From positions 264,334-328,333 of the forward strand of contig JAYRJL010000004.1 of the NCBI GenBank assembly GCA_041906305.1: 64,000 nucleotides of DNA, in the 5' to 3' direction. This document shows, in pieces, positions 1-64,000 of this stretch. Under the pieces are notes generated by a model, which saw only the letters and a list, made by a program, of their open reading frames with translations, was not told where the DNA came from and ran no database searches. Each line of letters opens with the position of its first letter. Positions within the stretch are counted from its first letter, which is position 1. A program made the position numbers and the translations under genes. The DNA is from Alphaproteobacteria bacterium. GTDB taxonomy: Bacteria; Pseudomonadota; Alphaproteobacteria; SHVZ01.

Positions 1-305
1 CCGCTCTCGCTCATCGCGGCGATGCCGTTGACGAACTCGGTCTCGCCGACGGGGCGCAGCTCCTCAGGCCCACCGGCGCGATGCATCGAGCGCGCCTGCA
101 GATAGACGGTGGAGACGATGTTGTGGCCGCTGTTGGCATCCTCGAGGAAGTCCGGCAGCAGGTAGCGCCAGTCGGGCTTCTCCCAGAAGTGATGATGCGG
201 ATCGACGATCGGCAGATCCGGCTCGAGGATCTCTTCGCGGCGCCGGTCCAGCCAGTCCTGGCGCACGGGGATGTAGGGGGCGAACGAGGCTTTGGCGGCG
301 GTCAT
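1..305 (-). CDS. amidohydrolase family 2 protein (PF04909-like), 3' end truncated by window edge
   Basis: Reverse-complement translation of 305..1 gives MTAAKASFAPYIPVRQDWLDRRREEILEPDLPIVDPHHHFWEKPDWRYLLPDF..., containing the metal-binding DPHHHFW motif typical of ACMSD-type amidohydrolases. GGGAGGA Shine-Dalgarno upstream of the ATG at 305. Not in the ORF track because it is partial. Confidence 0.75.
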   Translation of the reverse strand, partial: MTAAKASFAPYIPVRQDWLDRRREEILEPDLPIVDPHHHFWEKPDWRYLLPDFLEDANSGHNIVSTVYLQARSMHRAGGPEELRPVGETEFVNGIAAMSES

Positions 306-365
306 GGCGATCCTCCCGGGTGCGGCGAGGATGCCAGACCTGACGAGGCGGTCAACGCGCTTGGA

Positions 366-1169
366 TCATTCAGCGGCGCGGGCGTAGCGGCGGTCGAGAT
401 CCGCCTGGGCCTCGTTCTCGACGAACGCCTCGATGATGGCGCTGATCTCCTCGGGCTTGTCCATCTGGGCCCAGTGGCTGGTGCCGAAGACGCGGGCGAA
501 AGGCAGGCCGGGGACGATCCGGTGCAGATCGTGCGGCAGCTCCTCGTCGCCGGGGACGACGGCGAGCTTCGGACCCGGATAGAGGATCATGCCGGGCACC
601 GGATCGAAGCCGAAGATGGCCTTGATCAGCGCGAAGCCGGCGTCCTTCGGCATCGTCTTCATGCCGGCGGCGACGCGCGCCTTCGTGGCGGGCGTCGAGC
701 CGGCGAGGAGCTTCCGCCAATAGGCGGCCGTGGCGCCGTCATAGTCCGCCATCAGCGAGGCGAGTACCTGCGTCGCGTCATTGTCGGGAACCTTGCCCGG
801 CGCGCCGATGGTGAGGAGGCCGGCGACGCGGTCGGGGTGGCCCGCGGCATAGTCGATGGCGACCGCGCCGCCGAGCGAATGCCCGACCAGCACGAAGTCG
901 TAGAGGCCGAGCTTGTTGACGACGGCGGCGACGTCGTCGGCGAGCCGGTCGACGGTCAGGTCGTCGAGAAGGTCGGTTGCCTGCGATCGGCCGTGGTTGC
1001 GGAAGTCGAGCGCGATCGCCCGCCGCGATGTCCGGAAGTGATCCAGCTGCGCCCGCCAGTGCTCGCCGCTGCCGGCGAAGGCATGCAGGAAGACGAGGGG
1101 CGGGCCGCCCACGCCATCGTCATCGACGTGAAGGGCACCGACGGGGCTGGGGACGGCGGTCGTCGGCAT
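366..1169 (-). CDS. alpha/beta hydrolase fold protein
   Basis: 267-aa ORF with a GHSLGG nucleophile elbow and the HG..FLHAF oxyanion region. GGAGGT Shine-Dalgarno before the ATG at 1169. Confidence 0.85.
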   Translation of the reverse strand: MPTTAVPSPVGALHVDDDGVGGPPLVFLHAFAGSGEHWRAQLDHFRTSRRAIALDFRNHGRSQATDLLDDLTVDRLADDVAAVVNKLGLYDFVLVGHSLGGAVAIDYAAGHPDRVAGLLTIGAPGKVPDNDATQVLASLMADYDGATAAYWRKLLAGSTPATKARVAAGMKTMPKDAGFALIKAIFGFDPVPGMILYPGPKLAVVPGDEELPHDLHRIVPGLPFARVFGTSHWAQMDKPEEISAIIEAFVENEAQADLDRRYARAAE

Positions 1170-1232
1170 GGCGACCTCCTGCTGTCATCCACCTCCGGAT
1201 GACAACAAGGCCGCCGCATTCGGAGTTCCGGC

Positions 1233-1949
1233 TCAGGCCGGCTTCGGTTCCTGGGCGCGCACCCACTCGCCGTGCTTCTGGCAGCTCGCCTCGGCGAGAT
1301 CGACGAAGACCCCGGCGATGTCCTCGGGCGGCGTCACCGTCAGCGGATCCTCGCCCGGGAAGGCGCCGGCGCGCATCTGGGTGCGGACGGCGCCGGGCGA
1401 GAGCAGGTTCGCCCTGATGTTGGATTTCTCGATCTCCTTGCACCACGTGTAGACGAGGCCTTCCATGCCGGCCTTGGTCGCGGTGTAGGCGCCGAAATAG
1501 GCGGGTATGCCCTTGGTCACGCCCGAGGTGACGAAGATCGCGCGGCCGGCGTCCGAGAGCTTGAGCAGCGGCTCGAAGGTGCGGATCAGGCGCCATTGAG
1601 CCGTCATGTTCAGCATCACGGACTCGTGCCAGTCCTTCGGCGTGATCTGCGCGACGGGCGTGAGCGTGGTGGCGACCGCGGCGTTGGCGACCAGCACGTC
1701 GAGCTTCTTGAAGCGCTCGAAGACCGCCTGGCCCATCTTCTCGATGCCGTCGGGCGACATGAGGTCGAGCGGGATCAGGGTGGCGCTGCCGCCCATCTTC
1801 TTGATCGTGTCGTCGAGCTCCTCGAGCCCGCCCACGGTGCGGGCGGTCGCGATGACATGAGCGCCCTCCCTGGCGAAGCGTTCGGCGACGGCGCGGCCGA
1901 TGCCGCGCGACGCGCCGGTGACGAGCGCGATCCGATCTTTCAGGCGCAT
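1233..1949 (-). CDS. SDR family NAD(P)-dependent oxidoreductase
   Basis: TGASRGIGRA Rossmann motif plus the YxxxK region. I prefer the MRLKDRIALVTG start at 1949 over the 1991 ORF start, because the 1991 start would overlap a strong hairpin (1993-2066). Confidence 0.8.
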   Translation of the reverse strand: MRLKDRIALVTGASRGIGRAVAERFAREGAHVIATARTVGGLEELDDTIKKMGGSATLIPLDLMSPDGIEKMGQAVFERFKKLDVLVANAAVATTLTPVAQITPKDWHESVMLNMTAQWRLIRTFEPLLKLSDAGRAIFVTSGVTKGIPAYFGAYTATKAGMEGLVYTWCKEIEKSNIRANLLSPGAVRTQMRAGAFPGEDPLTVTPPEDIAGVFVDLAEASCQKHGEWVRAQEPKPA

Positions 1950-1992
1950 GTGTTCAGGTTCCGAATGGAGGACGGGGGATACAAGGTGCATG

Positions 1993-2066
1993 CTTCGACA
2001 GGCTCAGCATGAGGGGCATTTCAGAAGCCATCAAGAACCCTCACCCTGAGCCTGTCGAAGGGTGAG
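1993..2066. repeat. long inverted-repeat hairpin element (perfect 15-bp arms 1993-2007 / 2046-2060 plus nested arms)
   Basis: cttcgacaggctcag ... ctgagcctgtcgaag is a perfect inverted repeat with a 38-nt spacer. A nested tgaggg/ccctca pair and a ctcacc/ggtgag pair are also present. It lies immediately 3' of purF. Confidence 0.7.
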
Positions 2067-2083
2067 TTCCAGCGGACGCCGCG

Positions 2084-3538
2084 TCAGACCGTCTCGGTCA
2101 GCAGCGAGAGCTGCTGGGTCTGGCCTTCGAGCTGGTCGACCAGCGGGATCGGGTAGTCGCCGGTGAAGCAGGCATCGCAGTACTGCGGGTTGGCCGTGTC
2201 GCGGCCCGTCTTGCCCATCGCCCGATAAAGTCCGTCGAGCGAGATGAAGGCCAGCGAGTCCGCGCCGATGAACTCGGCCATGCCTTTGAGGTCCATGCGG
2301 GCGGCGAGCAGCTTGGAACGCTCCGGGGTGTCGACGCCGTAGAAGCAGGAATGCGTGGTCGGCGGGCTGGCGATGCGGAAATGCACTTCCTTGGCTCCGG
2401 CCTGGCGGACCATCTGGATGATCTTGGTCGAGGTGGTGCCGCGGACGATGGAGTCGTCCACGAGGATCACGCGCTTGCCTTCGATCTGGGCGCGGTTGGC
2501 GTTGTGCTTCAGCTTCACGCCGAGATGGCGGATGTGGTCGCTCGGCTCGATGAAGGTGCGGCCGACATAGTGGTTGCGGATGATGCCGAGCTCGAACGGG
2601 ATTCCGCTCTCGGCGGCGTAGCCGATCGCCGCAGGCACGCCGGAATCCGGCACCGGGATCACGAGGTCGGCATCGACGCCGCTTTCGCGGGAAAGCTCGG
2701 CGCCGATGCGCTTGCGCGCCTCGTAGACGCTCGATCCCTCGACGACGCTGTCGGGGCGCGCGAAGTAGATGTACTCGAAGATGCAGAAGCGCTTCTGCTG
2801 CTCGCGGAAGGGCTTGTGGCTGTGCACGCCGGTGTCGTCGATGACGACGACTTCGCCGGCTTCGATGTCGCGCACGAACTCGGCGCCGATGATGTCGAGG
2901 CCGCAGGTCTCGGAGGCCAGGATGTACGCGTCGCCGAGCTTGCCCAGCACCAGCGGACGCACGCCATGTGGATCGCGGACGCCGATCAGCCCGGCAGGAG
3001 ACAGAGCCACCAGGGAATACGCGCCCTCGACCTGGCGCATCGCGCCGACCAGCCGGTCGATCACGCTCAAGCCGCGGCCGAGCGCCATCAGGTGGACGAT
3101 GACCTCGCTGTCGGTCGTCGACTGGAATAGGCAGCCGCGGCGGACGAGGTCCTTCCGGAGCTCCATCGCGTTGGTGAGGTTGCCGTTGTGGCCGACGGCG
3201 AAGCCGCCGGACTCGAACTCGGCGAACAGCGGCTGCGAGTTGCGCGCGACCGTGGCGCCGGTGGTGGCGTAGCGGTTGTGGCCGATCGCGGCGTGGCCCT
3301 TGAGGCGCTGGATGACGGCGGGGTCGCCGAAGTTGTCGCCGACGTGACCGAGCCCCCGATGTGCCGAGAACTGCTGGCCGTCGAAGGCGACGATGCCGGT
3401 CGCCTCCTGGCCGCGGTGCTGCTGGGCATGCAGGCCGAGCGCGGTATGCGCCGCCGCATCGGGCGTGCCGTAGATGCCGAACAGCGCGCACTCTTCGTGC
3501 AGCTTGTCGTCGTCGAAGGGGCTGGTCGTGAAGGTCAT
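2084..3538 (-). CDS. purF: amidophosphoribosyltransferase
   Basis: 484-aa ORF; the mature N-terminal Cys lies in the CALFGIYG motif, followed by the Ntn glutaminase and PRTase domains. Confidence 0.95.
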   Translation of the reverse strand: MTFTTSPFDDDKLHEECALFGIYGTPDAAAHTALGLHAQQHRGQEATGIVAFDGQQFSAHRGLGHVGDNFGDPAVIQRLKGHAAIGHNRYATTGATVARNSQPLFAEFESGGFAVGHNGNLTNAMELRKDLVRRGCLFQSTTDSEVIVHLMALGRGLSVIDRLVGAMRQVEGAYSLVALSPAGLIGVRDPHGVRPLVLGKLGDAYILASETCGLDIIGAEFVRDIEAGEVVVIDDTGVHSHKPFREQQKRFCIFEYIYFARPDSVVEGSSVYEARKRIGAELSRESGVDADLVIPVPDSGVPAAIGYAAESGIPFELGIIRNHYVGRTFIEPSDHIRHLGVKLKHNANRAQIEGKRVILVDDSIVRGTTSTKIIQMVRQAGAKEVHFRIASPPTTHSCFYGVDTPERSKLLAARMDLKGMAEFIGADSLAFISLDGLYRAMGKTGRDTANPQYCDACFTGDYPIPLVDQLEGQTQQLSLLTETV

Positions 3539-3561
3539 CGGCGGCCTGGTTCTGCCTTCCG

Positions 3562-4239
3562 CTACTGGGTGGATCGGATCAGGCCGTCGAGGTCGCGACG
3601 CTGCTCGGCATTATAGCCGGGGCGTGCTTCCTGGGCACCGGGATTCGCCTGCGGCTGGGGGTTGACCAGCCGATCGTAGGTCCGCTTCAGCTCGACCGCC
3701 TGCTCCGCCTTGCGCTTGGCGTCGTCGGCCGCCGCCCGGGTCTGCGATGTGGCCTCGCGCGGCAGCAGGTTCAAGAGCATCTGCGCGCCTGACTCGATCG
3801 CCGGCAACGTCTTGGCGTTGGCGATCCAGTCGGGCCGGTTCTCCTTCGCCACCGCCCAGTTCACGACCAGGAGACCGAGGCAGACGATCACCGCGCCGCG
3901 CGCCAAGCCGAACAGGAAGCCCAGCGAGCGGTCGAGGGCGGAAAGCCCGCTGTCCTGGACCCGCCTGGAAATCGCGCCCGAGATCATGCTGAGGACGATC
4001 AGCGCCACGATGAACAGCGCCGCGCCGGCGGCCGCATCCGCGATCATGTCGACCGAGATGAACTGGCGCGCGATCGGGCGCGCGTACTTGAAGCCGTAGA
4101 GCGCGGCCAGTGCCGCGCCGACCCAGGCGCCGATCGACAGCGCCTCGCGAACGAAGCCGCGGAAGAAGGCGAAGAGGCCGGAGAGCAGGATGATCCCGAT
4201 CACCAGGCCGTCGGTGAAGGTGAAGGCGAGGGCGTTCAT
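3562..4239 (-). CDS. cvpA: colicin V production membrane protein CvpA
   Basis: 225 aa from MNALAFTFTDGLVIGIILLSGLFAFFRGF. Multi-pass membrane protein with a basic hydrophilic tail. Conserved radA-cvpA-purF synteny. Confidence 0.85.
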   Translation of the reverse strand: MNALAFTFTDGLVIGIILLSGLFAFFRGFVREALSIGAWVGAALAALYGFKYARPIARQFISVDMIADAAAGAALFIVALIVLSMISGAISRRVQDSGLSALDRSLGFLFGLARGAVIVCLGLLVVNWAVAKENRPDWIANAKTLPAIESGAQMLLNLLPREATSQTRAAADDAKRKAEQAVELKRTYDRLVNPQPQANPGAQEARPGYNAEQRRDLDGLIRSTQ

Positions 4240-5621
4240 GCGCGCTTCCGTCGCAGGGTCGATTCGCCGTCGAGGCGCTGGACCAGCTCGGCAAGCTGGT
4301 CGATCTCGACCAGCTCCAGCGGGGCGTCGCCGCCTCGCTGCTTCCGGCGCCTGGGCAGGAAGGCTTTGGAGAAGCCCAATTTCGCCGCCTCCTTGAGACG
4401 GGCGTCGGTCTGGCTGACCTGCCGGACCTCGCCCGCGAGCCCGATCTCCCCGAAGACCACCGTGTCGGTCGGAACCGGGGTCTGCGTCAAGGACGAGATG
4501 AGGGCCGCCGCGCAGGCGAGATCGGCCGCCGGCTCGTTCACCTTGAGGCCGCCGGCGACGTTCAGGTCGACGTCGGCGCCGGCGAGGCTGACCCCGCAGC
4601 GGGCATCCAGTACCGCGGTGATCATCGCGAGCCGGCTGGAATCCCAGCCGACCACCTGCCGGCGCGGGGTGGAGAAGGGCGAGGGGGCGACCAGCGCCTG
4701 GACCTCGACCAGCACGGGCCGCGTGCCTTCCATGCCCGCGAATACCGCGGCACCGGAGACATCGCCCCGTCGCTCGGCGAGGAACAGCGCCGACGGGTTC
4801 GAGACCTCCGAAAGGCCGCGATCGGTCATCTCGAAGACGCCGATCTCGTCGGTCGGGCCGAAGCGGTTCTTGACCGCGCGCAGGATGCGGAAGTGGTGTC
4901 CGCGCTCGCCCTCGAAGTAGAGCACGGTATCGACCATGTGCTCGAGCACGCGGGGACCGGCGATCACGCCTTCCTTGGTCACGTGGCCGACGAGGAAGAG
5001 GGCGAAGCCGCGCCTCTTGGCGAGCTTGATCAGCTCCTGTGCCGAAGCGCGCACCTGCGAAACGGTGCCCGGCGCCGAGTCCAATGTGTCGACATACATG
5101 GTCTGGATGGAGTCGATCACGACCACGTCCTTGTGGTCGGCGCCGTCCAGGCTCGCGAGGATGTCGCGCACGGAAGTGGCCGCGGCGAGCGCTACCTGCG
5201 CACCCTCGACCTTGAGGCGCTTGGCGCGGAGCCGCACCTGGTCGATCGATTCTTCGCCGGAGATGTAGATCGTCGAGCCCTTCGTCGCCAGCCGCGCGAC
5301 CACCTGCAGCAGCAGCGTCGACTTGCCGATGCCGGGATCGCCGCCGATCAGGATCGCCGAGCCCGGCACCAGGCCGCCGCCGCACACGCGGTCGAACTCG
5401 GCGATGCCGGTGACCGAGCGCGGTACCTCGGTCGAGGTGCCGGAGAGCTCGACGAAGTCGATCTTGCGCCCGCCCTTGGCCGACTGGCCTTTCGGCGCCA
5501 GCGCCTCGGCGGCTTCCTCGACGATCGTGTTCCAGGCGCCGCAGGACTCGCACCGTCCCGCCCACTTCGCCGTCGAGGCGCCGCAGGACTGGCAGACGTA
5601 GCGGGTTTGCGGTTTCGCCAT
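4236..5621 (-). CDS. radA: DNA repair protein RadA (Sms)
   Basis: N-terminal C4 zinc finger CQSCGASTAKWAGRCESCGAW, Walker A GDPGIGKST, Lon-like C-terminal domain. Overlaps cvpA by 4 nt. Confidence 0.95.
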   Translation of the reverse strand: MAKPQTRYVCQSCGASTAKWAGRCESCGAWNTIVEEAAEALAPKGQSAKGGRKIDFVELSGTSTEVPRSVTGIAEFDRVCGGGLVPGSAILIGGDPGIGKSTLLLQVVARLATKGSTIYISGEESIDQVRLRAKRLKVEGAQVALAAATSVRDILASLDGADHKDVVVIDSIQTMYVDTLDSAPGTVSQVRASAQELIKLAKRRGFALFLVGHVTKEGVIAGPRVLEHMVDTVLYFEGERGHHFRILRAVKNRFGPTDEIGVFEMTDRGLSEVSNPSALFLAERRGDVSGAAVFAGMEGTRPVLVEVQALVAPSPFSTPRRQVVGWDSSRLAMITAVLDARCGVSLAGADVDLNVAGGLKVNEPAADLACAAALISSLTQTPVPTDTVVFGEIGLAGEVRQVSQTDARLKEAAKLGFSKAFLPRRRKQRGGDAPLELVEIDQLAELVQRLDGESTLRRKRA

Positions 5622-5637
5622 GGGCTTAAGCCGAGGC

Positions 5638-5780
5638 TCCTTGGGATTCCCTCCCCCCGTAGTGGGGGAGGGTTAGGGTGGGGGGCGAGGGCACGCGGCG
5701 AACGCGGGAGCTCTTAACTCCACCCCCACCCCAATCCTCCCCCATCGAGGGGGAAGGGCGACGAAAGCGGGCTCGGCGCA
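5638..5780. repeat. G/C-tract multi-hairpin intergenic repeat element (REP-like)
   Basis: Three hairpins: ccctcccc-N8-ggggaggg (5649-5672), gggtgggggg...ccacccccacccc, and tcctccccc-atcga-gggggaagg (5735-5757). Located between the mlaF-like stop and the radA start. Confidence 0.65.
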
Positions 5781-5789
5781 TCGCGTTGC

Positions 5790-6563
5790 TCACGGTCGCC
5801 TCACCGCCATCTGGATCGGGCCTTCTGCGCGGCCGTGGATGAACTGGTCGACATAGGCGTTGCCCGAGCGGTCGATCTCCGAGACGGGGCCGGCCCAGAT
5901 GAACCTGCCATTGTAGATCATGGCGATGTGGGTCGCGATCTTCCGCGCGCTGTGCATGTCGTGGGTGATCGAGATCGTCGTGGCGCCGAGCTTCTTCACG
6001 CAGGCGACGATCAGGTCGTTGATCACGTCGGCCATGATCGGATCGAGGCCGGTGGTCGGCTCGTCGAAGAAGATGATCTCGGGCTCGCTGGCGATCGCGC
6101 GGGCCAGCGCCACGCGCTTCTGCATGCCGCCGGAGAGTTCCGACGGGAAGAGCTCGGCGACCGGTGCCGCGAGGCCGACCTGCGCCAGCTTGCCCAGCGC
6201 GATCTCCTTCGCTTCCTTCTTCGCCATGCCCTGGCCCTGGACCAGGCGGAAGGCGACGTTCTCCCAGACGGGCAGGCTGTCGAAGAGGGCCGAGCCCTGG
6301 AACAGCATGCCGATCTTGCTTTGAACCTCCTCGCGATCCTCGCCGCGAGCGCCGACCGTTTCCTCGCCGTCGATTTTGATCGAGCCGGCATCGGGCGTGA
6401 TGATGCCGAGGATGCATTTCAGCAGCACCGACTTGCCCGAGCCTGATCCGCCGATCACGACGAGGCTCTCGCCCGCGGGCAGCGCGTAGTCGATGCCGTC
6501 GAGCACCACCTTCTCGCCGAAGCGCTTCTTCACGCCCTGGAGCTGGATCTTCGGTGTCGTCAT
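5790..6563 (-). CDS. mlaF: ABC transporter ATP-binding protein, MlaF/Ttg2A-like
   Basis: Walker A GGSGSGKS, ABC signature LSGGMQKR, Walker B IIFFDEPT. Paired with the MlaE-like permease. Confidence 0.85.
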   Translation of the reverse strand: MTTPKIQLQGVKKRFGEKVVLDGIDYALPAGESLVVIGGSGSGKSVLLKCILGIITPDAGSIKIDGEETVGARGEDREEVQSKIGMLFQGSALFDSLPVWENVAFRLVQGQGMAKKEAKEIALGKLAQVGLAAPVAELFPSELSGGMQKRVALARAIASEPEIIFFDEPTTGLDPIMADVINDLIVACVKKLGATTISITHDMHSARKIATHIAMIYNGRFIWAGPVSEIDRSGNAYVDQFIHGRAEGPIQMAVRRP

Positions 6564-7333
6564 TTGGCGAAGAACAGCTCGGTGATGATGTAGTTGAAGA
6601 TCAGGATCAGGATCGAGGCGGAAACGACGGCGTTGGTCGTGGCCTGGCCGACGCCCTGGGCGCCGCCCTTCGAGTTGTAGCCGTGGTAGCAGCCGGTCAG
6701 CGCCACCAGGAAGCCGAAGGCCGAGGCCTTCACCAGGCCCGAGACCACGTCGATCATCTCGAGGTAGTCCCAGGTACGGCGAAGATAGGCCGCGGCGTTG
6801 AAGTCGAGCTTGTAGACGCTGACCAGGTAGCCGCCGAAGACGCCGAGGATGTCGCCGATCAGCACCAGAAGCGGCAGCATCGTGGCGCCGGCGATCAGCC
6901 TTGGCACCACGAGGTACTTGTAGGGATCGGTCGAGAGCACGGTGAGCGCGTCGATCTGATCGGTCACGCGCATCGTGCCGATCTCGGCCGCCATCGCCGC
7001 GCCGATGCGGCCCGCGACCATCAGGCCCGCCAGCACCGGCGCCAGCTCGCGCGTCATCGACAGCACGACGACGGTTGCGACCGCGCCCTCGGCCGAGAAG
7101 CGCGCGAAGCCGGTGTAGCTCTGCAGCGCCAGCACCATGCCGGAGAACAAGGTGGTCAGCGCCACGACCGGCAGCGAGAAGTAGCCGATCTCGATCATCT
7201 GCCAGCCGATGAGGCGGGGGTAGAAGGGCGGGCGGAACATGTGCCCGACCGCGACCGCCGCGAACATCGACAGGCGCCCGATCGCGGCCAGCGCGTCGAG
7301 GAAGGCGCGGCCGATGGCGGCGAGGAGGCCCAT
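6560..7333 (-). CDS. mlaE: ABC transporter permease, MlaE-like
   Basis: 257 aa from MGLLAAIGRA (ATG 7333). Hydrophobic multi-pass protein of the MlaE family. The 600-aa ORF in the track is a readthrough composite. 4-nt overlap with mlaF. Confidence 0.85.
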   Translation of the reverse strand: MGLLAAIGRAFLDALAAIGRLSMFAAVAVGHMFRPPFYPRLIGWQMIEIGYFSLPVVALTTLFSGMVLALQSYTGFARFSAEGAVATVVVLSMTRELAPVLAGLMVAGRIGAAMAAEIGTMRVTDQIDALTVLSTDPYKYLVVPRLIAGATMLPLLVLIGDILGVFGGYLVSVYKLDFNAAAYLRRTWDYLEMIDVVSGLVKASAFGFLVALTGCYHGYNSKGGAQGVGQATTNAVVSASILILIFNYIITELFFAK

Positions 7334-8433
7334 CAGGCGGCCGATCCGACGTAGCGTCGCGCGTAGCGGCGGGAGAGTCCGGTCAGCATCTGGTATCCGT
7401 TGGTGCCGGCGAGGCGTCCGAGCTCGTCCGGCGGCAGCTCTTCGCCCATCAGCACGACCGGCGTTCCGGGTCGGGATGCCTCTTCGGGCAGGTCGGTCAC
7501 GTCGAAGGTCACCAGATCCATCGAGACGCGGCCTACCAGGGGGATCGGACGGCCGGCAATATATCCGCGGCCCCGGTTGGTGAGCGAGCGCAAATAGCCG
7601 TCGGCATAGCCCACGCCGACGGTGGCGATCCGGGTCGACCGATTCGCACGCCATTGCGCGTTGTAGCCGACCGACCTTCCGTCGGCGATCGTTCGCACGG
7701 TCAGGATCTCGGCCTCCAGCCTCACCGTCGTCTTCATCGGATTCGGCGCGTTCTCGACCGGCGCCAGGCCGTAGAGCGCGGCACCCGGGCGGACCATGTC
7801 GAAGTGATACGCGGGACCCAGGAAGATTCCCGCGGAGTTGGCGAGACTCGCCTTGGCCTTGGGCAGCTTCGCCAGGGCGCCGCGGAATCGGCCGAGCTGC
7901 AGCGGGTTGTCCGGGTCGGCCTGCACCTCGCCCGAGACCAGGTGGCTCATGATCCAGGCGATCTCGACGCTCTCGAGGCGGCCTGCTTCGGCCGCGAGCG
8001 TCTCCACCTCGGGCTCGGACAGCCCGAGCCGGCTCATGCCGGTATCGACGTGGATCACGGTGCGGCCGCCGCCGTTCTTCGTCCACGTCGCAAGCTGGTC
8101 GAGCGAATTGATGACGGGAGTCAGCCGGTGCTGCCGGAACTCGCCTTCGCTTCCCGGGCGCGGGCCTTCGAGCACGCCGATCTCGCGGTCGATGGCGGCG
8201 CGGAGCCGGATGCCTTCGTCGAGCGTGGCCACGAAGAAGACCCTGGCACCGGCGCGGGCGAGGGCAGGGCCGACGAACTCGGCGCCGAGGCCGTAGGCGT
8301 CGGCCTTCACCATCGCCGCGCAGTCGGCATGCGGGGCGGCGCGCGCCGCCAGCAGCCGCCAATTGGCGACGACGGCGTCGAGGTCGACGGTCAGCCGCGC
8401 GCCGGCATTCGCCGGGATGTCAGCCGATCTCAT
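7333..8433 (-). CDS. alr: alanine racemase
   Basis: PLP lysine in the AMVKADAYGLG motif near the N-terminus; overall alanine racemase fold length of 366 aa. Confidence 0.9.
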   Translation of the reverse strand: MRSADIPANAGARLTVDLDAVVANWRLLAARAAPHADCAAMVKADAYGLGAEFVGPALARAGARVFFVATLDEGIRLRAAIDREIGVLEGPRPGSEGEFRQHRLTPVINSLDQLATWTKNGGGRTVIHVDTGMSRLGLSEPEVETLAAEAGRLESVEIAWIMSHLVSGEVQADPDNPLQLGRFRGALAKLPKAKASLANSAGIFLGPAYHFDMVRPGAALYGLAPVENAPNPMKTTVRLEAEILTVRTIADGRSVGYNAQWRANRSTRIATVGVGYADGYLRSLTNRGRGYIAGRPIPLVGRVSMDLVTFDVTDLPEEASRPGTPVVLMGEELPPDELGRLAGTNGYQMLTGLSRRYARRYVGSAA

Positions 8434-9931
8434 TGGGGAGATGGTCGGCGGCGGCGTAGTTGGAGAACTTGGTCGTCGGCCCGTCGAACTGGAGCTTCAC
8501 CGTTCCGGTCGGTCCGTGACGCTGCTTGCCGATGATCACCTCGGCGAGGCCGTAGACCTGCTCGCAGCGTTCCTTCCACTGGTCGTAGCGGTCGTGGAAC
8601 TTCTCGTCGCTCTCTTCCGGCCGGCGCGTCGGCTCGGCGCGGGCGAGGTAGTACTCCTCGCGGAAGATGAACATGACCACGTCGGCATCCTGCTCGATCG
8701 ATCCGGACTCGCGGAGGTCGGAGAGCTGCGGGCGCTTGTCCTCGCGCTGCTCGACCGCGCGAGAAAGCTGCGAGCAGGCGAGCACCGGGATGTCGAGTTC
8801 CTTGGCGATCGCCTTCAGCGAGCGCGTGATGTCGGAGACTTCCTGCACGCGATTTTCCATCTTGCTGCCCGCAGATGCCCGCAGAAGCTGGAGGTAGTCG
8901 ACGACCAGCAGGTTGAGACCGTGCTGACGCTTCAGGCGTCGTGCGCGGGTGCGCACCGCGGTCACGGTCAGCGCCGGGGTGTCGTCGATGAAGATCGGCG
9001 CACGTTCGAGACGCTGGCTCGCCTGCACCAGGCGGCGGAAGTCGTGCTCGGTCAGTTCGCCGCGACGGATCTTCTCGCTCGGTACTTCGATCTGCTCCGC
9101 AAGCAAGCGGGTGGCGAGCTGCTCGGCCGACATTTCGAGCGAGAAGAACGCGACGACGAAGCGTTCGGCGTCGGGATTGTCGACCGACTGCACGGCCGCA
9201 TTGAAGGCGATGTTGCAGGCGAGGCCGGTCTTGCCCATGCCGGGGCGCGCGGCCAGCACCAGAAGGTCCGAAGGATGGAGGCCGCCCAGCATGCGATCCA
9301 TCTCGAGCAGGCCCGTCGGCACGCCGGTCAGCTTGCCTTCGCGCTTGTAGGCCTTCTCGGCCATCTCGATCGAGCCGGCCATCGCCTGGGCGAAGCTGCG
9401 GAAGCCGCTTTCGGCCGCATCGCTTTCGGCGAGATTGAACAGCTTCGACTCGGCGACCTCGATCTGGTCCTTGGCCGAGGTCTCGAGCTCGTGCTTGTGC
9501 GCCTCGTTGACCATCTCCTCGCCGACGTCGATGAGCTGGCGGCGGAGGAAGAGGTCGTGGACGGTGCGGCCGTAGTCCTCGGCGTTGACGATGGCGACGA
9601 CGGAGGCGGCGAGCTTGACCAGATACTGCGCGCCGCCGACCTCGGCGAGCGCGCCGTCCTGATCGAACAGCGCCTTCAGCGTCACCGGATTGGCGATCTG
9701 CCCGCGTTCGATCAGCTTGCCGATCGCCGCGTAGATGCGGCCGTGCGCCGGGTCGGCGAAGTGCTCGGCGCGGAGGAAGTCGCCGACGCGCTCGTAGGCG
9801 GCGTTGTTGACCAAGAGCGCGCCGAGCAGCCCTTGCTCGGCTTCGTAGTTGTGCGGCGGGGTGCGGTAGCCCGATGTGGCGGGCTCCTTGCGCTGTTCCG
9901 GCCACACCGAGGGAAGCTTCAGTTCGGTCAT
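8420..9931 (-). CDS. dnaB: replicative DNA helicase DnaB
   Basis: 503 aa; DnaB N-terminal domain plus RecA-like domain with Walker A ARPGMGKT. Confidence 0.95.
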   Translation of the reverse strand: MTELKLPSVWPEQRKEPATSGYRTPPHNYEAEQGLLGALLVNNAAYERVGDFLRAEHFADPAHGRIYAAIGKLIERGQIANPVTLKALFDQDGALAEVGGAQYLVKLAASVVAIVNAEDYGRTVHDLFLRRQLIDVGEEMVNEAHKHELETSAKDQIEVAESKLFNLAESDAAESGFRSFAQAMAGSIEMAEKAYKREGKLTGVPTGLLEMDRMLGGLHPSDLLVLAARPGMGKTGLACNIAFNAAVQSVDNPDAERFVVAFFSLEMSAEQLATRLLAEQIEVPSEKIRRGELTEHDFRRLVQASQRLERAPIFIDDTPALTVTAVRTRARRLKRQHGLNLLVVDYLQLLRASAGSKMENRVQEVSDITRSLKAIAKELDIPVLACSQLSRAVEQREDKRPQLSDLRESGSIEQDADVVMFIFREEYYLARAEPTRRPEESDEKFHDRYDQWKERCEQVYGLAEVIIGKQRHGPTGTVKLQFDGPTTKFSNYAAADHLPNEIG

Positions 9932-9993
9932 CGACGGACCTTCGGGCGCGAGCAGAGCATCATCGAGCGCCTTGTTGTCCCCCCTGAACGAAC

Positions 9994-10028
9994 GAGGCCG
10001 GCATTAACCCAGAAGGGGTGCCGGCCTC
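9994..10028 (-). terminator. hairpin (10-bp perfect stem gaggccggca/tgccggcctc) downstream of rplI
   Basis: Perfect 10-bp stem with a 15-nt loop, 65 nt after the rplI stop. No clean U-run, so it may be a partial terminator or processing site ahead of dnaB. Confidence 0.45.
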
Positions 10029-10080
10029 GCAACGCATTCGTCATTCACCGCACAGCTTTGTTTTCCACAGGCTGTGGGTA

Positions 10081-10089
10081 TGTGGATAA
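10081..10089 (-). promoter_or_regulatory. DnaA box (TTATCCACA on minus strand) between rplI and dnaB
   Basis: tgtggataa on the plus strand is an exact reverse complement of the DnaA box consensus, 4 nt downstream of the rplI stop. Confidence 0.4.
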
Positions 10090-10092
10090 CGA

Positions 10093-10608
10093 TCAGCCGG
10101 CAGCGGGCGCCTCTTCGGCGGCCGGGGCCCCTTCGGCGGCAGCCTGGGCTGCATCGGCCTCTTCGGTGGAGCGCGCGACGGTGACGGTGACGCTGACCTT
10201 CACCTCCGGATGGAGCGAGATCTTCACGTCGTGCACGCCGGTCGACTTGATCGGCTGGCCGAGCATCACCTGGCTCTTCTGCACCGTGAAGCCGGCGCTG
10301 GTGATCTCGTCCGCGATGTCGCGGAGCGTGACCGAGCCGTAGAGCGCGCCGGTCTCGGCGGCCTGACGGACGATCGCGACCTTGAGCCCGTTCAGCTTGG
10401 AACCGACCTTCTCGGCCTCTTCCTTGCGCTTCAGGTTGTCGGCCTCGAGCTGCGAGCGGCGCTTCTCGAAGACCTCGCGATTTTCCTTGGTGGCGCGGAG
10501 CGCCTTCTTCTTCGGCAGAAGGAAGTTGCGGGCGAAGCCCGGCTTCACCTTCACCACATCGCCCATCTGGCCGAGGCTCTCGATGCGCTCAAGAAGAATA
10601 ACGTCCAT
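10093..10608 (-). CDS. rplI: 50S ribosomal protein L9 with Ala/Glu-rich C-terminal extension
   Basis: [32 protein letters not shown] is the canonical L9 N-terminus. Confidence 0.95.
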
Positions 10609-10620
10609 GGGTTGGCTCCC

Positions 10621-11556
10621 TCATTCCGCCGGGCTTGCGGTCGCCAGTCGGCGGCGCAGGCCCAGCCATTGATCGAACAGCCCGAGGCCAGCCACCAGCG
10701 CCACCGGCCATCCCATGACGAGCATGGCGGCGTAGGCGGCGACGAGGATGAAGGCCCTTTGGGCGGAGTATTTGCGGGCGACGGCGTGAACCACGCCGAG
10801 CCCGACGAAGAAGAACGGTACGAGCAGGATCAGGAACAGGTTCCTGCCGAGGAACCCGAGCGGGTCTAGGCCGATCACCGCGGCCGCGCCGGCGATGCCG
10901 AGCGCGATGGTGAGAAGCCCCGGCAGCTCGATGTCGGCAAGCTCGGGGCTCGGACGCAGGTTGCGTCCGAAACGTACGAGCACGCCCTGGGCCAGGGCCG
11001 CGTTCACCGCGGTCATGGCCAGCCACGACATCACCACCGCCGCGGGGAACCACGGGGCGATCGCGTCCAGGATGCGCTGGCGGTCGCCCTCGGCGGCCGA
11101 CGCCATCATGCGATCGATCCAGAGTCCGAGGAACGAGCGGATCGACGCCTCGAGGCCCTCGGCCGAGAGCGCCAGCACGGCGCCGGCGACGACGAAGGCG
11201 CCGGCACCGATCCCGACCATCCAGGTGACGAGCAGGCCGAGCGGATACCACTCGGTCTTGCCCTCGGCATCCTGGCGGCTGAGCAGCGCCTTGCGGGCGA
11301 CCACCATCACCGGGACACCGCTGACGATCAGGAACAGGCTGCCGGCGATGAAGCCGCCGACGAGGCTGACGACCACCGCGGCGCTGCCGGTCGCGGTCAC
11401 GCCGGCGAGCCCACCCATGCCCAGCGCCACGACGAAGAGCGGAAGCTGTGCCAGATAGGCAAGCAGCATCGCGCTCGGCTGGCCGAGGACGACCGAGAGG
11501 TAGAGGAGGGCGCTCAACACACCTGCGCCCGCCGCGATGAGCCCGAACCGAAGCAT
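10621..11556 (-). CDS. DUF2232-type integral membrane protein (conserved between rpsR and rplI in alphaproteobacteria)
   Basis: 311-aa polytopic membrane protein in the conserved rpsF-rpsR-X-rplI position. Confidence 0.7.
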   Translation of the reverse strand: MLRFGLIAAGAGVLSALLYLSVVLGQPSAMLLAYLAQLPLFVVALGMGGLAGVTATGSAAVVVSLVGGFIAGSLFLIVSGVPVMVVARKALLSRQDAEGKTEWYPLGLLVTWMVGIGAGAFVVAGAVLALSAEGLEASIRSFLGLWIDRMMASAAEGDRQRILDAIAPWFPAAVVMSWLAMTAVNAALAQGVLVRFGRNLRPSPELADIELPGLLTIALGIAGAAAVIGLDPLGFLGRNLFLILLVPFFFVGLGVVHAVARKYSAQRAFILVAAYAAMLVMGWPVALVAGLGLFDQWLGLRRRLATASPAE

Positions 11557-11580
11557 GGTCCTGGTCCTAGATCCCCTGCC

Positions 11581-11886
11581 TTACTTGATCACGTAAGGCA
11601 TGAGGGCGAGGAAGCGCGCGCGCTTGATCGCCTGGGCGAGATCGCGCTGCTTCTTCGCGGAGACCGCGGTGATGCGGCTCGGCACGATCTTGCCGCGCTC
11701 GGACACGAAGCGCTGGAGCAGCTTGATGTCCTTGTAGTCGATCTTCGGCGCGTTCGGATGGGCGAACGGGCACGACTTCCGGCGACGGAAGAAGGGACGG
11801 CGTCCGCCGCCCGCACCGCCGCGACCGCCGCCTTCGCGGCCCTCGCCGCGACCGCCTTCGCGGCCGCCTTCGCTACGTCCGGTCAT
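11581..11886 (-). CDS. rpsR: 30S ribosomal protein S18 with Gly/Arg-rich N-terminal extension
   Basis: [13 protein letters not shown]...IDYKD...[38 protein letters not shown] matches S18. The N-terminal ~30 aa are GGREGG repeats. Its ATG overlaps the rpsF stop (ATGA). Confidence 0.9.
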
Positions 11887-12335
11887 GCGTCACCTCCACG
11901 GGGGGCATCGCCGCCCTCGGCACGGTCCTCATGGCGCGGCCCGTCCTCGCGGTCACGGCGCCAGCCGCCGCGATCGCCACGGTCGCCCCGGTCTCCGCGA
12001 TCGCCGCGGTCGGACCGGCTCTGCATCATCGCCGACGGACCCTCTTCGAGAGCCTCGACCCGGACCGTCAGGTAGCGGATCACGTCTTCGCTGATGCGCA
12101 TGTTGCGCTCGAGCTCGTGCACCGCCGCCGCCGGGGCGTCGATGTTCAGGAGCATGTAATGGCCCTTCCGGTTCTTCTTGATCCGGAACGACAGCGACTT
12201 CAGGCCCCAATACTCTTTCTTGAGGACCTTGCCGCCATTGGCTTCGATAAGGCTGTTGAACTGCTCGGTCAGGGCTTCGACCTGGGTGGTCGAGACATCC
12301 TGACGAGCGATGAACACGTTCTCGTAGAACGCCAC
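11883..12335 (-). CDS. rpsF: 30S ribosomal protein S6 with C-terminal DRG-repeat tail
   Basis: GTG start at 12335 preceded by AGGGAG, giving [15 protein letters not shown].... The ORF upstream of this GTG has no ATG. The C-terminus encodes [17 protein letters not shown] from 9-bp tandem DNA repeats (~11960-12013). Confidence 0.85.
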
Positions 12336-12475
12336 CGCTTGGATCTCCCTTTGGCTGTTAGCGGTCCGGAGCCACCATGGCCGGCCGGACCTAGCCGGGA
12401 CCAGACGCGGACCCGGCAAGGAGCTATGAGGGCGCGGACTATACACATGCCGCCGGCGCCGGCAAGCTCCGTTGC

Positions 12476-12889
12476 GTGGCGCGGAACGTCGCGGAGGGGC
12501 GGATGGACGTGGCGGGCGAGATCGCGGCGGCACTCAAGACCAAGGAAGAGGGGCTCATCCGCAAATCCGCGAGCATCTTGAACGACTTGATCGATCCGGC
12601 CTTCGTCTACGTGAACTCGCGCGGGGTGAAGTCGGATAAGCAGGCCTACATCGACCGGATCTGTCAGGCCACCGACTGGAGCTTTGGCGGACAGAAGGTC
12701 GAAGGGCTCGACGTTCGGCACTTTGGGAGCTTCGTGGTCGCCGCCATGACCCTGCACGACACCTTCATCCACGCCGGCGGCACTGCCGAGCGTACCTATC
12801 AGTCCCTCTGCGTCTTCCGGAAGGAGGGGAGCCGCTGGATCTGGGTCGCCGGCCAGACGATGGCGCCGGAGACGGGCCCCCGCGGCTGA
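12476..12889 (+). CDS. NTF2-like DUF4440 family protein
   Basis: 137 aa; the motif ...[15 protein letters not shown] is typical of SnoaL/DUF4440 folds. The start may be the internal Met at 12503. Confidence 0.55.
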
Positions 12890-12924
12890 CTTAGGATCGG
12901 GCACAGTCTCCGACCCAGGCCCAC

Positions 12925-13860
12925 ATGTTTCCGCTTCTCGAAATCGTCCTGCCGATCTTCGCCGTCGTCCTCGTCGGCTGGCTGGTCGGCCGCTTCGACA
13001 TCATCAAGGCCGAGCGGGTCAACGGGCTCGCCGACTTCACCTTCTTCATCGCGATCCCGGCGCTGATGTTCCGCTCGGTGGTCCGCAACATCCGCTGGGA
13101 GACCGCCGATCCCGGCGTGCTGATCGCCTATTTCGGCTCCGGCCTCGTGATCTACGCGATCGCTCTCCTCATCGGTCTCCGCGTCTTCAAGATCACGTTC
13201 GAGGAAGCGGCGGTGCTGGGGCTCGCCTGCACCTTCGGCAATTCGGTCCAGCTCGGGATTCCCATGGTGGTCCGCACCTTCGGCGAGCACGGGCTCGTGC
13301 CGCTGATGCTGATCATCAGCTTCCACTCGCTCGTGCTGATCGGGCTCACCACGGTGCTGATCGAGATCGCGCGCGGGCGCGGCGGCGGCGCCAGGGTGGC
13401 GGCGATCCAGTCGGCGAAGGGCGCCGCCAGGAATCCGATCATCATCGCGATGGTCGCCGGCCTGGCGACTGCCGGCTTCGACGTCGAGCTGCCGAAGATG
13501 GTGGACGACTTCCTGGGCCTGCTGGGCGCCGCCGGCATTCCATGCGCGCTGTTCGCGCTCGGTGCCCAGATCTCCCGGTTCAGGTTCGGCGGCTCGCTCG
13601 GTCCCACCGTGGCGATCCTCGTCCTGAAGCTGGCGGCGCTGCCGGCGATCGTCTGGCTCTTCGGGATCTGGCTTGGTCTTTCCGGCGAGACGGCGGCGGT
13701 GGCGATCCTCGCTTCCGGCCTTCCCACCGGCGCCAACGTCTTCATCCTCGCCAACCGATATCTCGTTTACCAGGCGCCGGTGGTGTCCTCTGTCGTCGCC
13801 TCGACCGCGCTCTCGCTCGTCACGATCACGCTGCTGATCGCCTGGCTGGCGCCGGTCTAG
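12925..13860 (+). CDS. AEC (auxin efflux carrier) family transporter
   Basis: 311-aa, 10-TMS hydrophobic protein with the two-halves AEC architecture. Confidence 0.85.
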   Translation: MFPLLEIVLPIFAVVLVGWLVGRFDIIKAERVNGLADFTFFIAIPALMFRSVVRNIRWETADPGVLIAYFGSGLVIYAIALLIGLRVFKITFEEAAVLGLACTFGNSVQLGIPMVVRTFGEHGLVPLMLIISFHSLVLIGLTTVLIEIARGRGGGARVAAIQSAKGAARNPIIIAMVAGLATAGFDVELPKMVDDFLGLLGAAGIPCALFALGAQISRFRFGGSLGPTVAILVLKLAALPAIVWLFGIWLGLSGETAAVAILASGLPTGANVFILANRYLVYQAPVVSSVVASTALSLVTITLLIAWLAPV

Positions 13861-16517
13861 AAGGCGAAGCGGGAAATCGGGACCTCCCGGCCCGAGGGCA
13901 GGACCAGCGTGGCGGTCCGGAAACCTGTCGCGCGGAGCGTGACGCCGCCGCGCTCCGCCAGCAGCCGCGGTCCCCCAGCGCCGAAAGCGTATTCCTGCAA
14001 GGTCCCCTGGAAGAGCCCTCTCGCGTAGGTCCCGCTCGCGACGTACCAGGCGGAACTGCCGTCGTCTCGATAGAGATGCGTGGACATGAGCAGCACCCCG
14101 TTCCGGATCTCGATGAAGTAGCCGGATCCCGGCTCGGCCGCGTTCCACCACCAGCCCGTCTCGGGCTCCAGCAATTCTTCATAGGCGCCCGTGACGTCGA
14201 GCCGCGCATGGAGTCGTGCCGTTCGCGGATCGACAACCGGGACACCCGACGAGGCGATCGCCCTCTCCAGGGACGCGACGTGCGTCGGCCCGGCGGTCTT
14301 GAGAGCCGCGATCGCCCCGGCGACGTGCGGCGCCGCCATCGACGTGCCGCGCAAGGCCTCGAAGCCGCCGCCGGGCATCGAGGAGACGATGCCGTCGCCC
14401 GGGGCCACGATCATCGGCAGGCGCCACGCGTTCGAGAAGGCGGCGAGCACATCGAGAGCGGTGGTTGCGCCGACGCGGATCGCGCTGGAAACGCAGGCCG
14501 GCACGGCGACGGCGTTGGTTTGCTTCCCATTGCCGGCGGCGACGACCGACGCCACGCCGATTGCCCGAAGCTGATCGAAGATCGGCTTGTACGGCGTGTC
14601 GTCGCAGTAGCCCGCGTAGGCGTCGCCGCCGAGGCTCAGGTTGACGGCGACGACGTTGAGCCGCTGCGCGTTGTCGCGGACGTATTCGAGACCCCTGATG
14701 ATGTCGGAGTCGGTCGCGCCGATGCAGGGGCCGAGGCAATAGAGCATGGGGTAGTGCCGGAAGACCTGAACGCTCATCAGGCTCGCTTCGGGAGCGACGC
14801 CCGAGAAAGCCTCGCCCCTTCCAGCGACGATGCCCGCGACATGCGTACCGTGATAGCAGGTGGCCTCCGCATCGGCGCAGGGTCTGCCGGCGCCGCGGCC
14901 GAACATCGCGTCGGCGCCGTTCGGGCAGGCCGTCATGATTCCGTGGCTGCGGATCGAGGTGCTGAAGCACGCCTCATCGATCACGCGCCCGCCGAGAAAG
15001 GGATGCGTCGCGTCGATGCCCGTATCCAGCACCGCGACGGTCTGGCCTGCGCCCGTATGTCCCCTGGACCAGACATAGGGCGCCCGTATCCTCGGAACGG
15101 AAGCCGCAAGTAAGGTGGACCGTCTGGCATCCTCATGCACTGCCGCGACCGAGGGATCGGCGAGAAGCGCCTCGAGCCCGGCCGGCGTGACGTCGGCGAC
15201 GACCAGCGGGAGACTTCCGAAGGCGGACACGATCGCGCTTCCCGCTGCGGAGAGCGACGAAGCAAGCCGACCACCGTCCGATGCGGTTCCGTGGAGCCTG
15301 ACGATGACCCGCTGGCTTCCTTTCGACAGGACGAGATCCTTGAGCTCCCTCAACCTGACCGCTTCGGCCTTGATGGGGGCGGGCAGGGTGCCGGGGTCGT
15401 CGGAAGATGCGCTGCCACCGACTGGGTATCGCTCGATGGCAAGAGTTTTCCCACCGGACCGCGCCAGCGTGCCGCGAGCCGACGACGCGAAGGCGAGGGA
15501 GATCGTTCCGGCGGAATCGCGTTCGGCGGGCGGCTTCGAGCCGCCTGCATATTCCGTCAGGGTCGTCGTGAGACCGAAGCCGTCCCAGGAGCCGGACCCC
15601 AGGTACCAGACGGCGCTGCCGTCGGCGCGATAGTCGTAGGCGGCGATCATCAGCCGGTCGTCGCGGAGTTCGATCGAATAGGCGCGGCCGGGCTCGCTCG
15701 GCGCCCACCACCAGCCGCTTTCCGGATCGGCGGACGGCGGCATGAATCGCGCCGTGCAGGCGACATCTCCGCCGATGACGATCCTCGCCTCTGCCGTGCG
15801 ACCGCTCGCGCTGCAGGCGCCGCCCCATCCGGCGAAGACCCATCCGGTTCCAGGGACTGCGCGCAGCGGCACCGACGCGTCCTGGTAGACCTCGATCGTG
15901 CACGTGCCGGAGGCGCAGCGCGGGCCATTGCGGCCCAAGATGACCTCGCCGGCGCCGATGCCCGCGAGCGTCATGGTCAGGCGGCGCTTGATCAGCACCG
16001 GTTCGTGAGCCGGCACCTGGACCGTCCGGGGCGTCAGCTGCAGCTGGCCATGAGTGAGGCTGAAGGCGCCGTTCGGATCGAAGCCGGACTGGAATGCGCC
16101 GAAGTCGAAGGCGACCGTCACCGGCTCATGGACGTTGCCGCAGATCCGGCTGCCGGCGGCATCGACGACCTGCTCGACGATGTAGACCCTGTTGTTCTGG
16201 CGGACAGCCCAGCCGCCGCAGACGCGGGCGCCGATAGTCTTCGTCGGGATCATCCGTATCATGAGCACCGAGCGGCTGGGATCTTCGGCGCACGGCACGC
16301 GCCAGAGAACCGCATCGGATTCGGAGGGGGAGAGGCTCTGTTCGGAAAACCTGGCTGACGGGGCCGGGGGCGGCGCCGGAAATCGCTCGGGCAGACAGCC
16401 GGCAAGGTAAGCCGATGCGTTCGGAAGGCTCGGTTCGGCCCACGCGCCCGCGGGAACCAACTTCGCCAGGGTCAGGGCGATCGCCGCCAGCCAAACCGAC
16501 CGGAATCCAGGGCGCAT
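13857..16517 (-). CDS. secreted S8 family serine peptidase (subtilase) with InlB-B-repeat-like N-domain and two flanking 'GWWW' repeat domains
   Basis: Signal peptide MRPGFRSVWLAAIALTLAKLVPAGAWA (ATG 16517; the track start at 16577 is TTG). Catalytic triad motifs VLDTGID, HGTHVAG, GTSMAAPHVAG. Two ~100-aa repeats ESGWWWAPSEPGRAYSIE... (nt ~15414-15725) and ETGWWWNAAEPGSGYFIE... (nt 13860-14168). Confidence 0.85.
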   Translation of the reverse strand: MRPGFRSVWLAAIALTLAKLVPAGAWAEPSLPNASAYLAGCLPERFPAPPPAPSARFSEQSLSPSESDAVLWRVPCAEDPSRSVLMIRMIPTKTIGARVCGGWAVRQNNRVYIVEQVVDAAGSRICGNVHEPVTVAFDFGAFQSGFDPNGAFSLTHGQLQLTPRTVQVPAHEPVLIKRRLTMTLAGIGAGEVILGRNGPRCASGTCTIEVYQDASVPLRAVPGTGWVFAGWGGACSASGRTAEARIVIGGDVACTARFMPPSADPESGWWWAPSEPGRAYSIELRDDRLMIAAYDYRADGSAVWYLGSGSWDGFGLTTTLTEYAGGSKPPAERDSAGTISLAFASSARGTLARSGGKTLAIERYPVGGSASSDDPGTLPAPIKAEAVRLRELKDLVLSKGSQRVIVRLHGTASDGGRLASSLSAAGSAIVSAFGSLPLVVADVTPAGLEALLADPSVAAVHEDARRSTLLAASVPRIRAPYVWSRGHTGAGQTVAVLDTGIDATHPFLGGRVIDEACFSTSIRSHGIMTACPNGADAMFGRGAGRPCADAEATCYHGTHVAGIVAGRGEAFSGVAPEASLMSVQVFRHYPMLYCLGPCIGATDSDIIRGLEYVRDNAQRLNVVAVNLSLGGDAYAGYCDDTPYKPIFDQLRAIGVASVVAAGNGKQTNAVAVPACVSSAIRVGATTALDVLAAFSNAWRLPMIVAPGDGIVSSMPGGGFEALRGTSMAAPHVAGAIAALKTAGPTHVASLERAIASSGVPVVDPRTARLHARLDVTGAYEELLEPETGWWWNAAEPGSGYFIEIRNGVLLMSTHLYRDDGSSAWYVASGTYARGLFQGTLQEYAFGAGGPRLLAERGGVTLRATGFRTATLVLPSGREVPISRFAF

Positions 16518-16684
16518 GATGAGGACCGGATGATGAGAGAGATTCGGAACAATAAGAGAACAAACGCAACCTTTCAAATAATGATACGACTATCATACTA
16601 TTTTCCTGTGGGATGCGGGCTGGCTCGCCTTGACTCCCCCGGTCGCCGTGCCATGACTCCGGCCCTTTTCAAGCGGGGATCTGC

Positions 16685-17626
16685 ATGACGCGTGCGTTCG
16701 TCTGTCCGGGACAGGGCTCCCAGGCCGTGGGCATGGGAATGGAGCTGGCTCAAGCCTTCCCGGTCGCCCGCGAGGTTTTGCAGGAAGTCGACGAGGCGCT
16801 GAAGCAGGGTCTCTCGAAGCTGATGGCGGAGGGGCCGCAGGACGCGCTCACCCTGACGGAGAACGCGCAACCGGCCTTGATGGCGGTCTCGGTCGCGGTG
16901 GTCCGCGTGATCGAGAAGGAGTCGGGCAAGCGTCTTTCGGATCTCGCCAGTCACGTCGCCGGCCATTCGCTCGGCGAGTACTCGGCGCTCTGCGCCGCGG
17001 GCGCCCTCTCGGTCGCGGATACGGCGCGTCTGCTGAAGCTGCGCGGGCAGTCGATGCAGAAGGCGGTGCCGGTCGGCGAGGGCGCGATGGCGGCGCTTCT
17101 CGGCGCCGATCTCGACCAGGCGAAGGCGATCGCCGACGAGGCACGCCAGGGGCAGGTCTGCGACCTCGGCAACGACAACGGCCCGGGGCAGGTCGTGCTG
17201 TCGGGATCGAAGGCCGCGATCGACCGGGCGATCCAGATCGCGCCGACCAAGGGCGTCAAGAAGGCCGTGCCGCTGCCGGTGAGCGCGCCGTTCCATTCCG
17301 CGCTGATGAAGCCCGCGGCGGACGCGATGCAGGAGGCGCTCGCCAAGATCGACATGAAGCAGCCCAGCGTGCCGGTGATCGCCAATGTGCGCGCCGCGCC
17401 GGTCTCCGATCCGTCCGAGATCAAGAAGCTGCTGGTGAGCCAGGTGACCGGCATGGTGCGCTGGCGCGAATGCGTGCTGGCGATGGTCGAGCACGGCGTC
17501 ACCAAGGAGATCGAGGTCGGTGCCGGCAAGGTGCTGTCTGGTCTCGCCAAGCGCATCCACAAGGATCTCGAGGCCACGTCGGTGCACACGCCGGCCGACG
17601 TCGAGGCCTTCCTCAAGACTCTCTAG
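16685..17626 (+). CDS. fabD: ACP S-malonyltransferase
   Basis: GHSLGE active-site serine motif; starts the fab cluster. Confidence 0.95.
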   Translation: MTRAFVCPGQGSQAVGMGMELAQAFPVAREVLQEVDEALKQGLSKLMAEGPQDALTLTENAQPALMAVSVAVVRVIEKESGKRLSDLASHVAGHSLGEYSALCAAGALSVADTARLLKLRGQSMQKAVPVGEGAMAALLGADLDQAKAIADEARQGQVCDLGNDNGPGQVVLSGSKAAIDRAIQIAPTKGVKKAVPLPVSAPFHSALMKPAADAMQEALAKIDMKQPSVPVIANVRAAPVSDPSEIKKLLVSQVTGMVRWRECVLAMVEHGVTKEIEVGAGKVLSGLAKRIHKDLEATSVHTPADVEAFLKTL

Positions 17627-17641
17627 AAGGAGCCGCGCCCA

Positions 17642-18382
17642 ATGTTCGACCTGAGCGGCAAGACCGCGCTCGTCACCGGCGCTTCCGGCGACATCGGCCG
17701 CGCCATCGCCAAGGCGCTGCACGGGCAGGGGGCCAAGGTGGCGCTGACCGGCACGCGCGCCGAGGCGTTGAACCAGCTCGCCAGCGAGCTCGGCGAGCGC
17801 GTGCACGTGGTGGCGGCCAACCTTTCCGATCCTGCCGATACCGAGCGTCTGGCGAAGGACGCGGAGGCCGCGCTCGGCGGCCAGCTCGACATCCTCGTCA
17901 ACAATGCCGGCATCACCAAGGACGGCCTGCTGATGCGGATGAAGGACGAGGACTGGCAGGCGGTCATCGAGGTCAACCTGAATGCCGGCATGCGGCTTTC
18001 ACGGGCGGCCCTTCGCGGCATGATGAAGCGCCGCTACGGGCGGATCATCGGCATCAGCTCGGTGGTCGGCGCCACCGGGAATCCCGGCCAGGCCAACTAC
18101 GCCGCCGCCAAGGCCGGCATGATCGGCTTTTCCAAGGCGCTGGCCCAGGAGGTCGCGTCCCGCGGCATCACCGTGAACGTGATCGCCCCCGGCATGATCA
18201 AGACGCCGATGACCGACGTCCTGACCGAGGACCAGAAGAACCGGATGCTGGAACGAATCCCCCTTGGAAGGCTTGGGACTTCGGACGAAATCGCCGCCGC
18301 CGCCGTCTACCTGGCCTCGGCCGAGGCCGGCTACGTGACCGGGGCGACGTTGCATGTGAACGGCGGTATGGCGATGCTGTGA
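17642..18382 (+). CDS. fabG: 3-oxoacyl-ACP reductase
   Basis: [12 protein letters not shown] and NYAAAKAG motifs. Confidence 0.95.
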
Positions 18383-18491
18383 TTATGGGGGCTCCGGGGG
18401 CGGCTGGACCGGCCCTGGGGACTTGTGTTACCACCCGACGCCCGGCCATAAATTCGGCTCGGAACAAGGTTTTTCCGAAGGAAAAGAGAAG

Positions 18492-18728
18492 ATGAGCGAC
18501 ATCGAAGAGCGCGTGAAGAAGATCGTGGTCGAGCACCTGGGCGTCGAAGAGGCGAAGGTCACCGCCAACGCCAGCTTCGTCGACGACCTCGGCGCCGACA
18601 GCCTGGACACGGTCGAGCTGGTCATGGCCTTCGAGGAGGAGTTCGGCATCGAGATCCCGGACGACGCCGCGGAGAAGATCCTCACGGTCCAGAACGCGAT
18701 CGAGTTCATCAAGTCGAAGCAGGGCTGA
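18492..18728 (+). CDS. acpP: acyl carrier protein
   Basis: [18 protein letters not shown]...[14 protein letters not shown] with the phosphopantetheine serine in DSLD. Strong AAGGAAAAGAGAAG RBS. The track ORF is 5'-extended. Confidence 0.95.
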
Positions 18729-18771
18729 GCGTCGAGCGCTCGCCCTCTCTTCTTTCGAGGACGGAACGCCC

Positions 18772-20034
18772 ATGCGACGCGTTGTTGTCACCGGTCTTGG
18801 CCTCGTCACCCCGCTCGGGGTCGGCGTGGAGCATGTTTGGTCGAAGCTCCTGAACAGCGAATCTGGCATTCGCGCGATCCAGAGCTTCGATGTCTCGGAC
18901 CTGCCGGCGAAGGTTGCCGCCCAGCTTCCGCGGGGCGAAACCAAGGACGGCAATTTCAACGCCGACGACTGGGTCGAGCCGAAAGAACAGCGGCGGATGG
19001 ACCCGTTCATCATCTACGCGATGGCGGCGGCCCAGCAGGCGATCGAGGATTCGGGCGCGCAGCCCAAGACTGAGGAAGAGAAAGAGCGCACCGGCGTGAT
19101 GATCGGGTCCGGCATCGGCGGCCTGATCGGAATCGCCGAGGGAGCGGTGACGCTGGCCGAGAAGGGGCCGCGTCGCGTCAGCCCGTTCTTCATCCCCTCC
19201 AACCTGATCAACCTGGCATCGGGCCACGTCTCGATCCGGTACGGCCTCAAGGGGCCGAACCACGCGGTGGTCACGGCCTGCTCGACCGGCGCGCATGCGA
19301 TCGGCGACGCGGCCCGGCTGATCATGTGGGACGACGCCGACGTCATGGTCGCCGGCGGAACCGAGGCCGCGGTCTCCCGCCTCGGCATCGCCGGCTTCGC
19401 CGCAGCCCGCGCGCTTTCGACCGGCTTCAGTGACACTCCGGAGAAGTCTTCGCGTCCCTGGGACAAGCGCCGCGATGGTTTCGTCATGGGCGAAGGGGCG
19501 GGCGTGGTCGTGCTCGAGGAATACGAGCGGGCCAAGGCGCGCGGCGCCAAGATCTATGCCGAGGTCACCGGCTACGGCATGTCCGGCGACGCCCACCACA
19601 TCACGGCGCCGGCCGAAGACGGCAATGGCGGTTTCCGCTCGATGCGCGCGGCGATCAAGCGCGCGGGCCTCACGACCGCCGACATCGACTACGTCAACGC
19701 TCACGGAACGTCGACGCCGCTCGGAGACGAGATCGAGCTGGGTGCAGTAAAGCGCCTGTTCGGCGAGAACGCCTACAAGATCTCCATGTCGTCGACCAAG
19801 TCGTCGATCGGGCATCTGCTCGGTGCTGCCGGCAGCGTCGAGGCGATCTTCTCGGTGCTGGCGATCCGCGACCAGATCGCGCCGCCGACGCTCAACCTCG
19901 AGGATCCGTCCGACGGCTGCGACATCGACCTCGTGCCGCTGAAGGCGAAGAAGCGCCCGATCCGGCACGCGCTGTCCAACTCGTTCGGCTTCGGCGGCAC
20001 CAACGCCTCGCTCGTCTTCTCGGCCGTAAGCTGA
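18772..20034 (+). CDS. fabF: 3-oxoacyl-ACP synthase II
   Basis: 420 aa; active-site Cys in ACSTGAH, HGTSTPLGD and GHLLGAAG motifs. Confidence 0.95.
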   Translation: MRRVVVTGLGLVTPLGVGVEHVWSKLLNSESGIRAIQSFDVSDLPAKVAAQLPRGETKDGNFNADDWVEPKEQRRMDPFIIYAMAAAQQAIEDSGAQPKTEEEKERTGVMIGSGIGGLIGIAEGAVTLAEKGPRRVSPFFIPSNLINLASGHVSIRYGLKGPNHAVVTACSTGAHAIGDAARLIMWDDADVMVAGGTEAAVSRLGIAGFAAARALSTGFSDTPEKSSRPWDKRRDGFVMGEGAGVVVLEEYERAKARGAKIYAEVTGYGMSGDAHHITAPAEDGNGGFRSMRAAIKRAGLTTADIDYVNAHGTSTPLGDEIELGAVKRLFGENAYKISMSSTKSSIGHLLGAAGSVEAIFSVLAIRDQIAPPTLNLEDPSDGCDIDLVPLKAKKRPIRHALSNSFGFGGTNASLVFSAVS

Positions 20035-20047
20035 CGGAGCGCGGCCG

Positions 20048-21052
20048 ATGCGCATGCGCATCGCCGCGGGAGCGCTGCTGGTCCTGCTGGTCGTCGGCGT
20101 CGTCGGTGCGAAATGGTGGGATCGCCAGATCGTCAAGCCGGGCCCGGCGCCGATCGCCCGAACGATCCTGTTCCCGCGCGGCGTCGGCCTGACCGAGATC
20201 GCCGAGAAGCTCGAGAACGACGGCCTCGTCCCGCATCGCTACATCTTCCAGGCGGCGGCCTGGACGCTCGGCCACGGCCGCGCACTGAAGGCCGGCGAGT
20301 ATGCGATCCCGCCGCATGCGAGCCTTCGCGACATCGTCAACATCCTGGCCTCGGGCCGCGTCGTCGTTCGCCGAGTGGTCATCCCCGAGGGGCTGACCGT
20401 CCGCCAGGCCGTGGCGGTGCTGGCCTCGGCCGAAGGCATGGAAGGCACCGTCTCGGCCGATGCGCTCAAGGAAGGCGAGTTGCTTCCGGCCACCTACAAC
20501 TACGTCTGGGGCGACGAGCGCGGCCGCATGCTCGTGCGCATGCGCTCGGGCATGAACGAGCTGGTCGAGCGCACCTGGAAGGATCGCGCGCCGAACCTGC
20601 CGATCTCGACGGCGGCCGAGGCGGTGACGCTGGCGTCGATCGTCGAGAAGGAGACAGGCAAGCCGAGCGAACGCGCGCTGATCGCGCGCGTCTTCTACAA
20701 CCGGCTCAAAGCCGGCATGAAGCTTCAGTCCGATCCGACCGTCGCCTACGGCATCGCACCGGGCGGCGAGCTCGGTCGGCCGCTGACGCGCGCCGATCTC
20801 CGCCAGCCGCATCCCTACAACACCTACGTGATCGACGGATTGCCGCCGGGCCCGATCGCCAATCCGGGCAAGGCCGCGCTCGAAGCGGTGGCGAAGCCGG
20901 CCGAGAGCGATGCGCTCTACTTCGTCGCCGACGGCAATGGCGGGCACGCCTTCGCCCGGACGCTGGCCGAGCACAACCGCAACGTCGCGCAGTACCGCCG
21001 CCTCATGCGGGAGCGCGGTCAGCCGCTGCCGCCGGAGCTTCCGGAGGAGTAG
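20048..21052 (+). CDS. mltG: endolytic murein transglycosylase MltG (YceG)
   Basis: N-terminal TM segment followed by a YceG domain; conserved fabF-mltG linkage. Confidence 0.85.
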   Translation: MRMRIAAGALLVLLVVGVVGAKWWDRQIVKPGPAPIARTILFPRGVGLTEIAEKLENDGLVPHRYIFQAAAWTLGHGRALKAGEYAIPPHASLRDIVNILASGRVVVRRVVIPEGLTVRQAVAVLASAEGMEGTVSADALKEGELLPATYNYVWGDERGRMLVRMRSGMNELVERTWKDRAPNLPISTAAEAVTLASIVEKETGKPSERALIARVFYNRLKAGMKLQSDPTVAYGIAPGGELGRPLTRADLRQPHPYNTYVIDGLPPGPIANPGKAALEAVAKPAESDALYFVADGNGGHAFARTLAEHNRNVAQYRRLMRERGQPLPPELPEE

Positions 21053-21644
21053 CGCGCGCCTCGGCGAGCTCGGCCTCGAGCGTCTTGATGCGATCGGTGA
21101 GGGAGTCGATCGCCGCCATCACCTCCTCGGCCGGGAACATCTGAGGGATGTGCTGCGGACAGTTTCGGCTCCACGCAGCGATCGTGAACAGGATCGCCTG
21201 CTCGGGCGTCGCCTCGTAGCCCTCGGGGAAGAGGCGCGCGATCGTCTCCTTGTCGTCGACGACGCGCGCCGTGCCCCAGATCTTCACGCGCCGCCGGTTG
21301 ACGTAGTCCATCAGGAACAGGAAGGCGCGCGGGTTGTCGGCGAGATTGCCGGTCGTCAGGTACTGGCGATTGCCGGTGAAGTCGGCGAAGCCGAGCGTCT
21401 TCTCGTCGATCACCTTGAGGAAGCCCTTCGGTCCGCCGCGATGCTGGATGTAGGGCTGTCCGTCCGGCGTCGCGGTGCCGAGATAGAACGACCTGACCTC
21501 GCCCAGGAACTGCGCGAGGTCTGGCGTCACGGTTGTCGGCCAGCCGCCCTTCTGCTCCTGCCGCGCGTACGCTGCGCGCGAGCCCCGCTCGGCCTGGATC
21601 GCCTTGACCCTCGGGGTGAAGGCCACGTCTGAGGACGGGTTCAT
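21003..21644 (-). CDS. pyridoxamine 5'-phosphate oxidase family (general stress protein 26-like) FMN-binding protein
   Basis: 213 aa with a PNPOx-like split-barrel. Divergent from the LysR regulator. Its 3' end overlaps mltG by 50 nt. Confidence 0.7.
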   Translation of the reverse strand: MNPSSDVAFTPRVKAIQAERGSRAAYARQEQKGGWPTTVTPDLAQFLGEVRSFYLGTATPDGQPYIQHRGGPKGFLKVIDEKTLGFADFTGNRQYLTTGNLADNPRAFLFLMDYVNRRRVKIWGTARVVDDKETIARLFPEGYEATPEQAILFTIAAWSRNCPQHIPQMFPAEEVMAAIDSLTDRIKTLEAELAEARATPPEAPAAAADRAPA

Positions 21645-21693
21645 TGGGACCTCGCTTTATTGGTCCCTGAAGATCGGTCGGAACTCAGCTCAA

Positions 21694-21723
21694 GATAATC
21701 ATCGGAATTCGAGTATGATTATC
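21694..21723. promoter_or_regulatory. LysR-type operator: perfect 9-bp inverted repeat gataatcat-N12-atgattatc (contains T-N11-A)
   Basis: In the 99-bp divergent intergenic region between the LysR and PNPOx genes. A second related half-site gggataatcgg abuts the LysR ATG. Confidence 0.6.
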
Positions 21724-21743
21724 CCGAAATTAGGGATAATCGG

Positions 21744-22661
21744 ATGGACCGCATCGAGGCCATGGGCTTGTTCGTCGCGATCGCGGATGCCGGCAGCCTC
21801 GCCGCTGCCGGCCGCCGGTTGCGCCAGCCGCTGCAGACAGTGAGCCGGAAGCTGCAGGCGCTCGAGGATCACCTCGGCGTCCGCCTGCTGACGCGGACGA
21901 CGCGACGCCTCGTGCTGACAGAAGAAGGGCGCGACTATCTCGACGCCTGCCGGCGCGTGCTCGCCGACATCGAGGAGGCCGAGCGCCGCGTCGCCGGCAA
22001 GCATGCCGATCCCAAAGGGCAGCTCGCGATCACCGCGCCGGTGGTGTTCGGGCGCCTGCATGTGCTGCCCGCGGTCACAGAGTTCCTCGGGACATATCCT
22101 CAGGTAGCGGCGCGTCTCGTCCTGGTCGATCGCGTGATCGATCTGGTGGAGGAGGGGATCGACGCGGCGGTGAGGATCGGTCCGCTGCCGGACTCGTCGC
22201 TGATCGCGACCCGCCTCGGTGGCCTTCGCCGCGTCGTCTGCGCGAGCCCCGCCTATCTGGAGCGGCATGGCGCGCCCGAGACGCTCGCCGATCTGGCCCG
22301 ACACGACTGCATCACGTTCGCCGGCATCTCCTCGCCGGCGCATTGGAAGTTCGACGGTATCGGGACGGCCCGGATCCGCTCGCGCCTCGTGGTGACGACG
22401 GCGGAAGCCGCGGTCGACGCGGCGGTTGCCGGCCTCGGCGTCACACGGCTGCTCACCTATCAGGTCGCCGACGCGTTGGCTCTGGGACGGCTCCGCCTGA
22501 TCCTGGCGTCTTTCGAGACACCGGGCGTCCCGGTCAACCTGGTCTCGGTCGAGGGGCGGCAGGCGCCGGCGCGCGTCCGCGCCTTTCTCGACTTCGCCGT
22601 GCCACGGATCCGCCAGCGGCTCACGGCACTCGGCGAGGCGAACTCCGCGTTCCGAAGCTAG
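21744..22661 (+). CDS. LysR family transcriptional regulator
   Basis: N-terminal wHTH (MGLFVAIADAGSLAAAGRRL...QTVSRKLQALEDHLGVRLL) plus LysR substrate-binding domain. Confidence 0.9.
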   Translation: MDRIEAMGLFVAIADAGSLAAAGRRLRQPLQTVSRKLQALEDHLGVRLLTRTTRRLVLTEEGRDYLDACRRVLADIEEAERRVAGKHADPKGQLAITAPVVFGRLHVLPAVTEFLGTYPQVAARLVLVDRVIDLVEEGIDAAVRIGPLPDSSLIATRLGGLRRVVCASPAYLERHGAPETLADLARHDCITFAGISSPAHWKFDGIGTARIRSRLVVTTAEAAVDAAVAGLGVTRLLTYQVADALALGRLRLILASFETPGVPVNLVSVEGRQAPARVRAFLDFAVPRIRQRLTALGEANSAFRS

Positions 22662-23827
22662 GAGGCGGCTGGCGTTCCCTTCGGCAGGTCGATCATTTCG
22701 ATGCGGCCGTTGCGGCCGGCGAGCGCGAGGCCGCCGGCCTTGAGCTTGAGCGCGGCCTCGCCGAAGACCTCGCGTCGCCATCCATGCAGGGCAGGGATGG
22801 CGGCGAGGTCGGTCGCGGCCAGCGCTTCGATGTCGGCCGACGACGCGACGAGTTTCTGTGCGACCTCGAAGTCCTCGCAGCGCAGCTTCAGCAGGACCTT
22901 CAGGAGATCGACGAGCGGGATGCGGCCCGGCGGCGGCTCGAAGCGGGTCTCGTCCTCCATCTTCGGCGGCGTGCGGTGGCGCCCACGCTCGACCGCGGCC
23001 ATGACCTCGCCGCCGAGCTTCCCTTCGGCGAAGCCCTGCGGCACGAGGCGCACACGCGAGAGCTCGGCCAGCGTCTTAGGGCCCTGATGCGCGATGTCGA
23101 GCAGCGCCTCGTCCTTCAGGATGCGCTGGCGCGGCACGTCGCGGCGCTGGGCCTCGAGCTCGCGCCAGGCGGCGAGCTCGGCCAGGAGAGCCAGCACCTT
23201 CGGCTTCGCGGTCTTGGGCTTGAGCCGGCGCCAGGCGTCGTCGGGGTTGGGCTGATACGTCGAGATGTTGGTCAGCAGCGCCCATTCCTCGGCGAGCCAG
23301 TCGCGCCGCCCGGTCGCCTCCAGCCGCTTCTCCATCTTCTCGTAGATCGTGCAGAGCGGCACGACGTCGGCGAGCGCGTAGGTGAGCTGGCGGTCGGTCA
23401 GCGGCCGGTGGCTCCAGTCGGAGAAGCGCGAGGACTTGTCGAGGCGCTGGCCGGTGAGCTTGGCCACCAGCGTCTCGTAGCTGACCGAGTCGCCGAAGCC
23501 GCAGACCATCGCCGCGACCTGCGTGTCGAACAGCGGGGCGGGCACCTGTCCCGTCTTGTGAACGAAGATCTCGATGTCCTGGCGGGCGGCGTGGAAGACC
23601 TTGAGCACCTTCGGGTTCGCCAGCAGCTCGTAGAGCGGGTCGAGCGAGATCCCCTCGGCCATCGGGTCGATCGCGACGGCCTCGTCATGCGAAGCGACCT
23701 GGACCAGGCACAGGATCGGGTAGTAGGTGCGCTCGCGAAGGAACTCGGTGTCGATCGCGATATAGGGGTGGGTCGCGAGCCGCTGGCAGAGGGCGGCCAG
23801 CGCGTCGGTCGTGGTGATAGGCTGCAT
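22658..23827 (-). CDS. rnd: ribonuclease D
   Basis: DEDDy 3'-5' exonuclease motifs (IAIDTEF ... YALADV) plus HRDC region. The start MQPITTTDALAAL at 23827 avoids overlap with the TetR gene. Confidence 0.85.
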   Translation of the reverse strand: MQPITTTDALAALCQRLATHPYIAIDTEFLRERTYYPILCLVQVASHDEAVAIDPMAEGISLDPLYELLANPKVLKVFHAARQDIEIFVHKTGQVPAPLFDTQVAAMVCGFGDSVSYETLVAKLTGQRLDKSSRFSDWSHRPLTDRQLTYALADVVPLCTIYEKMEKRLEATGRRDWLAEEWALLTNISTYQPNPDDAWRRLKPKTAKPKVLALLAELAAWRELEAQRRDVPRQRILKDEALLDIAHQGPKTLAELSRVRLVPQGFAEGKLGGEVMAAVERGRHRTPPKMEDETRFEPPPGRIPLVDLLKVLLKLRCEDFEVAQKLVASSADIEALAATDLAAIPALHGWRREVFGEAALKLKAGGLALAGRNGRIEMIDLPKGTPAAS

Positions 23828-23891
23828 CTCGCCGCTCACTATAGGCGATGTACGCCAATGTCGAGCCCCGGCACCGCCGGGTTCGGCGAAT

Positions 23892-24431
23892 TCAGGTCCC
23901 GAAGCGCTGCAGGAGCCGGTCGACCAGCCGGAAGGTATCGCCATCCTCGGGCCGCAGCCGGCGGTCGATCAGGAGCATCGCCAGTCCATGGATGTAGGCC
24001 CAGGCGGCCGAGGCCGAGTCTGCGTCGCCTCCGAGTGCCTGGCGCAGGAAGCCGAAAGCCGCCTGGGAGGCCCCGTCGAGGTCGGGATGTGCCGCGAAGC
24101 TTTCGATCGTGCCGCAGAACATCAGCCGGTAGAGGTGGGGGTGGGCGAGCGCGAAGCCGACATAGGCACGGCCAACCGTTCGGGACTCGCCCCCCGACGC
24201 TTCGGCCGCGCGGATGCAGACGTCCCGAAGCAGCGAGAAGCCGCCGGTCGCGATCGCGGCCAGCAGAGACTCCTTGTCCGGAAAGTGCGCGTAAGGCGCC
24301 CCCGGGGACACCCCGATCTCACGGGCGAGCGCCCGCAGCGAAAGCGCGGCCGGACCGCGCTCCTCGAGCTGCTGAGTCGCGGCGTAGAGAAGGACATGGC
24401 GGAGGTCGCCATGGTGATAGGTGTCCGGCAC
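23892..24431 (-). CDS. TetR/AcrR family transcriptional regulator
   Basis: N-terminal HTH (LSLRALAREIGVSPGAPYAHF). GTG start at 24431. Confidence 0.85.
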   Translation of the reverse strand: MPDTYHHGDLRHVLLYAATQQLEERGPAALSLRALAREIGVSPGAPYAHFPDKESLLAAIATGGFSLLRDVCIRAAEASGGESRTVGRAYVGFALAHPHLYRLMFCGTIESFAAHPDLDGASQAAFGFLRQALGGDADSASAAWAYIHGLAMLLIDRRLRPEDGDTFRLVDRLLQRFGT

Positions 24432-24440
24432 GAGGTCAGT

Positions 24441-24479
24441 CTAATCAATGATTAGATAGAGTCAATTAATCAGTGATCA
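24441..24479. promoter_or_regulatory. two TetR-operator-like palindromes (taatca-a-tgatta at 24442-24454; taatca-g-tgatca at 24467-24479)
   Basis: Perfect and near-perfect 13-bp inverted repeats, 10 and 35 bp upstream of the TetR start, inside an AT-rich island. Confidence 0.55.
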
Positions 24480-24821
24480 GATTAGATTGGCGGCCCGCTG
24501 CGGCTCGCAGGTGAAGTCGACTATCGCCGATGGAAAATATCATCTTAAATGAGCAAAATTGCATGCATCATGCTGAAAAAATTAAATAATATGATTTCAA
24601 GAAGTGGAGATCGTGGTTTCACAGAAAAGAGGAGCGATTCCCCGCTTTGCCGGCATGGTCGCACTTTCAGTGGTTCACAGGCGCGCAAAAACAGGCCGCG
24701 CCAAACCCCGTAGGACGAAACGCGTTCCGGAGATCTCCATAGATTTCAAAGGAACTGTTGCCAGATCGCCACAATCCTCCTATTTTGTTCCCACTCGATT
24801 CGTCGACCCAGGGGGACCCCG

Positions 24822-25685
24822 ATGCGCAGGTTCGTGCCGTTGATGGCCGTAACGCTGCTGGGCGGTTGCGGCGCAATCCCGCCGGCTCTCGGGTTGATGT
24901 CTTACGCCGCCGACGGCGTCTCCTTCCTGGCCAGCGGCAGGACCCTGTCGGATCACGCGCTTTCAGCCGTCGCCGACCAGGACTGCAAGCTTTTCCGCAT
25001 GGCCCAGAACCTCGAGGTCTGCACGGACTGGGGGACGGAACCCAAGATCGCCGCTGCGCGGCCGATGCGTTTCGCCTCCGACCGGGACGATCCGGAGAGC
25101 TGGGGCGACGATACGGGTGCCGTCCAGGTCGCGCTCGGGCCGGTGCCGAAGCCGGCCGAAGCCGGCGAGCCCATGGCGCTGCCGGCGCACCTTGCCGATG
25201 TCGCCAAGGCCCTGCCGGGCGTCGCCAAGGCGGAAACCGCGCCGGTCCTCGCGACCGCTCTGATCGCACCGGCCGCGCCGCCGGCTCCGCCGGCCGTGGC
25301 CGCGGTGCCGCAGCCGAGCAGGCTGGTGATGACCGCCCTCGTTCCGTCCGCGCCGGTCGCTGCGCTGCCGTCGCCGAAGACCGATGTCTCAGCCGTGGTC
25401 CGCGCCGACGACGCCCAGGCCCGTCGCGATGCCGTCCGCGCCGCCTATGAGGGCCGCTACCTCATGGTCCTCGGCAGCTTCAAGGGACCGGAGATGGCCG
25501 GTCGCTTGGCGAAGCTTCACGCTGGCGCCAAGGTCGTGAAGGTCGACGTGCATGGCGAGGCCTACTACCGGGTGGTGATCGAGCCGGAGAAGGGCGCCAG
25601 GTTCGCCTCCAAGATGAGCGACAAGCCGTGGCTGATGCCGGCTGCGGGCGTCCAGCTCGCCAGCCTTCAGGGAACGCTGCGCTAG
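24822..25685 (+). CDS. SPOR domain-containing lipoprotein
   Basis: Lipobox LLGGC after a signal peptide, Pro/Ala-rich linker, and a C-terminal SPOR peptidoglycan-binding domain (YLMVLGSFKGPEMAGRLAKL...YYRVVIEP). Confidence 0.7.
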   Translation: MRRFVPLMAVTLLGGCGAIPPALGLMSYAADGVSFLASGRTLSDHALSAVADQDCKLFRMAQNLEVCTDWGTEPKIAAARPMRFASDRDDPESWGDDTGAVQVALGPVPKPAEAGEPMALPAHLADVAKALPGVAKAETAPVLATALIAPAAPPAPPAVAAVPQPSRLVMTALVPSAPVAALPSPKTDVSAVVRADDAQARRDAVRAAYEGRYLMVLGSFKGPEMAGRLAKLHAGAKVVKVDVHGEAYYRVVIEPEKGARFASKMSDKPWLMPAAGVQLASLQGTLR

Positions 25686-25743
25686 TCAGCCTGCTGCGTA
25701 TTTACAGATCGACGCTCGGACCGTTGCAGGCCGCGACGCCGGC

Positions 25744-26526
25744 ATGATCCCGGTCGTCATTCCTTTCTTCCGCCATCGCGACAAGCTCGATCGATGCCTG
25801 GCCCATCTGGCGCGCCAGTCGCGGCCCGTCGAGCCGGTGGTCGTCGACAACAACGAGACGAACCGATACTTCACCGTCGCCGTGAACGAGGGGCTGAAGC
25901 GCAGCCTCGCGTCGCCGAGCCCGTACTACATGTTCATGAACCAGGACATGTACCTGGCCCCGGACGCAGTCGAACGCCTGGCCCAGTTCATGGAGGCGAC
26001 CCCCCGCTGCGGCATCGCGAGTCCACTCCAGCTCTCGACCTCGCAACCCGGGCATGTGGATTTCGCCGGCGCCACCGAGGCCTTTCCGCTGGGGTTTTAT
26101 CTGAACGGTCCTCGCGAGAGCTTCCGCGAAGATCGAGAGGTGCACTGGGCGGGCGGCGGCTGCCTGATGCTGCGCGCCGAGATGGTGCGCGAAATCGGGC
26201 TGCTGGACCCGAACATGCGCTTCTTCGCCTCGGATGCCGACTACTGCTTCACCGCCCGTGCGCGGGGATGGTCGGTTTGGGTGGTCGCTTCCGCCGTGGG
26301 CCACCACGACGAGGGCTCGTCGAAGGCGGTGCAGCCGGACCTCGCGCTAGAGCGCGTCAAGGTCGACGACATCCTGCACTTCGCTTCCAAGTGGCTGACC
26401 GGCGGGCTCTACCGCCATCTCGCCTTCGAGGGGCCGAAGCTCGACGCGTCGCGCGTCCAGACGATCGTCGCGCACTTCGAGAGCGTGCGCGAACAGCTTG
26501 CGCGCGGCGTCATTCCTCCGTCGTAA
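25744..26526 (+). CDS. glycosyltransferase family 2 protein
   Basis: VVIPFFRHRDKLDRCLAHL ... DAD motif region typical of the GT-A fold; 260 aa. Confidence 0.7.
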   Translation: MIPVVIPFFRHRDKLDRCLAHLARQSRPVEPVVVDNNETNRYFTVAVNEGLKRSLASPSPYYMFMNQDMYLAPDAVERLAQFMEATPRCGIASPLQLSTSQPGHVDFAGATEAFPLGFYLNGPRESFREDREVHWAGGGCLMLRAEMVREIGLLDPNMRFFASDADYCFTARARGWSVWVVASAVGHHDEGSSKAVQPDLALERVKVDDILHFASKWLTGGLYRHLAFEGPKLDASRVQTIVAHFESVREQLARGVIPPS

Positions 26527-26529
26527 GCC

Positions 26530-26916
26530 TCAGTCGTAGGATTTGTAGAGCTTTTCCTCGACCAGCTCCGAGCCCATCGCCTCGTTGAGGCGACGCTTCA
26601 CCGCCGCACGCCGGTCGTTGGTCTTGTAGACCGACCGCGCGAGCTCGACGAAGCGGGCGCCGAAGTCCTTGTCGCGCTCGCAGTCGCGGATATCGTCCTC
26701 GACCTGCCAGAGGATCAAGTTGATCGCCTTGAGCTCGGCGGCGCCTGCCTGCCAGGGCTTGCCGGCGCCGAGGCGGTCGCGCACGGCGGCGAGCGCATCG
26801 TGCTCGCGTTTCACGTTGTCCCGCTGGGCGCCAGGCCCGAGCTTCTCGAGCTTGATCTCGAGAATGGTGATCTTGTCGATCAGCTCGCCCCAGGAGACGG
26901 GCGCGGTCACTTGCAT
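26530..26916 (-). CDS. conserved hypothetical protein (small DUF; possibly DUF6165-like)
   Basis: 128 aa from MQVTAPVSWGELIDK (ATG 26916, GAGGAGGA Shine-Dalgarno). The family assignment is from memory and uncertain. Confidence 0.5.
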   Translation of the reverse strand: MQVTAPVSWGELIDKITILEIKLEKLGPGAQRDNVKREHDALAAVRDRLGAGKPWQAGAAELKAINLILWQVEDDIRDCERDKDFGARFVELARSVYKTNDRRAAVKRRLNEAMGSELVEEKLYKSYD

Positions 26917-26924
26917 CTGGATCC

Positions 26925-26993
26925 TCCTCGCCCTCTCGTGCGCGAGGGCGCCGCTTCCTAGCACGACGAGGCGGGAAGGCCGAGGCTCGTCGT
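26925..26993 (-). promoter_or_regulatory. two hairpins in the 87-bp spacer between the GGDEF gene and the downstream DUF gene
   Basis: gccctc-N8-gagggc, and a perfect 9-bp inverted repeat cacgacgag-N14-ctcgtcgtg (26962-26993). Confidence 0.4.
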
Positions 26994-27003
26994 GAGGCGG
27001 AGG

Positions 27004-27726
27004 CTAGTTGACCAGCTTGAGGGTGCGGGCGCCGCCGCGGGCGCGCTTCTTCTCGTACATGGTCTGGTCGGCGCGGGCGACCACCGTATCGGCATCGTCG
27101 CCGGGAGCGTAGGCGGCGAGGCCGACGGAGCCGCGGATCTTGAGCTGGCGGCCGCCCCAGCGGGCGGCGAGCTTGTTGAGCTGGCGGTCGAGCTCGGCGG
27201 CGCGGGCAATGCCGATGTCGGATCCGGCCTGCGGCATCAGCACGGCGAACTCGTCGCCGCCCATGCGGGCAACCGTGTCGCCAGGACGGACATGGCTGTC
27301 GAGCCAGCGGGCGACGGTCTGCAGCACGAAGTCGCCGGCGGCATGGCCATGGGTGTCGTTAATCGCCTTGAAGCCGTCGAGGTCGATCAGCAGCACGACG
27401 CCGCCCTTCTTGGTTCGGGCGGATTCAGCGAGCGCGCGTTCGAGCTCGCCCTGGAAGCCACGGCGGTTGCGCACCTGGGTCAGCTCGTCGGTGACCGACA
27501 GGCTTTCGAGATAGGCGATCCGCTGGCTCTGCACCTCGAGACGCCGCTCGGCCTCGGCGACGGCGGCGAGCGCCAGGTCGATGACGCGGGGATCGATCTG
27601 GCCGAGCACGAGGCCGCTGGCCTCGGCCATCAGGGCGAAGCGCTCGGCGAGGTGGGGGCGACCCGGGTCGGCGACGGCGGAGGGGGCGATCGCGAGGGCC
27701 GGAATGGAAGGGCGGATGCGTGACAT
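27004..27726 (-). CDS. GGDEF domain diguanylate cyclase
   Basis: GGDEF motif (RMGGDEFAVL), an RxxD-like I-site upstream, and a short N-terminal region. Start MSRIRPS at 27726. Confidence 0.85.
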   Translation of the reverse strand: MSRIRPSIPALAIAPSAVADPGRPHLAERFALMAEASGLVLGQIDPRVIDLALAAVAEAERRLEVQSQRIAYLESLSVTDELTQVRNRRGFQGELERALAESARTKKGGVVLLIDLDGFKAINDTHGHAAGDFVLQTVARWLDSHVRPGDTVARMGGDEFAVLMPQAGSDIGIARAAELDRQLNKLAARWGGRQLKIRGSVGLAAYAPGDDADTVVARADQTMYEKKRARGGARTLKLVN

Positions 27727-27904
27727 GGTGCCGGTGACAAAGCAGCCGCCGTGCCAGCCAAATAGGCAGATAAACCGTTGATTTGCCGGACGGCCCCTGT
27801 GTCGCTGGCGAGACAGGTCGGCAGAATTTTCCTGCACCTCCGGGCATCGTCTGCCGCCGGTCGACACCCTATGTCATAGTCGCGGCGAGTGCGGCGGAGG
27901 GAGC

Positions 27905-28711
27905 GTGATGTCAGCGGTGCGGGTCTGGTGCGGGCAGGGGACGGCAGGCGTCCTGGCTGGGGCGTTGCTGTTTTCGTCATCCGCCTTTGCGGTCGAGGTA
28001 GCTCCCCACCGCGCCATCTACGACCTCTCCCTCGCCCATGCGAAGTCGTCGAGCGGGATCGTCGACGCGAAGGGCTCGATGCTGGTCGAGTGGGCCGACA
28101 GCTGCGACGGCTGGACCATCGATCAGCGCTACCGGCTGACCGTGACCAGCGACGAATCCGAGAACTCGCAGGTCGTCGTCAGCTTCTCTACCTGGGAGGC
28201 GAAGGACGGCCTCTCCTATCGCTTCTTCATGCGCAAGATGCGCGACGGCGACGTCGCGGAGGAGATGCGCGGGCGCGCCAAGCTGGAGGGGAAGGGCGAG
28301 GGCGGCACGGCTGAGTTCACCCAGCCTGAAACCACGACGGTCGAGCTGCCGCGCGGCACCATGTTCCCGACCGACCACACGCTGCTGCTGATCGAGTCCG
28401 CGAACGGCAACGAGCGCTTCGTCACCCGCAAGGTCTTCGACGGCGGCGAGACCGAGGGGCCGAGCGACGTCACGGCCGCGATCGGTCAGGCGGTGGATCC
28501 GGTCGACACCAAGGCGCCTCTGCTCAACCGTCGCGGCTGGCCGATGCGGCTCGCCTTCTATGCGCCCGACGCCGCTGGATCCGAGCCCGACTACGAGGTC
28601 GGCATGAAGCTGCTCGAGAACGGCGTCGCCGAGGGCATGACCCTTGACTACGGCGACATGGTCGTCCGGGCCAAGCTGCGCGAGATCGAGGCGCTCAAGC
28701 CGAACTGCTGA
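27905..28711 (+). CDS. secreted EipB-like (DUF1849) cell-envelope protein
   Basis: Signal peptide ...ALLFSSSAFA, 268 aa. The match to the Brucella EipB family is recalled, not searched. Confidence 0.5.
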   Translation: MMSAVRVWCGQGTAGVLAGALLFSSSAFAVEVAPHRAIYDLSLAHAKSSSGIVDAKGSMLVEWADSCDGWTIDQRYRLTVTSDESENSQVVVSFSTWEAKDGLSYRFFMRKMRDGDVAEEMRGRAKLEGKGEGGTAEFTQPETTTVELPRGTMFPTDHTLLLIESANGNERFVTRKVFDGGETEGPSDVTAAIGQAVDPVDTKAPLLNRRGWPMRLAFYAPDAAGSEPDYEVGMKLLENGVAEGMTLDYGDMVVRAKLREIEALKPNC

Positions 28712-28713
28712 GC

Positions 28714-28730
28714 GCGCCGATGCTCGGCGC
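28714..28730. terminator. bidirectional hairpin between the convergent EipB-like gene and argC
   Basis: gcgccga-tgc-tcggcgc, a 7-bp GC-rich stem. Confidence 0.4.
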
Positions 28731-28759
28731 TTCGACTTGGCGCCTGGAGGCCCGCCCTG

Positions 28760-29737
28760 TCATGGCCAAACCGGCGCGCCCTCCAGTCCCGCGGTTTCCG
28801 GAAGGCCGCAGATCAGGTTCGCATTCTGCACCGCCTGGCCGGCGGCGCCCTTGCCCAGATTGTCGACCACGCCCATCGCGATCACCAGGTTGCGGTCCGG
28901 ATCGGCCGCATAGCTGACGAATGCGAGGTTCGAGCCGGTCGCCCATTTGGTCTGCGGTGGCTTGTCGGTCACGCGGATGAACGCCCGCCCGGCATAGAAG
29001 CGCCGCGCCGCGTCCAGGCACTGGTCCGTGGTGGCGCGGCCGCGGCAGTAGATGGTGGCGAGAACGCCGCGCGTCATCGGCACCAGGTGCGGCGTGAACA
29101 CCAGCCCGGCAGCGCTGCCGCCGCTCAAGCGCTCGATCGTCTTGGCAATCTCGGGCATGTGGACGTGCTTGAGCAGACCGTAGGGCAGCAGGTTCTCGTT
29201 GGTTTCGGCGTAGCCGAACCGGCTGTCGGCACCGCCCCGGCCGGCGCCGGAGACCCCGGTCTTGGCGTCGATCACGATGTTGCCGGGCTCGATCAGATTG
29301 CCGGCCAGCAGCGGCGCCAGCGCGTTCAGCGCCGCCGCGGGGTAGCAGCCGGGGTTGGCGATGCGGGTCCGACCCGCGATCTCCGTCGGCCAGACGTCGG
29401 CCAGGCCGTACGCCCACCCGTCGACGTAGCGGTGGTCGCCGCCGATGTCGACGATCTTCACGTCCTTGGGCACGCGCGCGAGCGCCTCGGCGGAGGCACC
29501 CGTGGGCAGCGACGCGAACAGCACATCGAGCTTCGGCAGGGTCGCAGGGTCCCACTTCTCGATCATCAAACCGGCCAGCTTTGCGGGCACGCCGGGGAAG
29601 CGGTCCGCCAGCTGGCTGCCGGCGCTGCCTTCGCCTGCGGCGTAGACCAGCTCGAAAGAAGGATGGCTCGCGACCAGGCGCATCGCCTCGCCGCCACCAA
29701 AACCGCTGATTCCGACGATGCCGATGCGAATGCTCAT
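28760..29737 (-). CDS. argC: N-acetyl-gamma-glutamyl-phosphate reductase
   Basis: 325 aa; GxxGxxG NAD(P) motif IGIVGISGFGG and active-site Cys in NPGCYP. Confidence 0.9.
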   Translation of the reverse strand: MSIRIGIVGISGFGGGEAMRLVASHPSFELVYAAGEGSAGSQLADRFPGVPAKLAGLMIEKWDPATLPKLDVLFASLPTGASAEALARVPKDVKIVDIGGDHRYVDGWAYGLADVWPTEIAGRTRIANPGCYPAAALNALAPLLAGNLIEPGNIVIDAKTGVSGAGRGGADSRFGYAETNENLLPYGLLKHVHMPEIAKTIERLSGGSAAGLVFTPHLVPMTRGVLATIYCRGRATTDQCLDAARRFYAGRAFIRVTDKPPQTKWATGSNLAFVSYAADPDRNLVIAMGVVDNLGKGAAGQAVQNANLICGLPETAGLEGAPVWP

Positions 29738-29776
29738 GATGATGTCCTCTGGGATCTGTGCAAATAAGATCTGGGC

Positions 29777-29801
29777 AAAAGAAAACCCCCGGAGCCGGGG
29801 G
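29777..29801 (-). terminator. intrinsic terminator on minus strand (GC hairpin cccccgg..ccggggg followed by UUUUCUUUUG)
   Basis: Plus strand reads aaaagaaaa-cccccggagccggggg. On the minus strand this is a hairpin followed by a U-run, 40 nt upstream of the argC start. It would terminate a short minus-strand transcript arising in the gene-free 29810-30137 region. Confidence 0.5.
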
Positions 29802-30137
29802 CTGCGGGGGTTCAGGAACGCGGGCCGGGGCCGCTCCAGACGATGGGACCTACGGAGAGGCGGTCACCACGCTGAAGGACGCTGATCGGCGCGCAGCCCG
29901 AGGAGCCGCCGCTTGGGGGCGACGACGTCGGCGTCGATCATGAAGGTCGTGGTTCCTGCGCATGCCGGCCAACACTGGCGCTCTCCCCATTGGTCGTCAA
30001 GGGGGAGCGGCCACCGGCAGGACGGGCCTCTCATCAGGATAGGCAGTTCGATCCGCCGTCCGGCGCTTAGGCTTGTCTGCCTGCGGGCCTGATCTAAAGT
30101 CCGCGCCTCCCGTCGATTCATCACAAGGACCAGAGAC

Positions 30138-31169
30138 ATGGAATACCGGCTGCTCGGCGGCTCGGGCTTCAGCGTGCCCGCGCTCAGCTTCGGTACGGCG
30201 ACCTTCGGCGGCGGCAACGAGCACCTGCGCGTCTGGGGCGCCACCCAGGTCGGCGAGGCCAAGCGCATGATCGACATGTGCCTCGATGCCGGCGTCACGC
30301 TGTTCGACAGCGCCGACGCGTATTCGGAGGGAATGGCCGAGGACATCCTCGGCCAGGCGCTGGCCGGCCGCCGCGACAAGGTCCTGGTCTCGACCAAGGC
30401 GATGTTCCGCATGGGCCCGGCGGCGAACGACATCGGCACCTCCCGTCACCACCTGATGGCGGCGATCGACGCCAGCCTGAAGCGGCTTCGCACCGATTAT
30501 GTCGACCTCTGGCAGATGCACACCTTCGACGCGCTGACGCCGATCGAGGAGACGATGCGCGCGCTCGACGACATCGTGCGGGCCGGCAAGGTCCGCTACA
30601 TCGGCTGCTCGAACTATTCCGGCTGGCATCTGATGAAGTCGCTGGCGGTCGCCGACCGCTACGGCTGGAGCCGCTACGTCGCGCATCAGGCCTACTACTC
30701 GCTTGTTGGGCGCGACTACGAATGGGAACTGATGCCGCTCGGGCTGGCAGAGAAGGTCGGCTGCATCGTGTGGAGCCCGCTCGCCGGCGGCAAGCTCAGC
30801 GGCAAGATCACGCGCGACAAGCCGGCGCCGGCAGGAACGCGCGTCGCGGTCCAGGGCGCCAACGGCCCGCAGATCCCGGACGAGCAGTTCTACGAGATCA
30901 TGGACGTGCTGCAGGATCTGGCGAAGGAGACGGGCCGCAGCGTTTCGCAGGTCGCGCTGAACTGGGTGCTTCGGCGCCCGACCGTCTCGTCGGTGGTGAT
31001 CGGCGCGCGCAACGAGGCGCAGCTGAAGGACAATCTCGGCGCCGCCGACTTCGTCCTCTCGCCCGAGCAGATCCGGCGCCTGGATACCGTGAGCGAGCGC
31101 CCGCCCGCCTATCCCTACTGGCACCAGCGCAAGCCGCTCGCGGTCGTGCGCAATCCGGTGCCGGTGTGA
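30138..31169 (+). CDS. aldo/keto reductase
   Basis: 343 aa; the AKR catalytic tetrad context (DSADAY ... K ... H) and the IGCSNYSGWHL motif. Confidence 0.9.
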   Translation: MEYRLLGGSGFSVPALSFGTATFGGGNEHLRVWGATQVGEAKRMIDMCLDAGVTLFDSADAYSEGMAEDILGQALAGRRDKVLVSTKAMFRMGPAANDIGTSRHHLMAAIDASLKRLRTDYVDLWQMHTFDALTPIEETMRALDDIVRAGKVRYIGCSNYSGWHLMKSLAVADRYGWSRYVAHQAYYSLVGRDYEWELMPLGLAEKVGCIVWSPLAGGKLSGKITRDKPAPAGTRVAVQGANGPQIPDEQFYEIMDVLQDLAKETGRSVSQVALNWVLRRPTVSSVVIGARNEAQLKDNLGAADFVLSPEQIRRLDTVSERPPAYPYWHQRKPLAVVRNPVPV

Positions 31170-31235
31170 GGTGGGGCCGTCCCGATCGGACGGCTCGGTT
31201 GACTTCACAAATTGCGCCTCGGCATAGTCTCGCGC

Positions 31236-32549
31236 ATGGCTTTTACTCTTCTGCTGTCCGGCGACTCGATCCTCCAGCGCCGGTTGAACAGCCGTGACGA
31301 CGCCGAGCTCAAGCCGCTTTTCGACAAGGTTCGCGCGGCCGATGTCGCCTTCACCAATCTGGAAGTGCTCGCCAACGACTATCGCGGCGACCCCGCGCTC
31401 GAGAGCGGCGGCTCCCATTTCGGCGCGCCGGCCTGGGTGCTCGACGAACTGGTGACGGCCGGTTTCGACCTCTTCGCCGCGGCCACCAACCATGCGCTCG
31501 ACTATTCGATCTCTGGCCTCGTGCACACGATCGAGGCCCTGGAGGGACGGGGGCTTTCGTTCGCGGGCGTCGGGCGCAATCTCGAGGACGCCAGGCGACC
31601 CTGCTATCACACTTCCCCGGCCGGGACCGTGGCGATGATCTCCGTCTGCTCGACCTTCGCCAAGGGCAACGAAGCGGGTGCGCAGCGCCCAGACCTGCCG
31701 GGCCGTCCTGGATTGAACCCGCTCCATGCCGAAACCGTTTACGAGCTCACCGAACAGCAGCTCGCCCATGTGCGCGAGATCGCGGAGGTCACCGGCATCG
31801 AGGCGGAGCGCCAGCAGAGGATCAAGGCGGGCGGTGCGTTCCCGCTCGCCGATTCCACGCTCTTTCCGCTCGGCGATCTGAAGTTCAGGTCGGCCAATCG
31901 CGCCCAGGTGCGCACGACACCCAATGCCAAGGACGTGGCCGCGATCAGGCGCTGGGTCGAGGAGGCGCGGGGGCTCGCCGACCTCGTGATGGTGAGCCTG
32001 CACGCGCACGAGCAGCTCGGCGACAAGGAGGTGCCGGCCGAGTTCATCGGCACCTTCGCGCGCGAGATGATCGATGCGGGCGCCGACCTCGTCGCCGGCC
32101 ACGGGCCGCATCTGCTGCGTGGCCTGGAACTCTACAAGGGCAAGCCGATCTTCTACAGCCTGGGCAATTTCATCGGCCAGAACGAGCTCGTCGCCAAAAT
32201 CCCCGCCGACGGCTACGACCGATTCCGCGCCGAGCCCGACCTCAAGCCGGGACAGGTCTACCAGAAGCGTACGGAAGGCGACCAGAAGGGCTTCCCGGCC
32301 GACCAGCGCTACTGGGAAGCGGTCGTCCCCACGCTCAGCTTCGAGAGCGACGCGAACGGGCGGAAGACGTTGCGTGCGATCGAGCTGACGCCGATCTCGC
32401 TCGGCTGGAAGGACGCACGCCATCGCCGCGGGCGTCCCCGCCTCGCCGGGCGGGAAGAAGGAACCGCGATCCTCCGGCGTTTCGCCGATCTCTCACGGCC
32501 GTTCGGCACCGAGCTTTGCGACGAAGGCCGATCGGTCAGGCTGTCCTGA
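31236..32549 (+). CDS. CapA family (PGA_cap, metallophosphatase-like) protein
   Basis: SLHAHEQ ... GHGPHLLRGLELYKGKPIFYSLGNF matches CapA/PgsA-type. Start is MAFTLLL (31236) or 31212. Confidence 0.75.
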   Translation: MAFTLLLSGDSILQRRLNSRDDAELKPLFDKVRAADVAFTNLEVLANDYRGDPALESGGSHFGAPAWVLDELVTAGFDLFAAATNHALDYSISGLVHTIEALEGRGLSFAGVGRNLEDARRPCYHTSPAGTVAMISVCSTFAKGNEAGAQRPDLPGRPGLNPLHAETVYELTEQQLAHVREIAEVTGIEAERQQRIKAGGAFPLADSTLFPLGDLKFRSANRAQVRTTPNAKDVAAIRRWVEEARGLADLVMVSLHAHEQLGDKEVPAEFIGTFAREMIDAGADLVAGHGPHLLRGLELYKGKPIFYSLGNFIGQNELVAKIPADGYDRFRAEPDLKPGQVYQKRTEGDQKGFPADQRYWEAVVPTLSFESDANGRKTLRAIELTPISLGWKDARHRRGRPRLAGREEGTAILRRFADLSRPFGTELCDEGRSVRLS

Positions 32550-32564
32550 AGAAAGTGAAGATGC

Positions 32565-33779
32565 ATGTTCGACTTTGACCGCGTCATCGAACGCCGAGGC
32601 ACCCACTCGACCAAATGGGACATGATCGCCAAGCTGTCCGGCATCCAGGCGGCGGATGCGCTGCCGATGTGGGTTGCCGACATGGATTTCGCGGCACCTC
32701 CCGGTGTCACCGCGGCTCTCATGGAGGAGGTGCAGCGGGCGACGCACGGCTACTACGCCGACACCGGCAGCTGGGCGGCGGCTCTCGCCGAGTGGATGCG
32801 GCGCAGGCATCGGCTCACCTTGGACCCGGCCTGGGTTTCGCAGACGCCGGGCATCGTCTCGGGCCTCGGGCTGATCCTGCAGGCGATCACGGAACCCGGC
32901 GACGAGGTGATCCTGTTCCCGCCGGCCTACCATGCCTTCCGGAAGATCATCCTGGCCAACGACCGGTGCATCCTCGATGCCCCGCTGGTCGAGACCGACG
33001 GCCGCTACCGCATGGATCTGGCGGCGCTGAAGGCGAAGCTCACACCGCGCTCGAAGGTGGTGTTCTACTGCAATCCGCATAACCCCGGCGGCACGGTCTG
33101 GACCGCGGAGGAGACGCGGGCGCTCGCCGCCTTCTGCGCCGAGCACGACCTGATCCTGGTATCCGACGAGATCCATTGCGATCTGATGCTGGGCGGTTCC
33201 GTGCACGTGCCGGCGCTCACCGCCGCGCCGGAATTCGCCGACCGCATCATCACCTGCCTCGCCGCCACCAAGACGTTCAACCTCGCCGGCGCCCATGTCG
33301 GCGCCTGCGTCACGTCCAACCCAGCGCTCAAGCAGAAGCTCGATCAGCGGATCATGGCGAGCGGGCTCAGCTCCTACAACAGCTTCGGCATGATCGCGAC
33401 CGAGGCGGCGTGGCGGACCGGCGAGGCATGGCTCGACGCGCTGCTCCCCTATCTCACCAGCAATCGCGACCGGCTCGAATCCAGCATCCGGCAGTCGGTC
33501 CCGGGCGCGCGGCCGATGCGGCTCGAGTCCACCTATCTCGCCTGGGTGGATTTCTCGGGCACCGGGCTCGCGCCTGAGGACGTGGCGGAGCGCGTGAAGA
33601 GCCGCGCCCGGATCTTCGCTAGCCCCGGAGAGCAGTTCGGTCCCGGCGGGGCGAGCTGGCTCAGGCTCAACTTCGCCATGCCGCGGCCCTTGCTGGACGA
33701 GGCCCTCGGGCGGCTCGCCGCCGCGTTCGACGACCTGCGCACGACGACGCGAAGCGAGCGCGCGCCATCCCGTATGTAG
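32565..33779 (+). CDS. PLP-dependent aminotransferase class I/II with C-S lyase activity (MalY/PatB-like cystathionine beta-lyase)
   Basis: 404 aa; PLP lysine region SDEIHCDL...TKTFNLAG. Confidence 0.8.
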   Translation: MFDFDRVIERRGTHSTKWDMIAKLSGIQAADALPMWVADMDFAAPPGVTAALMEEVQRATHGYYADTGSWAAALAEWMRRRHRLTLDPAWVSQTPGIVSGLGLILQAITEPGDEVILFPPAYHAFRKIILANDRCILDAPLVETDGRYRMDLAALKAKLTPRSKVVFYCNPHNPGGTVWTAEETRALAAFCAEHDLILVSDEIHCDLMLGGSVHVPALTAAPEFADRIITCLAATKTFNLAGAHVGACVTSNPALKQKLDQRIMASGLSSYNSFGMIATEAAWRTGEAWLDALLPYLTSNRDRLESSIRQSVPGARPMRLESTYLAWVDFSGTGLAPEDVAERVKSRARIFASPGEQFGPGGASWLRLNFAMPRPLLDEALGRLAAAFDDLRTTTRSERAPSRM

Positions 33780-33878
33780 AACGTCACCGGGGCGGCTCCG
33801 TCCGCGCCTGACGGAACGGACGGAGACCGCTTCGGCGCATCGAGGTCCGTGACCTGGAGCAAGACGCCGGGTATTCGC

Positions 33879-34442
33879 TCATTCGCGCCGCTTGAGGCCG
33901 GTGACCATCGCCCGGATCAAGTTCTCGCGTTGCTCGAGGCTGGTAACCAGCACGCCCACCACATGGACGACGATCAGGACCACGGTCCCGCTCGCGAGAA
34001 CCTCGTGAACTTCCTCGACCCATTTCGCGCCCCAGAAGGCATCGGTCGTCATCATGATTCCCGTGGCGGCCGTCAAAGCCAGGGCGGCGAGCAATGCCAC
34101 GACCATGGCGCCGCCCGCAGGATTGTGCCCGACGTACCGGCGTGCTCGTAGCACGGCAACGTCCGCCAGATAGGCGAGCACCTCTCGCGGCGGGCGAACG
34201 AAATGGCTGAATCGGGCCGTATCAGGTCCCACGAGGCCCCAACCTACCCGCATCACCACGAGCGCTGCGATCGCGTAGCCCGCAGCTATATGCACCTTCT
34301 CGACTTCGTCCCCCGTCGCAAAGGCGATGACGAACAGGACCGCGAGTGACCAGTGGAACACACGCACGAAGCGGTCCCACACCTTGATCGTCGCCGGCGG
34401 CGTCACGCCGCCGGATCCGATCCTTTCATCGATGAAAGTCAT
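33879..34442 (-). CDS. cytochrome b561 family (Ni/Fe-hydrogenase b-type cytochrome-like) membrane protein
   Basis: 187 aa with four TM helices and conserved His residues (RVFHWSLA ... VGHNP). Confidence 0.7.
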   Translation of the reverse strand: MTFIDERIGSGGVTPPATIKVWDRFVRVFHWSLAVLFVIAFATGDEVEKVHIAAGYAIAALVVMRVGWGLVGPDTARFSHFVRPPREVLAYLADVAVLRARRYVGHNPAGGAMVVALLAALALTAATGIMMTTDAFWGAKWVEEVHEVLASGTVVLIVVHVVGVLVTSLEQRENLIRAMVTGLKRRE

Positions 34443-34453
34443 GACCGTGACGG

Positions 34454-34732
34454 TCAGTTCCGGCCGACGATATCGCCGGTCGCGGGATCGACGAAAAGCT
34501 CGGACTTGGCGCCCTTGGCGTCGCGGACGTAGAACTCGCCACAGGCGTTCTTCACCTTCGACTTTTCGACCTTGTAGCCGAGCGCTTCCACCTTGGCCTT
34601 GAGCGCCTCGGCAGACAGCCAGCCAGCCTCCGGGGACGTGGTGCAGGGACGGCCGAAGCTTCCCGCCTCGGCCATGCCGGCGGCAGCGACCAGGGCGGCC
34701 ATGGCTGCGGCCGAAATCAGGGCTTTACGCAT
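34454..34732 (-). CDS. PepSY domain-containing periplasmic protein
   Basis: Signal peptide MRKALISAAAMAALVAAAGMAEA, then a ~65-aa PepSY-like domain (LSAEALKAKVEALGYKVEKSKVKNACGEFYVRD). Confidence 0.65.
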   Translation of the reverse strand: MRKALISAAAMAALVAAAGMAEAGSFGRPCTTSPEAGWLSAEALKAKVEALGYKVEKSKVKNACGEFYVRDAKGAKSELFVDPATGDIVGRN

Positions 34733-34858
34733 ATTCTTCTCCTCGGGTGGGCGCCGCACAGCGCGGCGGAACGGCGCCACATTGCCCAAGTCGGGCTGAC
34801 AGACTCCTGTTGATCTATGTCAGCGTCCTGTCAGGCGGCTGGCGCCACACTTGTTTGA

Positions 34859-35176
34859 ATGACCCATCCATCCTTGCGCGCAGCCGCGGCGATCCTGACG
34901 GCGGCAGTCCTCGTTATCTTGCCGCACGCGACATCGGCCGACGCGACGAGCCAGAACGATCTCAGGCGCGCGGTCGAAAGGGGGGAAATACGCCCCCTCT
35001 CGCAGATTCTGGAATCGCTCCGCGGAAAGGTGCCCGGCGAGGTGGTCCGGGTGGAGGTCGAGCGCAGGAAGGGTCGCTGGCTCTACGAATTCCGGGTCAT
35101 CGGCCCCAACGGCCGGCTTCTCGAAGTGCACGTAGATGCGAGCAGCGGCGAGATCGAGCGGCAGAAGGAGAAGTGA
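34859..35176 (+). CDS. PepSY domain-containing protein
   Basis: Signal peptide, then PepSY-like ...ISQILESLRGKVPGEVVRVEVERRKGRWLYEF. Its stop overlaps the response-regulator ATG (GTGATG). Confidence 0.65.
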   Translation: MTHPSLRAAAAILTAAVLVILPHATSADATSQNDLRRAVERGEIRPLSQILESLRGKVPGEVVRVEVERRKGRWLYEFRVIGPNGRLLEVHVDASSGEIERQKEK

Positions 35177-35841
35177 TGCGCGTTCTGCTGGCGGAGGACG
35201 ATCGGCGGATCGCCGCCGATGTCCAGCGAGCGCTCGAGGCCGCCGGCTACGTCGTCGACGTCGCTGTCGACGGCGAGGATGCCTGGTTCCGCGGCGATAC
35301 GGAGGACTATGGCGCGATCGTCCTGGATCTCGGCCTTCCTCTCATGGACGGCCTTTCCGTGCTCAAGCGTTGGCGCGCCGGCGATCGCCGGACGCCCGTC
35401 CTGATCCTGACCGCGCGCGGCAGCTGGGCCGAGCGGGTCGACGGCATAGATGCCGGCGCCGACGACTACCTGCCGAAGCCGTTTCAGATGGAAGAGCTGC
35501 TCGCGCGCCTGAGGTCGATCGTTCGTCGCTCGGCCGGGCATGCTTCCTCGTTGCTGAACGCCGGCGAGGTGACCCTCGACGAGCGCCAGATGAAGGTCAG
35601 CGTGCGCGGGGTTCCGGTCTCGCTCTCGCCGCTCGAGTATCGCCTCGTGGCCTATCTGCTGCGCCATGCCGGCCGCGTCGTGACCCAGCAGGAGCTCGAG
35701 GAGAACGTATACGGCCACGCCGAGGACCATGGTTCCAACGTGCTGGAGGTCCTGGTCGGCCGGGTTCGCCGCAAGCTCGGTACGCCGCTGATCGAGACAC
35801 GGCGGGGCTTCGGCTATCTCGTGCCGGGGCCGTCCGGATGA
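35176..35841 (+). CDS. OmpR-family two-component response regulator
   Basis: MRVLLAEDD receiver domain plus C-terminal winged-helix (LSPLEYRLVAYLL). Confidence 0.9.
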   Translation: MRVLLAEDDRRIAADVQRALEAAGYVVDVAVDGEDAWFRGDTEDYGAIVLDLGLPLMDGLSVLKRWRAGDRRTPVLILTARGSWAERVDGIDAGADDYLPKPFQMEELLARLRSIVRRSAGHASSLLNAGEVTLDERQMKVSVRGVPVSLSPLEYRLVAYLLRHAGRVVTQQELEENVYGHAEDHGSNVLEVLVGRVRRKLGTPLIETRRGFGYLVPGPSG

Positions 35842-37205
35842 GCCGCCGATCGCTGCGTCTGCGGCTGGTCGCCGGAGGGGTTGTCGCCATCCTGATGGCT
35901 CTGAGCCTGGCGGGCGCCGCCCTGACCTTGCTGTTCGAGCGGCACGTCGAGCGCACGCTCGCCGACGACCTCGACTTCCAGGTGAAGCAGTTGGTCGGCG
36001 CGATCGAGGTCGATCCGGAGGAGAGGCTCACGGTCGCCCGCCCTCTTGGCGATCCGCGCTTCGCCGAACCGTTGTCCGGACTGTATTGGCAAATCGATGC
36101 TGCCGATGGCCAGCAGCTTCGATCGCGGTCGTTGTGGGACACCGCATTGTCGCTTCCCGATGACGTTCCTCGCGCCGGTGAGCTGCATCGTCACGAGACG
36201 CACGGTCCCCTGGACCAACGTGTCCTGATTGCCGAGCGCGCCGTCGTCCTGACAATCGGCGGCAGGTTGCTGAGGGTGCGGGCCGCCGTTGCCGCCGATC
36301 TTGCCCGGGTGGCCGCGGCGCGCGCCGCCTTCGGCCGCGAACTGGCGGCCGCGCTCGCTATGCTTGGGGCTTTCCTTGTTGTGGCGACCGCGGTGCAGGT
36401 CGCCCTCGGGCTGCGCCCCCTCGACGCGTTGAGGCAGGGGATTGCCGATATCCGGACCGGACGGCATCGGCGCCTCAGGCCGGCCGCTCCGAGCGAGGTG
36501 CAGCCGCTCGTCGAGGAGGTCAATGCGCTGCTCGACGCACAGGAGCAGCAGATCGAACGTTCGCGTCGCCGCGCCGCCGATCTCGCTCACGGGCTCAAGA
36601 CGCCGCTCAGCGCGCTGTCCGCCGATGCCGGCCGGCTGCGGGCGCATGGCGAGCATGAACTGGCGCGCGACATCGAAGCGGTGGGCAAGGCGATGAGCCG
36701 CCAGGTCGATCGGGAACTGGCGCGGGCACGCATGCGCAACACACGGCCCGGAAGCGTCGTCGAACCGACGCCGCTCGGTCCGCTGGTCGATGCCCTCATC
36801 GATACGCTCGCGCGCACGCCGGCCGGCGAGCACGTCTCCTTCGAGCGACGGATCGCAAAGGACATATCGCTGCCCTTGGATCGGACCGACCTCGCCGAGG
36901 TCATCGGGAATCTCCTCGAGAATGCGGTTCGTCACGCGGCTTCCCAGGTACGCGTCACCGCCGGCTCAGGCACGGTAGGTCCCGTGGTCACCGTCGAGGA
37001 CGACGGCCCGGGAATCCCCGCCGCCGTTCGAACCGCCGTGCTCCAACGCGGCATCAGGCTCGATCAACGCGGAGACGGCGCCGGTCTCGGGTTCTCCATC
37101 GTGCTCGACGTACTCGATGGGTATGAATGGGAGCTAACTCTCGACGACTCGGATCTCGGAGGGCTCAAGGCCGCGATCGCGCCCATGATGGTTCGCTCCG
37201 ACTAG
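35838..37205 (+). CDS. sensor histidine kinase (HAMP-HisKA-HATPase_c)
   Basis: Two TM helices, H-box LAHGLKTPLSAL, and G-boxes DDGPGIP / GLGFSIV. ATGA overlap with the response regulator. Confidence 0.9.
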   Translation: MSRRSLRLRLVAGGVVAILMALSLAGAALTLLFERHVERTLADDLDFQVKQLVGAIEVDPEERLTVARPLGDPRFAEPLSGLYWQIDAADGQQLRSRSLWDTALSLPDDVPRAGELHRHETHGPLDQRVLIAERAVVLTIGGRLLRVRAAVAADLARVAAARAAFGRELAAALAMLGAFLVVATAVQVALGLRPLDALRQGIADIRTGRHRRLRPAAPSEVQPLVEEVNALLDAQEQQIERSRRRAADLAHGLKTPLSALSADAGRLRAHGEHELARDIEAVGKAMSRQVDRELARARMRNTRPGSVVEPTPLGPLVDALIDTLARTPAGEHVSFERRIAKDISLPLDRTDLAEVIGNLLENAVRHAASQVRVTAGSGTVGPVVTVEDDGPGIPAAVRTAVLQRGIRLDQRGDGAGLGFSIVLDVLDGYEWELTLDDSDLGGLKAAIAPMMVRSD

Positions 37206-37257
37206 GGCAGGAGCCGGACCCGGCTCGCTGGTGGTCGCCAGCGCCTTCCGTGCCTTT

Positions 37258-38193
37258 TTACTTCAGCGGCCGGAACACGCGGATAGAGGTCGCGTTCGGA
37301 TCGCTGCTGATCTTGACTTGTGCCGTTCCGGGATAGAGCGAGCCGTCGGGTCCGATCGACAGCTGATGGGCGGTGACTTCGACACGCCCGATGATGTTCC
37401 CGGTCGCCGGATCGAACTTGTAGATGTTGTTGGGAACCCGGTCCTTGCCCGTCGCCCGGTCGTGGGCGCTGGCATAGACCATGCCGTCGGGGCCGACCGC
37501 GATGCCGAACTGCTGGCCGCCGAAATGCTTCTCGCCGAGATACCTGCCGTCGGGATCGAACCACTGCGCGCGGCCGTTCTCGCGGTCGGCGACATAGACC
37601 GTGCCGTCGTCGGCGGTGGAGATGTCGTGGACGAGATGGAACTCCCCGGGGCCGGTGCCCGGCCTGCCCCATTCGCGCACCTTCCTGCCGTCGGCGGCAT
37701 ACTCGACGACGCGGGCATTGCAGTAGCCGTCGCCGACATAGAAATGCCCGTCCTTCCTGAAGGCGACGCCGATCGCGCCGCAGAACAGCTTGTCGGGGAA
37801 GGGGATGTCGCCGACGCTCACCTCCAGCAGCACGTCGCCCTGCGGCGTGAGCTTCCGTACCATCGAGGTGTGCGCGTCGGCGGTCCAGAGATTGCCTTGG
37901 GGATCGATCTCGATGCCGTGCGGCATTGGGTCCATGCCCTTGCCGAAGGTGCGGAGCACATTGCCCTTGGCATCGATCACCACGATCGGATCCTGCAGCG
38001 TCTCCTTTCGCGGCCGGTGGTAGACGTAGATGTTTCCTTGGCTGTCCGCGGCGCTTGCGCTGATGACGCCGAGCCTCTGCGCCGGCGCGATCTTCACCTC
38101 GACGGAGTCGAAAGGCAGCACGGGCGTCTTGGCGGCCAGCGCGCGCAGCGCCTCGGAATCCACAGACTTGTCGCGCGTCATGGTGCCGGACAT
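37258..38193 (-). CDS. NHL-repeat six-bladed beta-propeller protein (peptidylglycine alpha-amidating lyase-like)
   Basis: Repeated motifs of the form HGIEIDPQGNLWTAD / VYVADRENGRAQWFDPDGRYL typical of NHL repeats. Confidence 0.7.
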   Translation of the reverse strand: MSGTMTRDKSVDSEALRALAAKTPVLPFDSVEVKIAPAQRLGVISASAADSQGNIYVYHRPRKETLQDPIVVIDAKGNVLRTFGKGMDPMPHGIEIDPQGNLWTADAHTSMVRKLTPQGDVLLEVSVGDIPFPDKLFCGAIGVAFRKDGHFYVGDGYCNARVVEYAADGRKVREWGRPGTGPGEFHLVHDISTADDGTVYVADRENGRAQWFDPDGRYLGEKHFGGQQFGIAVGPDGMVYASAHDRATGKDRVPNNIYKFDPATGNIIGRVEVTAHQLSIGPDGSLYPGTAQVKISSDPNATSIRVFRPLK

Positions 38194-38295
38194 CTGATCC
38201 TCCGTTCGGGTCGTCGACGATAGGGCCGGACTGAAGGCATCGGCAACACCTGTTCCGAGAATGCCCGCTTCTGGCTAGAGCAGACGCGCCGACCG

Positions 38296-39561
38296 CTACT
38301 CCTCGCTCTCGAATCCGCGGCCCTTGACCACGGCGTCGCGGCCGAGCTTCGCGCGGACCTGGTCCATCGCGCGTTCAGCCTTGGCGCGCTTGGCGATGCT
38401 GGGATCGATGAGGTCGGCGACGTCGTCACCGTCGAACGGCTTCAGGTGGTCGGCACCGATGCCGATGAGGCGATACTTGGTGCCGTCGGCTTCGCGTTCG
38501 AGCATCGGTAGGGCGGCGCGGTAGAGCCGGTCGGCGAGCTGGGTCGGAGACTCCAGCGCGCGATGGCGCGTGAGGATCTTGAAGCCCGAAGTCTTGAGCT
38601 TGAGCTGGACGCCGCCGCCGGCGAGCTCGGCGCGCTTGAGCCGCCGCGAGACCTTCTCGGCCAGGTGCCAGAGCTCGCGGGAAAGATCCTCGTAGCTCGA
38701 CAGATCGTGGTCGAAGGTGGTCTCGGCCGAGATGCCGACGGCCTCGCGCTCGGGCTCGACCGTGCGGTCGTCCTCGCCGTTGGAGAGCCGCCACAGGCGG
38801 CGTCCCATGCTGCCGTAGCGGCGCATTAGCTCGGTTTCCGGCAGCTCCTGGAGCTGGTGGATCATCGTGATCCCGTCCTGGGCCAGGCGGGTGCGCGTCG
38901 CCTGGCCGACGCCGTAGATCAGTCCGACGGGCTGCGCCGCGAGAAACGTTTTCGCTTCCGCCTTGCCGATCACCGCGAAACCGCGCGGCTTGTCGCGGTC
39001 GGAGGCGATCTTGGCGAGGAACTTGTTGGCGCCGAGACCGACCGAGACGGTGACGCCGATCTCGCGTTCGATCCGGAGCGCCAGCTGCGCCAGCGTGCGG
39101 GCCGGCGGTCCGCCATGCAGGCGTTCGGTGCCGGTCAGGTCTAGGAACGCCTCGTCGATGGAGACGGCTTCGACGAGCGGCGTCGTCTCCAGCATCATTT
39201 CCCGCACCTCGCGGCCAACGCGCGCGTATTTCTCCATGTCGGGGCTGATCACCACGGCATCGGGGCAGGCTTCCAGCGCCTTGAACATCGGCATCGCCGA
39301 ACGCACGCCGTAGATGCGGGCGACATAGCAGGCGGCGGAGACGACGCCGCGGTGCCGCCCGCCGACGATCACCGGCTTGTCGGCGAGCGCCGGATTGTCG
39401 CGCTTCTCGACGCTGGCATAGAAGGCGTCGCAGTCGATATGCGCGAGCGAGAGCGTCTCCAGCTCCTCGTGCGCGACGAGGCGAGGGGAGCCGCAGCTGC
39501 TGCAGCGTCCGCGGCCGTTCAGCTCGGCCGGAAGCTTCAGGCAGTCGCGGCAGAGCCTCAT
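38296..39561 (-). CDS. dinB: DNA polymerase IV with N-terminal Cys4 extension
   Basis: 421 aa from [10 protein letters not shown]...[10 protein letters not shown], then the Y-family core ([13 protein letters not shown] ... [11 protein letters not shown]). The track ORF is a composite with the upstream gene. Confidence 0.9.
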
Positions 39562-40499
39562 GCGGTTTTCGCGGCGGGCGGCCAAAGCCAGGCGGCACCG
39601 CGCACACCGCTCGCATCGCCATGCTTCGGCGGCACGATGCGGACCGCGACCTGATCGGTGAATACCTCGCGCCGCAGAAGCTTGGGCAGCACGCGATAGA
39701 GGCGCGCGACATTGGAGACGCCGCCGCCGAGAACGATCACCTCGGGATCCACGATGTTGACGACCGTGGCCAGCGCACGGGCGAGCCGTTCCGCATAGCG
39801 GTTCATCGTCGCCAGCGCCGCGGCATCGCCGGCATCGGCTGCCGCCGCGATCTCGCGCGCGGTCAGGTGCCGTCCGGTTGCCGCCTGATGGTCGCGGGCG
39901 AGGGAGGGGCCCGAGAGGAATGTCTCGACGCACCCGCGGCGGCCGCAGTAGCAGAGCGGCCCAGGACGCTCGTCGTCGGTCATGCGCGGCAGCGGGTTGT
40001 GACCCCATTCGCCGGCGATCGCGCTGGCGCCGACGACGGGACGGCCGCCGACGATGAGGCCCCCGCCGACGCCGGTGCCGAGGATCACGCCGAAGACCGG
40101 ATCCGCGCCGGCCGCCGCACCGTCGGTCGCTTCCGAGACGGCGAAGCAGTTGGCGTCGTTGTCGAGCCGGATGGGCCGGTCGAGGCGGCGCTCCAGATCC
40201 TTCGCGAACGGATGCCCGATCAGCCAGGTCGAGTTGGCGTTCTTGACCAGGCCGGTCGCGGGCGACACGGCGCCGGGGATGCCGACGCCGACGGTGCCGG
40301 ATCGGCCGATCTCCCGCTCCAGGTCGAGGACGAGGCCGACGACCGCGTCCAGCGTCGCGGAGTAGGATCCGGTCGGGCTCGCGAGCCGGCGCCCGGCGAG
40401 CACCGCGCCGTCCGCGCCGAGCGCCACGCCCTCGATCTTGGTGCCGCCGAGATCGATGCCGATGCGGGCCTCGGCGCGAGGATTCTCCTGGCGAGACAA
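39558..40499 (-). CDS. ROK family sugar kinase
   Basis: [10 protein letters not shown]-terminal ATPase motif, and the ROK zinc motif CYCGRRGC with EWGH. Start is probably TTG at 40499 after GGAAAAGAAAG; no in-frame ATG nearby. Confidence 0.75.
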
Positions 40500-40580
40500 T
40501 GCTTTCTTTTCCCCCTGCCTTCGGTAAACTGCGCCTTCGAGCCGTCTCGAACCGGACGTGATCCCCAAGGCCCATAAGCC

Positions 40581-40946
40581 ATGCCTAAGACCGTCATGAT
40601 CGTCGAAGACAATGAGCTCAACATGAAGCTCTTCAACGATCTGCTCGAGGCCAACGGCTACAATATCATTCAAACGCGCGATGGGCTGGAGGCTCTGAAG
40701 CTCGCCCGCCAGCACAAGCCCGACCTGATCCTGATGGACATCCAGCTGCCCGAGGTCTCCGGCCTGGAAGTCACCAAGTGGATCAAGGAAGACGACAACC
40801 TCAAATCCATCCCGATCATCGCGGTCACCGCCTTCGCGATGAAAGGCGACGAGGAGAAGATCCGCGAAGGCGGATGCGAGGCCTACATCGCCAAGCCGAT
40901 CTCCGTCGCGACATTCCTGCAGACGGTCCAGCGCTTCCTCCAGTAG
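40581..40946 (+). CDS. divK: single-domain response regulator DivK
   Basis: 121-aa stand-alone receiver ([18 protein letters not shown] ... [10 protein letters not shown]), immediately followed by pleD. Confidence 0.85.
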
Positions 40947-40955
40947 GGCCGCGAC

Positions 40956-42413
40956 ATGCCCGGCCGCATCCTGGTCGTCGACGACATTCCGGCGAACGTC
41001 CGGTTGCTGGAGGCCAAGCTCGCCAGCGAATACTTCGACGTCATCACCGCCTCTTCCGGACCGCAGGCGATCGAGGTCGCGCGCGCCGAGGCGCCGGACA
41101 TCGTGCTGCTCGACGTGATGATGCCGGGGATGGACGGCTTCGAGGTCTGCCGCCACCTCAAGGCCGACCCGCAGACGACCCACATCCCCGTGGTGATGGT
41201 CACGGCGCTCTCCGACGTCTCCGACCGGGTGAGGGGACTCGAGGCCGGCGCCGACGACTTCCTGACCAAGCCGGTGCGCGACGTGGCGCTGTTCGCGCGC
41301 GTCCGCTCGCTGATCCGCCTCAAGATGGTCATGGACGAGTGGCGGCTGCGCCAGCAGACGTCCAGCGAGCTCGGCATCGTTCCGCCGACCGCGACGCCGG
41401 AGCACGAGAGCTATCACCACGCCCGCATCCTGATCTGCGAGGCGAGCGCGATCGAGACCGCCAATCTCCAGGAAGTGCTGGCGCGCGACGGGCACGAGTT
41501 GCAGGTCGCGGCGACGATCCCGGAGAGCCAGAAGCTGGCGGGCGGGAGCGAGTTCGATCTCGTGATCGTCGACCTGGCGCTCGGCGACGACGAGGCGCTG
41601 CGTCTCTGCTCGCATCTCCGCGCCCAGGAGAAGACGCGCCAGACGCCGATCCTGCTGATCGCGGAAGAGGACCAGACCGCCAAGCTGGCGAAGAGCCTGG
41701 ACCTCGGCGTCAACGACTACCTGATGCAGCCGGTCGACCGGAACGAGCTGCTGGCGCGCGTGCGGACCCAGATCCGCCGCCGGCGCTTCCAGGACCGGCT
41801 CCGTACGTCGTACCAGCAGAGCCTGTCGATGGCGCTGACCGACCAGCTGACCGGGCTCTACAACCGCAACTACCTGATGACCCACCTGTCGGGGCTGATG
41901 CAGCGGACGATCGCGTCCGGCAAGGCGCTGGCCCTGGCGATGATCGACGTCGACACCTTCAAGCAGGTGAACGACACCCACGGGCACGCCGCCGGCGACG
42001 AGGTGCTGGCCGAGCTCGCCCAGCGCATGACGCATTTCACGCGCAACTTCGACACCGTCGCCCGCTTCGGCGGCGAGGAGTTCGTCGTGGTCATGCCGGA
42101 CATCACGCCGGAGCTGGCGATGCTGGTCGCCGAGCGCCTTCGGCTCAGGGTGGCCGACTCGCCGATGAAGCTGAAGAACGGTCTGTCGCTGCCGATCACG
42201 ATCTCGATCGGCGTCGCGGTCTCACGCAACCAGGGCGACCGGGCGGAGGATCTGCTGAGCCGCGCCGACCAGGCGCTCTATGCCGCCAAGCACCAGGGGC
42301 GCAACCGCGTGGTGCTCGCAAACGACGACGCCGGGGCTGTGACCCCGGCGGCGGAAATCGTCGGCCTCAAGGAGAGGGCCGAAAAGCTGGACGCGAGAGC
42401 GGAGCCTATTTGA
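40956..42413 (+). CDS. pleD: response regulator PleD (REC-REC-GGDEF diguanylate cyclase)
   Basis: Two receiver domains plus a GGEEF active-site motif ([11 protein letters not shown]). Confidence 0.9.
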
Positions 42414-42573
42414 TCTTGGCTTCGCGGAAGGTCACGTGCTTCCGCGTGACCGGATCGTACTTCCGCATTTCCATCTTCTCCGTGGTCTTCCGCGGATTCT
42501 TGCTGGTCACGTAGTAGAAACCGGTGTTCTCGCTCGACACGAGTTTGATGGTGATGGTGCTCGGCTTGGCCAT
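42406..42573 (-). CDS. rpmG: 50S ribosomal protein L33
   Basis: Reverse complement translates to [55 protein letters not shown] (55 aa). Absent from the ORF track, presumably because of its length cutoff. Overlaps the pleD stop by 8 nt, convergent. Confidence 0.9.
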
Positions 42574-42637
42574 GGCGCGCTCGCAGGCTTGAAAGGTCGG
42601 GGAGAGATAGAGGCCGGAGAGAGCCCCGTCAAGCGGC

Positions 42638-43201
42638 TCAGGCCCGGATGTCGACGACGCTTCTGCCAGACGGGGTCGGCGTTCCGCCGGAGGCCGAGGC
42701 GCCGCCGCCCCGGATCTTGGCCTCGAGGTCGGCCAGCGCCCGTTCGGTCTGGCGGATGTCGGCCTCCGCCTGGCGCTTGATCGAGGGGTCGCTCGGCTGG
42801 CCGTAGGGCTGGACCAGTGCCACCTGGGCCCGGACCAGCGCCAGCTTCAGCTGCTTGTAGAGGTTCTGGGCCTGCTCGCCGGAAACGGCGGGCGGCAGCG
42901 GCTGCTGGCCTTCCGGCGTCTTGGTCGTCTGGCCCTGGTCGAGGCCGGAATGGATGCTGTTGGCGAGAAGGCGCGTCTCGCGCGCGACCCGCTGGGCGGC
43001 GCGGACATCCCCGGTGGCGGCGGCGCTGCCGGCGGCGACCAGCAGGCCGGGCAGCTTGATCTTGGCGCTGTCCACGGCCTCCTTTGCGGACAGACCCTGA
43101 GGCGTCGCGCGCCCGGCGGCGGCAACGGCCTTCAAGGTATCCAGCGTCTTCGCCTGGGTCTCCGTCAGGACGGGACCGAGGCTCGGGGGCACGGTGACCA
43201 T
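42638..43201 (-). CDS. hypothetical Ala-rich protein, paralog A of a tandem pair
   Basis: 187 aa, MVTVPPS... ...SVVDIRA. GAGGAG Shine-Dalgarno. Shares an N-terminal MVT-P, a central KLxxLxxAAGxAxATGD and a C-terminal DV-A with the adjacent gene. Confidence 0.6.
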
Positions 43202-43271
43202 TGCTCCTCTCTAGATCCGCCCGAAGGTAGAAGAGCCCATGGGCGGGCGCAAATCTGTGATCGCGCTCACG

Positions 43272-43895
43272 TCACGCATCCACGTCGATCATATGCCCGG
43301 CCGGCTGGGCGGACAGGGAGCCCGAGAGCGACTGGAGTTCCTTCTCGCCGTCGCGCAACGCCCTTTCGACTTCCTTGATCTCGTCGGGCGAGGCACCGCG
43401 GATCCGCGCCGCGACAACCGCGAGCCTCAGCTTGTCGACGACCTTCTTCAGTTCCTTCACCAGCTCCTTGCCGCCTTCGCGCGCCTGATCCAGATCGGTG
43501 CCGGATCGCTCGGTCGGCTGGGGTTTATCGCCAGGCTGAGCCGAGGCGTCCTTGAGGAGACCCGCGTCCTTGAGCGCCTGGGTCAGTTCCTTGGTCAGGG
43601 CGCGGACCTCGCGGATCGCCGAGCGCGCGAACCCCAGGTCGCCGGTCGCCGACGCGGCACCGGCCGCGAGCTTGATCGCCTCCAGCTTGCTGCGGAGAAA
43701 GTCGACCTTCGCGGCGGCCGCCTTCTTCGGCGCCTCCTTCATCTCGGCGTGGACATTGTCGAGCGTGGCGAGCGCATCGGCCTGCGCGCGCGTCGGCACC
43801 GGCCGATGCTTCAAGCGGTCGAGCGCGAGGGCGGCGACGGAAGACGTCGCAAAATCGGTCGGGGTACTTAAGGCGGGTCCGGGAAGGGTGACCAT
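43272..43895 (-). CDS. hypothetical Ala/Lys-rich protein, paralog B of a tandem pair
   Basis: 207 aa, MVTLPGP... ...HMIDVDA. Clear block similarity to paralog A. Confidence 0.6.
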   Translation of the reverse strand: MVTLPGPALSTPTDFATSSVAALALDRLKHRPVPTRAQADALATLDNVHAEMKEAPKKAAAAKVDFLRSKLEAIKLAAGAASATGDLGFARSAIREVRALTKELTQALKDAGLLKDASAQPGDKPQPTERSGTDLDQAREGGKELVKELKKVVDKLRLAVVAARIRGASPDEIKEVERALRDGEKELQSLSGSLSAQPAGHMIDVDA

Positions 43896-44009
43896 TTTGG
43901 TCCTCCAGCCGAATCGAAGAGCCGCTTTTGGCTCCTACATATGCGTAAGGATAAACATCCGGCGAGCCTTGCGCAAGGGGCTCGCCGGATATTTGTTTAA
44001 AGTCCAGGG

Positions 44010-45569
44010 TTAAGGCGTGAGCGCGACCTGTCCCTGGCGCGAGGCGAGGGCAAAAAGGCCACTCTCCTCAAGCAGTTGCTGGGCGACGCGCACCTCGAAA
44101 TCGGACTCGGCCGACTTCGTCGGGCAGGCCTTGCGGGCCGCCTCGGCTCCTGCGACTTCGCCCTGCCGGATGAAGGTGGCGCGCTGGGCATAGGCCTGGC
44201 CGATCTCCGGCGCATTTCGGCGCAGGTCGGCGATCAGCGCAGCAGGATCGCCGGCATGGTGGCTGGTGCAGACGCTCGGCAGCACGCCGATCTTGTGCCA
44301 GGCCTGACCCGAGGGGCCCTGCATCCGCGCCCAGGTGATGGTCATCTCGCCGTCGTTCGGCAGGCGCATGACCGTCTGGACGCTGCCCTTGCCGTAGGAG
44401 GTCGAGCCGATCACCACCGCACGGTGGTTGTCCTGCAGCGCCGCCGCGACGATCTCGGCCGCGGAAGCGGATCCGCCGTTGATCAGGACGACCATCGGCA
44501 GGCCATGGGTGATGTCGCCGTCGGTCGCGCGATAGCTCTGCTTCGCCCGCGGATGGCGGCCCTCGGTCGCGAGAATGGTTCCCTCGTTGAGGAAGAGGTC
44601 GGAGACGTAGACCGCCTGGTCGAGAAGCCCGCCGGGATTTCCGCGCAGGTCCAGGATCAGCCCCTTGAGGCCGGGGCCGTGGTTCTTCATCGCGGTATCG
44701 ACGGCTTCCTCGACCTGCTTGGCCGTCCGCTGATTGAACCCGGTGACACGGATATGGGCCGCTCCGCCCTCGTGCTTGACCAGGACGGTCGCGGGCACGA
44801 TGCGCGAGCGCTTGAGCGCCATGTCGAACTGCTTGCCGTCCCGTTCGATCACCAGCTTGATGGTCGAGTCGATCGGGCCGCGCAGCTTGTCCAGTACGTC
44901 CGGCGACGGCATGCCGGACAGCGTGGCGCCGTCGGCCGCGACGATGCGGTCGCCGTCGCGAAGGCCGGCGCGGGAGGCCGGGGTCTCCGGCATGACCGAG
45001 GAGACGGCGACGCCGGTCTCGTCGATCTTGAGGGTCACGCCGATGCCGCCGAAGCCCTCGCGGCTGGCCCGGGACTGGCGCGCCGCATCGGCCGAGGAGT
45101 AGCGCGAGAACGCGTCGAGGTCGGCGAGCTCGGCCTCGAACACCGCTTTGTAAATCGCCTCCGAGGAGGCGTCCTTGAGCGGCGCGAAATGGAGGCGGCT
45201 CTCGGCCACGACGTCGGAGGTGAAGCGGGCCCAGCGGTTCGGGTCGTCCCCGGTCGGGAGCGCGATCGGCCGGGTGTCCGTCTTGCCGTAGGTCAGCCGG
45301 ATCTGGCGGTCGTCGGCGGAGAAGGCGAAGGCGGGGTCGAGGGTCTTCAGACCGTTCAGCCCATGCAGGGCCAGCTTCCGCATGTCGACGCGGTCGATGT
45401 AGTAGTCGGACAGACCGTCATATCCGACGCCGAAGACGTCGCGGGCACGGTCGAGGCCGGCGTTCTGGGGAACCTGATCGGACGAGGAGGCGCAGCCGGC
45501 GCTGAGGAGGAGGGCGAGCACGGTGCCGGCGCGGCCGGCGCTTTGAAGGCGGTGCGTAGTCAGTTTCAT
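44010..45569 (-). CDS. ctpA: S41 family C-terminal processing peptidase (CtpA/Prc-like) lipoprotein
   Basis: Lipobox LLSAGCAS, a PDZ domain (GIGVTLKIDETGVAVSSVMPETPASRAGLRDGDRIVA), and the catalytic Ser/Lys region (GGSASAAE ... K). Start MKLTTHRLQ at 45569. Confidence 0.85.
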   Translation of the reverse strand: MKLTTHRLQSAGRAGTVLALLLSAGCASSSDQVPQNAGLDRARDVFGVGYDGLSDYYIDRVDMRKLALHGLNGLKTLDPAFAFSADDRQIRLTYGKTDTRPIALPTGDDPNRWARFTSDVVAESRLHFAPLKDASSEAIYKAVFEAELADLDAFSRYSSADAARQSRASREGFGGIGVTLKIDETGVAVSSVMPETPASRAGLRDGDRIVAADGATLSGMPSPDVLDKLRGPIDSTIKLVIERDGKQFDMALKRSRIVPATVLVKHEGGAAHIRVTGFNQRTAKQVEEAVDTAMKNHGPGLKGLILDLRGNPGGLLDQAVYVSDLFLNEGTILATEGRHPRAKQSYRATDGDITHGLPMVVLINGGSASAAEIVAAALQDNHRAVVIGSTSYGKGSVQTVMRLPNDGEMTITWARMQGPSGQAWHKIGVLPSVCTSHHAGDPAALIADLRRNAPEIGQAYAQRATFIRQGEVAGAEAARKACPTKSAESDFEVRVAQQLLEESGLFALASRQGQVALTP

Positions 45570-45711
45570 CCGAAGGGCGTCCGATCTACTCAAGAGGGCC
45601 ATCGGGGATAAGCATGGAATGTGCCGATTTGCGGTGCAAAAATCTAGTAAGTTGCTTCCAAAATCGTGAAGCTTCGGAACTTTTCGGTGATTTTCTGTAA
45701 GTCACGGACCG

Positions 45712-46278
45712 ATGCCTGACCTCCCGAGCATTGCCGAATTGCGCGAGCGAGTCGCGAGCGCGGTATTGGGGGAAGTTCTGACCTACTGGTCGAGCTTCTA
45801 TGATCGCGGCGTGCTTCCCGCCTTCGACGACGTCGAACCGTGGCAGATCAAGAAGGCCCTTCCTTATGTCTGGATCTGGCGGCGGGAGGTCGAGGCGGAC
45901 CGTTTTTTCTGCCGGGTCTGCGGGGAGCATGTGAACTACATCTTCGGCCGCAATCTCTCCGGCAAGTCCTGCGAGGAGGCGATGCCGTCTGAGATGGCGG
46001 CCGAGGCACAGGCGCGCTGGCGGCGCCTGATCGACGACCGGCTGGCCCATCACCTGACCGGCTGCGTCTACAGCTACGTCGGTCAGCGCGTGATGGGCGA
46101 GCGCCTGATCCTGCCTCTGGCCCCCTCGAGGAACGATCGTGGCGGCGTGCTGGGCGTGACGGACGCCTCCCAGCCGACGCTCCGCCTCGACTCGCCGGTC
46201 GACCCGTCGAAGTTCATCGGCATCGGGGCCGGCGAGCGACACGACTACGACGCCGATCCGGCCCGCGCCAATGACTGA
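45712..46278 (+). CDS. PAS_5 (PF07310-like) alphaproteobacterial PAS-fold protein, paralog 1
   Basis: 188 aa; motif YW..F...GVLPAFDDVEPWQIKKALPYVWIW ... DRFFCRVCGEHVN. Confidence 0.6.
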   Translation: MPDLPSIAELRERVASAVLGEVLTYWSSFYDRGVLPAFDDVEPWQIKKALPYVWIWRREVEADRFFCRVCGEHVNYIFGRNLSGKSCEEAMPSEMAAEAQARWRRLIDDRLAHHLTGCVYSYVGQRVMGERLILPLAPSRNDRGGVLGVTDASQPTLRLDSPVDPSKFIGIGAGERHDYDADPARAND

Positions 46279-46849
46279 GAAGCTTCCCTCGGTCGCGGAG
46301 ATCGCCGGCGGCATACGCAGCCCGGCCGTCCGCGCCGTCTATGACTTCTGGATGTCCTTCTGGACCAGAGGTGTTCTCCCGTCTTTCGACGACGTCGATC
46401 CGGGTGCGATCAGGGAGGCGTTGCCTTACCTCTGGGTGATCAAGTACGAGCGGGCGGACGACCGTTTCAGCTATCGCATAGTCGGCGAAGAGGTGAACCG
46501 CTTCTTTCGCCGCAACATGTCTGGCGCGCAGGTCGATGCGATGCCCGTCGACCTCGCCGACGTCTTCAAAGGACGGTGCCGTCGCGTGGCCGAGAACCGC
46601 CAGGCGCTGCACCTGGTGGGCAAGATCTATCGGCTGGTCGGCTACGACGCCTTCGGCGAGAGGATGTACCTGCCGCTCGCGCCCTCGCGCAGCGACGACG
46701 GCGGCGTCCTCGGCGTCACCGACGCACGCGGGCATTTCGTCGACGAGAAGATCCTCCAGGACACCGGTGGCAACATCGTCGCTATCCGCGACGGCTCTTA
46801 CCAGGTCTACGACGCGGCGCCCCGGAGCGAGTCTCAGGGCGGCGCTTGA
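46271..46849 (+). CDS. PAS_5 (PF07310-like) protein, paralog 2, translationally coupled to paralog 1
   Basis: 192 aa. ATGACTGA overlap with the upstream paralog. Same motif set (FW.SFWTRGVLPSFDDVDPGAIREALPYLWVI ... DRFSYRIVGEEVN). Confidence 0.6.
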   Translation: MTEKLPSVAEIAGGIRSPAVRAVYDFWMSFWTRGVLPSFDDVDPGAIREALPYLWVIKYERADDRFSYRIVGEEVNRFFRRNMSGAQVDAMPVDLADVFKGRCRRVAENRQALHLVGKIYRLVGYDAFGERMYLPLAPSRSDDGGVLGVTDARGHFVDEKILQDTGGNIVAIRDGSYQVYDAAPRSESQGGA

Positions 46850-49004
46850 GCGGGCGTTCCGGCCGACCGTCGGCACGCGTCGCGTGCAGCAGGCTGAAGA
46901 CGAGTCCGCCTTTGACCGGGTCGGCGTCGGCGAGCCGCACCTGCACCTGCTGGCCCAGCTGATACGACACCCGCGACTTTCGTCCGATCAGCCGATGGTG
47001 CACCTCGTCATGCTCGAAATAGTCCGCGCCTAAAGTCGAGATCGGGATCAGCCCGTCGGCGCCGGTCTCGTCGAGGCGAATGAAAAGGCCGAAGCGGGAT
47101 ACGCCGCTGATGCGACCCTCGAACTCGCCGCCGACACGGCTCGACAGGAACAGAGCGGTGTAGCGGTCGACCGCGTCGCGTTCGGCGACCTGGGCACGGC
47201 GCTCGGTCATGGAGATCTGCTCGCCGATCTGGCGCATGCGCGCCGCCTCCGAGTCGTGCAATCCGTCGTCGCCGAGGCCGAGCGCCTTGATCAGCCCGCG
47301 ATGGACCAGCACGTCCGAGTAGCGTCGGATGGGCGAAGTGAAATGCGCGTAGCGCCGAAGCGCCAGGCCGAAATGGCCGAGGTTGTCGGGGCTGTACTGC
47401 GCCTGGGCCTGGGAGCGCAGCACCAGGTCGTTGACCATCTGCTTGTAGGACGTGTTCTCGGCGCGCTCGAGGAGCTTGGTGAAGCTCTTCGGCTGCAGAA
47501 CCTGCCCCTTCGGCAGCGACAGGCCGACTGAATCGAGGAACTGGCGAAGCCCGTCGAGCTTCTCGTAGGTCGGACGGTCGTGCACCCGGTACATGCAGGG
47601 CACGCCCTTGGCCTCCAGCGCCTCGGCCGCGGCGACGTTGGCGGCGATCATGAACTCCTCGATCAGCTTGTGGCTGTCGAAGCGCGAGCGCATGCGGATC
47701 GCCAGCACGTCGCCATCGGGGCCGAGATAGACGCGGCGTTCCGGGATGTCGAGGTCGAGCGTGCCGCGCTTCTCTCGCGCCTTCGAAAGCGCGCGATAGG
47801 CCCCGTAGAGAGGCTCGATCACGCGCTCCATCAGCGGGCCTGTGGTGTCGTCCGGCCGCCCGTCCTTCGCATTCTGCGCCTGCTCGTAGGTCAGGCGCGC
47901 GGCCGAGCGCATCAGCGCCCGGCCGAAGCGGTGCGAGACGAGTCGGCCCTCCTTGTCGAGCTTCATGAAGCACGCCATCACGGGACGCGGGACCTTCGGC
48001 TTCAGCGAGCAGAGCTCGTTCGACAGGGCCTCGGGCAGCATCGGCACGACGCGGTCGGGCAGGTAGACCGAGTTGCCGCGCTGGAAGGCGGAACGGTCGA
48101 GCGGGCTTCCCGGCGTCACGTAGTGGGCGACGTCGGCGATCGCGACGACGATCTTCCAGCCTTCGCCGTCGGGCTCGGCGAAGACGGCGTCGTCGAAGTC
48201 GCGGGCATCGTCGCCGTCGATGGTGACGAGCGGTACGTCACGCAAATCCTCGCGCGTGCCGGGCTCGGTGACGGGCTTCGCCGACTCCGCCTGGACGATC
48301 GCGTCGTGCGGGAACTCGACCGGGATGCCGTGAGCGGCGACCGCGAGCGCACCGATCGCGCGCGGATCGTCGGCCGATCCCAGGCGTTCGACGATGCGCG
48401 CCTCGGGCAAGCCGGCGCGCGCGGTGGTCAGCACCTCGGCCGAGACGAGCTCGCCGTCCTTGGCGCCGCCGGAATCCGCGCGCGAGACCCGGAACTCGGT
48501 GCGGCTCCGCTTGTCGGCCGGCACCAGTCGCCCGCCTTCGGAACTCAGGCGGTACGTGCCGACGACACGATCGGCGGTGGTCGGGATGCGGCGAAGCACG
48601 CGGGCTTCGTAAAGGCGCGAGGATCGCTTGGTGAGGCGCGCGAGCACGCGCGTGCCGGTCAGGATCGCCGGCGCGCCGGGGCGCTCGACCACGATGATCG
48701 TCGGCGGTTCCTTCTCGCCTTCCCAGACCATCGGCGTGGCGAGCGTGTCGCCGTCCTCGCTGGTGCCGGCGATCACGATCGGCATCACCTCGGCGAGGCG
48801 GCCGGGAGGTGGTGCGGCCTTCCTGACCTTGCCCACGGTGCCTTCGGCCGAGAGTTCGCGTAGCATCGCCTTCAAGGCGACGCGATCCTCGCCCTTCACC
48901 TGGAAGGCGCGCGCGATCTCGCGCTTGCCGACCGGCGTCGGACTTTCGGTGATGAAGGTCCGAAGCTGGTCCTTGGTCGGGAGCGGGGGCTTCTTGCGCG
49001 CCAT
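46782..49004 (-). CDS. rnr: ribonuclease R
   Basis: 740 aa; cold-shock/OB domains, the RNB catalytic domain (DGDDARDFDDAV), an S1 domain and a basic C-terminal tail. Its 3' end overlaps the second PAS_5 gene by 68 nt. Confidence 0.9.
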   Translation of the reverse strand: MARKKPPLPTKDQLRTFITESPTPVGKREIARAFQVKGEDRVALKAMLRELSAEGTVGKVRKAAPPPGRLAEVMPIVIAGTSEDGDTLATPMVWEGEKEPPTIIVVERPGAPAILTGTRVLARLTKRSSRLYEARVLRRIPTTADRVVGTYRLSSEGGRLVPADKRSRTEFRVSRADSGGAKDGELVSAEVLTTARAGLPEARIVERLGSADDPRAIGALAVAAHGIPVEFPHDAIVQAESAKPVTEPGTREDLRDVPLVTIDGDDARDFDDAVFAEPDGEGWKIVVAIADVAHYVTPGSPLDRSAFQRGNSVYLPDRVVPMLPEALSNELCSLKPKVPRPVMACFMKLDKEGRLVSHRFGRALMRSAARLTYEQAQNAKDGRPDDTTGPLMERVIEPLYGAYRALSKAREKRGTLDLDIPERRVYLGPDGDVLAIRMRSRFDSHKLIEEFMIAANVAAAEALEAKGVPCMYRVHDRPTYEKLDGLRQFLDSVGLSLPKGQVLQPKSFTKLLERAENTSYKQMVNDLVLRSQAQAQYSPDNLGHFGLALRRYAHFTSPIRRYSDVLVHRGLIKALGLGDDGLHDSEAARMRQIGEQISMTERRAQVAERDAVDRYTALFLSSRVGGEFEGRISGVSRFGLFIRLDETGADGLIPISTLGADYFEHDEVHHRLIGRKSRVSYQLGQQVQVRLADADPVKGGLVFSLLHATRADGRPERPLKRRPETRSGAPRRRPGKSRRG

Positions 49005-49041
49005 TCTTCTCGCTTAAGCCTGACGATCCGACGCAGGTTGC

Positions 49042-51672
49042 CTACTCGGTCGCCGGCTTCTTCTTCGCTGGGGCTTTCTTCTTTGCGGCGGGCTTCTTCG
49101 GCTTCTCGGCCTTGGCCGGCTTCTCCGCCGACGCGTCGGCCGCGGGCTTCGCTGCCTTCTTCGCCGCTCCCTTCGGAGGCGGCGCCTTGCCGGCTTTCTC
49201 GGCAATCAGTGCGACCGCCATGTCGAGCGTGACCGCAGACGGCTCGGTGCCGCGCTTCAACGTCGCGCGCACGCCGCCGTGCTGCACGTAGGGACCGAAG
49301 CGGCCCTTCTTCAGCGTGATCGGCTTGCCGTCGGCCGGGTGCTTGCCGACCTCGACCGCGGCGGAGCCGGTCGCGGTGGCGAGCAGGTCGACCGCGCGGT
49401 TGATGCCGACCGTCAGTACGTCCTCGTCCTTCGGCAGCGACTTGAAGCGCGCGCCGACCTTGAGATAAGGGCCGAAGCGGCCGATGCCGGCGGTGATCAT
49501 CTCGCCGGTTTCCGGATGCGGCCCGAGCTCGCGCGGCAGCGCCAGCAGCGCGAGACCACGTTCGAGCGTGACGTCGGCCGGCGAGAGTCCGCGCGGCAGC
49601 GAGACGCGCTTGGGCTTCACCTTGCCCTCGGCTTCGCCGAGCTGGACGTATTGCCCGTAGGGGCCGCGCTTGAGGGTGACCGCCTTGCCGCTCGCCGGAT
49701 CCTTGCCGAGCTCGCGCTCGCCGCCATCGGCCGCGGCCTCTCCGTCCTGGCCGCCCTCGACGACGAGGCGGCGCGTGTATTTGCACTCGGGATAGTTCGA
49801 GCAGCCGATGAAGGCGCCGAACTTGCCGAGCTTGAGGCCGAGACGCCCGGAGGTGCAGGACGGACAGACGCGCGGATCGGTGCCGCCCTCGGTCTGGGGG
49901 AAGAAGTGCTGGCCGAGATCCTGGTCTAGGGTCTCGATGACTTCCTTGATGCCGATGTCCTTGGTGCCGCCGACGGCGCCGGAAAAGTCGCGCCAGAACT
50001 CGCGCAAGACTTCCTTCCAATCGAGGTCGCCCTCGGCGACCTCGTCGAGCTTGCCTTCGAGATCCGCGGTGAAGCCGTACTGGACGTATTTCTCGAAGAA
50101 GTTGGAAAGGAACGCGGTGACGACGCGGCCGCGATCCTCCGGCATAAAGCGCTTGCGCTCGAGCCGGACGTAGTCGCGGTCCTGCAGGACCTGAAGGATG
50201 GACGCGTAGGTCGACGGCCGGCCGATGCCGAGCTCCTCGAGGCGCTTCACTAGGCTCGCCTCGCTGTAGCGGGGCGGCGGCTGGGTGAAATGCTGCTCGG
50301 GCTTGATCTCGCCCTGGGTCAGAGGCTGGCCGGTCGAGAGCTGCGGCAGGCGGCGGTTGCCATCGTCGTCCGCGTCGTCGTCCTTGCCTTCCTGGTAGAG
50401 CTTCAGGAAGCCGTCGAACAGCATGATCGAGCCGGTCGCGCGCAGCACCGTCCTGCCGGACGCGTCGGCGATGTCGACGCCGGTCTGGTCGAGCTGGGCC
50501 GCCTCCATCTGGCAGGCGACCGCACGCTTCCAGACCAGCTCGTAGAGCCGGCGCTGCTCTTCCTCGAGATAGGGGGCGACGTCGGCGGGAAGACGGCCGA
50601 GATCGGTCGGGCGGATCGCCTCGTGCGCTTCCTGGGCGTTCTTCGCCTGGTTCTTGAAGGTGCGCGGCTCCTTCGGCAGGTAGCGATCGCCGAACTCGCG
50701 CTGGATCACGTTGCGCGCCCCGGTCAGCGCTTCCTGGCTCAGGTTCACGCTGTCGGTACGCATATAAGTAATGAGGCCGACGGTCTCGCCGCCGAGCGAC
50801 ACGCCTTCATAGAGCTGCTGCGCCAGCCGCATCGTGCGCGACGCGCCTAGGCCGAGCTTACGGGAGGACTCCTGCTGCAGCGTCGAGGTCGTGAACGGGG
50901 CAGGCGGGAAGCGGCGGACGGTCTTTCGCTCAACTTCAGCGACCTTGAACTGTCCTGCCTTGATCGCCTCGACCGCGCGCTCGGCCGAAGCCTGGTCCTT
51001 GAGCCCCATCTTGCCGAGCTTGTCGCCGCCGAGATGGGTGAGCTCGGCCGTGAACTTGCCGCCCTCCGCGGTCGAGAACTCGGTCGCGACCGACCAATAC
51101 TCTTCCGGCTTGAACGCCTCGATCTCGGCCTCGCGCTCGCAGATGAGGCGGAGCGCCACCGACTGCACGCGGCCGGCCGACTTGGCGCCGGGCAGCTTCC
51201 GCCACAGCACCGGCGAGAGCGTGAAGCCCACAAGATAGTCGAGGGCGCGGCGGGCGAGGTAGGCGTCGACCAGTTCCTGGTTGATCTCGCGCGGGTTGGC
51301 GATCGCATCGAGGACGGCCGACTTGGTGATCTCGTGGAAGACGACGCGGCTGACCTCGATGCCCTCGAGCTTCTTCCGCTCCTTCAGGATCTCGGCCAGG
51401 TGCCATGAGATCGCCTCGCCCTCGCGGTCCGGGTCGGTCGCGAGGAAGAGACGCTTCGCCTTCTTGAGCTCGCCGGCGATGGCCGAGACCGCCTTCTCGG
51501 CGCGGTCCTCGACTTCCCAGGTCATCGCGAAGTCGGACTCGGGGTCGACGGCGCCGTTCTTAGGCACCAGGTCGCGGACGTGACCGTAGCTCGCGACGAC
51601 CTTGTAGCCATCGCCCAGATACTTGTTGATGGTCTTCGCCTTGGCGGGCGACTCGACGACGACGACGTCCAT
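49042..51672 (-). CDS. topA: DNA topoisomerase I
   Basis: 876 aa; TOPRIM N-terminus (MDVVVVESPAKAKTINKYLG), the active-site Tyr region, C4 zinc ribbons and a Lys/Ala-rich C-terminal tail. Confidence 0.95.
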   Translation of the reverse strand: MDVVVVESPAKAKTINKYLGDGYKVVASYGHVRDLVPKNGAVDPESDFAMTWEVEDRAEKAVSAIAGELKKAKRLFLATDPDREGEAISWHLAEILKERKKLEGIEVSRVVFHEITKSAVLDAIANPREINQELVDAYLARRALDYLVGFTLSPVLWRKLPGAKSAGRVQSVALRLICEREAEIEAFKPEEYWSVATEFSTAEGGKFTAELTHLGGDKLGKMGLKDQASAERAVEAIKAGQFKVAEVERKTVRRFPPAPFTTSTLQQESSRKLGLGASRTMRLAQQLYEGVSLGGETVGLITYMRTDSVNLSQEALTGARNVIQREFGDRYLPKEPRTFKNQAKNAQEAHEAIRPTDLGRLPADVAPYLEEEQRRLYELVWKRAVACQMEAAQLDQTGVDIADASGRTVLRATGSIMLFDGFLKLYQEGKDDDADDDGNRRLPQLSTGQPLTQGEIKPEQHFTQPPPRYSEASLVKRLEELGIGRPSTYASILQVLQDRDYVRLERKRFMPEDRGRVVTAFLSNFFEKYVQYGFTADLEGKLDEVAEGDLDWKEVLREFWRDFSGAVGGTKDIGIKEVIETLDQDLGQHFFPQTEGGTDPRVCPSCTSGRLGLKLGKFGAFIGCSNYPECKYTRRLVVEGGQDGEAAADGGERELGKDPASGKAVTLKRGPYGQYVQLGEAEGKVKPKRVSLPRGLSPADVTLERGLALLALPRELGPHPETGEMITAGIGRFGPYLKVGARFKSLPKDEDVLTVGINRAVDLLATATGSAAVEVGKHPADGKPITLKKGRFGPYVQHGGVRATLKRGTEPSAVTLDMAVALIAEKAGKAPPPKGAAKKAAKPAADASAEKPAKAEKPKKPAAKKKAPAKKKPATE

Positions 51673-51708
51673 CTCTCGTTCGTACCTTACTTCAATCCAG
51701 CGCTATAA

Positions 51709-52815
51709 CTAGCTGGTGATGCGCAAAGAAACCTTATTGCCCGGATGCCGGTCGAGGCGGCCGGCCAGCTCCGCCTCGAGGAGAACGGCGAGCACGGCGG
51801 GCGCTGACATGTGGCATTGGCGGATCAGTTCGTCAACCGAGACCGGCCCGGGCCCCAGGAGTTCGAGCACAGTTGAACGGGCCCTGTCGGCTTCGCCCTC
51901 ATCATATTTAGGGGTCGGTTCGACAGTCCGTTTCGGGGCCGGATCGGCATGGCGACCCAGGCCCTCGAGGACGTCCTCGGCACCCTGGACCAGGGTCGCC
52001 CCCTCTCGGATCAGGCCGTTGCAGCCGCGCGCCCGAGGATCGAGCGGGGATCCCGGGACCGCGAAGACGTCGCGACCCTGCTCGGCGGCGAAGCGGGCGG
52101 TGATCAGGGAGCCCGAGCGCTCGGCGGCCTCGACCACGACCGTCGCCAGGGACAGGCCGGAGATGATCCGGTTCCGGCGCGGGAAATGGCGCGCCTGCGG
52201 CACGGTGCCGGGCGCCATCTCGGCGACGATCAGGCCCTCGGCGCCGATCCGCTCCTGCAGGGCCCGGTTTTCCTCCGGATAGACGACGTCGGCGCCTCCA
52301 GCGACGACCGCGATCGTGCTCGGGAGCGCGCCGTCATGCGCCATCGCGTCGATGCCGCGCGCGAGGCCCGACACGACGATGAGGCCGGCGGCCGCGAGAT
52401 CGCGGGCCAGGTCGCGGGCGAGCTTCCGGCCATTGGCCGAGGCATTGCGGGCGCCGACGACCGCGACCGACCGCTTTCCCAGAAGCTCGGCCCGGCCGAT
52501 CGTCGTGATCAGCGGCGGCGGATCGGCGATCTCGCGGAGGAGGGCGGGGTAGTCCGGCTCGGTCGCGGCGATCCAGCGGCCGCCTGCCTTGGCCAGTCCC
52601 GCGATCTGCGCCTGGGCTTCCGCGACGGAGGGACTCTTCGGTCCGCCTGAACGCCCGCCCCGGCGGGCAAGGATGGGAAGGGCGGCCAGCGCCTCGCGGG
52701 CAGACCCGAAGCGATCGATCAGCTGGAAAAACGAAATCGGCCCGACATGCTCGGTCCCGGCGAGCCGGAGCCAGTCGACGCGTTCTGCGTCCGAGAGAGG
52801 GCGGTAACCGCTCAT
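51709..52815 (-). CDS. dprA: DNA-processing protein DprA (Smf)
   Basis: 368 aa with the Rossmann-like DprA domain (VVSGLARGIDAMAH). Conserved dprA-topA-rnr cluster. Confidence 0.9.
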   Translation of the reverse strand: MSGYRPLSDAERVDWLRLAGTEHVGPISFFQLIDRFGSAREALAALPILARRGGRSGGPKSPSVAEAQAQIAGLAKAGGRWIAATEPDYPALLREIADPPPLITTIGRAELLGKRSVAVVGARNASANGRKLARDLARDLAAAGLIVVSGLARGIDAMAHDGALPSTIAVVAGGADVVYPEENRALQERIGAEGLIVAEMAPGTVPQARHFPRRNRIISGLSLATVVVEAAERSGSLITARFAAEQGRDVFAVPGSPLDPRARGCNGLIREGATLVQGAEDVLEGLGRHADPAPKRTVEPTPKYDEGEADRARSTVLELLGPGPVSVDELIRQCHMSAPAVLAVLLEAELAGRLDRHPGNKVSLRITS

Positions 52816-52864
52816 ACCTTTAGCAAGGTGCGGGCGAAGCGGCCCCCCGTCAACAACCTCAGCG

Positions 52865-53533
52865 CTACAGCGAGGGGCCGCCGTTGTGGCCGTGCTGCCC
52901 GGTGCTCATCGCCGAGTCCTTGCCGAGCTTGATCTTGGATTCCGTGCCACTGAGAAGCCGGCGGATGTTCTCATGGTGGCGGATCCAGACCAGGACGGCG
53001 ATCAAGGCGGCCAGGTAGGCCCGCTGCGGATCCGCCAGGAACCAGGCGTAGACCGGGGAGAGTGCGATCGCGACCAGGGCCGCCAGCGAGGAGTACCTGA
53101 AGACGAAGGCGATCACGAGCCAGGTCAGGCAGGCTGCCACCCCGACCGGCCAGGCGATCGCCAGCAGGATGCCGAGGGCGGTCGCGACCCCCTTGCCCCC
53201 CTTGAAGCGCAGCCACACCGGAAAGCAGTGGCCGAGCATGGCCCCGCCGCCGGCAAGCACCGCCATGTCCTGTCCGCCGATCGATCCTGCGATCAGGACG
53301 GCGACCGCGCCCTTGGCGCCGTCGAGAAACAGGGTGGCGGCGGCCAGTCCCTTCCTTCCGGTTCTTAGAACGTTGGTTGCGCCGACATTGCCCGACCCGA
53401 TGTTCCTTATGTCGCCGAGGCCGGCGAGCCTCGTCAGAACCACCCCGAAGATGATCGAGCCCAGGAGGTAACCGCCGATCGCTGCCGCCCAGAGGGGCCA
53501 CGCCTGGGAGAAATCTCCGAGCAGCGCCGGCAT
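52865..53533 (-). CDS. plsY: glycerol-3-phosphate acyltransferase PlsY
   Basis: 222-aa membrane protein with IRNIGSGNVGATNVLRTGRK and FKGGKGVAT motifs. Confidence 0.9.
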   Translation of the reverse strand: MPALLGDFSQAWPLWAAAIGGYLLGSIIFGVVLTRLAGLGDIRNIGSGNVGATNVLRTGRKGLAAATLFLDGAKGAVAVLIAGSIGGQDMAVLAGGGAMLGHCFPVWLRFKGGKGVATALGILLAIAWPVGVAACLTWLVIAFVFRYSSLAALVAIALSPVYAWFLADPQRAYLAALIAVLVWIRHHENIRRLLSGTESKIKLGKDSAMSTGQHGHNGGPSL

Positions 53534-53537
53534 GGGC

Positions 53538-54830
53538 TCAGCTTCCTCTCGCGTCGTGGACGACGCGGCCGGAGGTTACCGTGACGAGAACCTTGCCTTC
53601 GACCGGGCGTCCGTCGAAAGGCGAGTTCTTGGATTTGGAGCGGAAGCTGTCGACGTCGATCCGGTGGGCGCGCTCCGGATCGAAGAGGACCAGGTCGGCG
53701 CGGCGTCCCTTCGCCATCCGACCGGTCTCGAGGCCCAGTAGTGCGGCGGGGGCCGAGGTAATCTTCTGCAACGCCAATTGCAGTTTCAGGTGATTGTTGT
53801 GAAATAACTCTAAAGTCAGCGGTAATAACGTTTCCAGCCCGAGGATGCCCGAGGCCGCCTGGGCGAACGGTAGTCTTTTCGAGTCGGCATCATGGGGGGC
53901 ATGGTCGGAGGCGATGGCATCGATAGTACCGTCGGTAAGCCCCTCGACGATGGCGCGGCGATCGTCTTCGGAACGGAGCGGGGGTGACAGCTTGGCGAAG
54001 GTCCGGTAGTCGCCGACGGCGGTCTCGTTGAGCGCGAAGTAGGGCGGCGCGGTATCGCAAGTCACTGATAAGCCGCGCTTCTTCGCCGCCCGTATGACCT
54101 CGACGCCGGCACGGGTGGAGAGATGGGCGGCGTGGTAGCGCCCACCCGTGAGTTCGACCAGGCGCATGTCGCGATCGAGCATGATGGCCTCGGCAGCGGC
54201 CGGAATACCCGAGAGACCGAGGCGGGTGGCGATCTCGCCTTCGTTCATCCCCGCATCCGAGGTCAGGGCCGGTTCTTCCGCATGGTTGAGGATAACTTGG
54301 CCGAATGTCTTGGCATACGAGAGGGCCCGGCGCATGACCAGGGCCGAGGAAACGGTCTGGGTCCCGTCCGTGAAGCCGACCGCGCCGGCCGCCGCCATGA
54401 GGCCGATCTCGGTCAGCTCCTTGCCGGCGAGGCCCTTGGTGAGGGCGCCATAGGTCCGAATGTCGACCAGACCGACCGCCTTGGCCCGGCGCTCGACGAA
54501 CTCGACCAGGGACGGTTCGTCGACCGGCGGCCGCGTGTTCGGGAGCGCGACCATGGTCCCGACACCGCCGGCGGCGGCGGCCTGGCTCGCCGTGTCGAAG
54601 TTCTCCTTGTGCTCCTCGCCCGGCTCGCGGAGCTGGACCCGCATGTCGACGAGGGCCGGGGCCAGGACCGTGCCCTTGCCGTCGATGACGTAGGCATCCT
54701 CGGGGATCCGGTCGAACAGCTTGGGCCCGAGATCGGCGATTTCGCCGTTGACGACAAGGAGTTCGCCCTTCTCGTCGCGGCCGCTCGCGGGGTCGATCAG
54801 GCGGACGTTGGTGAAGGCGATCTTGGTCAC
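53538..54830 (-). CDS. pyrC: dihydroorotase-like protein, probably non-catalytic PyrC' (HxH zinc motif replaced)
   Basis: 430-aa DHOase-family protein immediately downstream of pyrB. The canonical D-x-H-x-H zinc-ligand motif reads [11 protein letters not shown] here (His replaced by Met/Gln). A downstream SDHAPH Asp is retained. Confidence 0.75.
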
Positions 54831-55786
54831 GGCGCGTTCCTGCCGGCGTCCGGCAGGTTCCGGGACAGCACGTCGAGGCAGGCCATGCGGACCGCGACGC
54901 CCATCTCAACCTGTTGGCGGATAAGGGATCTGTCGATGTCGTCGGCGACCTCGGAGTCGATCTCGACGCCTCGGTTCATGGGGCCGGGGTGCATGATGAA
55001 GGCGTCGGGCTTGGCCAGCGCCAGCTTCTGCCGGTCGAGGCCGAAGAAATGAAAATATTCGCGGATCGAGGGGACGAAGGAACCCTGCATCCGCTCGGTC
55101 TGAAGGCGGAGCATCATGACGATGTCGCAGCCGATCAGGCCCTTCTTCATGTCGGTGAAGATCTCGACCCCGAGACGATCGGCGGCGGAAGGCAGCAGGG
55201 TCGGCGGCGCGATCAGCCGCACGCGGGCACCTAAGCTGTTGAGAAGATGGATGTTCGATCGCGCCACACGCGAATGCAGGACGTCGCCGCAGATCGCCAC
55301 CAGGAGCCCGCCGATCTTGCCCTTGGTGCGCCTTATGGTCAGCGCATCCAGCAAGGCCTGGGTGGGGTGCTCGTGAGTGCCGTCACCGGCATTGATGACC
55401 GAGCAATTGACCTTTTCCGACAACAGCTTGACGGCGCCCGAGTCATGGTGCCGGACGATCAGCACGTCCGGGTGCATGGCGTTCAGCGTCATCGCCGTGT
55501 CGATCAGCGTCTCGCCCTTCTTGGTCGAGCTCGAGGCGACCGACATGTTGAGGACGTCCGCGCCGAGCCGCTTGCCGGCGAGCTCGAACGACATCTGGGT
55601 GCGGGTCGACGGCTCGAAGAACAGGTTGATCTGCGTTCGGCCGCGCAGGACCGAGGCCTTTTTATCGGCGCCGCGGTTCAGGTCGACATAGGTTTCGGCG
55701 AGGTCGAGAAGCCCGACGATCTCGTCGGGATTCATGCCTTCGATGCCGAGGAGGTGCTTTAAGGGAGGACGCGGAGGCGAGGCCAT
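54827..55786 (-). CDS. pyrB: aspartate carbamoyltransferase catalytic subunit
   Basis: STRTQ carbamoyl-phosphate motif and HPTQ. Confidence 0.95.
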
Positions 55787-55952
55787 TAAAGGCCCTGCTT
55801 ACACCTTCGCGCCGGGCGTGGATAGCGCCGCGCGCATGCTGCATCTGCGAAGACACGAACTACCTTCCCAGCGTGGGCTGTGGATTAAATGAGCCCGGAT
55901 TTGCTGGGTTTGGCGACATTTGATGGGGATGAATGCCAAAGCCTGTAGCCGC

Positions 55953-56864
55953 TCAAGACTGATACATCAAGATCAAGGGCAAGCTCAAAACCGATATAAC
56001 AATTTGAAACGTGAGAATCGCCGCCATCAGGCGGTGGTCGCCGCCCATTGCCCGCGCCATGACATAAGAGGATGGCGAGGCGGGAAGCGCGTTGAAGAGA
56101 GTGCAGATCGCCGTCGCGACCGGATCGAGCCCGAGAACCCGGCAGAAGGCGAAGGTGAGGGCCGGAAGCACGAAAAGCTTGCCCAGGCAGGCGACCCCAA
56201 GCGGGATTTTGGCCTCCCGGAGCATCGAGAAGTCGAGGCTGGATCCCACCGAGAGCAGCGCCAGCGGCAGCGACGCCTGACCGAGGAGCTTCAGCGTGTC
56301 CGCGACCGGCATCGGCAGCCGGATCGGGCTCAGGCTAAGGAGAATCCCGGCGAGGCAGCCCAGAATGATTGGATTGAGGATAATTTGCCGGAGCGTTTGC
56401 CCCCAGCTTGGGACTCCCGATCCGTACCGGCTGAGCAGGATCACGGCGATCAGGTTGACCAGGGGAATGGCGATCGCGACCGTCAGCGAGAAGAGCGACA
56501 GGCCGGTCGTGCCCCAGAGAGCGCCGGCCGCAGCGAAGCCGATATAGATGTTCGGCCGGAGGCAGCCCTGGACCACCGACGTCAGCTGCGGCGCCGGCAG
56601 CCGGAGCGCATGGGTGATTGCGAGCGCCAGGATCGTCATCGCCAGCAGCGACCCGACCGAGGCGATCGCGATTCCCGTCACGGGAAGCTTGCTCCAGTCG
56701 ATGGTCCCGAGGCTGGTGGTGAGCAACGCCGGGAATAGGACCCAGTAGACCACCCGCTCGGCCCCGAGCCAGAACGGTTCGGGCAGCCAGGGCTGCCGTC
56801 GGAGCCACCAGCCGATCAGGATCAGCGCGAAGATCGGGCCGATCGCCCCGAGGGCGGCGGTCAT
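55953..56864 (-). CDS. AEC family transporter (second copy in window)
   Basis: 303-aa polytopic membrane protein of the auxin efflux carrier type. Confidence 0.8.
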
Positions 56865-57352
56865 GTCTCGGGCGAGGGAGCGGGCGGCGGTTCCCGGCGC
56901 ATCATGTCCAGCGCCCCCTGGAGGATGTAGCTGGCGGCGAGCTTGTCGACGAGCTCGTCCCGGCGTCTCCGCGACGCGTCGGCCTCCAGCAGCGTCCGGG
57001 TCACGGCGGCGGTCGAGAGCCGCTCGTCCCAGAACGCCATCTCGAGCGCGCGCTTCTGGAGAAGGTTGGCGGCGAACTGCCGGACCGACTGGCAGCGGGG
57101 GCCCTCGCTGCCGTCCATGTTGAGCGGCAGGCCCAGCACCAGCGCGCCGACCTGGCGGCCGTCGATCACCTTGAACAGCTCCTCGGCGTCCTTGGTGAAC
57201 TTGGTCCGCCGGATGGTGTCCATCGGGCTCGCGATGGTGTGCGTCGCGTCCGCAATCGCGAGCCCGATCGTCTTGGTCCCGATGTCGAGCCCGAGCAGCC
57301 GATCACCCCTTTTTATCAAGGACTTGAGTTCGGAAATGTTGCGGATCGACAT
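56861..57352 (-). CDS. ruvX: Holliday junction resolvase-like RuvX (YqgF)
   Basis: 163 aa from [27 protein letters not shown] is the YqgF N-terminus. The track ORF is 5'-extended. Confidence 0.85.
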
Positions 57353-57465
57353 GGCCCGATGATACGGTGCAGCGCACTTTGCCAACATGGAGCGCGTGCC
57401 GAGGCCGACCCGCTTTAAGAGGGCCGACCGCAAGGCGCGTTCCGCTTGCTTCAAGAGACCTACTG

Positions 57466-57753
57466 CATGTCCCTGGACAAAGATACGGTCCGGAAAGTCG
57501 CCACCCTGGCGCGGATCAAGGTACCGGATGCCGAGCTCGACAACCTGGCCAAGGAGCTCTCGGGCGTCCTCGGCTGGATCGAGCAGCTGAACGAGGTCGA
57601 CGTGACCGGCGTCCAGCCGATGACCTCGGTCGCCCAGATGAAGCTCACGATGCGCGCCGACGAGGTGACCGACGGCGGCAACGCCGAGAAGGTGACCCAG
57701 AACGCGCCCGAGGGCGCGCATGGCTTCTTCGTCGTGCCGAAGGTGGTCGAGTA

Positions 57754-57754
<1 letters not shown>
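57466..57754 (+). CDS. gatC: Asp-tRNA(Asn)/Glu-tRNA(Gln) amidotransferase subunit C
   Basis: [41 protein letters not shown]; 95 aa. Confidence 0.9.
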
Positions 57755-59222
<1,468 letters not shown>

Positions 59223-59226
<4 letters not shown>

Positions 59227-60677
59227 GCAATCTGATCAAGGGCGAGACCGGCGAGTGGGAGGTCGTGATCGGCCTCGAGATCCACGCGCAGGTGGTCTCG
59301 AACGCGAAACTGTTCTCCGGCGCCGCGACCGCGTTCGGCGCCGAGCCGAACACGCAGGTTTCGTTCGTCGATGCGGGCTTCCCCGGCATGCTGCCGGTGA
59401 TCAACCGCTTCTGCGTCGAGCAGGCGATCAAGACCGGGCTCGGCATCGAGGGCAAGGTCAACGAGGTCTCGGTCTTCGACCGCAAGAACTACTTCTACGC
59501 CGACCTGCCGCAGGGCTATCAGATCTCGCAGTACCAGCAGCCGATCGTCTCCGGCGGCACGGTCGTGCTCGACATGAAGGACGGCTCGACCCGGACGATC
59601 GGCGTCACGCGGCTCCATCTCGAGCAGGATGCGGGCAAGAGCCTTCACGACCAGCATCCGAGCCAGAGCTACATCGACCTCAACCGGTCCGGCGTGGCGC
59701 TGATGGAGATCGTCTCCGAGCCCGACATGCGGACGGCGGAGGAAGCCGGTCTCTACATCAAGAAGCTGCGCTCGATCCTGCGCTACCTCGGCACCTGCGA
59801 CGGCAACATGGAGGAGGGTAGCCTCCGCTGCGACTGCAACGTCTCGGTCCGCAAGCCCGGCCAGCCCTTCGGCACGCGCACCGAGACCAAGAACGTCAAC
59901 TCGGTCCGCTACGTCATGCAGGCGATCGAGTACGAGGCCAGGCGCCAGATCGAGGTGATCGAAGGCGGCGGCGAGATCAAGCAGGAGACGCGGCTGTTCG
60001 ATCCGGGCAAGGGCACGACACGGCCGATGCGCTCGAAGGAGCACGCGCACGACTACCGTTACTTCCCGGATCCCGACCTGCTGCCGCTCGAGCTCGATCC
60101 CAAGTGGATCTCCGATCTCAAGGACAAGCTGCCGGAGCTGCCGGATGCGCGGAAGGCGCGCTACATTGCCGACTTCAAGCTGACGCCCTATGACGCGGGC
60201 GTGCTGGTGGCAGAGCAGGAGACGGCGCAGTTCTACGAGACCGTCGCAAAGGGCCGCGATCCCAAGCTCGCCGCGAACTGGGTGACGACCGAGCTGTTCG
60301 GCGCGCTCAACCGCACGAACAAGGCGATCCAGGATTCGCCGGTGACGGCCACGGCACTCGGCGGGCTGATCGACCTGATCTCCGACGGCACGATCTCGGG
60401 CCGCATCGCCAAGGAAGTCTTCGAGGCGATGGTCGAAACCGGCAAGGAGGCTGCCGCAATCGTCGAGGAGAAGGGGCTCCGCCAGGTCTTCGACACCGGC
60501 GCCATCGAGAAGGCGATCGACGAGGTCATGGCGAAGAACCAGGACAAGGTCGCCGAATATCGCTCGGGCAAGGACAAGCTGCTGGGCTTCTTCGTCGGCC
60601 AGACGATGAAGGCGACCGGCGGCAAGGCCAACCCGGCCGTGCTCAACGATCTGTTGAAGAAGAAGCTGGCGGGCTAA
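59223..60677 (+). CDS. gatB: Asp-tRNA(Asn)/Glu-tRNA(Gln) amidotransferase subunit B
   Basis: 484 aa with a typical GatB N-terminus ([13 protein letters not shown]). Confidence 0.95.
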
Positions 60678-60688
60678 GGGGAAACACG

Positions 60689-61312
60689 ATGGCTGCCTAC
60701 ACGCTCTATGGAGTCGCTCTGTCGATCCCGGCCGTGAAGGTCGCGACCGCGCTCAACATGACCGGGCAGAGCTTCGACTATAAGCACGTCAACCTGCGCG
60801 GCGGCGAAGGCAAGACGCCCGAGTACCAGGCGATCAGCCGCTGGGGCCAGGTGCCGGCGCTGGTGCATGGCGATGTGAAGCTCGTGCAGTCGGACGTGAT
60901 CCTCGAATATCTCGGCGAGACCACGGGCAAGCTGTGGCCGTCGGATCGCATGGAGCGGTACCGCGCCAAGGAATGGTTCGCCTGGGAGCTCGACCTGCTC
61001 TATCCGGGCATCGCGCAGCCGCGCGGCATCAAGCGCTTCTCCGGCGGCGAGCCGGCCGCCGTGGTCGAGCACATGAGGAAGCGCGGCGAGCGCGCGCTCG
61101 GCATGCTGAACGACCATCTCGGCAAGGCCGAGTGGCTGGTCGGCAAGGCGGCATCGCTGGCCGACGTCGCGGTCGCGGTCGACTGCGCCTATGTCGACGA
61201 GGCCGATCTGAGCCTCGACGCGTTCCCGGCGGTCAAGGCGTGGGCGGCGAAGGTGGCGAAGCTTCCGGGCTGGAAGGCGCCGAAGGAACTGCTGCCGATG
61301 CCGGCGGCCTGA
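60689..61312 (+). CDS. glutathione S-transferase family protein
   Basis: 207 aa with a thioredoxin-like N-domain and a GST C-domain. Confidence 0.8.
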   Translation: MAAYTLYGVALSIPAVKVATALNMTGQSFDYKHVNLRGGEGKTPEYQAISRWGQVPALVHGDVKLVQSDVILEYLGETTGKLWPSDRMERYRAKEWFAWELDLLYPGIAQPRGIKRFSGGEPAAVVEHMRKRGERALGMLNDHLGKAEWLVGKAASLADVAVAVDCAYVDEADLSLDAFPAVKAWAAKVAKLPGWKAPKELLPMPAA

Positions 61313-61314
61313 GC

Positions 61315-62466
61315 GTGGCGCACGACCTCTCCAACCTTCACCCGGCGACGCGCGCGGCGCAGGCGCTGGGGCATATCGACGAGCAGACCGGCGCGATCAT
61401 CCCGCCGTTGCACACGGCGACGACGTTCGAGCGTGCCCCCGACCTGAGCTATCCGAAGGGCATCACCTACTCGCGCAACGACGGGCCGACCCAGTCGCTG
61501 CTGGAGAAGATGCTGGCCGATCTCGAAGGCGGCGCCGCGGCGATGACCTTCGCCTCGGGCATGGCGGCGATCTCCAACGTGTTCCTGGCGCTGCCGGTCG
61601 GCGCGCATGTCGTGGTGCCGCAGGTGATGTACTGGGGCGTGCGCAAATGGCTGCTGGAGCAGCACGCCGGCGGCCGCCTCGCGGTCGACTTCTTCGAGCC
61701 GGGCCCCACGTCGAACATCGGCGCCAAGATCAAGCCGGGCGCGACCAGGCTCGTCTGGATCGAGACGCCCAGCAACCCGACCTGGGACGTGACCGACATC
61801 GCCGCCGCGGCGAAGCTGGCGCACGACGCCGGCGCCCGTCTCGGCATCGACTCGACCGTGGCGACGCCGGTGCTGACGCGGCCGCTGTCGTTCGGCGCCG
61901 ACATCGTCATGCACTCGGCGACCAAGTACCTCAACGGCCATTCCGACGTGCTTGCCGGCTGCCTGATGGCGGCGAAGGACGACGAGTTCTGGAAGCAGAT
62001 CCGTTCGGTCCGCACCCAGCTCGGCGGCGTGCTCGGTCCCTTCGAGGCGTGGCTGCTGCTGCGCGGCGTGCGCACGCTCTTCGTCCGCGTCCGTCAGGCC
62101 TCGGCTTCGGCTCAGGCGATCGCCGAGCGCCTGAAGAAGCACCGCAACGTGGCATCCGTGCTCTACCCGGGCCTGCCCGATCACCCCGGCCACGACATCG
62201 CGAAGCGCCAGATGCAGGGCGGCTTCGGCGGCATGTTGTCGGTCCGCGTGAAGGGCGGCGAGGCGGCCGCGGTCGGCGTCGCCGCCCGGCTCAAGGTCTT
62301 CGTGCGCGCGACCTCGCTCGGCGGGCCGGAAAGCCTGGTCGAGCATCGCGCCTCGATCGAAGGCGCCGGCAGCCCGTGCCCGCCCGACCTTCTTCGTCTC
62401 TCGATCGGCCTCGAGGATGTCGGTGACCTCATCGGAGATCTCGAACAGGCCCTGGACGGCGTCTGA
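61315..62466 (+). CDS. Cys/Met-metabolism PLP-dependent transsulfuration enzyme (cystathionine gamma-synthase/beta-lyase family)
   Basis: GTG start 3 nt after the GST stop. PLP lysine in SATKYLNGHSD. Confidence 0.8.
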   Translation: MAHDLSNLHPATRAAQALGHIDEQTGAIIPPLHTATTFERAPDLSYPKGITYSRNDGPTQSLLEKMLADLEGGAAAMTFASGMAAISNVFLALPVGAHVVVPQVMYWGVRKWLLEQHAGGRLAVDFFEPGPTSNIGAKIKPGATRLVWIETPSNPTWDVTDIAAAAKLAHDAGARLGIDSTVATPVLTRPLSFGADIVMHSATKYLNGHSDVLAGCLMAAKDDEFWKQIRSVRTQLGGVLGPFEAWLLLRGVRTLFVRVRQASASAQAIAERLKKHRNVASVLYPGLPDHPGHDIAKRQMQGGFGGMLSVRVKGGEAAAVGVAARLKVFVRATSLGGPESLVEHRASIEGAGSPCPPDLLRLSIGLEDVGDLIGDLEQALDGV

Positions 62467-62899
62467 CATCGCCGTCAGGCGTGCGGAGCGCGAGGACGGG
62501 TCGCGTCTCGCGGACATCTTCCTTGTCGCCCGCCGCCATGCCTTCACCTGGTTGCAGCCGTCGCGCTTCAAGCTCAACGACTTCCGGCGCGAGACCGAGG
62601 GCGAGCTGATCCTCGTCGCGGAAGTCGAGGGACGGGTCGCCGGCTTCGCCTCGATCTGGGAGCCGGACGCCTTCATCCATCATCTCTACGTCGACCCGGC
62701 GATGCACCGCCGCGGCATCGGCCGCGCCTTGATCGCGGCTTTGGTCGAGATCTGCGGCGAGAAGATCCTCGAGCTCAAATGCCAGACCAACAACAAGCCG
62801 GCGATGGCGTTCTACCGGCGCCTCGGGTTCCAGACGGCGGACAGCGGCGTTTCCGACATGGGGCCGTGGATCCGCTATCGGGCGCCCTTCACGCGTTGA
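62417..62899 (+). CDS. GNAT family N-acetyltransferase
   Basis: Acetyl-CoA binding motif HRRGIGRALI...AFYRRLGF. The 5' end overlaps the upstream gene by ~50 nt; an alternative GTG lies at 62423. Confidence 0.75.
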   Translation: MSVTSSEISNRPWTASDIAVRRAEREDGSRLADIFLVARRHAFTWLQPSRFKLNDFRRETEGELILVAEVEGRVAGFASIWEPDAFIHHLYVDPAMHRRGIGRALIAALVEICGEKILELKCQTNNKPAMAFYRRLGFQTADSGVSDMGPWIRYRAPFTR

Positions 62900-62942
62900 C
62901 TCTCGTACCCCTCTCCTGGTGCGCAGCGACGGGGAGGGAACT

Positions 62943-63518
62943 CTAAGAGCGAGAGAGGAATACCCGGTCGAGCCTTCGTTCCATCTGCCGCAAGCGATCC
63001 CCGACATAGTCCTTCACCGCTTGGTCGTCGCCGCGCTTCCAGCGCCAGAGGGCGGCGGGCACCAGGGCGCTGACCATCACCTCGGTCGCCTGGCGGCGGC
63101 GGCCGGTCGCCTCGCAGGCAGCGGTGTCGAGCATCCAGTGCACGAGGCGGCTCAGGCTGAATGCCAGCGGCACCCAGTGGTGCGGATGCGAGGGGACGAG
63201 CTTGCCTCGGATCATGTCGAGGCTCGCCTGGCGATGCGGCGCCAGCGCGTCGAGCCAGCGACCGAAGACATGGGCCAGGCGGTCGGCGAAGGGGAGCGCG
63301 GGATCGGGAAGGTGCGAGAGCGTGTCGGCCAGCGCGCGCTGGAACCAGGCGTCGGCGATTTCGTCGAGGTCGTCGTAGTGCGCGATCACGAGGCCGGGGC
63401 CACCCCCGAGCCGGGCGCCGATCGCATGTGCCGTCACGTTGCGCCAGCCGATCTCGTCGGCAAGCGCCAGCGCCGCGTCGAGGACGTCGTCGGCCGTGGA
63501 GACCTGGGCCATGGACAT
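62943..63518 (-). CDS. TetR/AcrR family transcriptional regulator
   Basis: N-terminal HTH (WRNVTAHAIGARLG); 191 aa. Confidence 0.75.
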   Translation of the reverse strand: MSMAQVSTADDVLDAALALADEIGWRNVTAHAIGARLGGGPGLVIAHYDDLDEIADAWFQRALADTLSHLPDPALPFADRLAHVFGRWLDALAPHRQASLDMIRGKLVPSHPHHWVPLAFSLSRLVHWMLDTAACEATGRRRQATEVMVSALVPAALWRWKRGDDQAVKDYVGDRLRQMERRLDRVFLSRS

Positions 63519-63564
63519 GATCTGGTCACGTCCATGGCCCCAGGCAAGAGGTCAGCTCAAGAGG

Positions 63565-64000
63565 TCAGCCGCCGGCGGCCTTTTTGGCGAAGCGGTCGAC
63601 GAAGGTCTTCGGCAGGTCCTCGTCCTTCACGCCCTTGAGCTCGTCGTCGAACTCCTTGAGCATGCCGAGCGCGCTCTTCATGCCGTCGAGGGGGATGATG
63701 CCGGTGCGGGAATAGGTGTCGATCGACGCCTTGACCGCGCGGATGTAGAGATCCTTGTCGCCGAGGTAGTAGGCCTCGGGCACGGCCTTGGCGATCTCCT
63801 CGGGGCTCGCCTTGATGATCCACTGCAGCGCCTTGTAGTGCGCGTTGACGATCGCCTGGGTGGTGTTCGGGTTCTTCTCGATGAACTCGTTCTTCATGTA
63901 GACGACGGCGGCCGGGTTGGCGCCGCCGAAAATCGCCTTGGTGCCGGCCTCGGTGCGGGTGTCGGCGAGCACGACCACGTCGCCGTCGGACTCCAGCTTG
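63565..64000 (-). CDS. ABC transporter substrate-binding protein (NitT/TauT-like), C-terminal part; continues past window end
   Basis: The ORF 63565..63978 is open to the window edge; its sequence resembles NMT1/SsuA-type binding proteins. Confidence 0.6.
   Translation of the reverse strand, partial: KLESDGDVVVLADTRTEAGTKAIFGGANPAAVVYMKNEFIEKNPNTTQAIVNAHYKALQWIIKASPEEIAKAVPEAYYLGDKDLYIRAVKASIDTYSRTGIIPLDGMKSALGMLKEFDDELKGVKDEDLPKTFVDRFAKKAAGG

Follow-up and report, generated by a model that had tools for sequence, protein, structure and literature searches.

Multi-domain bacterial subtilases of the S8 family combine a Sec signal, a subtilisin-type propeptide and an Asp-His-Ser triad with an oxyanion Asn, and they also carry non-catalytic, beta-rich accessory domains. 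The protein described here, whose propeptide is putative, shares all of these features, and the proteins nearest to it in sequence, at 36-48% identity across the S8 part, bear accessory domains of the same general type. In sister S8 proteins, TIG, fn3, PPC, Calx-beta, CARDB or InlB-B domains are found in place of the barrels described below. The gene was found in the window, a 64,000-nucleotide stretch of an alphaproteobacterial contig. We consider it probable that it encodes a Sec-exported pro-subtilase in which the propeptide and the S8 domain have come to separate the halves of an ancient pair of beta-barrels, and that this pair serves as an accessory binding or targeting unit. The proposed order of domains would be signal peptide, orphan N-terminal domain, InlB-B repeat, barrel 1, flexible linker, subtilisin-type propeptide, S8 catalytic domain and barrel 2.

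The coding sequence for the multi-domain pro-subtilase occupies positions 13857..16517 on the minus strand, where all features below also lie, and according to the list of open reading frames and its translation specifies 886 aa plus a stop. An alternative TTG start 20 codons upstream of the ATG would extend the product to 906 aa. A candidate sigma-70-like promoter, recognised by consensus match only (TTGAAA-17-TATTGT, 16549..16577; one site found against 0.2 expected), precedes the ATG by about 30 nt. Since this site at 16577-16549 falls within the 906-aa extension, the ATG at 16517 is favoured as the start. The Sec signal peptide is read from the sequence at aa 1-27 (MRPGFRSVWLAAIALTLAKLVPAGAWA, followed by EP; 16437..16517), in agreement with the sequence-only reading that preceded this work; it is of the Sec type and ends in AWA before EP. 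A hydrophobic N-terminus of the same kind is present in 107 of the 129 complete proteins that bear the barrel module. A protein identical to the 886-aa subtilase, P0003, is recorded in NCBI and Logan assemblies, and among the GTDB representatives scanned the best match is 64% identical.

The N-terminal region that follows (aa 28-198, 15924..16436) gave no Pfam match and was confined by phmmer to the orthologues P0003-P0012. It had been described as Cys-rich, and it does contain a few conserved cysteines, even in number, of which C41 and C126 are invariant among the orthologues; "rich" overstates their abundance. The next segment, aa ~199-259 (15741..15923), is an InlB B-repeat-like (Flg_new_2) domain with four invariant cysteines, including GTGWVFAGWGG at aa 223 and ACTARF at aa 253. 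PF18998 matched it above the 23.6-bit cutoff when aa 178-265 were scanned alone (26.3 bits, E 7.2e-6), and reached 21.6 bits, under this cutoff, in the scan of the whole protein; the precomputed PF18998 annotation is present on the orthologues. The match to the isolated segment supports the InlB-B-like segment proposed from sequence. The same repeat lies directly N-terminal to barrel 1 in the canonical tandem proteins P0258, P0233, P0203 and P0242.

The catalytic domain is ordinary for its family. Peptidase_S8 (PF00082) matched aa 489-745 with 111.9 bits (cutoff 21.8; E 4.6e-32), within a domain of aa ~469-782 (14172..15113) that carries D498, H556, the oxyanion N663 and S726. These residues, in VLDTGID (aa 496), HGTHVAG (aa 556), AAGNG and GTSMAAP (aa 724), are invariant in nine orthologues, as are paired cysteines between the catalytic Asp and His. 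The motifs quoted earlier were thus all found, and the PF00082 match together with the order Asp-His-Ser plus the oxyanion Asn bears out the earlier identification of the protein as a secreted subtilase of family S8 whose triad is complete. The predicted structure has a TM-score (TMt) of 0.84-0.87 to subtilisins BPN' and Carlsberg.

Upstream of the catalytic domain, aa ~382-468 (15114..15374) form a putative subtilisin-type propeptide, delimited by secondary structure, pLDDT and homology, with an extra helix followed by a beta-alpha-beta-beta-alpha-beta order, and ending in the AF2 model at a low-confidence junction (aa 465-468, RRST). The segment is homologous to the stretch that immediately precedes the S8 domain of related subtilases, and the best Foldseek matches were the unautoprocessed pro-subtilisins 3whi, 3afg and 2e1p (402-558 aligned columns); the Pfam model Inhibitor_I9 did not match it, even at E <= 10. 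It is preceded by a flexible linker, aa 367-381 (15375..15419), which has a pLDDT below 50 at model residues 108-121 and varies in both length and sequence among the orthologues.

The two barrel modules bracket this pro-enzyme. Module 1 (M1, aa 263-366, 15420..15731) is of the "first copy" type and module 2 (M2, aa 783-886, 13860..14171) of the "second copy" type, the latter ending the protein with ...SRFAF; they were matched by the module HMM with i-E values of 5.6e-50 and 6.9e-53, and their GWWW motifs stand at aa 268 and 788. The homology of two modules of about 100 aa, asserted from sequence, is secure: they are 37% identical over 101 residues without a gap (pairwise BLASTP E 2e-22), and their Smith-Waterman score of 190 compares with 30.2 +/- 5.6 (maximum 62) in 2,000 shuffles (z = 28.5), while no other 104-aa window in the rest of the protein exceeds 36 against M2. 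Neither module matched any Pfam family at E <= 10. The modules were said to fit no named domain, and indeed Pfam and NCBIfam hold no model for them; tests for a PKD, PPC or fervidolysin-like domain gave no match.

Structure prediction gave M2 a pLDDT of 93.8 and a pTM of 0.82, with eight up-and-down strands and no helix, and M1 likewise eight strands with a pLDDT of ~77-92. As modelled, each module is a soluble eight-stranded up-and-down beta-barrel of ~105 aa, calycin/avidin/lipocalin-like, with the antiparallel meander found in the avidin/streptavidin family; the beta-sandwich suggested earlier thus gave way to a calycin/streptavidin-like barrel. Foldseek ranked lipocalins best (TMq 0.63-0.64, E 1.9e-3 to 4e-2, 10-13% identity), with no match at E <= 1e-3, and a PDB sequence search with the module profile found nothing significant (best E 0.08).

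The module proved to be widespread rather than rare. An HMM search, as the sequence-only reading had suggested, returned 5,224 cluster representatives at E <= 1e-3 across Pseudomonadota, corresponding to a family of 5,000 or more clusters at 50% identity; 703 representatives matched at E <= 1e-30, almost all of them over two stretches. A word-indexed search with M2 alone recovered 2 fragments only, the family being seen only by exhaustive profile search, and an indexed search with the broad module profile gave only short fragments, all annotated "hypothetical protein" and lacking a precomputed Pfam domain. Literature searches on the motif and on lipocalin-like domains of subtilases gave noise or nothing. 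The conserved residues of the family are G-W-W-W...E-x-G-x-G...E...Y..DG..W...G...R-F-x-F. Hosts, which include lake Alphaproteobacteria, Usitatibacter, Lysobacterales and Methylococcales, are restricted to lineages within Pseudomonadota, and many paralogues with very diverse cargo occur per genome. Its fusion partners are exported enzymes of many kinds and beta-propellers, which answers a question raised at the outset: the cargo includes S8, M23, M12/astacin and trypsin-like peptidases, lyases, and BNR, RCC1, Kelch, FG-GAP and NHL propellers. The presence of the module on many non-proteases, together with the separate putative propeptide between M1 and the catalytic domain, speaks against the "pro-domain-like module" imagined from the sequence. 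No Pfam family is common to all 74 module proteins, and the canonical proteins consisting of the pair only had no Pfam or NCBIfam match at E <= 1 beyond sub-threshold noise. Barrels 1 and 2 are members of a large family, unnamed in Pfam and NCBIfam, on exported proteins of Pseudomonadota.

Architecture was counted on the best ~150 of the 5,224 matches, using a profile that drew in part on the split family. Among these 148 top matches, 143 have the modules in tandem with a linker of 7-15 aa, the pair is C-terminal in 114 (105 of which end in Phe, as R-[FY]-x-F-COOH), 25 pairs begin 2-5 aa past the A-x-A cleavage motif of a signal peptide, and 13 are split. The two positions of the pair are distinguishable. 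Among held-out canonical proteins, 43/43 first copies favoured the position-1 profile and 42/43 second copies the position-2 profile, with an average margin of ~23 bits. The normal state of the family is a differentiated tandem pair of B1, a 7-15-aa linker and B2, and the window copies score 93-95 bits on these position profiles: M1 reaches 92.9 bits on position 1 against 81.2 on position 2 (+11.7), and M2 95.2 bits on position 2 against 87.9 on position 1 (+7.3). The window protein, in which 418 residues separate M1 from M2 as against the short linker of canonical pairs, belongs to a single clade of subtilases with the propeptide and S8 cassette between B1 and B2, monophyletic in 56/60 bootstraps. 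The split architecture, together with fabD/AEC-transporter synteny, is kept in several alphaproteobacterial MAGs.

Since M1 is of the position-1 type and M2 of the position-2 type, a domain insertion or rearrangement, and not a duplication in this gene, is indicated. The earlier view of an internal duplication flanking the catalytic domain gave way at this point, since by their position profiles the modules are the first and the second partner of an ancient tandem pair. A recent duplication of a single accessory domain, leaving one copy on each side of the protease, would account for the clear homology of M1 and M2, but we regard it as highly improbable: neither lies closer to the other than to copies on unrelated proteins, the position preferences are consistent across the split proteins (12/13 for M1 and 13/13 for M2), and the tandem pair occurs on other cargo in thousands of proteins. 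The junction between the InlB-B repeat and B1 matches that of the canonical tandem proteins. Either the cassette was inserted into the pair or B1 moved upstream, and the ancestor may have been S8-B1-B2 or X-B1-B2; the sister group of the split clade was recovered in only 6-10/60 bootstraps.

Judged by its architecture and by analogy, the barrel pair would most likely be a non-catalytic unit for binding or targeting. It would fill the architectural slot that PPC, TIG, fn3, CARDB or P-domains occupy in sister subtilases, and might bind a ligand or surface so as to target or retain the exported enzyme. Maturation of the protease would follow the usual course, with autocleavage between propeptide and mature enzyme. 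Because M1 lies upstream of the propeptide, this cleavage would set the entire N-terminal half free if B1 and B2 did not re-associate. Were they to do so, as is presumed for the tandem proteins, they would form a non-covalent clasp that may keep the N-terminal domains, and perhaps the propeptide too, on the mature enzyme. The multi-domain AF2 model has a global pTM of only 0.67 and a disordered linker between M1 and the propeptide. We think it unlikely that the pair is a self-associating, heterodimer-like clasp in the subtilase clade, with B1 docked to B2 after autocleavage, or, on a second reading, the recognition module of a surface-retention system. If the former were true, the clasp would represent an undescribed control of subtilase latency or targeting through retained N-terminal targeting domains and possibly an inhibitory propeptide; if the latter, a still unrecognised retention system would be common to thousands of exported proteins of freshwater and soil Pseudomonadota.

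Other roles for the pair have to be weighed against that of a binding or targeting unit. It could be a sorting or secretion domain that tags proteins for a dedicated export or surface-attachment pathway, in the manner of the T9SS CTD, and is removed or anchored after transport. The extreme C-terminal position and terminal Phe of most pairs (114/148 and 105 of these, respectively), the many paralogues with diverse cargo and the limitation to lineages within Pseudomonadota would all fit such a tag, yet the 25 pairs right after a signal peptide, and others that are internal or split, do not suit a C-terminal signal. R-F-x-F also ends the internal first copy and is therefore better seen as a structural last strand. 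Furthermore, neither NCBIfam nor Pfam has a sorting-domain model that matches, and the 80 flanked loci contained no recurrent partner gene beyond ordinary synteny. The clusters that did recur at these loci consisted of spurious antisense ORFs, in high-GC DNA, or of ordinary orthologue synteny, namely fabD/AEC beside the split subtilase and, beside one small-pair family, a peptide ABC transporter. On balance a sorting function appears doubtful. It is less likely still that the barrels are protease-specific helpers, whether as additional intramolecular chaperones or as inhibitors (latency domains) built into the subtilase; protease inhibitors with a beta-barrel fold do fall within this calycin/streptavidin-like structural class. 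That each module is a small membrane-embedded eight-stranded barrel serving as an outer-membrane anchor is hardly credible: with ~104 aa, and strands at either end that measure 4-7 residues, the module lacks the length to cross a membrane, charged residues occupy both strand faces, the best structural matches are soluble barrels, and tandem, N-terminal and split placements do not suit membrane insertion.

These results define a large uncatalogued domain family that marks exported enzymes and propellers in environmentally abundant Pseudomonadota, and a name and a known ligand for it would help to annotate thousands of secreted proteins now called "hypothetical". The split arrangement offers a clear case in nature of an entire pro-enzyme cassette embedded between the halves of a paired domain, and accessory domains upstream of a cleavable propeptide raise the testable question of whether maturation is coupled to targeting. 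Current understanding is not overturned: the protein has catalytic machinery of the ordinary kind and a well-known barrel fold.

Compared with described barrels, the module shares the meander topology of lipocalins such as nitrophorins and biogenic-amine-binding proteins. Lipocalins comprise ~160-190 aa with a C-terminal helix, whereas the module has 104 aa and no helix in the model; no lipocalin Pfam model matched, and the likeness is at the level of fold only. When the module family was compared by hhalign with avidin and streptavidin, using reference sequences verified against the PDB, the probability was 0.4% (E 0.17), and Pfam Avidin was unmatched; nothing pointed to biotin binding by the module. 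The C-terminal sorting domains (T9SS CTD, PEP-CTERM-type) differ in being strictly C-terminal, and their NCBIfam and Pfam models gave no match. AimA (Aeromonas immune modulator A, PDB 6b7l) is 11% identical to the module, with no profile-level similarity, and is an effector in its own right, not an accessory module appended to enzymes (PMC6219842). The middle and C-terminal domains of the D-aminopeptidase DAP of Ochrobactrum anthropi (PDB 1ei5) are 15% identical to it, with no Pfam cross-match; in DAP, the catalytic domain has the beta-lactamase fold rather than that of S8, and the barrels are contiguous and not split around the enzyme. The multi-domain S8 subtilases are also among the nearest described systems. 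The window protein differs from them in that its accessory domain is an unnamed beta-barrel with two copies bracketing the pro-enzyme, and in that a barrel, an InlB-B repeat and an orphan domain all precede its putative propeptide, whereas the related subtilases that were examined have the equivalent segment close to their N-terminus.

The protease gene (13857-16517, minus strand) encodes 886 residues counted from its ATG, beginning with a textbook Sec signal peptide that ends AWA, with EP following. An alternative TTG start 20 codons upstream is possible, but a promoter-like site (16577-16549) falls within the extension it would give. The signal peptide, a Pfam match to Peptidase_S8 (residues 489-745, E 4.6e-32) and the intact catalytic residues bear out the sequence-only reading of a secreted S8 subtilase, the quoted motifs of which were all found where it had placed them. 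The InlB-B-like segment that it named is a weak Pfam match to Flg_new_2, and passed the threshold once scanned by itself. Domain order is unchanged in nine full-length orthologues (45-56% identity). All nine keep D498, H556, N663 and S726 and their conserved cysteines are even in number, which together fit an extracytoplasmic protein. Pfam and sequence searches with the N-terminal 170 residues found no relatives beyond the orthologues.

The catalytic domain is flanked by two "GWWW" modules, M1 (residues 263-366) and M2 (residues 783-886), and these are indeed homologous, aligning without gaps over 101 residues at 37% identity with a Smith-Waterman score of 190 against 30 +/- 6 in 2,000 shuffles (z = 28.5). 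Comparison of the rest of the protein with the modules revealed no further part alike. As suspected from the sequence, none of the curated libraries searched has a name for the domain, and the finding is real: neither the window copies nor canonical family members (those with the two modules side by side) matched Pfam, NCBIfam or the PDB sequence set, and precomputed annotations with higher Pfam model versions (for example PF00082.28 vs.27) had nothing over the module either. An exhaustive search of 1.84 billion cluster representatives with a profile of 22 module copies (alignment A1) brought up 5,224 proteins at a cutoff of E <= 1e-3, 703 of them reaching E <= 1e-30, and almost all were matched over two stretches. 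The module thus has no entry in the libraries searched, yet is far from rare.

The module is predicted to form a barrel of the calycin/streptavidin-like class and not the beta-sandwich that had been guessed. In the structural comparison list AimA, a lipocalin-like protein of Aeromonas, scored 10.6, designed soluble barrels 10.1 and 9.6, D-aminopeptidase barrel domains 9.5 and avidins 8-9, with lipocalins lower than all of these. Foldseek returned nothing at E <= 1e-3 for the module, its best matches being nitrophorins (TMq 0.63). The first-strand motif is like that of avidins; homology to avidins was rejected by a profile-profile test (probability 0.4%). On the predicted structure, the modules represent a new sequence family within this familiar barrel class, carried here by an ordinary subtilase. 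In A1, ~6 residues are missing from the conserved "GGQxxGGxWR" loop, which joins strands 5 and 6, and they are the same ones in M1 and M2 of the window protein. Both copies retain the loop in most orthologues, and two (P0004 and P0006) shorten that of M2 only. Such parallel loss might mean that the two loops work together.

Architecture was counted in the 148 best of the 5,224 profile-matched representatives, and 143 of them carry a tandem pair with a linker of 7-15 residues. The pair lies at the extreme C-terminus in 114 of the 148, with a final Phe (R-[FY]-x-F) in 105 of the 114, while 25 of the 148 pairs start 2-5 residues after the A-x-A cleavage motif of a signal peptide. Fusion to other enzymes, which the sequence-only reading had raised, occurs with cargo of many kinds, including peptidases (S8, M23, reprolysin/astacin, trypsin), propellers (BNR, RCC1, Kelch, FG-GAP, NHL), Vgb lyase and Lcl_C, and proteins scarcely more than the barrel pair also occur. 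Some proteins have four copies, either in a row at the C-terminus (P0127, 1006 aa) or as two pairs, one following the signal peptide and the other at the C-terminus (P0131, 988 aa). With one genome per species scanned, carriers were lake and wastewater Alphaproteobacteria MAGs, Azospirillaceae, Rhodospirillaceae, Burkholderiales, Usitatibacter, Rhodanobacteraceae, Lysobacterales and Methylococcales, and include the cultured Pseudofulvimonas gallinarii. Single genomes often hold many module loci, with adjacent paralogues present; at six loci (L010, L012, L013, L027, L031 and L033) two genes for such cargo-plus-barrel-pair proteins stand head-to-tail as local paralogue arrays. A single N-terminal barrel followed by 130-540 further residues was seen in Lysobacterales, Rhodanobacteraceae and other gammaproteobacterial genomes (loci L061-L065, L068, L070, L071, L074, L078 and L080-L082), so that either the second copy is too divergent for the profile to detect or these proteins belong to a sub-family with one barrel.

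The apparent sandwich is a split version of this common tandem pair. One profile was made for each position, using either the first or the second copies in 100 tandem proteins, and both were tested on 43 held-out tandem proteins: first copies scored higher with the position-1 profile in 43/43 and second copies with the position-2 profile in 42/43, the mean margin being about 23 bits. Where the copies are 420-460 residues apart, as in the 13 split proteins, M1 was assigned to position 1 in 12 and M2 to position 2 in all 13, the margins for the window protein being +11.7 and +7.3 bits, respectively. These preferences essentially exclude a recent internal duplication within the protease gene, and the suggested duplication flanking the catalytic domain is not upheld. 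The 13 split proteins, every one an S8 subtilase, group as a single clade when catalytic domains are placed on a neighbour-joining tree (56/60 bootstraps, against 6-10/60 for the sister group). The InlB-B repeat found before M1 also stands immediately ahead of barrel 1 in tandem proteins of the canonical kind. The simplest reading of these sequences is that a propeptide and S8 cassette came between the halves of an existing pair, once, in the clade ancestor. The architecture is unusual, as claimed, in its split arrangement within one S8 clade, but not in the module pair itself.

Related subtilases have a segment homologous to residues ~415-488 immediately before their catalytic domain and close to the N-terminus, whereas in the window protein this putative propeptide segment follows M1. 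An AlphaFold2 model of residues 261-886 (mean pLDDT 89.5) has a helix and then a beta-alpha-beta-beta-alpha-beta unit in this region, with a disordered linker after M1 (residues 368-381) and a low-confidence junction at residues 465-468. Its top Foldseek matches were unautoprocessed pro-subtilisin E, ProN-Tk-SP and pro-Tk-subtilisin; the Pfam I9 model did not match the putative propeptide. The homology, model and pro-subtilisin matches together point to a conventional propeptide between M1 and the catalytic domain. The orphan N-domain, the InlB-B repeat and M1 would all lie upstream of it, so that autoprocessing of the normal kind would split them off unless the two barrels associate. The multi-domain model (pTM 0.67) does not settle docking of the split halves. 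The finding bears on domain annotation and on how accessory domains that precede a cleavable propeptide remain with the enzyme.

In the window and several related MAGs the gene lies between fabD-fabG-acpP-fabF and an AEC-family transporter gene. The housekeeping fatty-acid synthesis cluster, followed by a YceG/MltG-like gene (16685-~21050, plus strand), is divergent from the protease gene, and the transporter gene (Mem_trans; 12925-13860, plus strand) is convergent with it, the two 3' ends overlapping by 4 nt. The convergent arrangement also occurs in the genome of orthologue P0004 (L002) and on a Logan contig (L001), and six or more alphaproteobacterial MAGs (L004-L007, L023 and L083) keep the fab-cluster neighbourhood. 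The gene has stayed in place since the arrangement arose and, since this neighbourhood is conserved, it is a stable chromosomal gene and not an island member. G+C is 65-70% throughout the window with no compositional island near the gene, and an Rfam scan of the whole 64 kb found no family at its gathering score.

The gene thus encodes an exported pro-subtilase whose catalytic residues are intact and whose two barrels belong to a paired accessory module of wide occurrence. The old divergence between the two copies, together with linkers that vary little in length, suggests that the pair forms a structural unit. A pro-domain-like role, as once suggested, or that of a protease-specific chaperone or inhibitor is unlikely, since the protein has a separate propeptide and many partners of the module are not proteases. 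A membrane anchor is also unlikely, given the size and composition of the module, which has 104 residues, very short end strands (4-7 residues) and charged residues on both strand faces, and is found in tandem and at N-termini. A sorting signal is suggested by the C-terminal bias of the pairs and by the terminal Phe, which resembles the aromatic C-terminal signature of outer-membrane proteins. However, the internal first copy closes with the same R-F-x-F motif, so that the Phe probably reflects no more than the last strand of the barrel; this, the N-terminal, internal and split occurrences, and the finding that no partner gene recurs around 80 module loci beyond ordinary synteny all weaken the proposal. 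Since the pair serves unrelated cargo, sits at either protein end and fills an accessory slot, we infer that it is probably a non-catalytic binding or targeting unit. In the closest subtilases without the module, the slot of the barrel pair is filled instead by arrays of PPC, TIG, fn3, CARDB, Calx-beta or InlB-B domains.

Follow-up and report, generated by a model that had tools for sequence, protein, structure and literature searches.

The DNA analysed here is a stretch of 64 kb, referred to throughout as the window, and the feature under study is the 390-bp gap (24432-24821) between a tetR gene on the reverse strand and a putative lipoprotein gene on the forward strand. The mean GC content of the window is 67.6%, with a standard deviation of 5.1% among 100-bp segments, and the lowest 100-bp value anywhere in the 64 kb is found within this gap, where it falls to 30% at 24529-24628, some 7 standard deviations under the mean. 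At the 200-bp scale the gap is also the sole region of the window below 50% GC, with a minimum of 39% at 24440-24639. An earlier note on this DNA had described an island of 30-35% GC over about 200 bp; the island is indeed real and extreme, but its depth over that length was overstated, a value of 30% being reached only in a core of about 100 bp. The island itself comprises two AT-rich parts, an operator stretch at 24436-24488 and the AT core at 24528-24600 (the lowest GC of the window, with a 100-bp minimum of 0.30 at 24529), which are separated by about 40 bp of GC-rich DNA at 24489-24527. A further seven or eight islands of less than 50% GC occur in the window, mostly between divergent genes, and the present one belongs, as its most extreme case, to a common class. 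The gap divides into three parts, namely a promoter with operators at 24438-24482, a fast-evolving spacer at about 24484-24703 and a lipoprotein-proximal block at about 24704-24821. As developed below, these are probably three unrelated pieces which together make up a composite: the promoter and operators of tetR, an unconstrained spacer where a membrane-protein gene has been lost, and a lipoprotein block with its own promoter.

The tetR gene (23892-24431, reverse strand) encodes a protein of 179 amino acids from a GTG start codon at 24431. Its earlier identification from the sequence is borne out by Pfam, in which both the TetR_N domain (2.6e-13; 49.9 bits against a cut-off of 24) and the TetR_C_33 domain (2.5e-14; 54.2 bits against a cut-off of 26.8) score above their thresholds. 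The NCBIfam TetR equivalog model reaches only 22.7 bits against a cut-off of 265 bits. The best sequence matches among solved structures are the TetR_C_33 (formerly 'WHG') regulators PDB 3on2 and 3cjd (3on2, E = 2.3e-18), which have the same Pfam architecture and for which neither an operator nor a ligand is recorded in the data examined. In a protein search the regulator falls into a close-knit set of orthologues, eight clusters that are 79-92% identical to it, beyond which the matches drop below 50%. Contigs for these orthologue clusters, together with three MAG loci, gave 11 distinct upstream sequences, and in the 11 orthologous loci the position of the start codon is kept, either as GTG or as ATG.

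Immediately upstream of tetR lie two palindromes at a distance of 25 bp, start to start, as the earlier note had reported. The proximal operator O1 (24440-24456, TCTAATCAaTGATTAGA) is a perfect 8-1-8 palindrome and covers the spacer and the -10 element of the predicted tetR promoter, while the distal operator O2 (24465-24482, ATTAATCAgTGATCAGAT) is imperfect, differs from the O1 17-mer by 3 mismatches and abuts the -35 element. The motif TCTAATCA-N-TGATTAGA has only two copies in the 64-kb window, both of them in the gap. When up to 3 mismatches are allowed, O1 and O2 are still the sole matches in the 64 kb, against 0.01 expected, and two or more matches were obtained in 0 of 100 shuffles. The same search finds, for each orthologous locus, a pair of sites offset by 25 bp, with the exception of L012 and L013, in which one site passes the 3-mismatch threshold, O2 being the more degenerate of the two; it finds no further operator sites elsewhere in 68 kb of related DNA. 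Nor are the sites present in L026, in which the 5' half of tetR is deleted.

The proposal that these palindromes are autoregulatory TetR operators had been made, in advance, to stand or fall by their conservation upstream of orthologous tetR genes. Both palindromes, the 25-bp spacing and the TTGAC that lies between them are kept in 11 of 11 distinct orthologous upstream regions, whose TetR proteins are 79-100% identical to that of the window. In all 11 loci the last 50 bp ahead of the start codon can be aligned with no gap, whereas the DNA beyond is unalignable, and the consensus over the aligned stretch reads aTCT.A.CA.tGaTtA.TTGAC...atcTaAtCa..GATTAGA.T, followed by 6-7 nt and then by ATG or GTG. 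Within it, the GATTAGA of O1 is invariant. On the strength of this pattern of conservation, there is little doubt that O1 and O2 are the sites at which an ordinary TetR-type repressor binds to regulate its own gene. The outer arm of O2 carries a 5-bp tandem duplication (CAGAT TAGAT, 24478-24487), which creates an outward-facing TAGATT hexamer and which is found only in the window and its nearest relative, L002, as against the other nine rows of the alignment.

Outside the orthologue group the arrangement recurs with a different sequence. Distant members of the TetR_C_33 family, 36-48% identical to the present regulator (L017, L018, L020 and L025), are likewise preceded by paired upstream palindromes, in this case of the form ATCTT(T/G)ACA.TGT(A/C)AAGAT, or ATCTT.ACA.TGT.AAGAT in general. 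The divergent partners of such regulators vary, and include an ABC-2 transporter, an RPE65 oxygenase and an FAD monooxygenase. A metagenome scan for ATCTAATCANNGATTAGA was also made, and the matches listed are mostly chance ones in low-GC contigs. At least five matches fall in contigs of more than 0.55 GC, and among those at least two (L126 and L148) are found 85-105 bp ahead of a TetR gene whose product is 33-39% identical to the one studied here, each facing a divergent gene.

The predicted promoter of tetR (24438-24465, reverse strand) is made up of a -35 element TTGACT (24465..24460), a 16-nt spacer and a -10 element TAGACT (24443..24438), with 9 of 12 positions matching in the promoter scan. 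The TTGAC of the -35 element is invariant and the -10 element, which falls in the unvarying right arm of O1, is conserved as TAGAyT in all 11 loci. The distance from the -10 element to the start codon is 6 nt in the window and 6-7 nt across all 11 loci, and in none of these loci does a Shine-Dalgarno sequence fit between the two. Since so short a distance is combined with the want of a fitting Shine-Dalgarno sequence, the tetR mRNA is probably leaderless, its start being placed from this geometry. A GTG start codon on a leaderless mRNA is usually inefficient, and the leaderless reading is somewhat weakened by this. A literature search on leaderless TetR systems gave nothing relevant. If the reading holds, a TetR dimer on O1 would cover both the -10 element and the start of transcription, with another dimer on O2 lying against the -35 element. 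TetR would in this way keep its own, probably leaderless, mRNA from being made until the repressor is released by a ligand.

At the other end of the gap, the putative lipoprotein gene (24822-25685, forward strand) encodes 287 amino acids. Judged by eye, it has a signal peptide, MRRFVPLMAVTLLGGC, with a lipobox, L12-L13-G14-G15-C16 (LLGGC), which is invariant in 6 orthologues. The 'SPOR' of the earlier note's 'SPOR lipoprotein' is weakly supported, as the Pfam SPOR match (E = 0.44, 11.3 bits) lies under the 21-bit cut-off. The L003 orthologue has a SPOR match at the same position with E = 0.68, and a PDB profile search with the lipoprotein returned no SPOR match. A single-sequence AF2 model is of low confidence (mean pLDDT 60, with 70-82 in the core), and the top Foldseek matches of this low-confidence model are the SPOR domains of DamX (probability 0.94) and RlpA (probability 0.99, TM 0.58 by target, rmsd 2.7 Å), with E values of 0.04-0.28. 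A C-terminal SPOR-like domain is therefore plausible as far as the model goes, the identity of the protein as a SPOR lipoprotein not being established.

Upstream of this gene, on the same strand, the lipoprotein-proximal block (about 24704-24821) was delineated by promoter scan and conservation. It holds a promoter-like TTGCCA (24758-24763) and TATTTT (24781-24786), 17 nt apart, and a Shine-Dalgarno sequence AGGGGGA (24810-24816); the promoter-like pair ends 35 nt short of the ATG, and the AGGGGGA 5 nt short of it. All loci that are without the membrane gene described below have the block conserved, and it is also found in L010 and, more loosely, in L003, where it follows the membrane gene and precedes the lipoprotein gene. 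The lipoprotein gene would accordingly appear to be driven by a conserved promoter and Shine-Dalgarno sequence of its own, independently of TetR.

The DNA between these two conserved parts differs in content from one relative to another. In L003-L006, L010-L011 and L016, and probably in L035, it contains a gene divergent from tetR which encodes a multi-helix hydrophobic protein of 171-174 amino acids. The start of this membrane gene is about 60 bp from tetR and 8-9 nt beyond O2, the gene heads away from tetR, and the lipoprotein gene lies downstream of it. The earlier note had missed this membrane gene, which relatives have in place of the AT-rich spacer. In the window, L002, L007-L009, L012-L013, L014, L030 and L033 there is no membrane gene and a spacer of about 190-230 bp is found instead. 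No family assignment above threshold was obtained for the membrane protein, the sub-threshold matches being DUF3995 (0.06), DoxX_2 (0.2) and DUF3397 (0.03). A homologue of it is absent from the whole 64-kb window, and tblastn against the window and the intergenic segments, on both strands, revealed no relic of the gene in any spacer (best E 0.14-0.4 in a 2.7-kb database).

In a neighbour-joining tree of TetR the loci that have the membrane gene are basal, and L010, which has it, is sister to a locus that does not. Loss is the simpler reading of the two, given the basal position of the membrane-gene loci and the placement of L010 beside a locus without the gene; in other words, the membrane gene was probably lost in the lineage of the window, and loss probably occurred at least twice, although the tree is built from one short protein by neighbour joining only and would also be compatible with some lineages having gained the membrane gene. 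In the basal relatives the O1/O2 pair also faces the divergent membrane gene, which is the presumptive target of TetR.

The spacer (about 24484-24703, some 220 bp including the AT core) stands where those relatives have the divergent membrane gene. In comparison with L002, it has diverged by 15% at 24489-24527 and by 16% in the AT core, against 3% at third codon positions of tetR and 5% at those of the lipoprotein gene, although in a GC-rich genome third codon positions are under constraint as well and the faster rate of the spacer does not prove its neutrality. Identity of the spacer to relatives other than L002 is 0.50-0.54, which is at the random level (shuffled mean 0.49), while the third codon positions of tetR are 59-67% identical in the same comparisons. 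Comparison of the relatives revealed no conserved open reading frame in the spacer. A 79-aa frame at 24604-24843, which had been noticed and set aside as spurious-looking, is present and does appear to be spurious: its GC3 is 0.53, as against 0.84-0.93 for the neighbouring genes, it has no Pfam match and it is broken by a 1-bp indel in L002. A 54-aa frame was rejected as a gene along with it, with a GC3 of about 0.5, no Pfam match and the same kind of 1-bp break in L002. A 19-aa frame at 24530-24589 keeps its length in L002, but 8 of its 19 residues differ there, it lacks a Shine-Dalgarno sequence and L030 does not have it; it was judged to be a chance occurrence.

Taken together, the spacer is under no detectable constraint and looks like fast-decaying filler, not like a promoter or an RNA gene. 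Mutation in bacteria is typically AT-biased, and in DNA that stands where the lost membrane gene was, selection relaxed in the face of this bias would best account for the AT-richness.

Three other accounts of the island have to be weighed against decay in place after gene loss. The earlier note had read TTGCAT (24559-24564, forward strand) and TAAATA (24583-24588), 18 nt apart, as a sigma-70 promoter which would serve the lipoprotein gene by way of a leader of about 230 nt, or else give a small transcript. The motif is present in the sequence as written, AT-rich DNA melts easily, and L002 retains both the TAAATA and the spacing of 18 nt. Even so, the -10 hexamer ends in A and so fails the T at the last position of the element, the motif is not among the two sites reported by the sigma-70 scan, and its -35 hexamer has changed to TGGCCT in L002, the region being unalignable in the other relatives. 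It is also situated where the gap evolves fastest. For a leader or small transcript there is no sign of RNA structure, as folds of the spacer give no signal against shuffled controls (z of -0.45 on the forward and +0.20 on the reverse strand), and no Rfam match, as no family reaches its gathering score anywhere in the window and, at a relaxed threshold, the gap yielded only snoRNA noise at E of about 8-10. With the conserved TTGCCA-N17-TATTTT lying much closer to the lipoprotein gene and being the likelier promoter for it, we regard a promoter within the AT core as very unlikely, and its motif as probably a chance match in AT-rich DNA.

It could be, instead, that what matters in the island is its composition, which would nucleate a MucR- or H-NS-like silencer or bend the DNA and in this way modulate the tetR promoter, the lipoprotein promoter or both with no need of a conserved sequence. 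In keeping with this proposal, the island has the lowest GC in the 64 kb, it has A-tracts centred near 24535, 24556 and 24578, some 21-22 bp apart, and MucR of alphaproteobacteria has a preference for AT-rich DNA (PMC9410896, PMC10746212, PMC5693944). The spacers of several relatives are moreover AT-enriched although their sequences are unalignable, which could point to a weak demand on base composition and not to drift alone. The extent of this enrichment, however, varies widely among the relatives, with 100-bp minima of 0.29-0.42, and loci that carry the membrane gene do not show it; low-GC patches are furthermore found in most divergent intergenic regions of the window, which makes the feature unspecific. 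A compositional element is on balance unlikely. The likeness to known silencer targets is itself compositional only: an AT-rich patch (30% GC, against 67.6% for the window) in a GC-rich, probably alphaproteobacterial genome does recall the AT-rich DNA that is the preferred substrate of MucR (PMC9410896, PMC10746212), but the island is a non-coding spacer of about 100-200 bp and not a horizontally acquired gene cluster. As for the spacer being foreign or mobile DNA, the relic of an insertion which displaced the membrane gene, its composition departs sharply from that of the genome, the 5-bp duplication sits at the O2 boundary and the membrane gene has left no relic, all of which an insertion could explain. 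Against it, neither terminal inverted repeats nor repeated copies of the spacer were found, the spacer has no transposase or other coding potential, and the segment differs in every lineage, with the result that an insertion is highly improbable.

If the spacer is the product of gene loss and decay, the present role of the repressor comes into question. The gene just downstream of tetR in every locus is rnd, for RNase D (22658-23827, reverse strand, as is tetR; NCBIfam TIGR01388, 5.9e-120), whose conserved and true start is the ATG at 23827, the listed 428-aa frame being over-extended. It has a TATAGT of its own at 23843..23838, and in 11 loci an unvarying CCTATAGTG stands 9-10 nt upstream of the ATG; where TetR is of the 192-aa variant, this sequence falls within the last part of the tetR reading frame. 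L026, which has lost the 5' end of tetR along with the operators, keeps rnd. Because rnd has its own invariant element and is retained in L026 without the tetR promoter, it would seem to be independent of that promoter. A tetR-rnd operon, considered as the function for which TetR has been retained, is weakened by the same two observations.

At this locus TetR looks, from the arrangement of sites and genes, to control only itself. The TetR protein is nonetheless identical in L001 and L002, and the tetR genes of the window and L002 share 98.9% DNA identity, with changes at third positions only. In other words, tetR and its operators appear to remain under purifying selection after the loss of the target, and the repressor should still do something. 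This continued conservation suggests that there are other, unlinked targets, which would lie outside the reach of the 64-kb window. A more specific form of the idea is that the orphaned TetR has acquired or kept another role, in which it either gates a leftover outward-facing promoter at O2 (TAGATT, 24483-24488) that would read through the AT-rich spacer into the lipoprotein gene or else controls unlinked genes. This is unlikely; were it true, the spacer would not be junk but a leader under TetR control, young and still evolving.

With the spacer taken as decayed DNA and O1 and O2 as autoregulatory operators, the locus can be set beside known systems. It is like the Tn10-type TetR/tetO system in having a TetR-family repressor gene beside two tandem palindromic operators that overlap its own (here predicted) promoter, and the half-site TCTAATCA resembles the tetO half-site, TCTATCA. 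The likeness is closer still in those relatives in which the operators have, on their other side, a divergent gene for a membrane protein about 60 bp off, much as two palindromic operators are found between the divergent tetR and tetA genes (PMC3511530). There are also clear differences. The C-terminal domain is TetR_C_33 and not the ligand domain of TetR(B), the operators are spaced by 25 bp, a leaderless mRNA is predicted, and the divergent gene of the relatives, which is missing in the window, encodes a protein of 171-174 amino acids and not, as tetA does, an MFS pump. A rule has been put forward by which TetR regulators control divergent neighbours that are less than 200 bp away (PMC3511530). 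In L003-L006, L010-L011 and L016 the membrane gene lies within this distance, whereas in the window the divergent neighbour is 390 bp away and its conserved promoter about 270 bp beyond O2.

The overall picture that emerges from the sequence comparisons is one of apparently ordinary TetR autoregulation, with the added twist that the lost divergent target gene seems to have been replaced by fast-decaying AT-rich DNA. Most of what the locus contains is in this sense routine bacterial gene regulation, and two points go beyond it. For one clade of TetR_C_33 regulators there is now a well-supported operator consensus, aTCTAATCA-N-TGATTAGAt, in two copies 25 bp apart around TTGAC, which is usable for the prediction of regulons. 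The other point concerns the origin of an extreme AT island in a GC-rich genome, the cause of which appears to be the loss of a gene and the relaxed constraint that came with it, not a regulatory or a foreign element, and which as such provides a caution for scans that flag islands of low GC.

Paired palindromes beside the repressor gene extend well beyond the near relatives of the window's TetR. In distant TetR_C_33 relatives (33-48% identity) they are of the ATCTT.ACA.TGT.AAGAT or ATCTAATCA..GATTAGAT type, lying about 110 bp upstream of tetR in the loci L017, L018, L020 and L025, with palindromes also at L126:5344 and L148:1224. The divergent partners of these distant genes differ, being variously an ABC-2 transporter, RPE65, an FAD monooxygenase and a small secreted protein. 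These palindromes suggest that an ATCT...AGAT operator frame is common to the whole TetR_C_33 family. For the window's own TetR clade, the presumptive target is the divergent gene found in some relatives (L003:3413-3937, L010:3423-3938 and L016:115-468), which encodes a hydrophobic protein of 171-174 aa. This protein matches no Pfam or NCBIfam family over threshold (DUF3995 0.06, DoxX_2 0.2), and its L016 copy is apparently truncated, beside a short repeated GGGGTCAA..TTCAA..GCCGAT motif.

Within the window, the predicted promoter of the lipoprotein gene (24758-24786) is flanked by inverted copies of GACGAA(A/T)CG, at 24714-24722 on the plus strand and 24796-24804 on the minus strand, 82 bp apart. 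CGAATCG is unchanged in seven loci, and the upstream GACGAA(A/T)CG copy is present in five of the seven; the two copies could be a site pair for another regulator, or could have arisen by chance. Chance is the probable origin of a 19-aa open reading frame (MENIILNEQNCMHHAEKIK; 24530-24589, plus strand) inside the AT core, which lacks a Shine-Dalgarno sequence and is not retained in the related locus L030. In L002, the nearest relative of the window, it has the same start, length and stop despite 11 substitutions, with 8 of its 19 residues altered. The window holds further patches below 50% GC (16485-16650, 21622-21789, 40567-40685, 45557-45744, 53733-53860 and 55874-56039), the majority of them between divergent genes; that at 21622-21789 has a PNPOx-like gene on one side and a LysR regulator on the other.

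In the MAG contig L026 (4900-5300), a deletion has removed the operators together with about 75 codons from the start of tetR, and the remainder of tetR is frameshifted; rnd and the lipoprotein gene are both intact. Judged from this contig, TetR is dispensable in at least one lineage.

The longest rnd reading frame, of 428 aa (22658-23944, minus strand), has 53 bp in common with the end of tetR, and its start at 23944 was rejected, as comparison of relatives places the true start 39 codons downstream, at 23827. Upstream of this ATG is TATAGT (23838-23843, minus strand). In 11 loci CCTATAGTG is unchanged, 9-10 nt 5' of the RNase D start codon, and it is kept even in L003, L016 and L035, where tetR is longer and its 3' end contains the element. 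It looks like a -10 element belonging to rnd itself, from which the mRNA would be nearly leaderless.

Follow-up and report, generated by a model that had tools for sequence, protein, structure and literature searches.

Two adjacent minus-strand open reading frames (ORFs) lie between rpmG and a gene for an S41 protease, within a 64-kb window of alphaproteobacterial DNA. A first-pass annotation described them as a tandem pair of homologs of an unrecognised family, with conserved termini, and suggested, as speculation, a substrate/protease or regulator link to the neighboring protease. Are these ORFs genuine genes, to what family do they belong, and does their position say anything about their function?

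Tandem paralogs of a lineage-confined family

Both ORFs were present exactly as annotated. The first (the "long" paralog, 43272..43895, minus strand) encodes 207 amino acids ending in MIDVDA, and the second (the "short" paralog, 42638..43201, minus strand) encodes 187 amino acids ending in VVDIRA; the coordinates include the stop codons, and a spacer of 70 nt separates the genes. The ORF listing places each start at the earliest start codon that can follow a stop, so that neither protein can be extended at its N terminus. Using BLASTP with composition adjustment, we aligned the two proteins over nearly their full length at 30% identity (E = 4e-11). Their Smith-Waterman score of 160 compares with 41 ± 7.5 for 2,000 shuffles (maximum, 83; z = 15.8). 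Because the score lies so far above the shuffles, the likeness is no artifact of alanine richness, and the annotated homology stands. All four shared blocks that had been listed (the MVT.P start, a central block, a C-terminal helical block, and an xDxxA tail) were found.

Long spurious ORFs are common in high-GC genomes, and several overlap this region. It is therefore conceivable that the two frames arose by chance or are decaying pseudogenes, a reading with which a frameshift of the short copy in one relative and a fairly high dN/dS (about 0.2 to 0.55) would agree. However, coding-type GC3 is seen in the annotated frames only (0.91 for the short and 0.85 for the long gene, versus 0.86 to 0.94 in the S41, rpmG, pleD, and rnr genes). 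Overlapping ORFs in alternative frames depart from the local coding pattern (e.g., 43239-43871 on the plus strand, with a GC3 of 0.72 and a GC1 of 0.84). Furthermore, dN/dS was below 1 in 21 of 21 pairs, at dS values of 0.6 to 1.0. Across approximately 90 family sequences, the proteins are conserved over their full length, indels are in frame, start and stop positions are fixed, and the Shine-Dalgarno sequence is kept. With next to no probability left to it, the nonfunctional reading is effectively refuted: both ORFs are genuine coding genes and true paralogs in tandem.

The family to which they belong is narrowly distributed. Among 1.84 billion representative sequences, a profile search matched only 30, every one of which came from Ferrovibrio or from related metagenome-assembled genomes (MAGs) of freshwater Alphaproteobacteria, and a wider word-indexed profile search recovered only members of the same small family. 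Clustered at 90% identity, the members, which are about 170 to 275 amino acids in length, form 23 and 14 groups in the long and short searches, respectively. The genes are thus conserved in related genomes, over some 90 sequences, in the Ferrovibrio-like lineage only. Relatives that carry an organism name are either Ferrovibrio, which NCBI places in the order Rhodospirillales, or freshwater MAGs of unclassified Alphaproteobacteria; they give no support to the Hyphomicrobiales, across which the first-pass annotation had suggested a synteny check.

Comparison with described families gave no relative. In Pfam, the short paralog had no match and the best E value for the long paralog was 0.014, far below the cutoff; in NCBIfam, the best E value for the paralogs was 0.055, with no match at the curated cutoff. 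Scans of 28 family members against both libraries yielded nothing consistent and nothing above cutoff. The PADLOC and PHROG scans gave nothing significant, and a PDB sequence profile search returned only designed coiled-coil peptides (E > 0.03). The impression of an unrecognised family was thus borne out, and no confident match to a known family, phasins included, emerged among the libraries scanned. Three of the 28 members, all Ferrovibrio type, matched positions ~535 to 722 of the DUF4175 profile, the best of them (E = 6.4e-6) at 24.9 bits, below the Pfam gathering cutoff of 27.3 bits. DUF4175/TIGR02302 proteins are long alphaproteobacterial membrane proteins of ~850 amino acids with low-complexity regions, whereas the proteins described here have ~200 amino acids and no transmembrane helices. 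We rejected membership on these grounds, together with the failure of the window proteins to match DUF4175 and of the family to match TIGR02302, and regard the matches as probably compositional. No DUF4175 protein is encoded in the window, and a literature search turned up only an unrelated mention concerning Acinetobacter AdvA.

We conclude that the paralogs represent an undescribed, small, fast-evolving family restricted to Ferrovibrio and its freshwater alphaproteobacterial relatives. It is new in a weak sense only, in that it fits no described family or system, and as it stands it is one among many uncharacterised lineage-restricted protein families. If the family does have a definite role, it would be a new component in the biology of a little-studied group of freshwater and iron-cycling Alphaproteobacteria. 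Ferrovibrio species can be cultivated, so the role of the family is testable.

AlphaFold models of both paralogs are predominantly helical. Helices are predicted at residues 14-29, 36-84, 87-110, 134-165, and 170-195 of the long paralog, with a disordered proline-rich linker (111-133) and a disordered C-terminal tail, and at residues 14-31, 39-63, 66-92, 108-130, and 139-166 of the short paralog, again followed by a disordered tail. The predicted fold is an N-terminal helix and two helical hairpins (five helices), with disordered tails. In the models, a signature motif forms the turn of the first hairpin, and a variable Pro/Ala-rich linker connects the two hairpins. Structure searches with these models returned only generic helical-bundle matches. 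Up-down helical-hairpin bundles, such as syntaxin Habc, the STAT coiled-coil domain, PhoU, BAG domains, and designed helical repeats, are among the closest known systems. The description of the proteins as helical and low in complexity therefore holds for the first term and only partly for the second, as alanine makes up 17 to 18% of residues and each chain is for the most part confidently predicted helix. The family proteins are soluble and mostly basic (median pI, 9.7); as annotated, there is no transmembrane segment or signal peptide in any member (maximum Kyte-Doolittle 19-residue mean, 1.39). The claim of conserved termini extends to the whole family. Members begin with M-V-[TASN], and approximately 90% of the 88 full-length members end in [VIL]-[DN]-[LVIF]-x-[AVT]-COOH; position -3 from the end is L, V, I, or F in 82 of the 88, and the last residue is A, V, or T in 84.

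Genomic neighborhood and the S41 protease

The neighboring genes had all been identified correctly. Downstream of the short paralog is rpmG (42406-42573, minus strand), beyond which lie divK and pleD (40581-42413, plus strand). Upstream of the long paralog is the gene for an S41 C-terminal processing protease (44010..45569, minus strand) with a PDZ domain and a lipoprotein signal (MKLTT...LLLSAGC; lipobox LLSAGC). The order of S41 gene followed by family gene is kept throughout the window clade. Ferrovibrio-type members instead follow a gene for a 17-kDa-antigen lipoprotein, and one short-like member lies between genes for FMN dehydrogenase and creA; in neither setting is there an S41 gene within 6 to 8 kb. 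The loci with a family gene and no nearby S41 gene are L006 and L012 to L019. Conversely, the S41 ortholog at locus L030, which is more remote (52% identity) and lies beside rpmG, has a GGDEF gene and no family member in the slot. Either paralog is absent or frameshifted in some relatives while the protease remains. When asked of synteny, then, the pair is not always next to ctpA or rpmG, and the family genes are tied to no constant neighbor.

These genes have undergone repeated tandem duplication and copy loss. We considered an ancestral heterodimer pair, with the long and short paralogs orthologous to the tandem pair of Ferrovibrio. We rejected it because a neighbor-joining tree, itself weakly resolved, grouped long and short together against all Ferrovibrio types, which favors independent duplications.

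In the spacer between the short paralog and rpmG is a promoter-like element, TTGACG-N17-TATCTC (42604..42632, minus strand), in which CTTGAC and CTCTAT are invariant in seven loci. Since rpmG has this invariant element of its own, we rejected an operon with rpmG as the main reading, and the location of the paralogs next to rpmG, pleD, and divK appears to reflect a gene backbone conserved in Alphaproteobacteria, not an operon. Within this topA-rnr...rpmG-pleD-divK backbone, the paralogs would occupy a variable slot, filled by an insertion specific to the lineage. The proximity of divK also raised the idea of a CheZ-like phosphatase acting on single-domain response regulators. We rejected this candidate as well, having found neither a conserved catalytic D-x-x-x-Q in a long helical hairpin nor agreement with the CheZ profile.

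The long gene is preceded by a putative sigma-70-type promoter (43948..43976, minus strand), with TTGCGC at 43976-43971 and TATCCT at 43953-43948, separated by 17 nt. The assignment draws on consensus match and conservation: all related loci of the window clade share this arrangement at a similar distance (consensus, TTGCG-N17-TAnCCT). A 14-bp G+C-rich hairpin (43957..43990, minus strand) just past the S41 stop codon overlaps the -35 element of this putative promoter, and most loci have a hairpin after the protease stop codon. It is terminator-like, but its T-tract is weak on this strand; read-through from the S41 gene into the long gene is therefore possible, and the promoters are consensus matches. 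A further promoter-like element, TTGCGC and TACCTT separated by 17 nt, lies in the long-short spacer (43224..43252, minus strand). The long paralog, as the first family gene, would be transcribed on its own, and the same may hold for the short paralog. Within the spacer element lies the perfect palindrome GCCCATGGGC at 43235-43244, to which attention had been drawn. The palindrome is indeed there but is a chance occurrence: it is not conserved in orthologous spacers, and with 155 perfect 10-nt palindromes in the window, ~0.17 are expected per 70 nt. We rejected it as an operator or terminator for these reasons.

Might the paralogs nevertheless act on the S41/PDZ lipoprotein protease as inhibitors or adaptors, or be its substrates, their tails bound by its PDZ domain? 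On sequence, the C-terminal peptide looks suited to PDZ/Tsp recognition. With a hydrophobic residue at -2 and a small one at 0, it resembles class II PDZ ligands (hydrophobic-x-small-COOH), and Tsp/Prc prefers a small uncharged last residue, which this peptide has. The constant gene order in the window clade speaks for the same idea, as does the upstream neighbor in Ferrovibrio, which also encodes an envelope lipoprotein. However, S41 orthologs share a conserved lipobox, LLALLL[SGA][AG]GC, which places the protease in the periplasm. The paralogs, by contrast, carry no signal of the Sec, Tat, or lipoprotein type, nor is there an upstream start from which one could be added. Neither co-occurrence nor co-transcription holds across lineages: a promoter-like element precedes the first family gene, the family occurs without a nearby S41 gene in Ferrovibrio and L019, the S41 ortholog of L030 has the GGDEF gene in the family's slot, and either paralog is dispensable beside a retained protease. 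Known systems lead to a similar comparison. Prc/Tsp substrates with ssrA-type tails and the helical lipoprotein adaptors NlpI and LbcA resemble the present case in the S41/PDZ neighbor, the helical proteins, and the small apolar last residue. In contrast to Prc/CtpA substrates and adaptors, the family has no signal peptide, lipobox, or TPR repeats, its penultimate residue is polar, and its association with S41 is limited to one sub-lineage and broken in both directions. We consider the protease link improbable, although the PDZ-ligand-like tail leaves it a small probability. The position beside the protease seems fortuitous, with no functional coupling. In practical terms, the analysis is of mostly negative value, namely, that siting beside a tail-specific protease and divK-pleD should not be taken as a functional link.

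A conserved leader ahead of the first gene

Two hairpins can be drawn in the 5' untranslated region (UTR) of the long gene. The upstream stem-loop, GGAGCC-AAAAGC-GGCTCT (43918..43935, minus strand), has counterparts in relatives with other stem sequences and a loop that usually contains GAA. Its hand tabulation is circular by construction. Because loop lengths differ and MAFFT alignments fall out of register, we used a hairpin-presence shuffle test instead. The second hairpin (43886..43906, minus strand) is an inverted repeat, GACCA-AAA-TGGTC, with an outer GG/CC; in it, the start of the coding sequence (AUG, Val codon, and third codon) folds back onto the 3' portion of the Shine-Dalgarno GGAGG. 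The hairpin is short (-6 to -10.5 kcal/mol), its core is invariant family-wide, Ferrovibrio loci included, and it is absent from the second genes of tandem pairs. RNAalifold recovered only this invariant hairpin, with no compensatory changes. Since the core never varies, it may equally be an RNA structure or a conserved DNA or primary-sequence element, the two being indistinguishable.

The loops AGAA, TGAAT, and CCA-GAA-TGG (over the AUG) recur in two or three leader hairpins, which are kept between lineages whose proteins share only 25 to 30% identity. At locus L001, the upstream hairpin is nearly a copy of the start-site hairpin. In combining a 5' stem-loop, a hairpin sequestering the Shine-Dalgarno and AUG, and recurring loop sequences, the leader resembles ROSE and fourU thermometers and CsrA-type leaders. 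It differs in carrying GAA rather than GGA in its loops, in having neither a U-rich anti-Shine-Dalgarno nor a ROSE-type bulged G, and in the shortness of the hairpin. Nothing in the window reached the gathering threshold of an Rfam family, those of ROSE and other thermometers among them.

One explanation of the leader is that the paralogs are basic nucleic-acid-binding proteins that autoregulate their translation through the GAA-loop hairpins, including the one at the start codon, in a manner that would resemble ribosomal-protein or CsrA-type feedback. The high median pI, the similar loops kept across divergent lineages, and the near duplication at L001 are all consistent with this. However, scans of Pfam and NCBIfam detected no RNA-binding domain, the upstream loop is AAAAGC in the window and ACTT in L004, and the second genes of tandem pairs have no start-site hairpin. 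Stabilization of the mRNA would also account for the 5' hairpins, and simple damping of translation or a thermometer for the start-site element. We therefore think autoregulation unlikely. An extended version, in which the family consists of novel small basic RNA-binding regulators that bind GAA-loop hairpins, exert feedback on the translation of their own and possibly of other mRNAs, and use the C-terminal peptide as a turnover or docking signal, seems very unlikely.

Possible roles of the paralogs

Several features of the paralogs recall phasins, in which small size, alanine-rich helices, multiple paralogs, fast evolution, and a narrow range are typical. The proteins might accordingly be abundant, amphipathic helical coat or structural proteins of an intracellular body, on polyhydroxyalkanoate (PHA) granules or as scaffolds of polyphosphate or another condensate, with lineage-specific sequences and several paralogs. 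Their size, alanine-rich and all-helical predicted structure, tandem arrangement, fast evolution, poor conservation between lineages, and strong GGAGG Shine-Dalgarno would fit. Yet none of the 28 members scanned matched Phasin, Phasin_2, PhaP_Bmeg, or PHA_gran_rgn even at E ≤ 1, and no PHA or polyphosphate genes occur in the neighborhoods examined. Conserved peptides at the extreme N and C termini, like the turn signature, are not phasin features. A phasin-like role is thus improbable.

Overall, the explanation that we tentatively prefer, at somewhat less than an even chance of being right, is a new lineage-confined family of helical proteins that serve as cytoplasmic adaptors, with their own transcription, translation set by a hairpin, and no coupling to the S41 protease. 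The helical bundle would form the body of a small interaction scaffold or adaptor acting in the cytoplasm, while the C-terminal peptide [VIL]-[DN]-[LVIF]-x-[AVT]-COOH, constant in its position, would bind as an extra beta-strand and serve as a signal for docking or turnover. Long and short paralogs would be partly redundant. Output of the first gene would be set translationally by the conserved 5' UTR, the last hairpin of which would hide the Shine-Dalgarno and AUG. We infer the role of an adaptor with a docking peptide from anatomy alone. What the family brings together is a lineage-specific helical protein with conserved end-peptides and a conserved translational leader.

In its polar penultimate residue, the C-terminal motif is unlike the classical LAA tags of ClpX. 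A nucleic-acid-binding role would be equally in keeping with the basic pI and the structured UTR. Finally, in all three types of genomic context, a neighboring gene encodes an envelope protein (the S41 lipoprotein, the 17-kDa-antigen lipoprotein, or CreA), the two lipoprotein genes being immediately upstream of the family genes. This recurrence, which a cytoplasmic model leaves unexplained, could be a hint of a role at the envelope.

The paralogous proteins and their family

The first-pass annotation described two minus-strand ORFs as tandem paralogs, and sequence comparison bore this out. The 187-aa protein (short; 42638-43201) and the 207-aa protein (long; 43272-43895), which are separated by 70 nt, share all of the sequence blocks quoted in that annotation. 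They align over their full length by composition-corrected BLASTP (E = 4e-11), and their Smith-Waterman score of 160 exceeds that of shuffled sequences (41 ± 7.5; z = 15.8). The alignment thus goes beyond what is expected by chance between Ala-rich sequences, and on this basis we consider long and short to be homologous. Each ORF begins at the first start codon possible past an in-frame stop, so N-terminal extension is impossible. Third-position GC content (GC3) is 0.91 for short and 0.85 for long, compared to 0.86 to 0.94 for the neighboring S41 protease gene, rpmG, pleD, and rnr (genome, ~68% GC), a coding signature that is absent from the other-frame ORFs overlapping them. Orthologs were present on related contigs, where dN/dS was 0.19 to 0.56 in 21 of 21 pairs (dS, 0.6 to 1.0). 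Long and short are therefore under purifying selection yet evolve quickly. Protein identity between these contigs was 49 to 67% for long and 66 to 85% for short; for the backbone proteins RNase R, PleD, and DivK, it was 83 to 87%, 86 to 94%, and 95 to 100%, respectively.

Word-indexed searches yielded 23 clusters (90% identity) for long and 14 for short, none of which was informatively named or contained a Pfam domain. When a profile of the two paralogs was searched exhaustively against 1.84 billion representatives, only 30 proteins were recovered at an E of ≤0.001, and matches to a wider profile were again confined to the same family (180 to 275 aa). Named sources were Ferrovibrio spp., which NCBI places in the Rhodospirillales, and unclassified freshwater Alphaproteobacteria metagenome-assembled genomes (MAGs) from Lake Baikal and an offshore lake sample. 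The earlier placement in the Hyphomicrobiales is not supported by these relatives. No relatives were found in Pfam, NCBIfam, PADLOC, PHROG, or PDB sequences, in keeping with the initial failure to recognize the family. Three Ferrovibrio-type members matched the middle part of DUF4175 below threshold (best, 24.9 bits; cutoff, 27.3). These matches are probably compositional; neither the window proteins nor TIGR02302 gave a match, and the family lacks transmembrane helices.

AlphaFold2 models of long (pLDDT 76, pTM 0.60) and short (pLDDT 82, pTM 0.70) support the view that the proteins are helical. Both are predicted to run from a disordered N-terminal peptide through a short helix, a long helical hairpin, a linker, and a second helical hairpin to a disordered C-terminal tail. 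An 11-residue family signature forms the turn of the first hairpin, and most indels fall in the variable Pro/Ala-rich linker. The conserved termini noted in the two window proteins proved to be the most regular features across 88 full-length members. The N-terminal motif is M-V(79/88)-[TASN]-x-[IPTV]-[GAP], while the C-terminal motif is [VIL](81/88)-[DN](82/88)-[LVIF](82/88)-polar-[AVT](84/88)-COOH. As was claimed for the window pair, no family member has a transmembrane segment or signal-like N terminus. Cys and Trp are nearly missing, and the median pI is 9.7. Together, these results show a real family that is lineage-restricted and diversifying rapidly, and whose members are soluble, basic, helical-bundle proteins. 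It fits no known kind; its sequence matches nothing described, and its fold is not informative. The same absence of known relatives holds for many lineage-specific hypothetical proteins, and a new mechanism is not demonstrated here.

Gene order and transcription units

Gene order of the topA-rnr...rpmG-pleD-divK type is widely conserved in Alphaproteobacteria, including rhizobia and Caulobacter. In loci related to the window, the order is topA, rnr, usually two PAS_5 genes, the S41 gene, one or both family genes, rpmG, pleD and divK, a ROK-family gene, and dinB. The slot between S41 and rpmG holds both paralogs in the window, L001, L009/L021, and L027, long with a frameshifted short in L004/L010, long alone in L003, L011, L020, and L025, and short alone in L005, so either paralog is dispensable. 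The frameshifted copy, from a Lake Baikal MAG, is split over two frames (residues 1 to 69 and 72 to 187; L004 8773-9299, equal to L010 6773-7299 on the same contig) and is a pseudogene unless the assembly is in error; gene calling instead gave a 151-aa ORF on the other strand. In L030, a lower-GC relative whose more distant S41 ortholog (52% identity) adjoins rpmG, the slot has no family member and is occupied by an ORF of 343 aa bearing GGDEF-type motifs (GGEEF; 754-1785, plus strand). This replacement shows the interval to be a variable insertion site.

The first-pass annotation asked whether the pair always lies beside ctpA or rpmG, and it does not. Ferrovibrio-type loci contain a divergent pdxH, a lipoprotein gene of the 17-kDa-antigen/glycine-zipper type, one family gene or two in tandem, and then DUF3237 or a PAS histidine kinase, with no S41, rpmG, or pleD within 6 to 8 kb. 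Family members directly follow the lipoprotein gene, in tandem or singly, in L017 (7001-8438, equal to L018 6226-7663), L006, L012, and L014, and the subtypes in this position differ between genomes. A divergent short-like member sits between an FMN dehydrogenase gene and creA. On these comparisons, the functional hint taken from adjacency to S41, divK-pleD, and rpmG does not survive. In a neighbor-joining tree that was not robust, long grouped with short, apart from all Ferrovibrio subtypes, and Ferrovibrio genomes have their own tandem pair (P0075 and P0085), so tandem duplication seems to have recurred independently. The JGI label of P0075, "valyl-tRNA synthetase," is an evident misannotation.

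In intergenic alignments, every window-clade locus has a conserved TTGCG-N17-TAnCCT ~80 nt ahead of its first family gene. Short is preceded by a similar element, TTGCGC-N17-TACCTT, and rpmG by an invariant CTTGAC...CTCTAT; all three are putative promoters, assigned by consensus match only. Most loci also have a G+C-rich hairpin after the S41 stop codon. Given these elements, the simplest reading is that the family genes are insertions in a variable slot of a conserved backbone, transcribed as separate units. The palindrome GCCCATGGGC, singled out earlier in the spacer between the paralogs, falls in the spacer of short's promoter-like element. It does not stand as a feature, being one of 155 such palindromes in the window and showing no conservation in the alignments. 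Downstream, the 3' ends of rpmG (minus) and pleD (plus) overlap convergently by 8 nt (42406-42413), a tight layout shared by related loci. A scan for terminator-like sites gave none between the two genes, its single candidate here being internal to the rpmG coding sequence.

The conserved leader and candidate functions

The first family gene of every locus has a conserved leader, which went unnoticed in the first-pass annotation. Including the promoter-like element, it spans 43886-43976 (minus) in the window, with counterparts in L001, L003-L006, L009, L011, L012, L014-L017, L020, L023, L025, and L027. Past the putative -10 element, it has three parts. A 5' stem-loop varies in its stem (GAGCC, GGGGACC, GGGCT, GGAGGC, GGGTC, GGGGC, CCGGC, or TTGCC) and usually has a GAA-containing loop; the loop in the window is AAAAGC. 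A GAA-loop hairpin of 4 bp or more occurred in 11 of 14 leaders (1.7 expected; maximum of 6 in 1,000 shuffles). The second part, GGATC(G/T)G, is conserved in the window clade only. The third is an inverted repeat, G(A/G)CCA-(G/A)AA-TGGT(C/T) (for example, GACCA-GAA-TGGTC). It is predicted to occlude the start site, with AUG and the Val codon pairing to the last bases of the Shine-Dalgarno GGAGG; pairing is often lengthened by GG with CC of the third codon. This hairpin has a free energy of -6.2 to -10.5 kcal/mol (z of about -1.8 to -2.9). The 13- to 17-nt element is conserved between the window clade and Ferrovibrio at a protein identity of only 25 to 30%. It occurs once in the window and is absent before short. 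None of its five core pairs is broken in any of 14 sequences; the substitutions are one-sided (A-U to G-U, G-C to G-U), and none is compensatory. With a core this invariant, the data do not separate an RNA hairpin from a DNA operator or a primary-sequence signal. Rfam returned no family matches. Some of the M-V-[TAS] conservation probably stems from the repeat, by way of the codons GUC and NCC. Val-2 is also kept as GUA in L018, which lacks the hairpin, and as GUU in L005, with the third-position U still able to form a wobble pair; its retention under other codons indicates protein-level constraint as well.

Family members thus share conserved disordered end-peptides and have no fixed gene partner, and the first gene of a locus carries a structured leader. 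From this anatomy, we tentatively propose, at somewhat less than even probability for the proposal as a whole, that the paralogs are cytoplasmic interaction scaffolds or adaptors. Their C-terminal peptide would dock onto a partner or protease by beta-strand addition, long and short would be partly redundant, and synthesis would be damped or regulated at translation initiation. A phasin-like coat or scaffold role would fit the composition but is unlikely, with neither a profile match nor supporting gene context. Lower still is the probability that the paralogs are autoregulatory RNA-binding proteins acting on their own GAA-loop hairpins; the basic pI and repeated loops agree with this, but no RNA-binding domain was detected. 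The substrate or regulator link to the S41 protease (44010-45569, minus) raised in the first-pass annotation is about as improbable. While the C-terminal motif is compatible with such a partnership, the lipobox of S41 is kept in orthologs, which implies that the protease acts in the periplasm, and the paralogs have no predicted route there by Sec, Tat, or Lol. Moreover, the association is broken both ways, with family members lacking S41 (Ferrovibrio-type and creA loci) and an S41 ortholog lacking the family (L030). That long and short are non-functional ORFs has a negligible probability and is effectively refuted. The conserved terminal peptides and leader are specific features open to testing, and experiments are within reach because Ferrovibrio species can be cultivated.

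Other genes in the window

A second tandem paralog pair encodes PAS_5 domain proteins (45712-46278 and 46271-46849, both plus; Pfam E = 6.5e-12 and 1.8e-7). Divergent from S41 and overlapping the 3' end of rnr as called, the pair is kept in most related loci but absent from L004 and L005. Its NCBIfam similarity to MopJ, which regulates motility and the cell cycle in Caulobacter, is weak and lies far under the cutoff. The longest ORFs elsewhere (13860-16577, 3565-5565, and 6563-8362, all minus) contain subtilase (Peptidase_S8), CvpA/colicin V production, and MlaE permease domains. In all three, the domain is confined to the C-terminal portion of the ORF, which is over-long and high in GC; translation thus probably begins far downstream from the first possible start.

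Follow-up and report, generated by a model that had tools for sequence, protein, structure and literature searches.

Tandem genes for two stand-alone PAS_5 proteins in the ctpA-rnr interval of uncultured Alphaproteobacteria

The stretch of alphaproteobacterial DNA analysed here (64,000 nt, hereafter the window) carries two consecutive genes, designated pasA and pasB, that encode stand-alone PAS_5 proteins. They are the product of a genuine and fairly ordinary lineage-specific gene duplication, and both copies are intact and under purifying selection. Our preferred interpretation, for which we consider the chances about even, is that they form a bicistronic operon of two diverged PAS_5 adaptors without output domain, which would act on partner signalling proteins. 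The main features of the locus are the following.

44010-45602, minus strand: longest open reading frame of ctpA, 530 aa, an S41 C-terminal processing peptidase with a PDZ domain
45570-45711, no strand assigned: ctpA-pasA divergent intergenic region, about 142 nt, from an alignment of nine loci
45712-46278, plus strand: pasA, 188 aa, stand-alone PAS_5 protein (open reading frame and PF07310 match)
46271-46849, plus strand: pasB, 192 aa, stand-alone PAS_5 protein
46271-46278, plus strand: pasA/pasB stop/start overlap, 8 nt, ATGACTGA, read from the sequence
46782-46849, no strand assigned: convergent, antisense, dual-coding 3' overlap of pasB and rnr, 68 nt
46782-49004, minus strand: rnr (RNase R), TIGR02063 at 707.7 bits, with RNB, CSD2 and S1 domains

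Two paralogs of the PAS_5 family

A preliminary description of the locus had reported two reading frames of 188 and 192 aa, an 8-nt overlap between them, a 68-nt overlap of the second with rnr, and an order of motifs common to both products. The list of open reading frames agrees with the positions and lengths of the two genes, ATGACTGA is seen in the sequence, and the coordinates of the rnr overlap are those given above. The common motif order is real as well, and well beyond what chance would give: BLASTP aligns the two proteins at 45% identity across 181 aa (E 6e-50), as true paralogs, and 38 positions are identical and invariant in both paralog clades. The GC content at third codon positions (GC3) is 0.85 for both genes and 0.82 to 0.97 for the other candidate genes of the window, a list pre-filtered at GC3 > 0.80. 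That pasA and pasB could be artefacts of open reading frame calling is ruled out by their Pfam matches, their GC3 and their orthologs.

The assignment to PAS_5, also proposed in the preliminary description, was borne out by a Pfam scan, in which both proteins exceeded the PF07310 gathering threshold of 22 bits. The score is higher for pasA (45.9 bits, E 6.5e-12, residues 20-149, model positions 7-135 of 137) than for pasB (31.5 bits, E 1.8e-7, model positions 2-135 of 137). No other Pfam domain was found above threshold in either protein, nor any output domain. Family-conserved residues were defined as those invariant or at least 90% conserved in a 30-sequence alignment that included distant representatives; in pasB numbering these are W27, P37, L51, W55, F66, R69, G72, G117, G129-E130-R131, P135, G148 and T150, and all are present in both proteins. 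The AlphaFold2 models (pLDDT 86.9 and pTM 0.85 for pasA, 92.0 and 0.88 for pasB) have their strands and helices in the canonical PAS order, with a helical cap added at the N-terminus and an extension at the C-terminus, and the five-stranded antiparallel sheet with flanking helices of the PAS fold is found in both.

A profile search against 1.84 billion cluster representatives yielded 2,144 relatives at E <= 1e-3, 379 at E <= 1e-10 and only two at 1e-30; by this last figure, PAS_5 is a large family in which pasA and pasB form a narrow branch. All homolog sources that carry names are Alphaproteobacteria, which would fit the restriction to this class put forward in the preliminary description. 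Among the 150 best family representatives, 148 have a single matched stretch and 149 are 124 to 227 aa long; pasA and pasB, at 188 and 192 aa, have the same stand-alone architecture (about 150 to 220 aa, without output domain). The only two-domain fusion among these 150 is a metagenomic protein of 321 aa (P0155), in which two PAS_5 domains are joined and the two halves share 57% identity. This protein resembles pasA-pasB in having two PAS_5 domains that stem from a tandem duplication and are used together, but the duplication is an independent one, distant from pasA/pasB, and the link is a covalent fusion instead of translational coupling. Its existence suggests that a pair of PAS_5 domains is able to function as one unit.

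A sequence search of the PDB found no PAS_5 relative at E values up to 10. With the pasA model as query, the best Foldseek matches were the PAS domains of short LOV proteins and of VqmA. The top match, to the short LOV proteins PpSB1-LOV and PpSB2-LOV (E 5e-4), shares with pasA a PAS core with flanking helices, the lack of an effector domain and the occurrence of paralog pairs within one genome; however, identity to pasA is 11 to 18%, and TM-scores are 0.38 to 0.51. No flavin-binding LOV signature was identified in pasA or pasB, and no cofactor is predicted for them. The eukaryotic bHLH-PAS heterodimers (ARNT with HIF or AhR) differ in being multi-domain transcription factors, and have no sequence relationship to pasA/pasB.

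The preliminary description had further considered the family to be devoid of any assigned ligand or function. The statement on function has to be given up, as the Caulobacter crescentus protein MopJ (CCNA_00999) is a 165-aa single-domain PAS_5 protein that co-purifies with the kinase DivJ, is found at the poles, attenuates DivK and positions DivL, so that accumulation of CtrA is promoted; it is induced by GcrA and (p)ppGpp, and degraded by ClpXP (PMC4432633, PMC4620464). The statement on ligands stands, with none reported for MopJ in PMC4432633 or PMC4620464. Among the top-ranked literature matches for PF07310, PAS_5 or DUF1457, nothing relevant was found beyond the MopJ papers.

The MopJ equivalog model, NF051868, is the sole NCBIfam match for pasA and for pasB, with 38.1 and 29.1 bits, respectively, over profile positions 13-108 of 164, compared to an equivalog cut-off of 200 bits at full length. 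Judged by these scores, pasA and pasB are in the family of MopJ, yet are not MopJ orthologs. Common to all three are the PF07310 domain, a stand-alone length of 165 to 190 aa, the lack of an output domain and an alphaproteobacterial origin. The differences are several. MopJ is encoded by a single gene, and pasA-pasB is a coupled tandem pair; the NF051868 match of pasA and pasB is confined to their N-terminal 95 or so residues, and both bear an extra, conserved C-terminal extension of about 40 aa. MopJ also has a C-terminal Ala-Ala motif recognised by ClpXP and a GcrA/CcrM (GANTC)-dependent promoter (PMC4432633). In contrast, pasA and pasB have no conserved terminal Ala-Ala (pasA ends in ...AND and pasB in ...GGA, and the termini of the orthologs vary), and neither GANTC, which occurs at 1.8 per kb across the window, nor a TTAA CtrA box is found upstream of pasA, in 45570-45711.

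Conservation of the pair and unequal fate of its members

Homolog searches and a genome scan showed that the duplicated arrangement is conserved in relatives. The same layout, with pasA-pasB divergent from ctpA and convergent with rnr, itself preceded by topA on the same strand, is present in seven other uncultured alphaproteobacterial species known from metagenome-assembled genomes (L005-L011). Identity to the window orthologs ranges in these species from 72 to 87% for pasA, 74 to 92% for pasB, 77 to 97% for ctpA and 84 to 96% for rnr, the two neighbours being better conserved than the pair. In the eight species with an intact pair, no frameshift or internal stop was found in either gene, and pairwise dN/dS was 0.11 to 0.28 for pasA and 0.07 to 0.36 for pasB, at dS values of 0.2 to 0.9 (up to 0.93 for pasA). 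The possibility that pasB is a pseudogene, which the preliminary description had raised by asking whether the second reading frame was a pseudogenised duplicate, is ruled out by these intact frames and dN/dS ratios.

The dispensable copy turned out to be the first gene and not the second. Every lineage examined retains pasB in the ctpA-rnr interval, whereas pasA is lost or decayed in several of them. The most distant lineage (L015/L016, with ctpA 66 to 73% identical) has a single gene of pasB type in the ctpA-rnr gap. L013 and the pair-bearing L011 are sisters in the ctpA tree; in L013, the gene adjoining ctpA is of pasB type and pasA is absent from that place. In two independent assemblies (L014, positions 3-275, and P0040), pasA has an in-frame internal deletion of about 30 aa, by which the PAS core is deprived of its G and H strands; Cys70 is lost as well, and the frame stays open. 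The pasB of L014 is intact and has a 4-nt overlap with the deleted pasA.

A separate observation concerns L013, where the pasB-type gene is itself broken after ...DRFTYR by unrelated sequence of lower GC content (2826-3026). The cause is either insertion of a mobile element or a chimeric join in the assembly.

A neighbour-joining tree groups all genes of pasB type, the single-copy ones among them, and has the pasA clade as their sister. The simplest history would be that the gene was duplicated in tandem long ago and that pasA was then lost, or decayed, more than once, with the reservation that long-branch effects are possible with neighbour-joining. The two clades are distinguished by 15 positions that are invariant within each of them and differ between them, among which are C67/Y and C118/K. 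Three cysteines, Cys67, Cys70 and Cys118, are invariant in the pasA clade, and the corresponding residues of pasB are Tyr, Val or Ala, and Lys, respectively. The C-terminal tails of the two proteins are also distinct. We conclude that pasA is the derived or accessory paralog.

One could go further and suppose that pasA is a redundant duplicate drifting to loss, and that pasB alone is functional. Its absence beside ctpA in L013 and L015/L016, and the deletion of PAS core strands in L014 and P0040, are in line with this. We nevertheless hold it to be highly improbable, as the low dN/dS ratios of pasA, obtained at dS values up to 0.93, and its uninterrupted frames in the eight intact-pair species speak against drift; moreover, pasA keeps all the family-invariant residues, and its PF07310 score is above that of pasB. 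On these grounds, pasA is clearly maintained by selection, at least within the sub-clade of the window. The persistence of pasB without an intact pasA (L013, L014 and L015/L016) implies that pasB can function alone. This would argue against an obligate form of the pasA-pasB heterodimer that the preliminary description had thought possible; a facultative one would be compatible with it.

Overlapping gene ends and intergenic DNA

At the junction, which reads GCC AAT GAC TGA, the ATG of pasB occupies 46271-46273 and the TGA of pasA 46276-46278. Stop and start overlap by 8 nt in the window and in L005, L007, L008, L009 and L010, and by 4 nt in L006 and L011, as well as in L014. No Shine-Dalgarno sequence (GGAG, GAGG or AGGA) was found in the window within the 21 nt before the start of pasA or of pasB; among the junction sequences of the relatives, L011 has a GGAG about 14 nt before the pasB start. 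The conserved overlap, present in all eight intact pairs, together with the lack of a Shine-Dalgarno sequence before the window pasB, makes it a reasonable inference that pasB is translationally coupled to pasA through termination-reinitiation, and the co-translation suggested in the preliminary description is upheld to that extent. Overlaps of 4 nt are also encountered between unrelated neighbours in the window (54827-54830 and 59223-59226), so that an overlap does not by itself imply a complex.

This leaves room for a different explanation, namely that the two genes are subfunctionalised, independent paralogs, each with its own cue or partner and acting as a homodimer, while the overlap reflects co-transcription and packing. 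As a rule, stand-alone PAS proteins with a PDB entry form homodimers, the short LOV proteins among them. The 15 clade-invariant differences, the distinct C-terminal tails, the solitary pasB of L015/L016 and the frequency of 4-nt overlaps in the window all fit independent paralogs. Two points count on the other side: the stop/start overlap in all eight species and the missing Shine-Dalgarno sequence of the window pasB tie the expression levels of the two genes together, and a fused protein with two PAS_5 domains (P0155) exists elsewhere. We regard independent action as possible, but are inclined to doubt it.

The 3' end of pasB also overlaps a neighbour. The pasB/rnr overlap measures 56 to 86 nt in nine of 11 lineages, and is replaced by a 16-nt gap in L009 and L010. 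Within it, the C-termini of both proteins are conserved (IRDGAYQVYDAAP for pasB, ...PRRRPGKRRRG for rnr), which identifies it as an antisense dual-coding segment. No intrinsic terminator was found between pasB and rnr, hence the two transcripts may overlap. A second apparent case of convergent overlap, about 50 nt long, was noted in the window between 20048-21052 (plus strand) and 21003-21644 (minus strand), from a rough GC3-based list of genes.

On the other side of the pair, ctpA probably starts at 45569 (MKLTT...), 11 codons downstream of the start of its longest reading frame, to give the 519 aa annotated in relatives. The length of about 142 nt for the ctpA-pasA intergenic region follows from this start. 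Read from 45569, the protein has a signal peptide with a lipobox-like LLSAGC, and the CtpA protease may be a lipoprotein. In the alignment of nine loci, the intergenic DNA is near-identical over about 110 nt, at coding dS values of 0.4 to 0.9. Loci without pasA still show conservation in the ctpA-proximal half; in the pasA-proximal half, conservation is limited to six pair-bearing lineages. The conserved DNA presumably consists of promoters and operators. It contains a TTGC-GGT-GCAA palindrome, a repeated GTAAGT and, with its end 9 nt ahead of the pasA ATG, a GGAAC-N16-GTAAG element. Such an element could belong to an ECF-type promoter, and the pasA mRNA could be leaderless, but this is only a lead; the EcfG motif (GGAAC-N16-17-CGTT) was not found upstream of pasA. 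Searches for sigma-70 promoters and intrinsic terminators gave no match in 45400-47100. In Rfam, 45300-47100 had no credible match at E values up to 1, and the window as a whole had none that reached a gathering threshold. The predicted RNA fold of the intergenic block has an energy of -12.3 kcal/mol, and a compensatory change affects two of its 21 predicted pairs. A riboswitch or small RNA was rejected on the basis of this weak energy and the low number of compensated pairs.

Genomic setting and proposed role

Downstream of the pair lies a housekeeping block, rnr-topA-dprA-plsY-pyrC-pyrB. In the upstream direction, beyond ctpA, are two unannotated tandem paralogs, then rpmG, and then a divergent operon of a receiver and a PleD-type gene, 3.3 kb upstream of pasA-pasB:

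40581-40946, plus strand: divK-like single-domain receiver, 121 aa, 99-100% identical in L007, L010 and L011
40956-42413, plus strand: PleD-family diguanylate cyclase, NF007135 at 622.6 bits against a cut-off of 474

The two unannotated genes between rpmG and ctpA (42638-43201, 187 aa, and 43272-43895, 207 aa, both on the minus strand) are paralogs of about 33% identity. Their products both begin with MVT.P and have no Pfam or NCBIfam match. They evolve fast, with 53 to 88% identity in relatives whose divK is 99 to 100% identical.

Given the action of MopJ on DivK, the proximity of the divK-pleD-like operon is weakly suggestive. As all the genomes compared are closely related and syntenic in general, this proximity is not independent evidence.

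The neighbourhood also lends itself to a non-signalling explanation, in which pasA and pasB are PAS-fold proteins that bind small molecules as carriers or chaperones, or in which their function is tied to ctpA or rnr. A PAS_5 gene is indeed found between ctpA and rnr in every lineage of the clade, and the 3' end shared in antisense by pasB and rnr is conserved. However, the same general synteny among close relatives weakens this observation, and MopJ, the one PAS_5 protein to have been characterised, is a signalling adaptor (PMC4432633). Neither ctpA nor rnr adjoins the more distant PAS_5 genes: the four examined are solitary and lie in unrelated contexts. A homolog search with the family profile added few proteins, all encoded on short contigs by single genes in unrelated contexts. 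We consider a role outside signalling very unlikely.

Returning to the pair of adaptors acting on signalling partners, the proposed scheme is as follows. Ribosomes that terminate on pasA would go on to translate pasB, and co-expression of the two would thereby be fixed. As neither protein has an effector domain, both would act by binding partner signalling proteins, in the way that MopJ acts with DivJ, DivK and DivL. The core adaptor would be pasB; pasA would be an optional modulator that works, most plausibly, by PAS-PAS hetero-oligomerisation and might add a thiol or redox input. The likeliest target would be a His-Asp relay of the cell cycle or a c-di-GMP relay, a proposal drawn from the divK-pleD genes 3.3 kb upstream and the weakest step of the scheme. 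The remote similarity to MopJ, and the lack of GANTC and of a CtrA box upstream of pasA, count against the scheme. Our confidence differs between its parts. A facultative pasA-pasB hetero-oligomer is a tentative proposal, and we lean slightly against it; the fused P0155 speaks for it indirectly, and the solitary distant PAS_5 genes speak against any general rule. A far more specific version, suggested by the Cys67-x-x-Cys70 and Cys118 residues present in pasA and not in pasB, and in which pasA is a thiol-, redox- or metal-sensing PAS subunit, made from a leaderless, coupled mRNA at a fixed ratio to pasB, and forms with it a heterodimer that gates a cell-cycle or c-di-GMP relay of the DivK/PleD type, seems to us unlikely.

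As the host organisms are uncultured and there is no sign of a new mechanism, the practical value of the pair is limited. Its interest lies in the family. PAS_5 is a large family, with about 2,100 clusters at 50% identity matching the profile, of which MopJ is the only member studied. If the more specific version with a sensing pasA subunit were true, pasA-pasB would be a two-subunit PAS sensor without output domain, a layout not described for the MopJ family. The clade offers a natural comparison, on one message, between a conserved core protein, pasB, and a diverged, cysteine-bearing and sometimes lost companion, pasA, and this comparison could help show how PAS proteins without output domain choose their partners.
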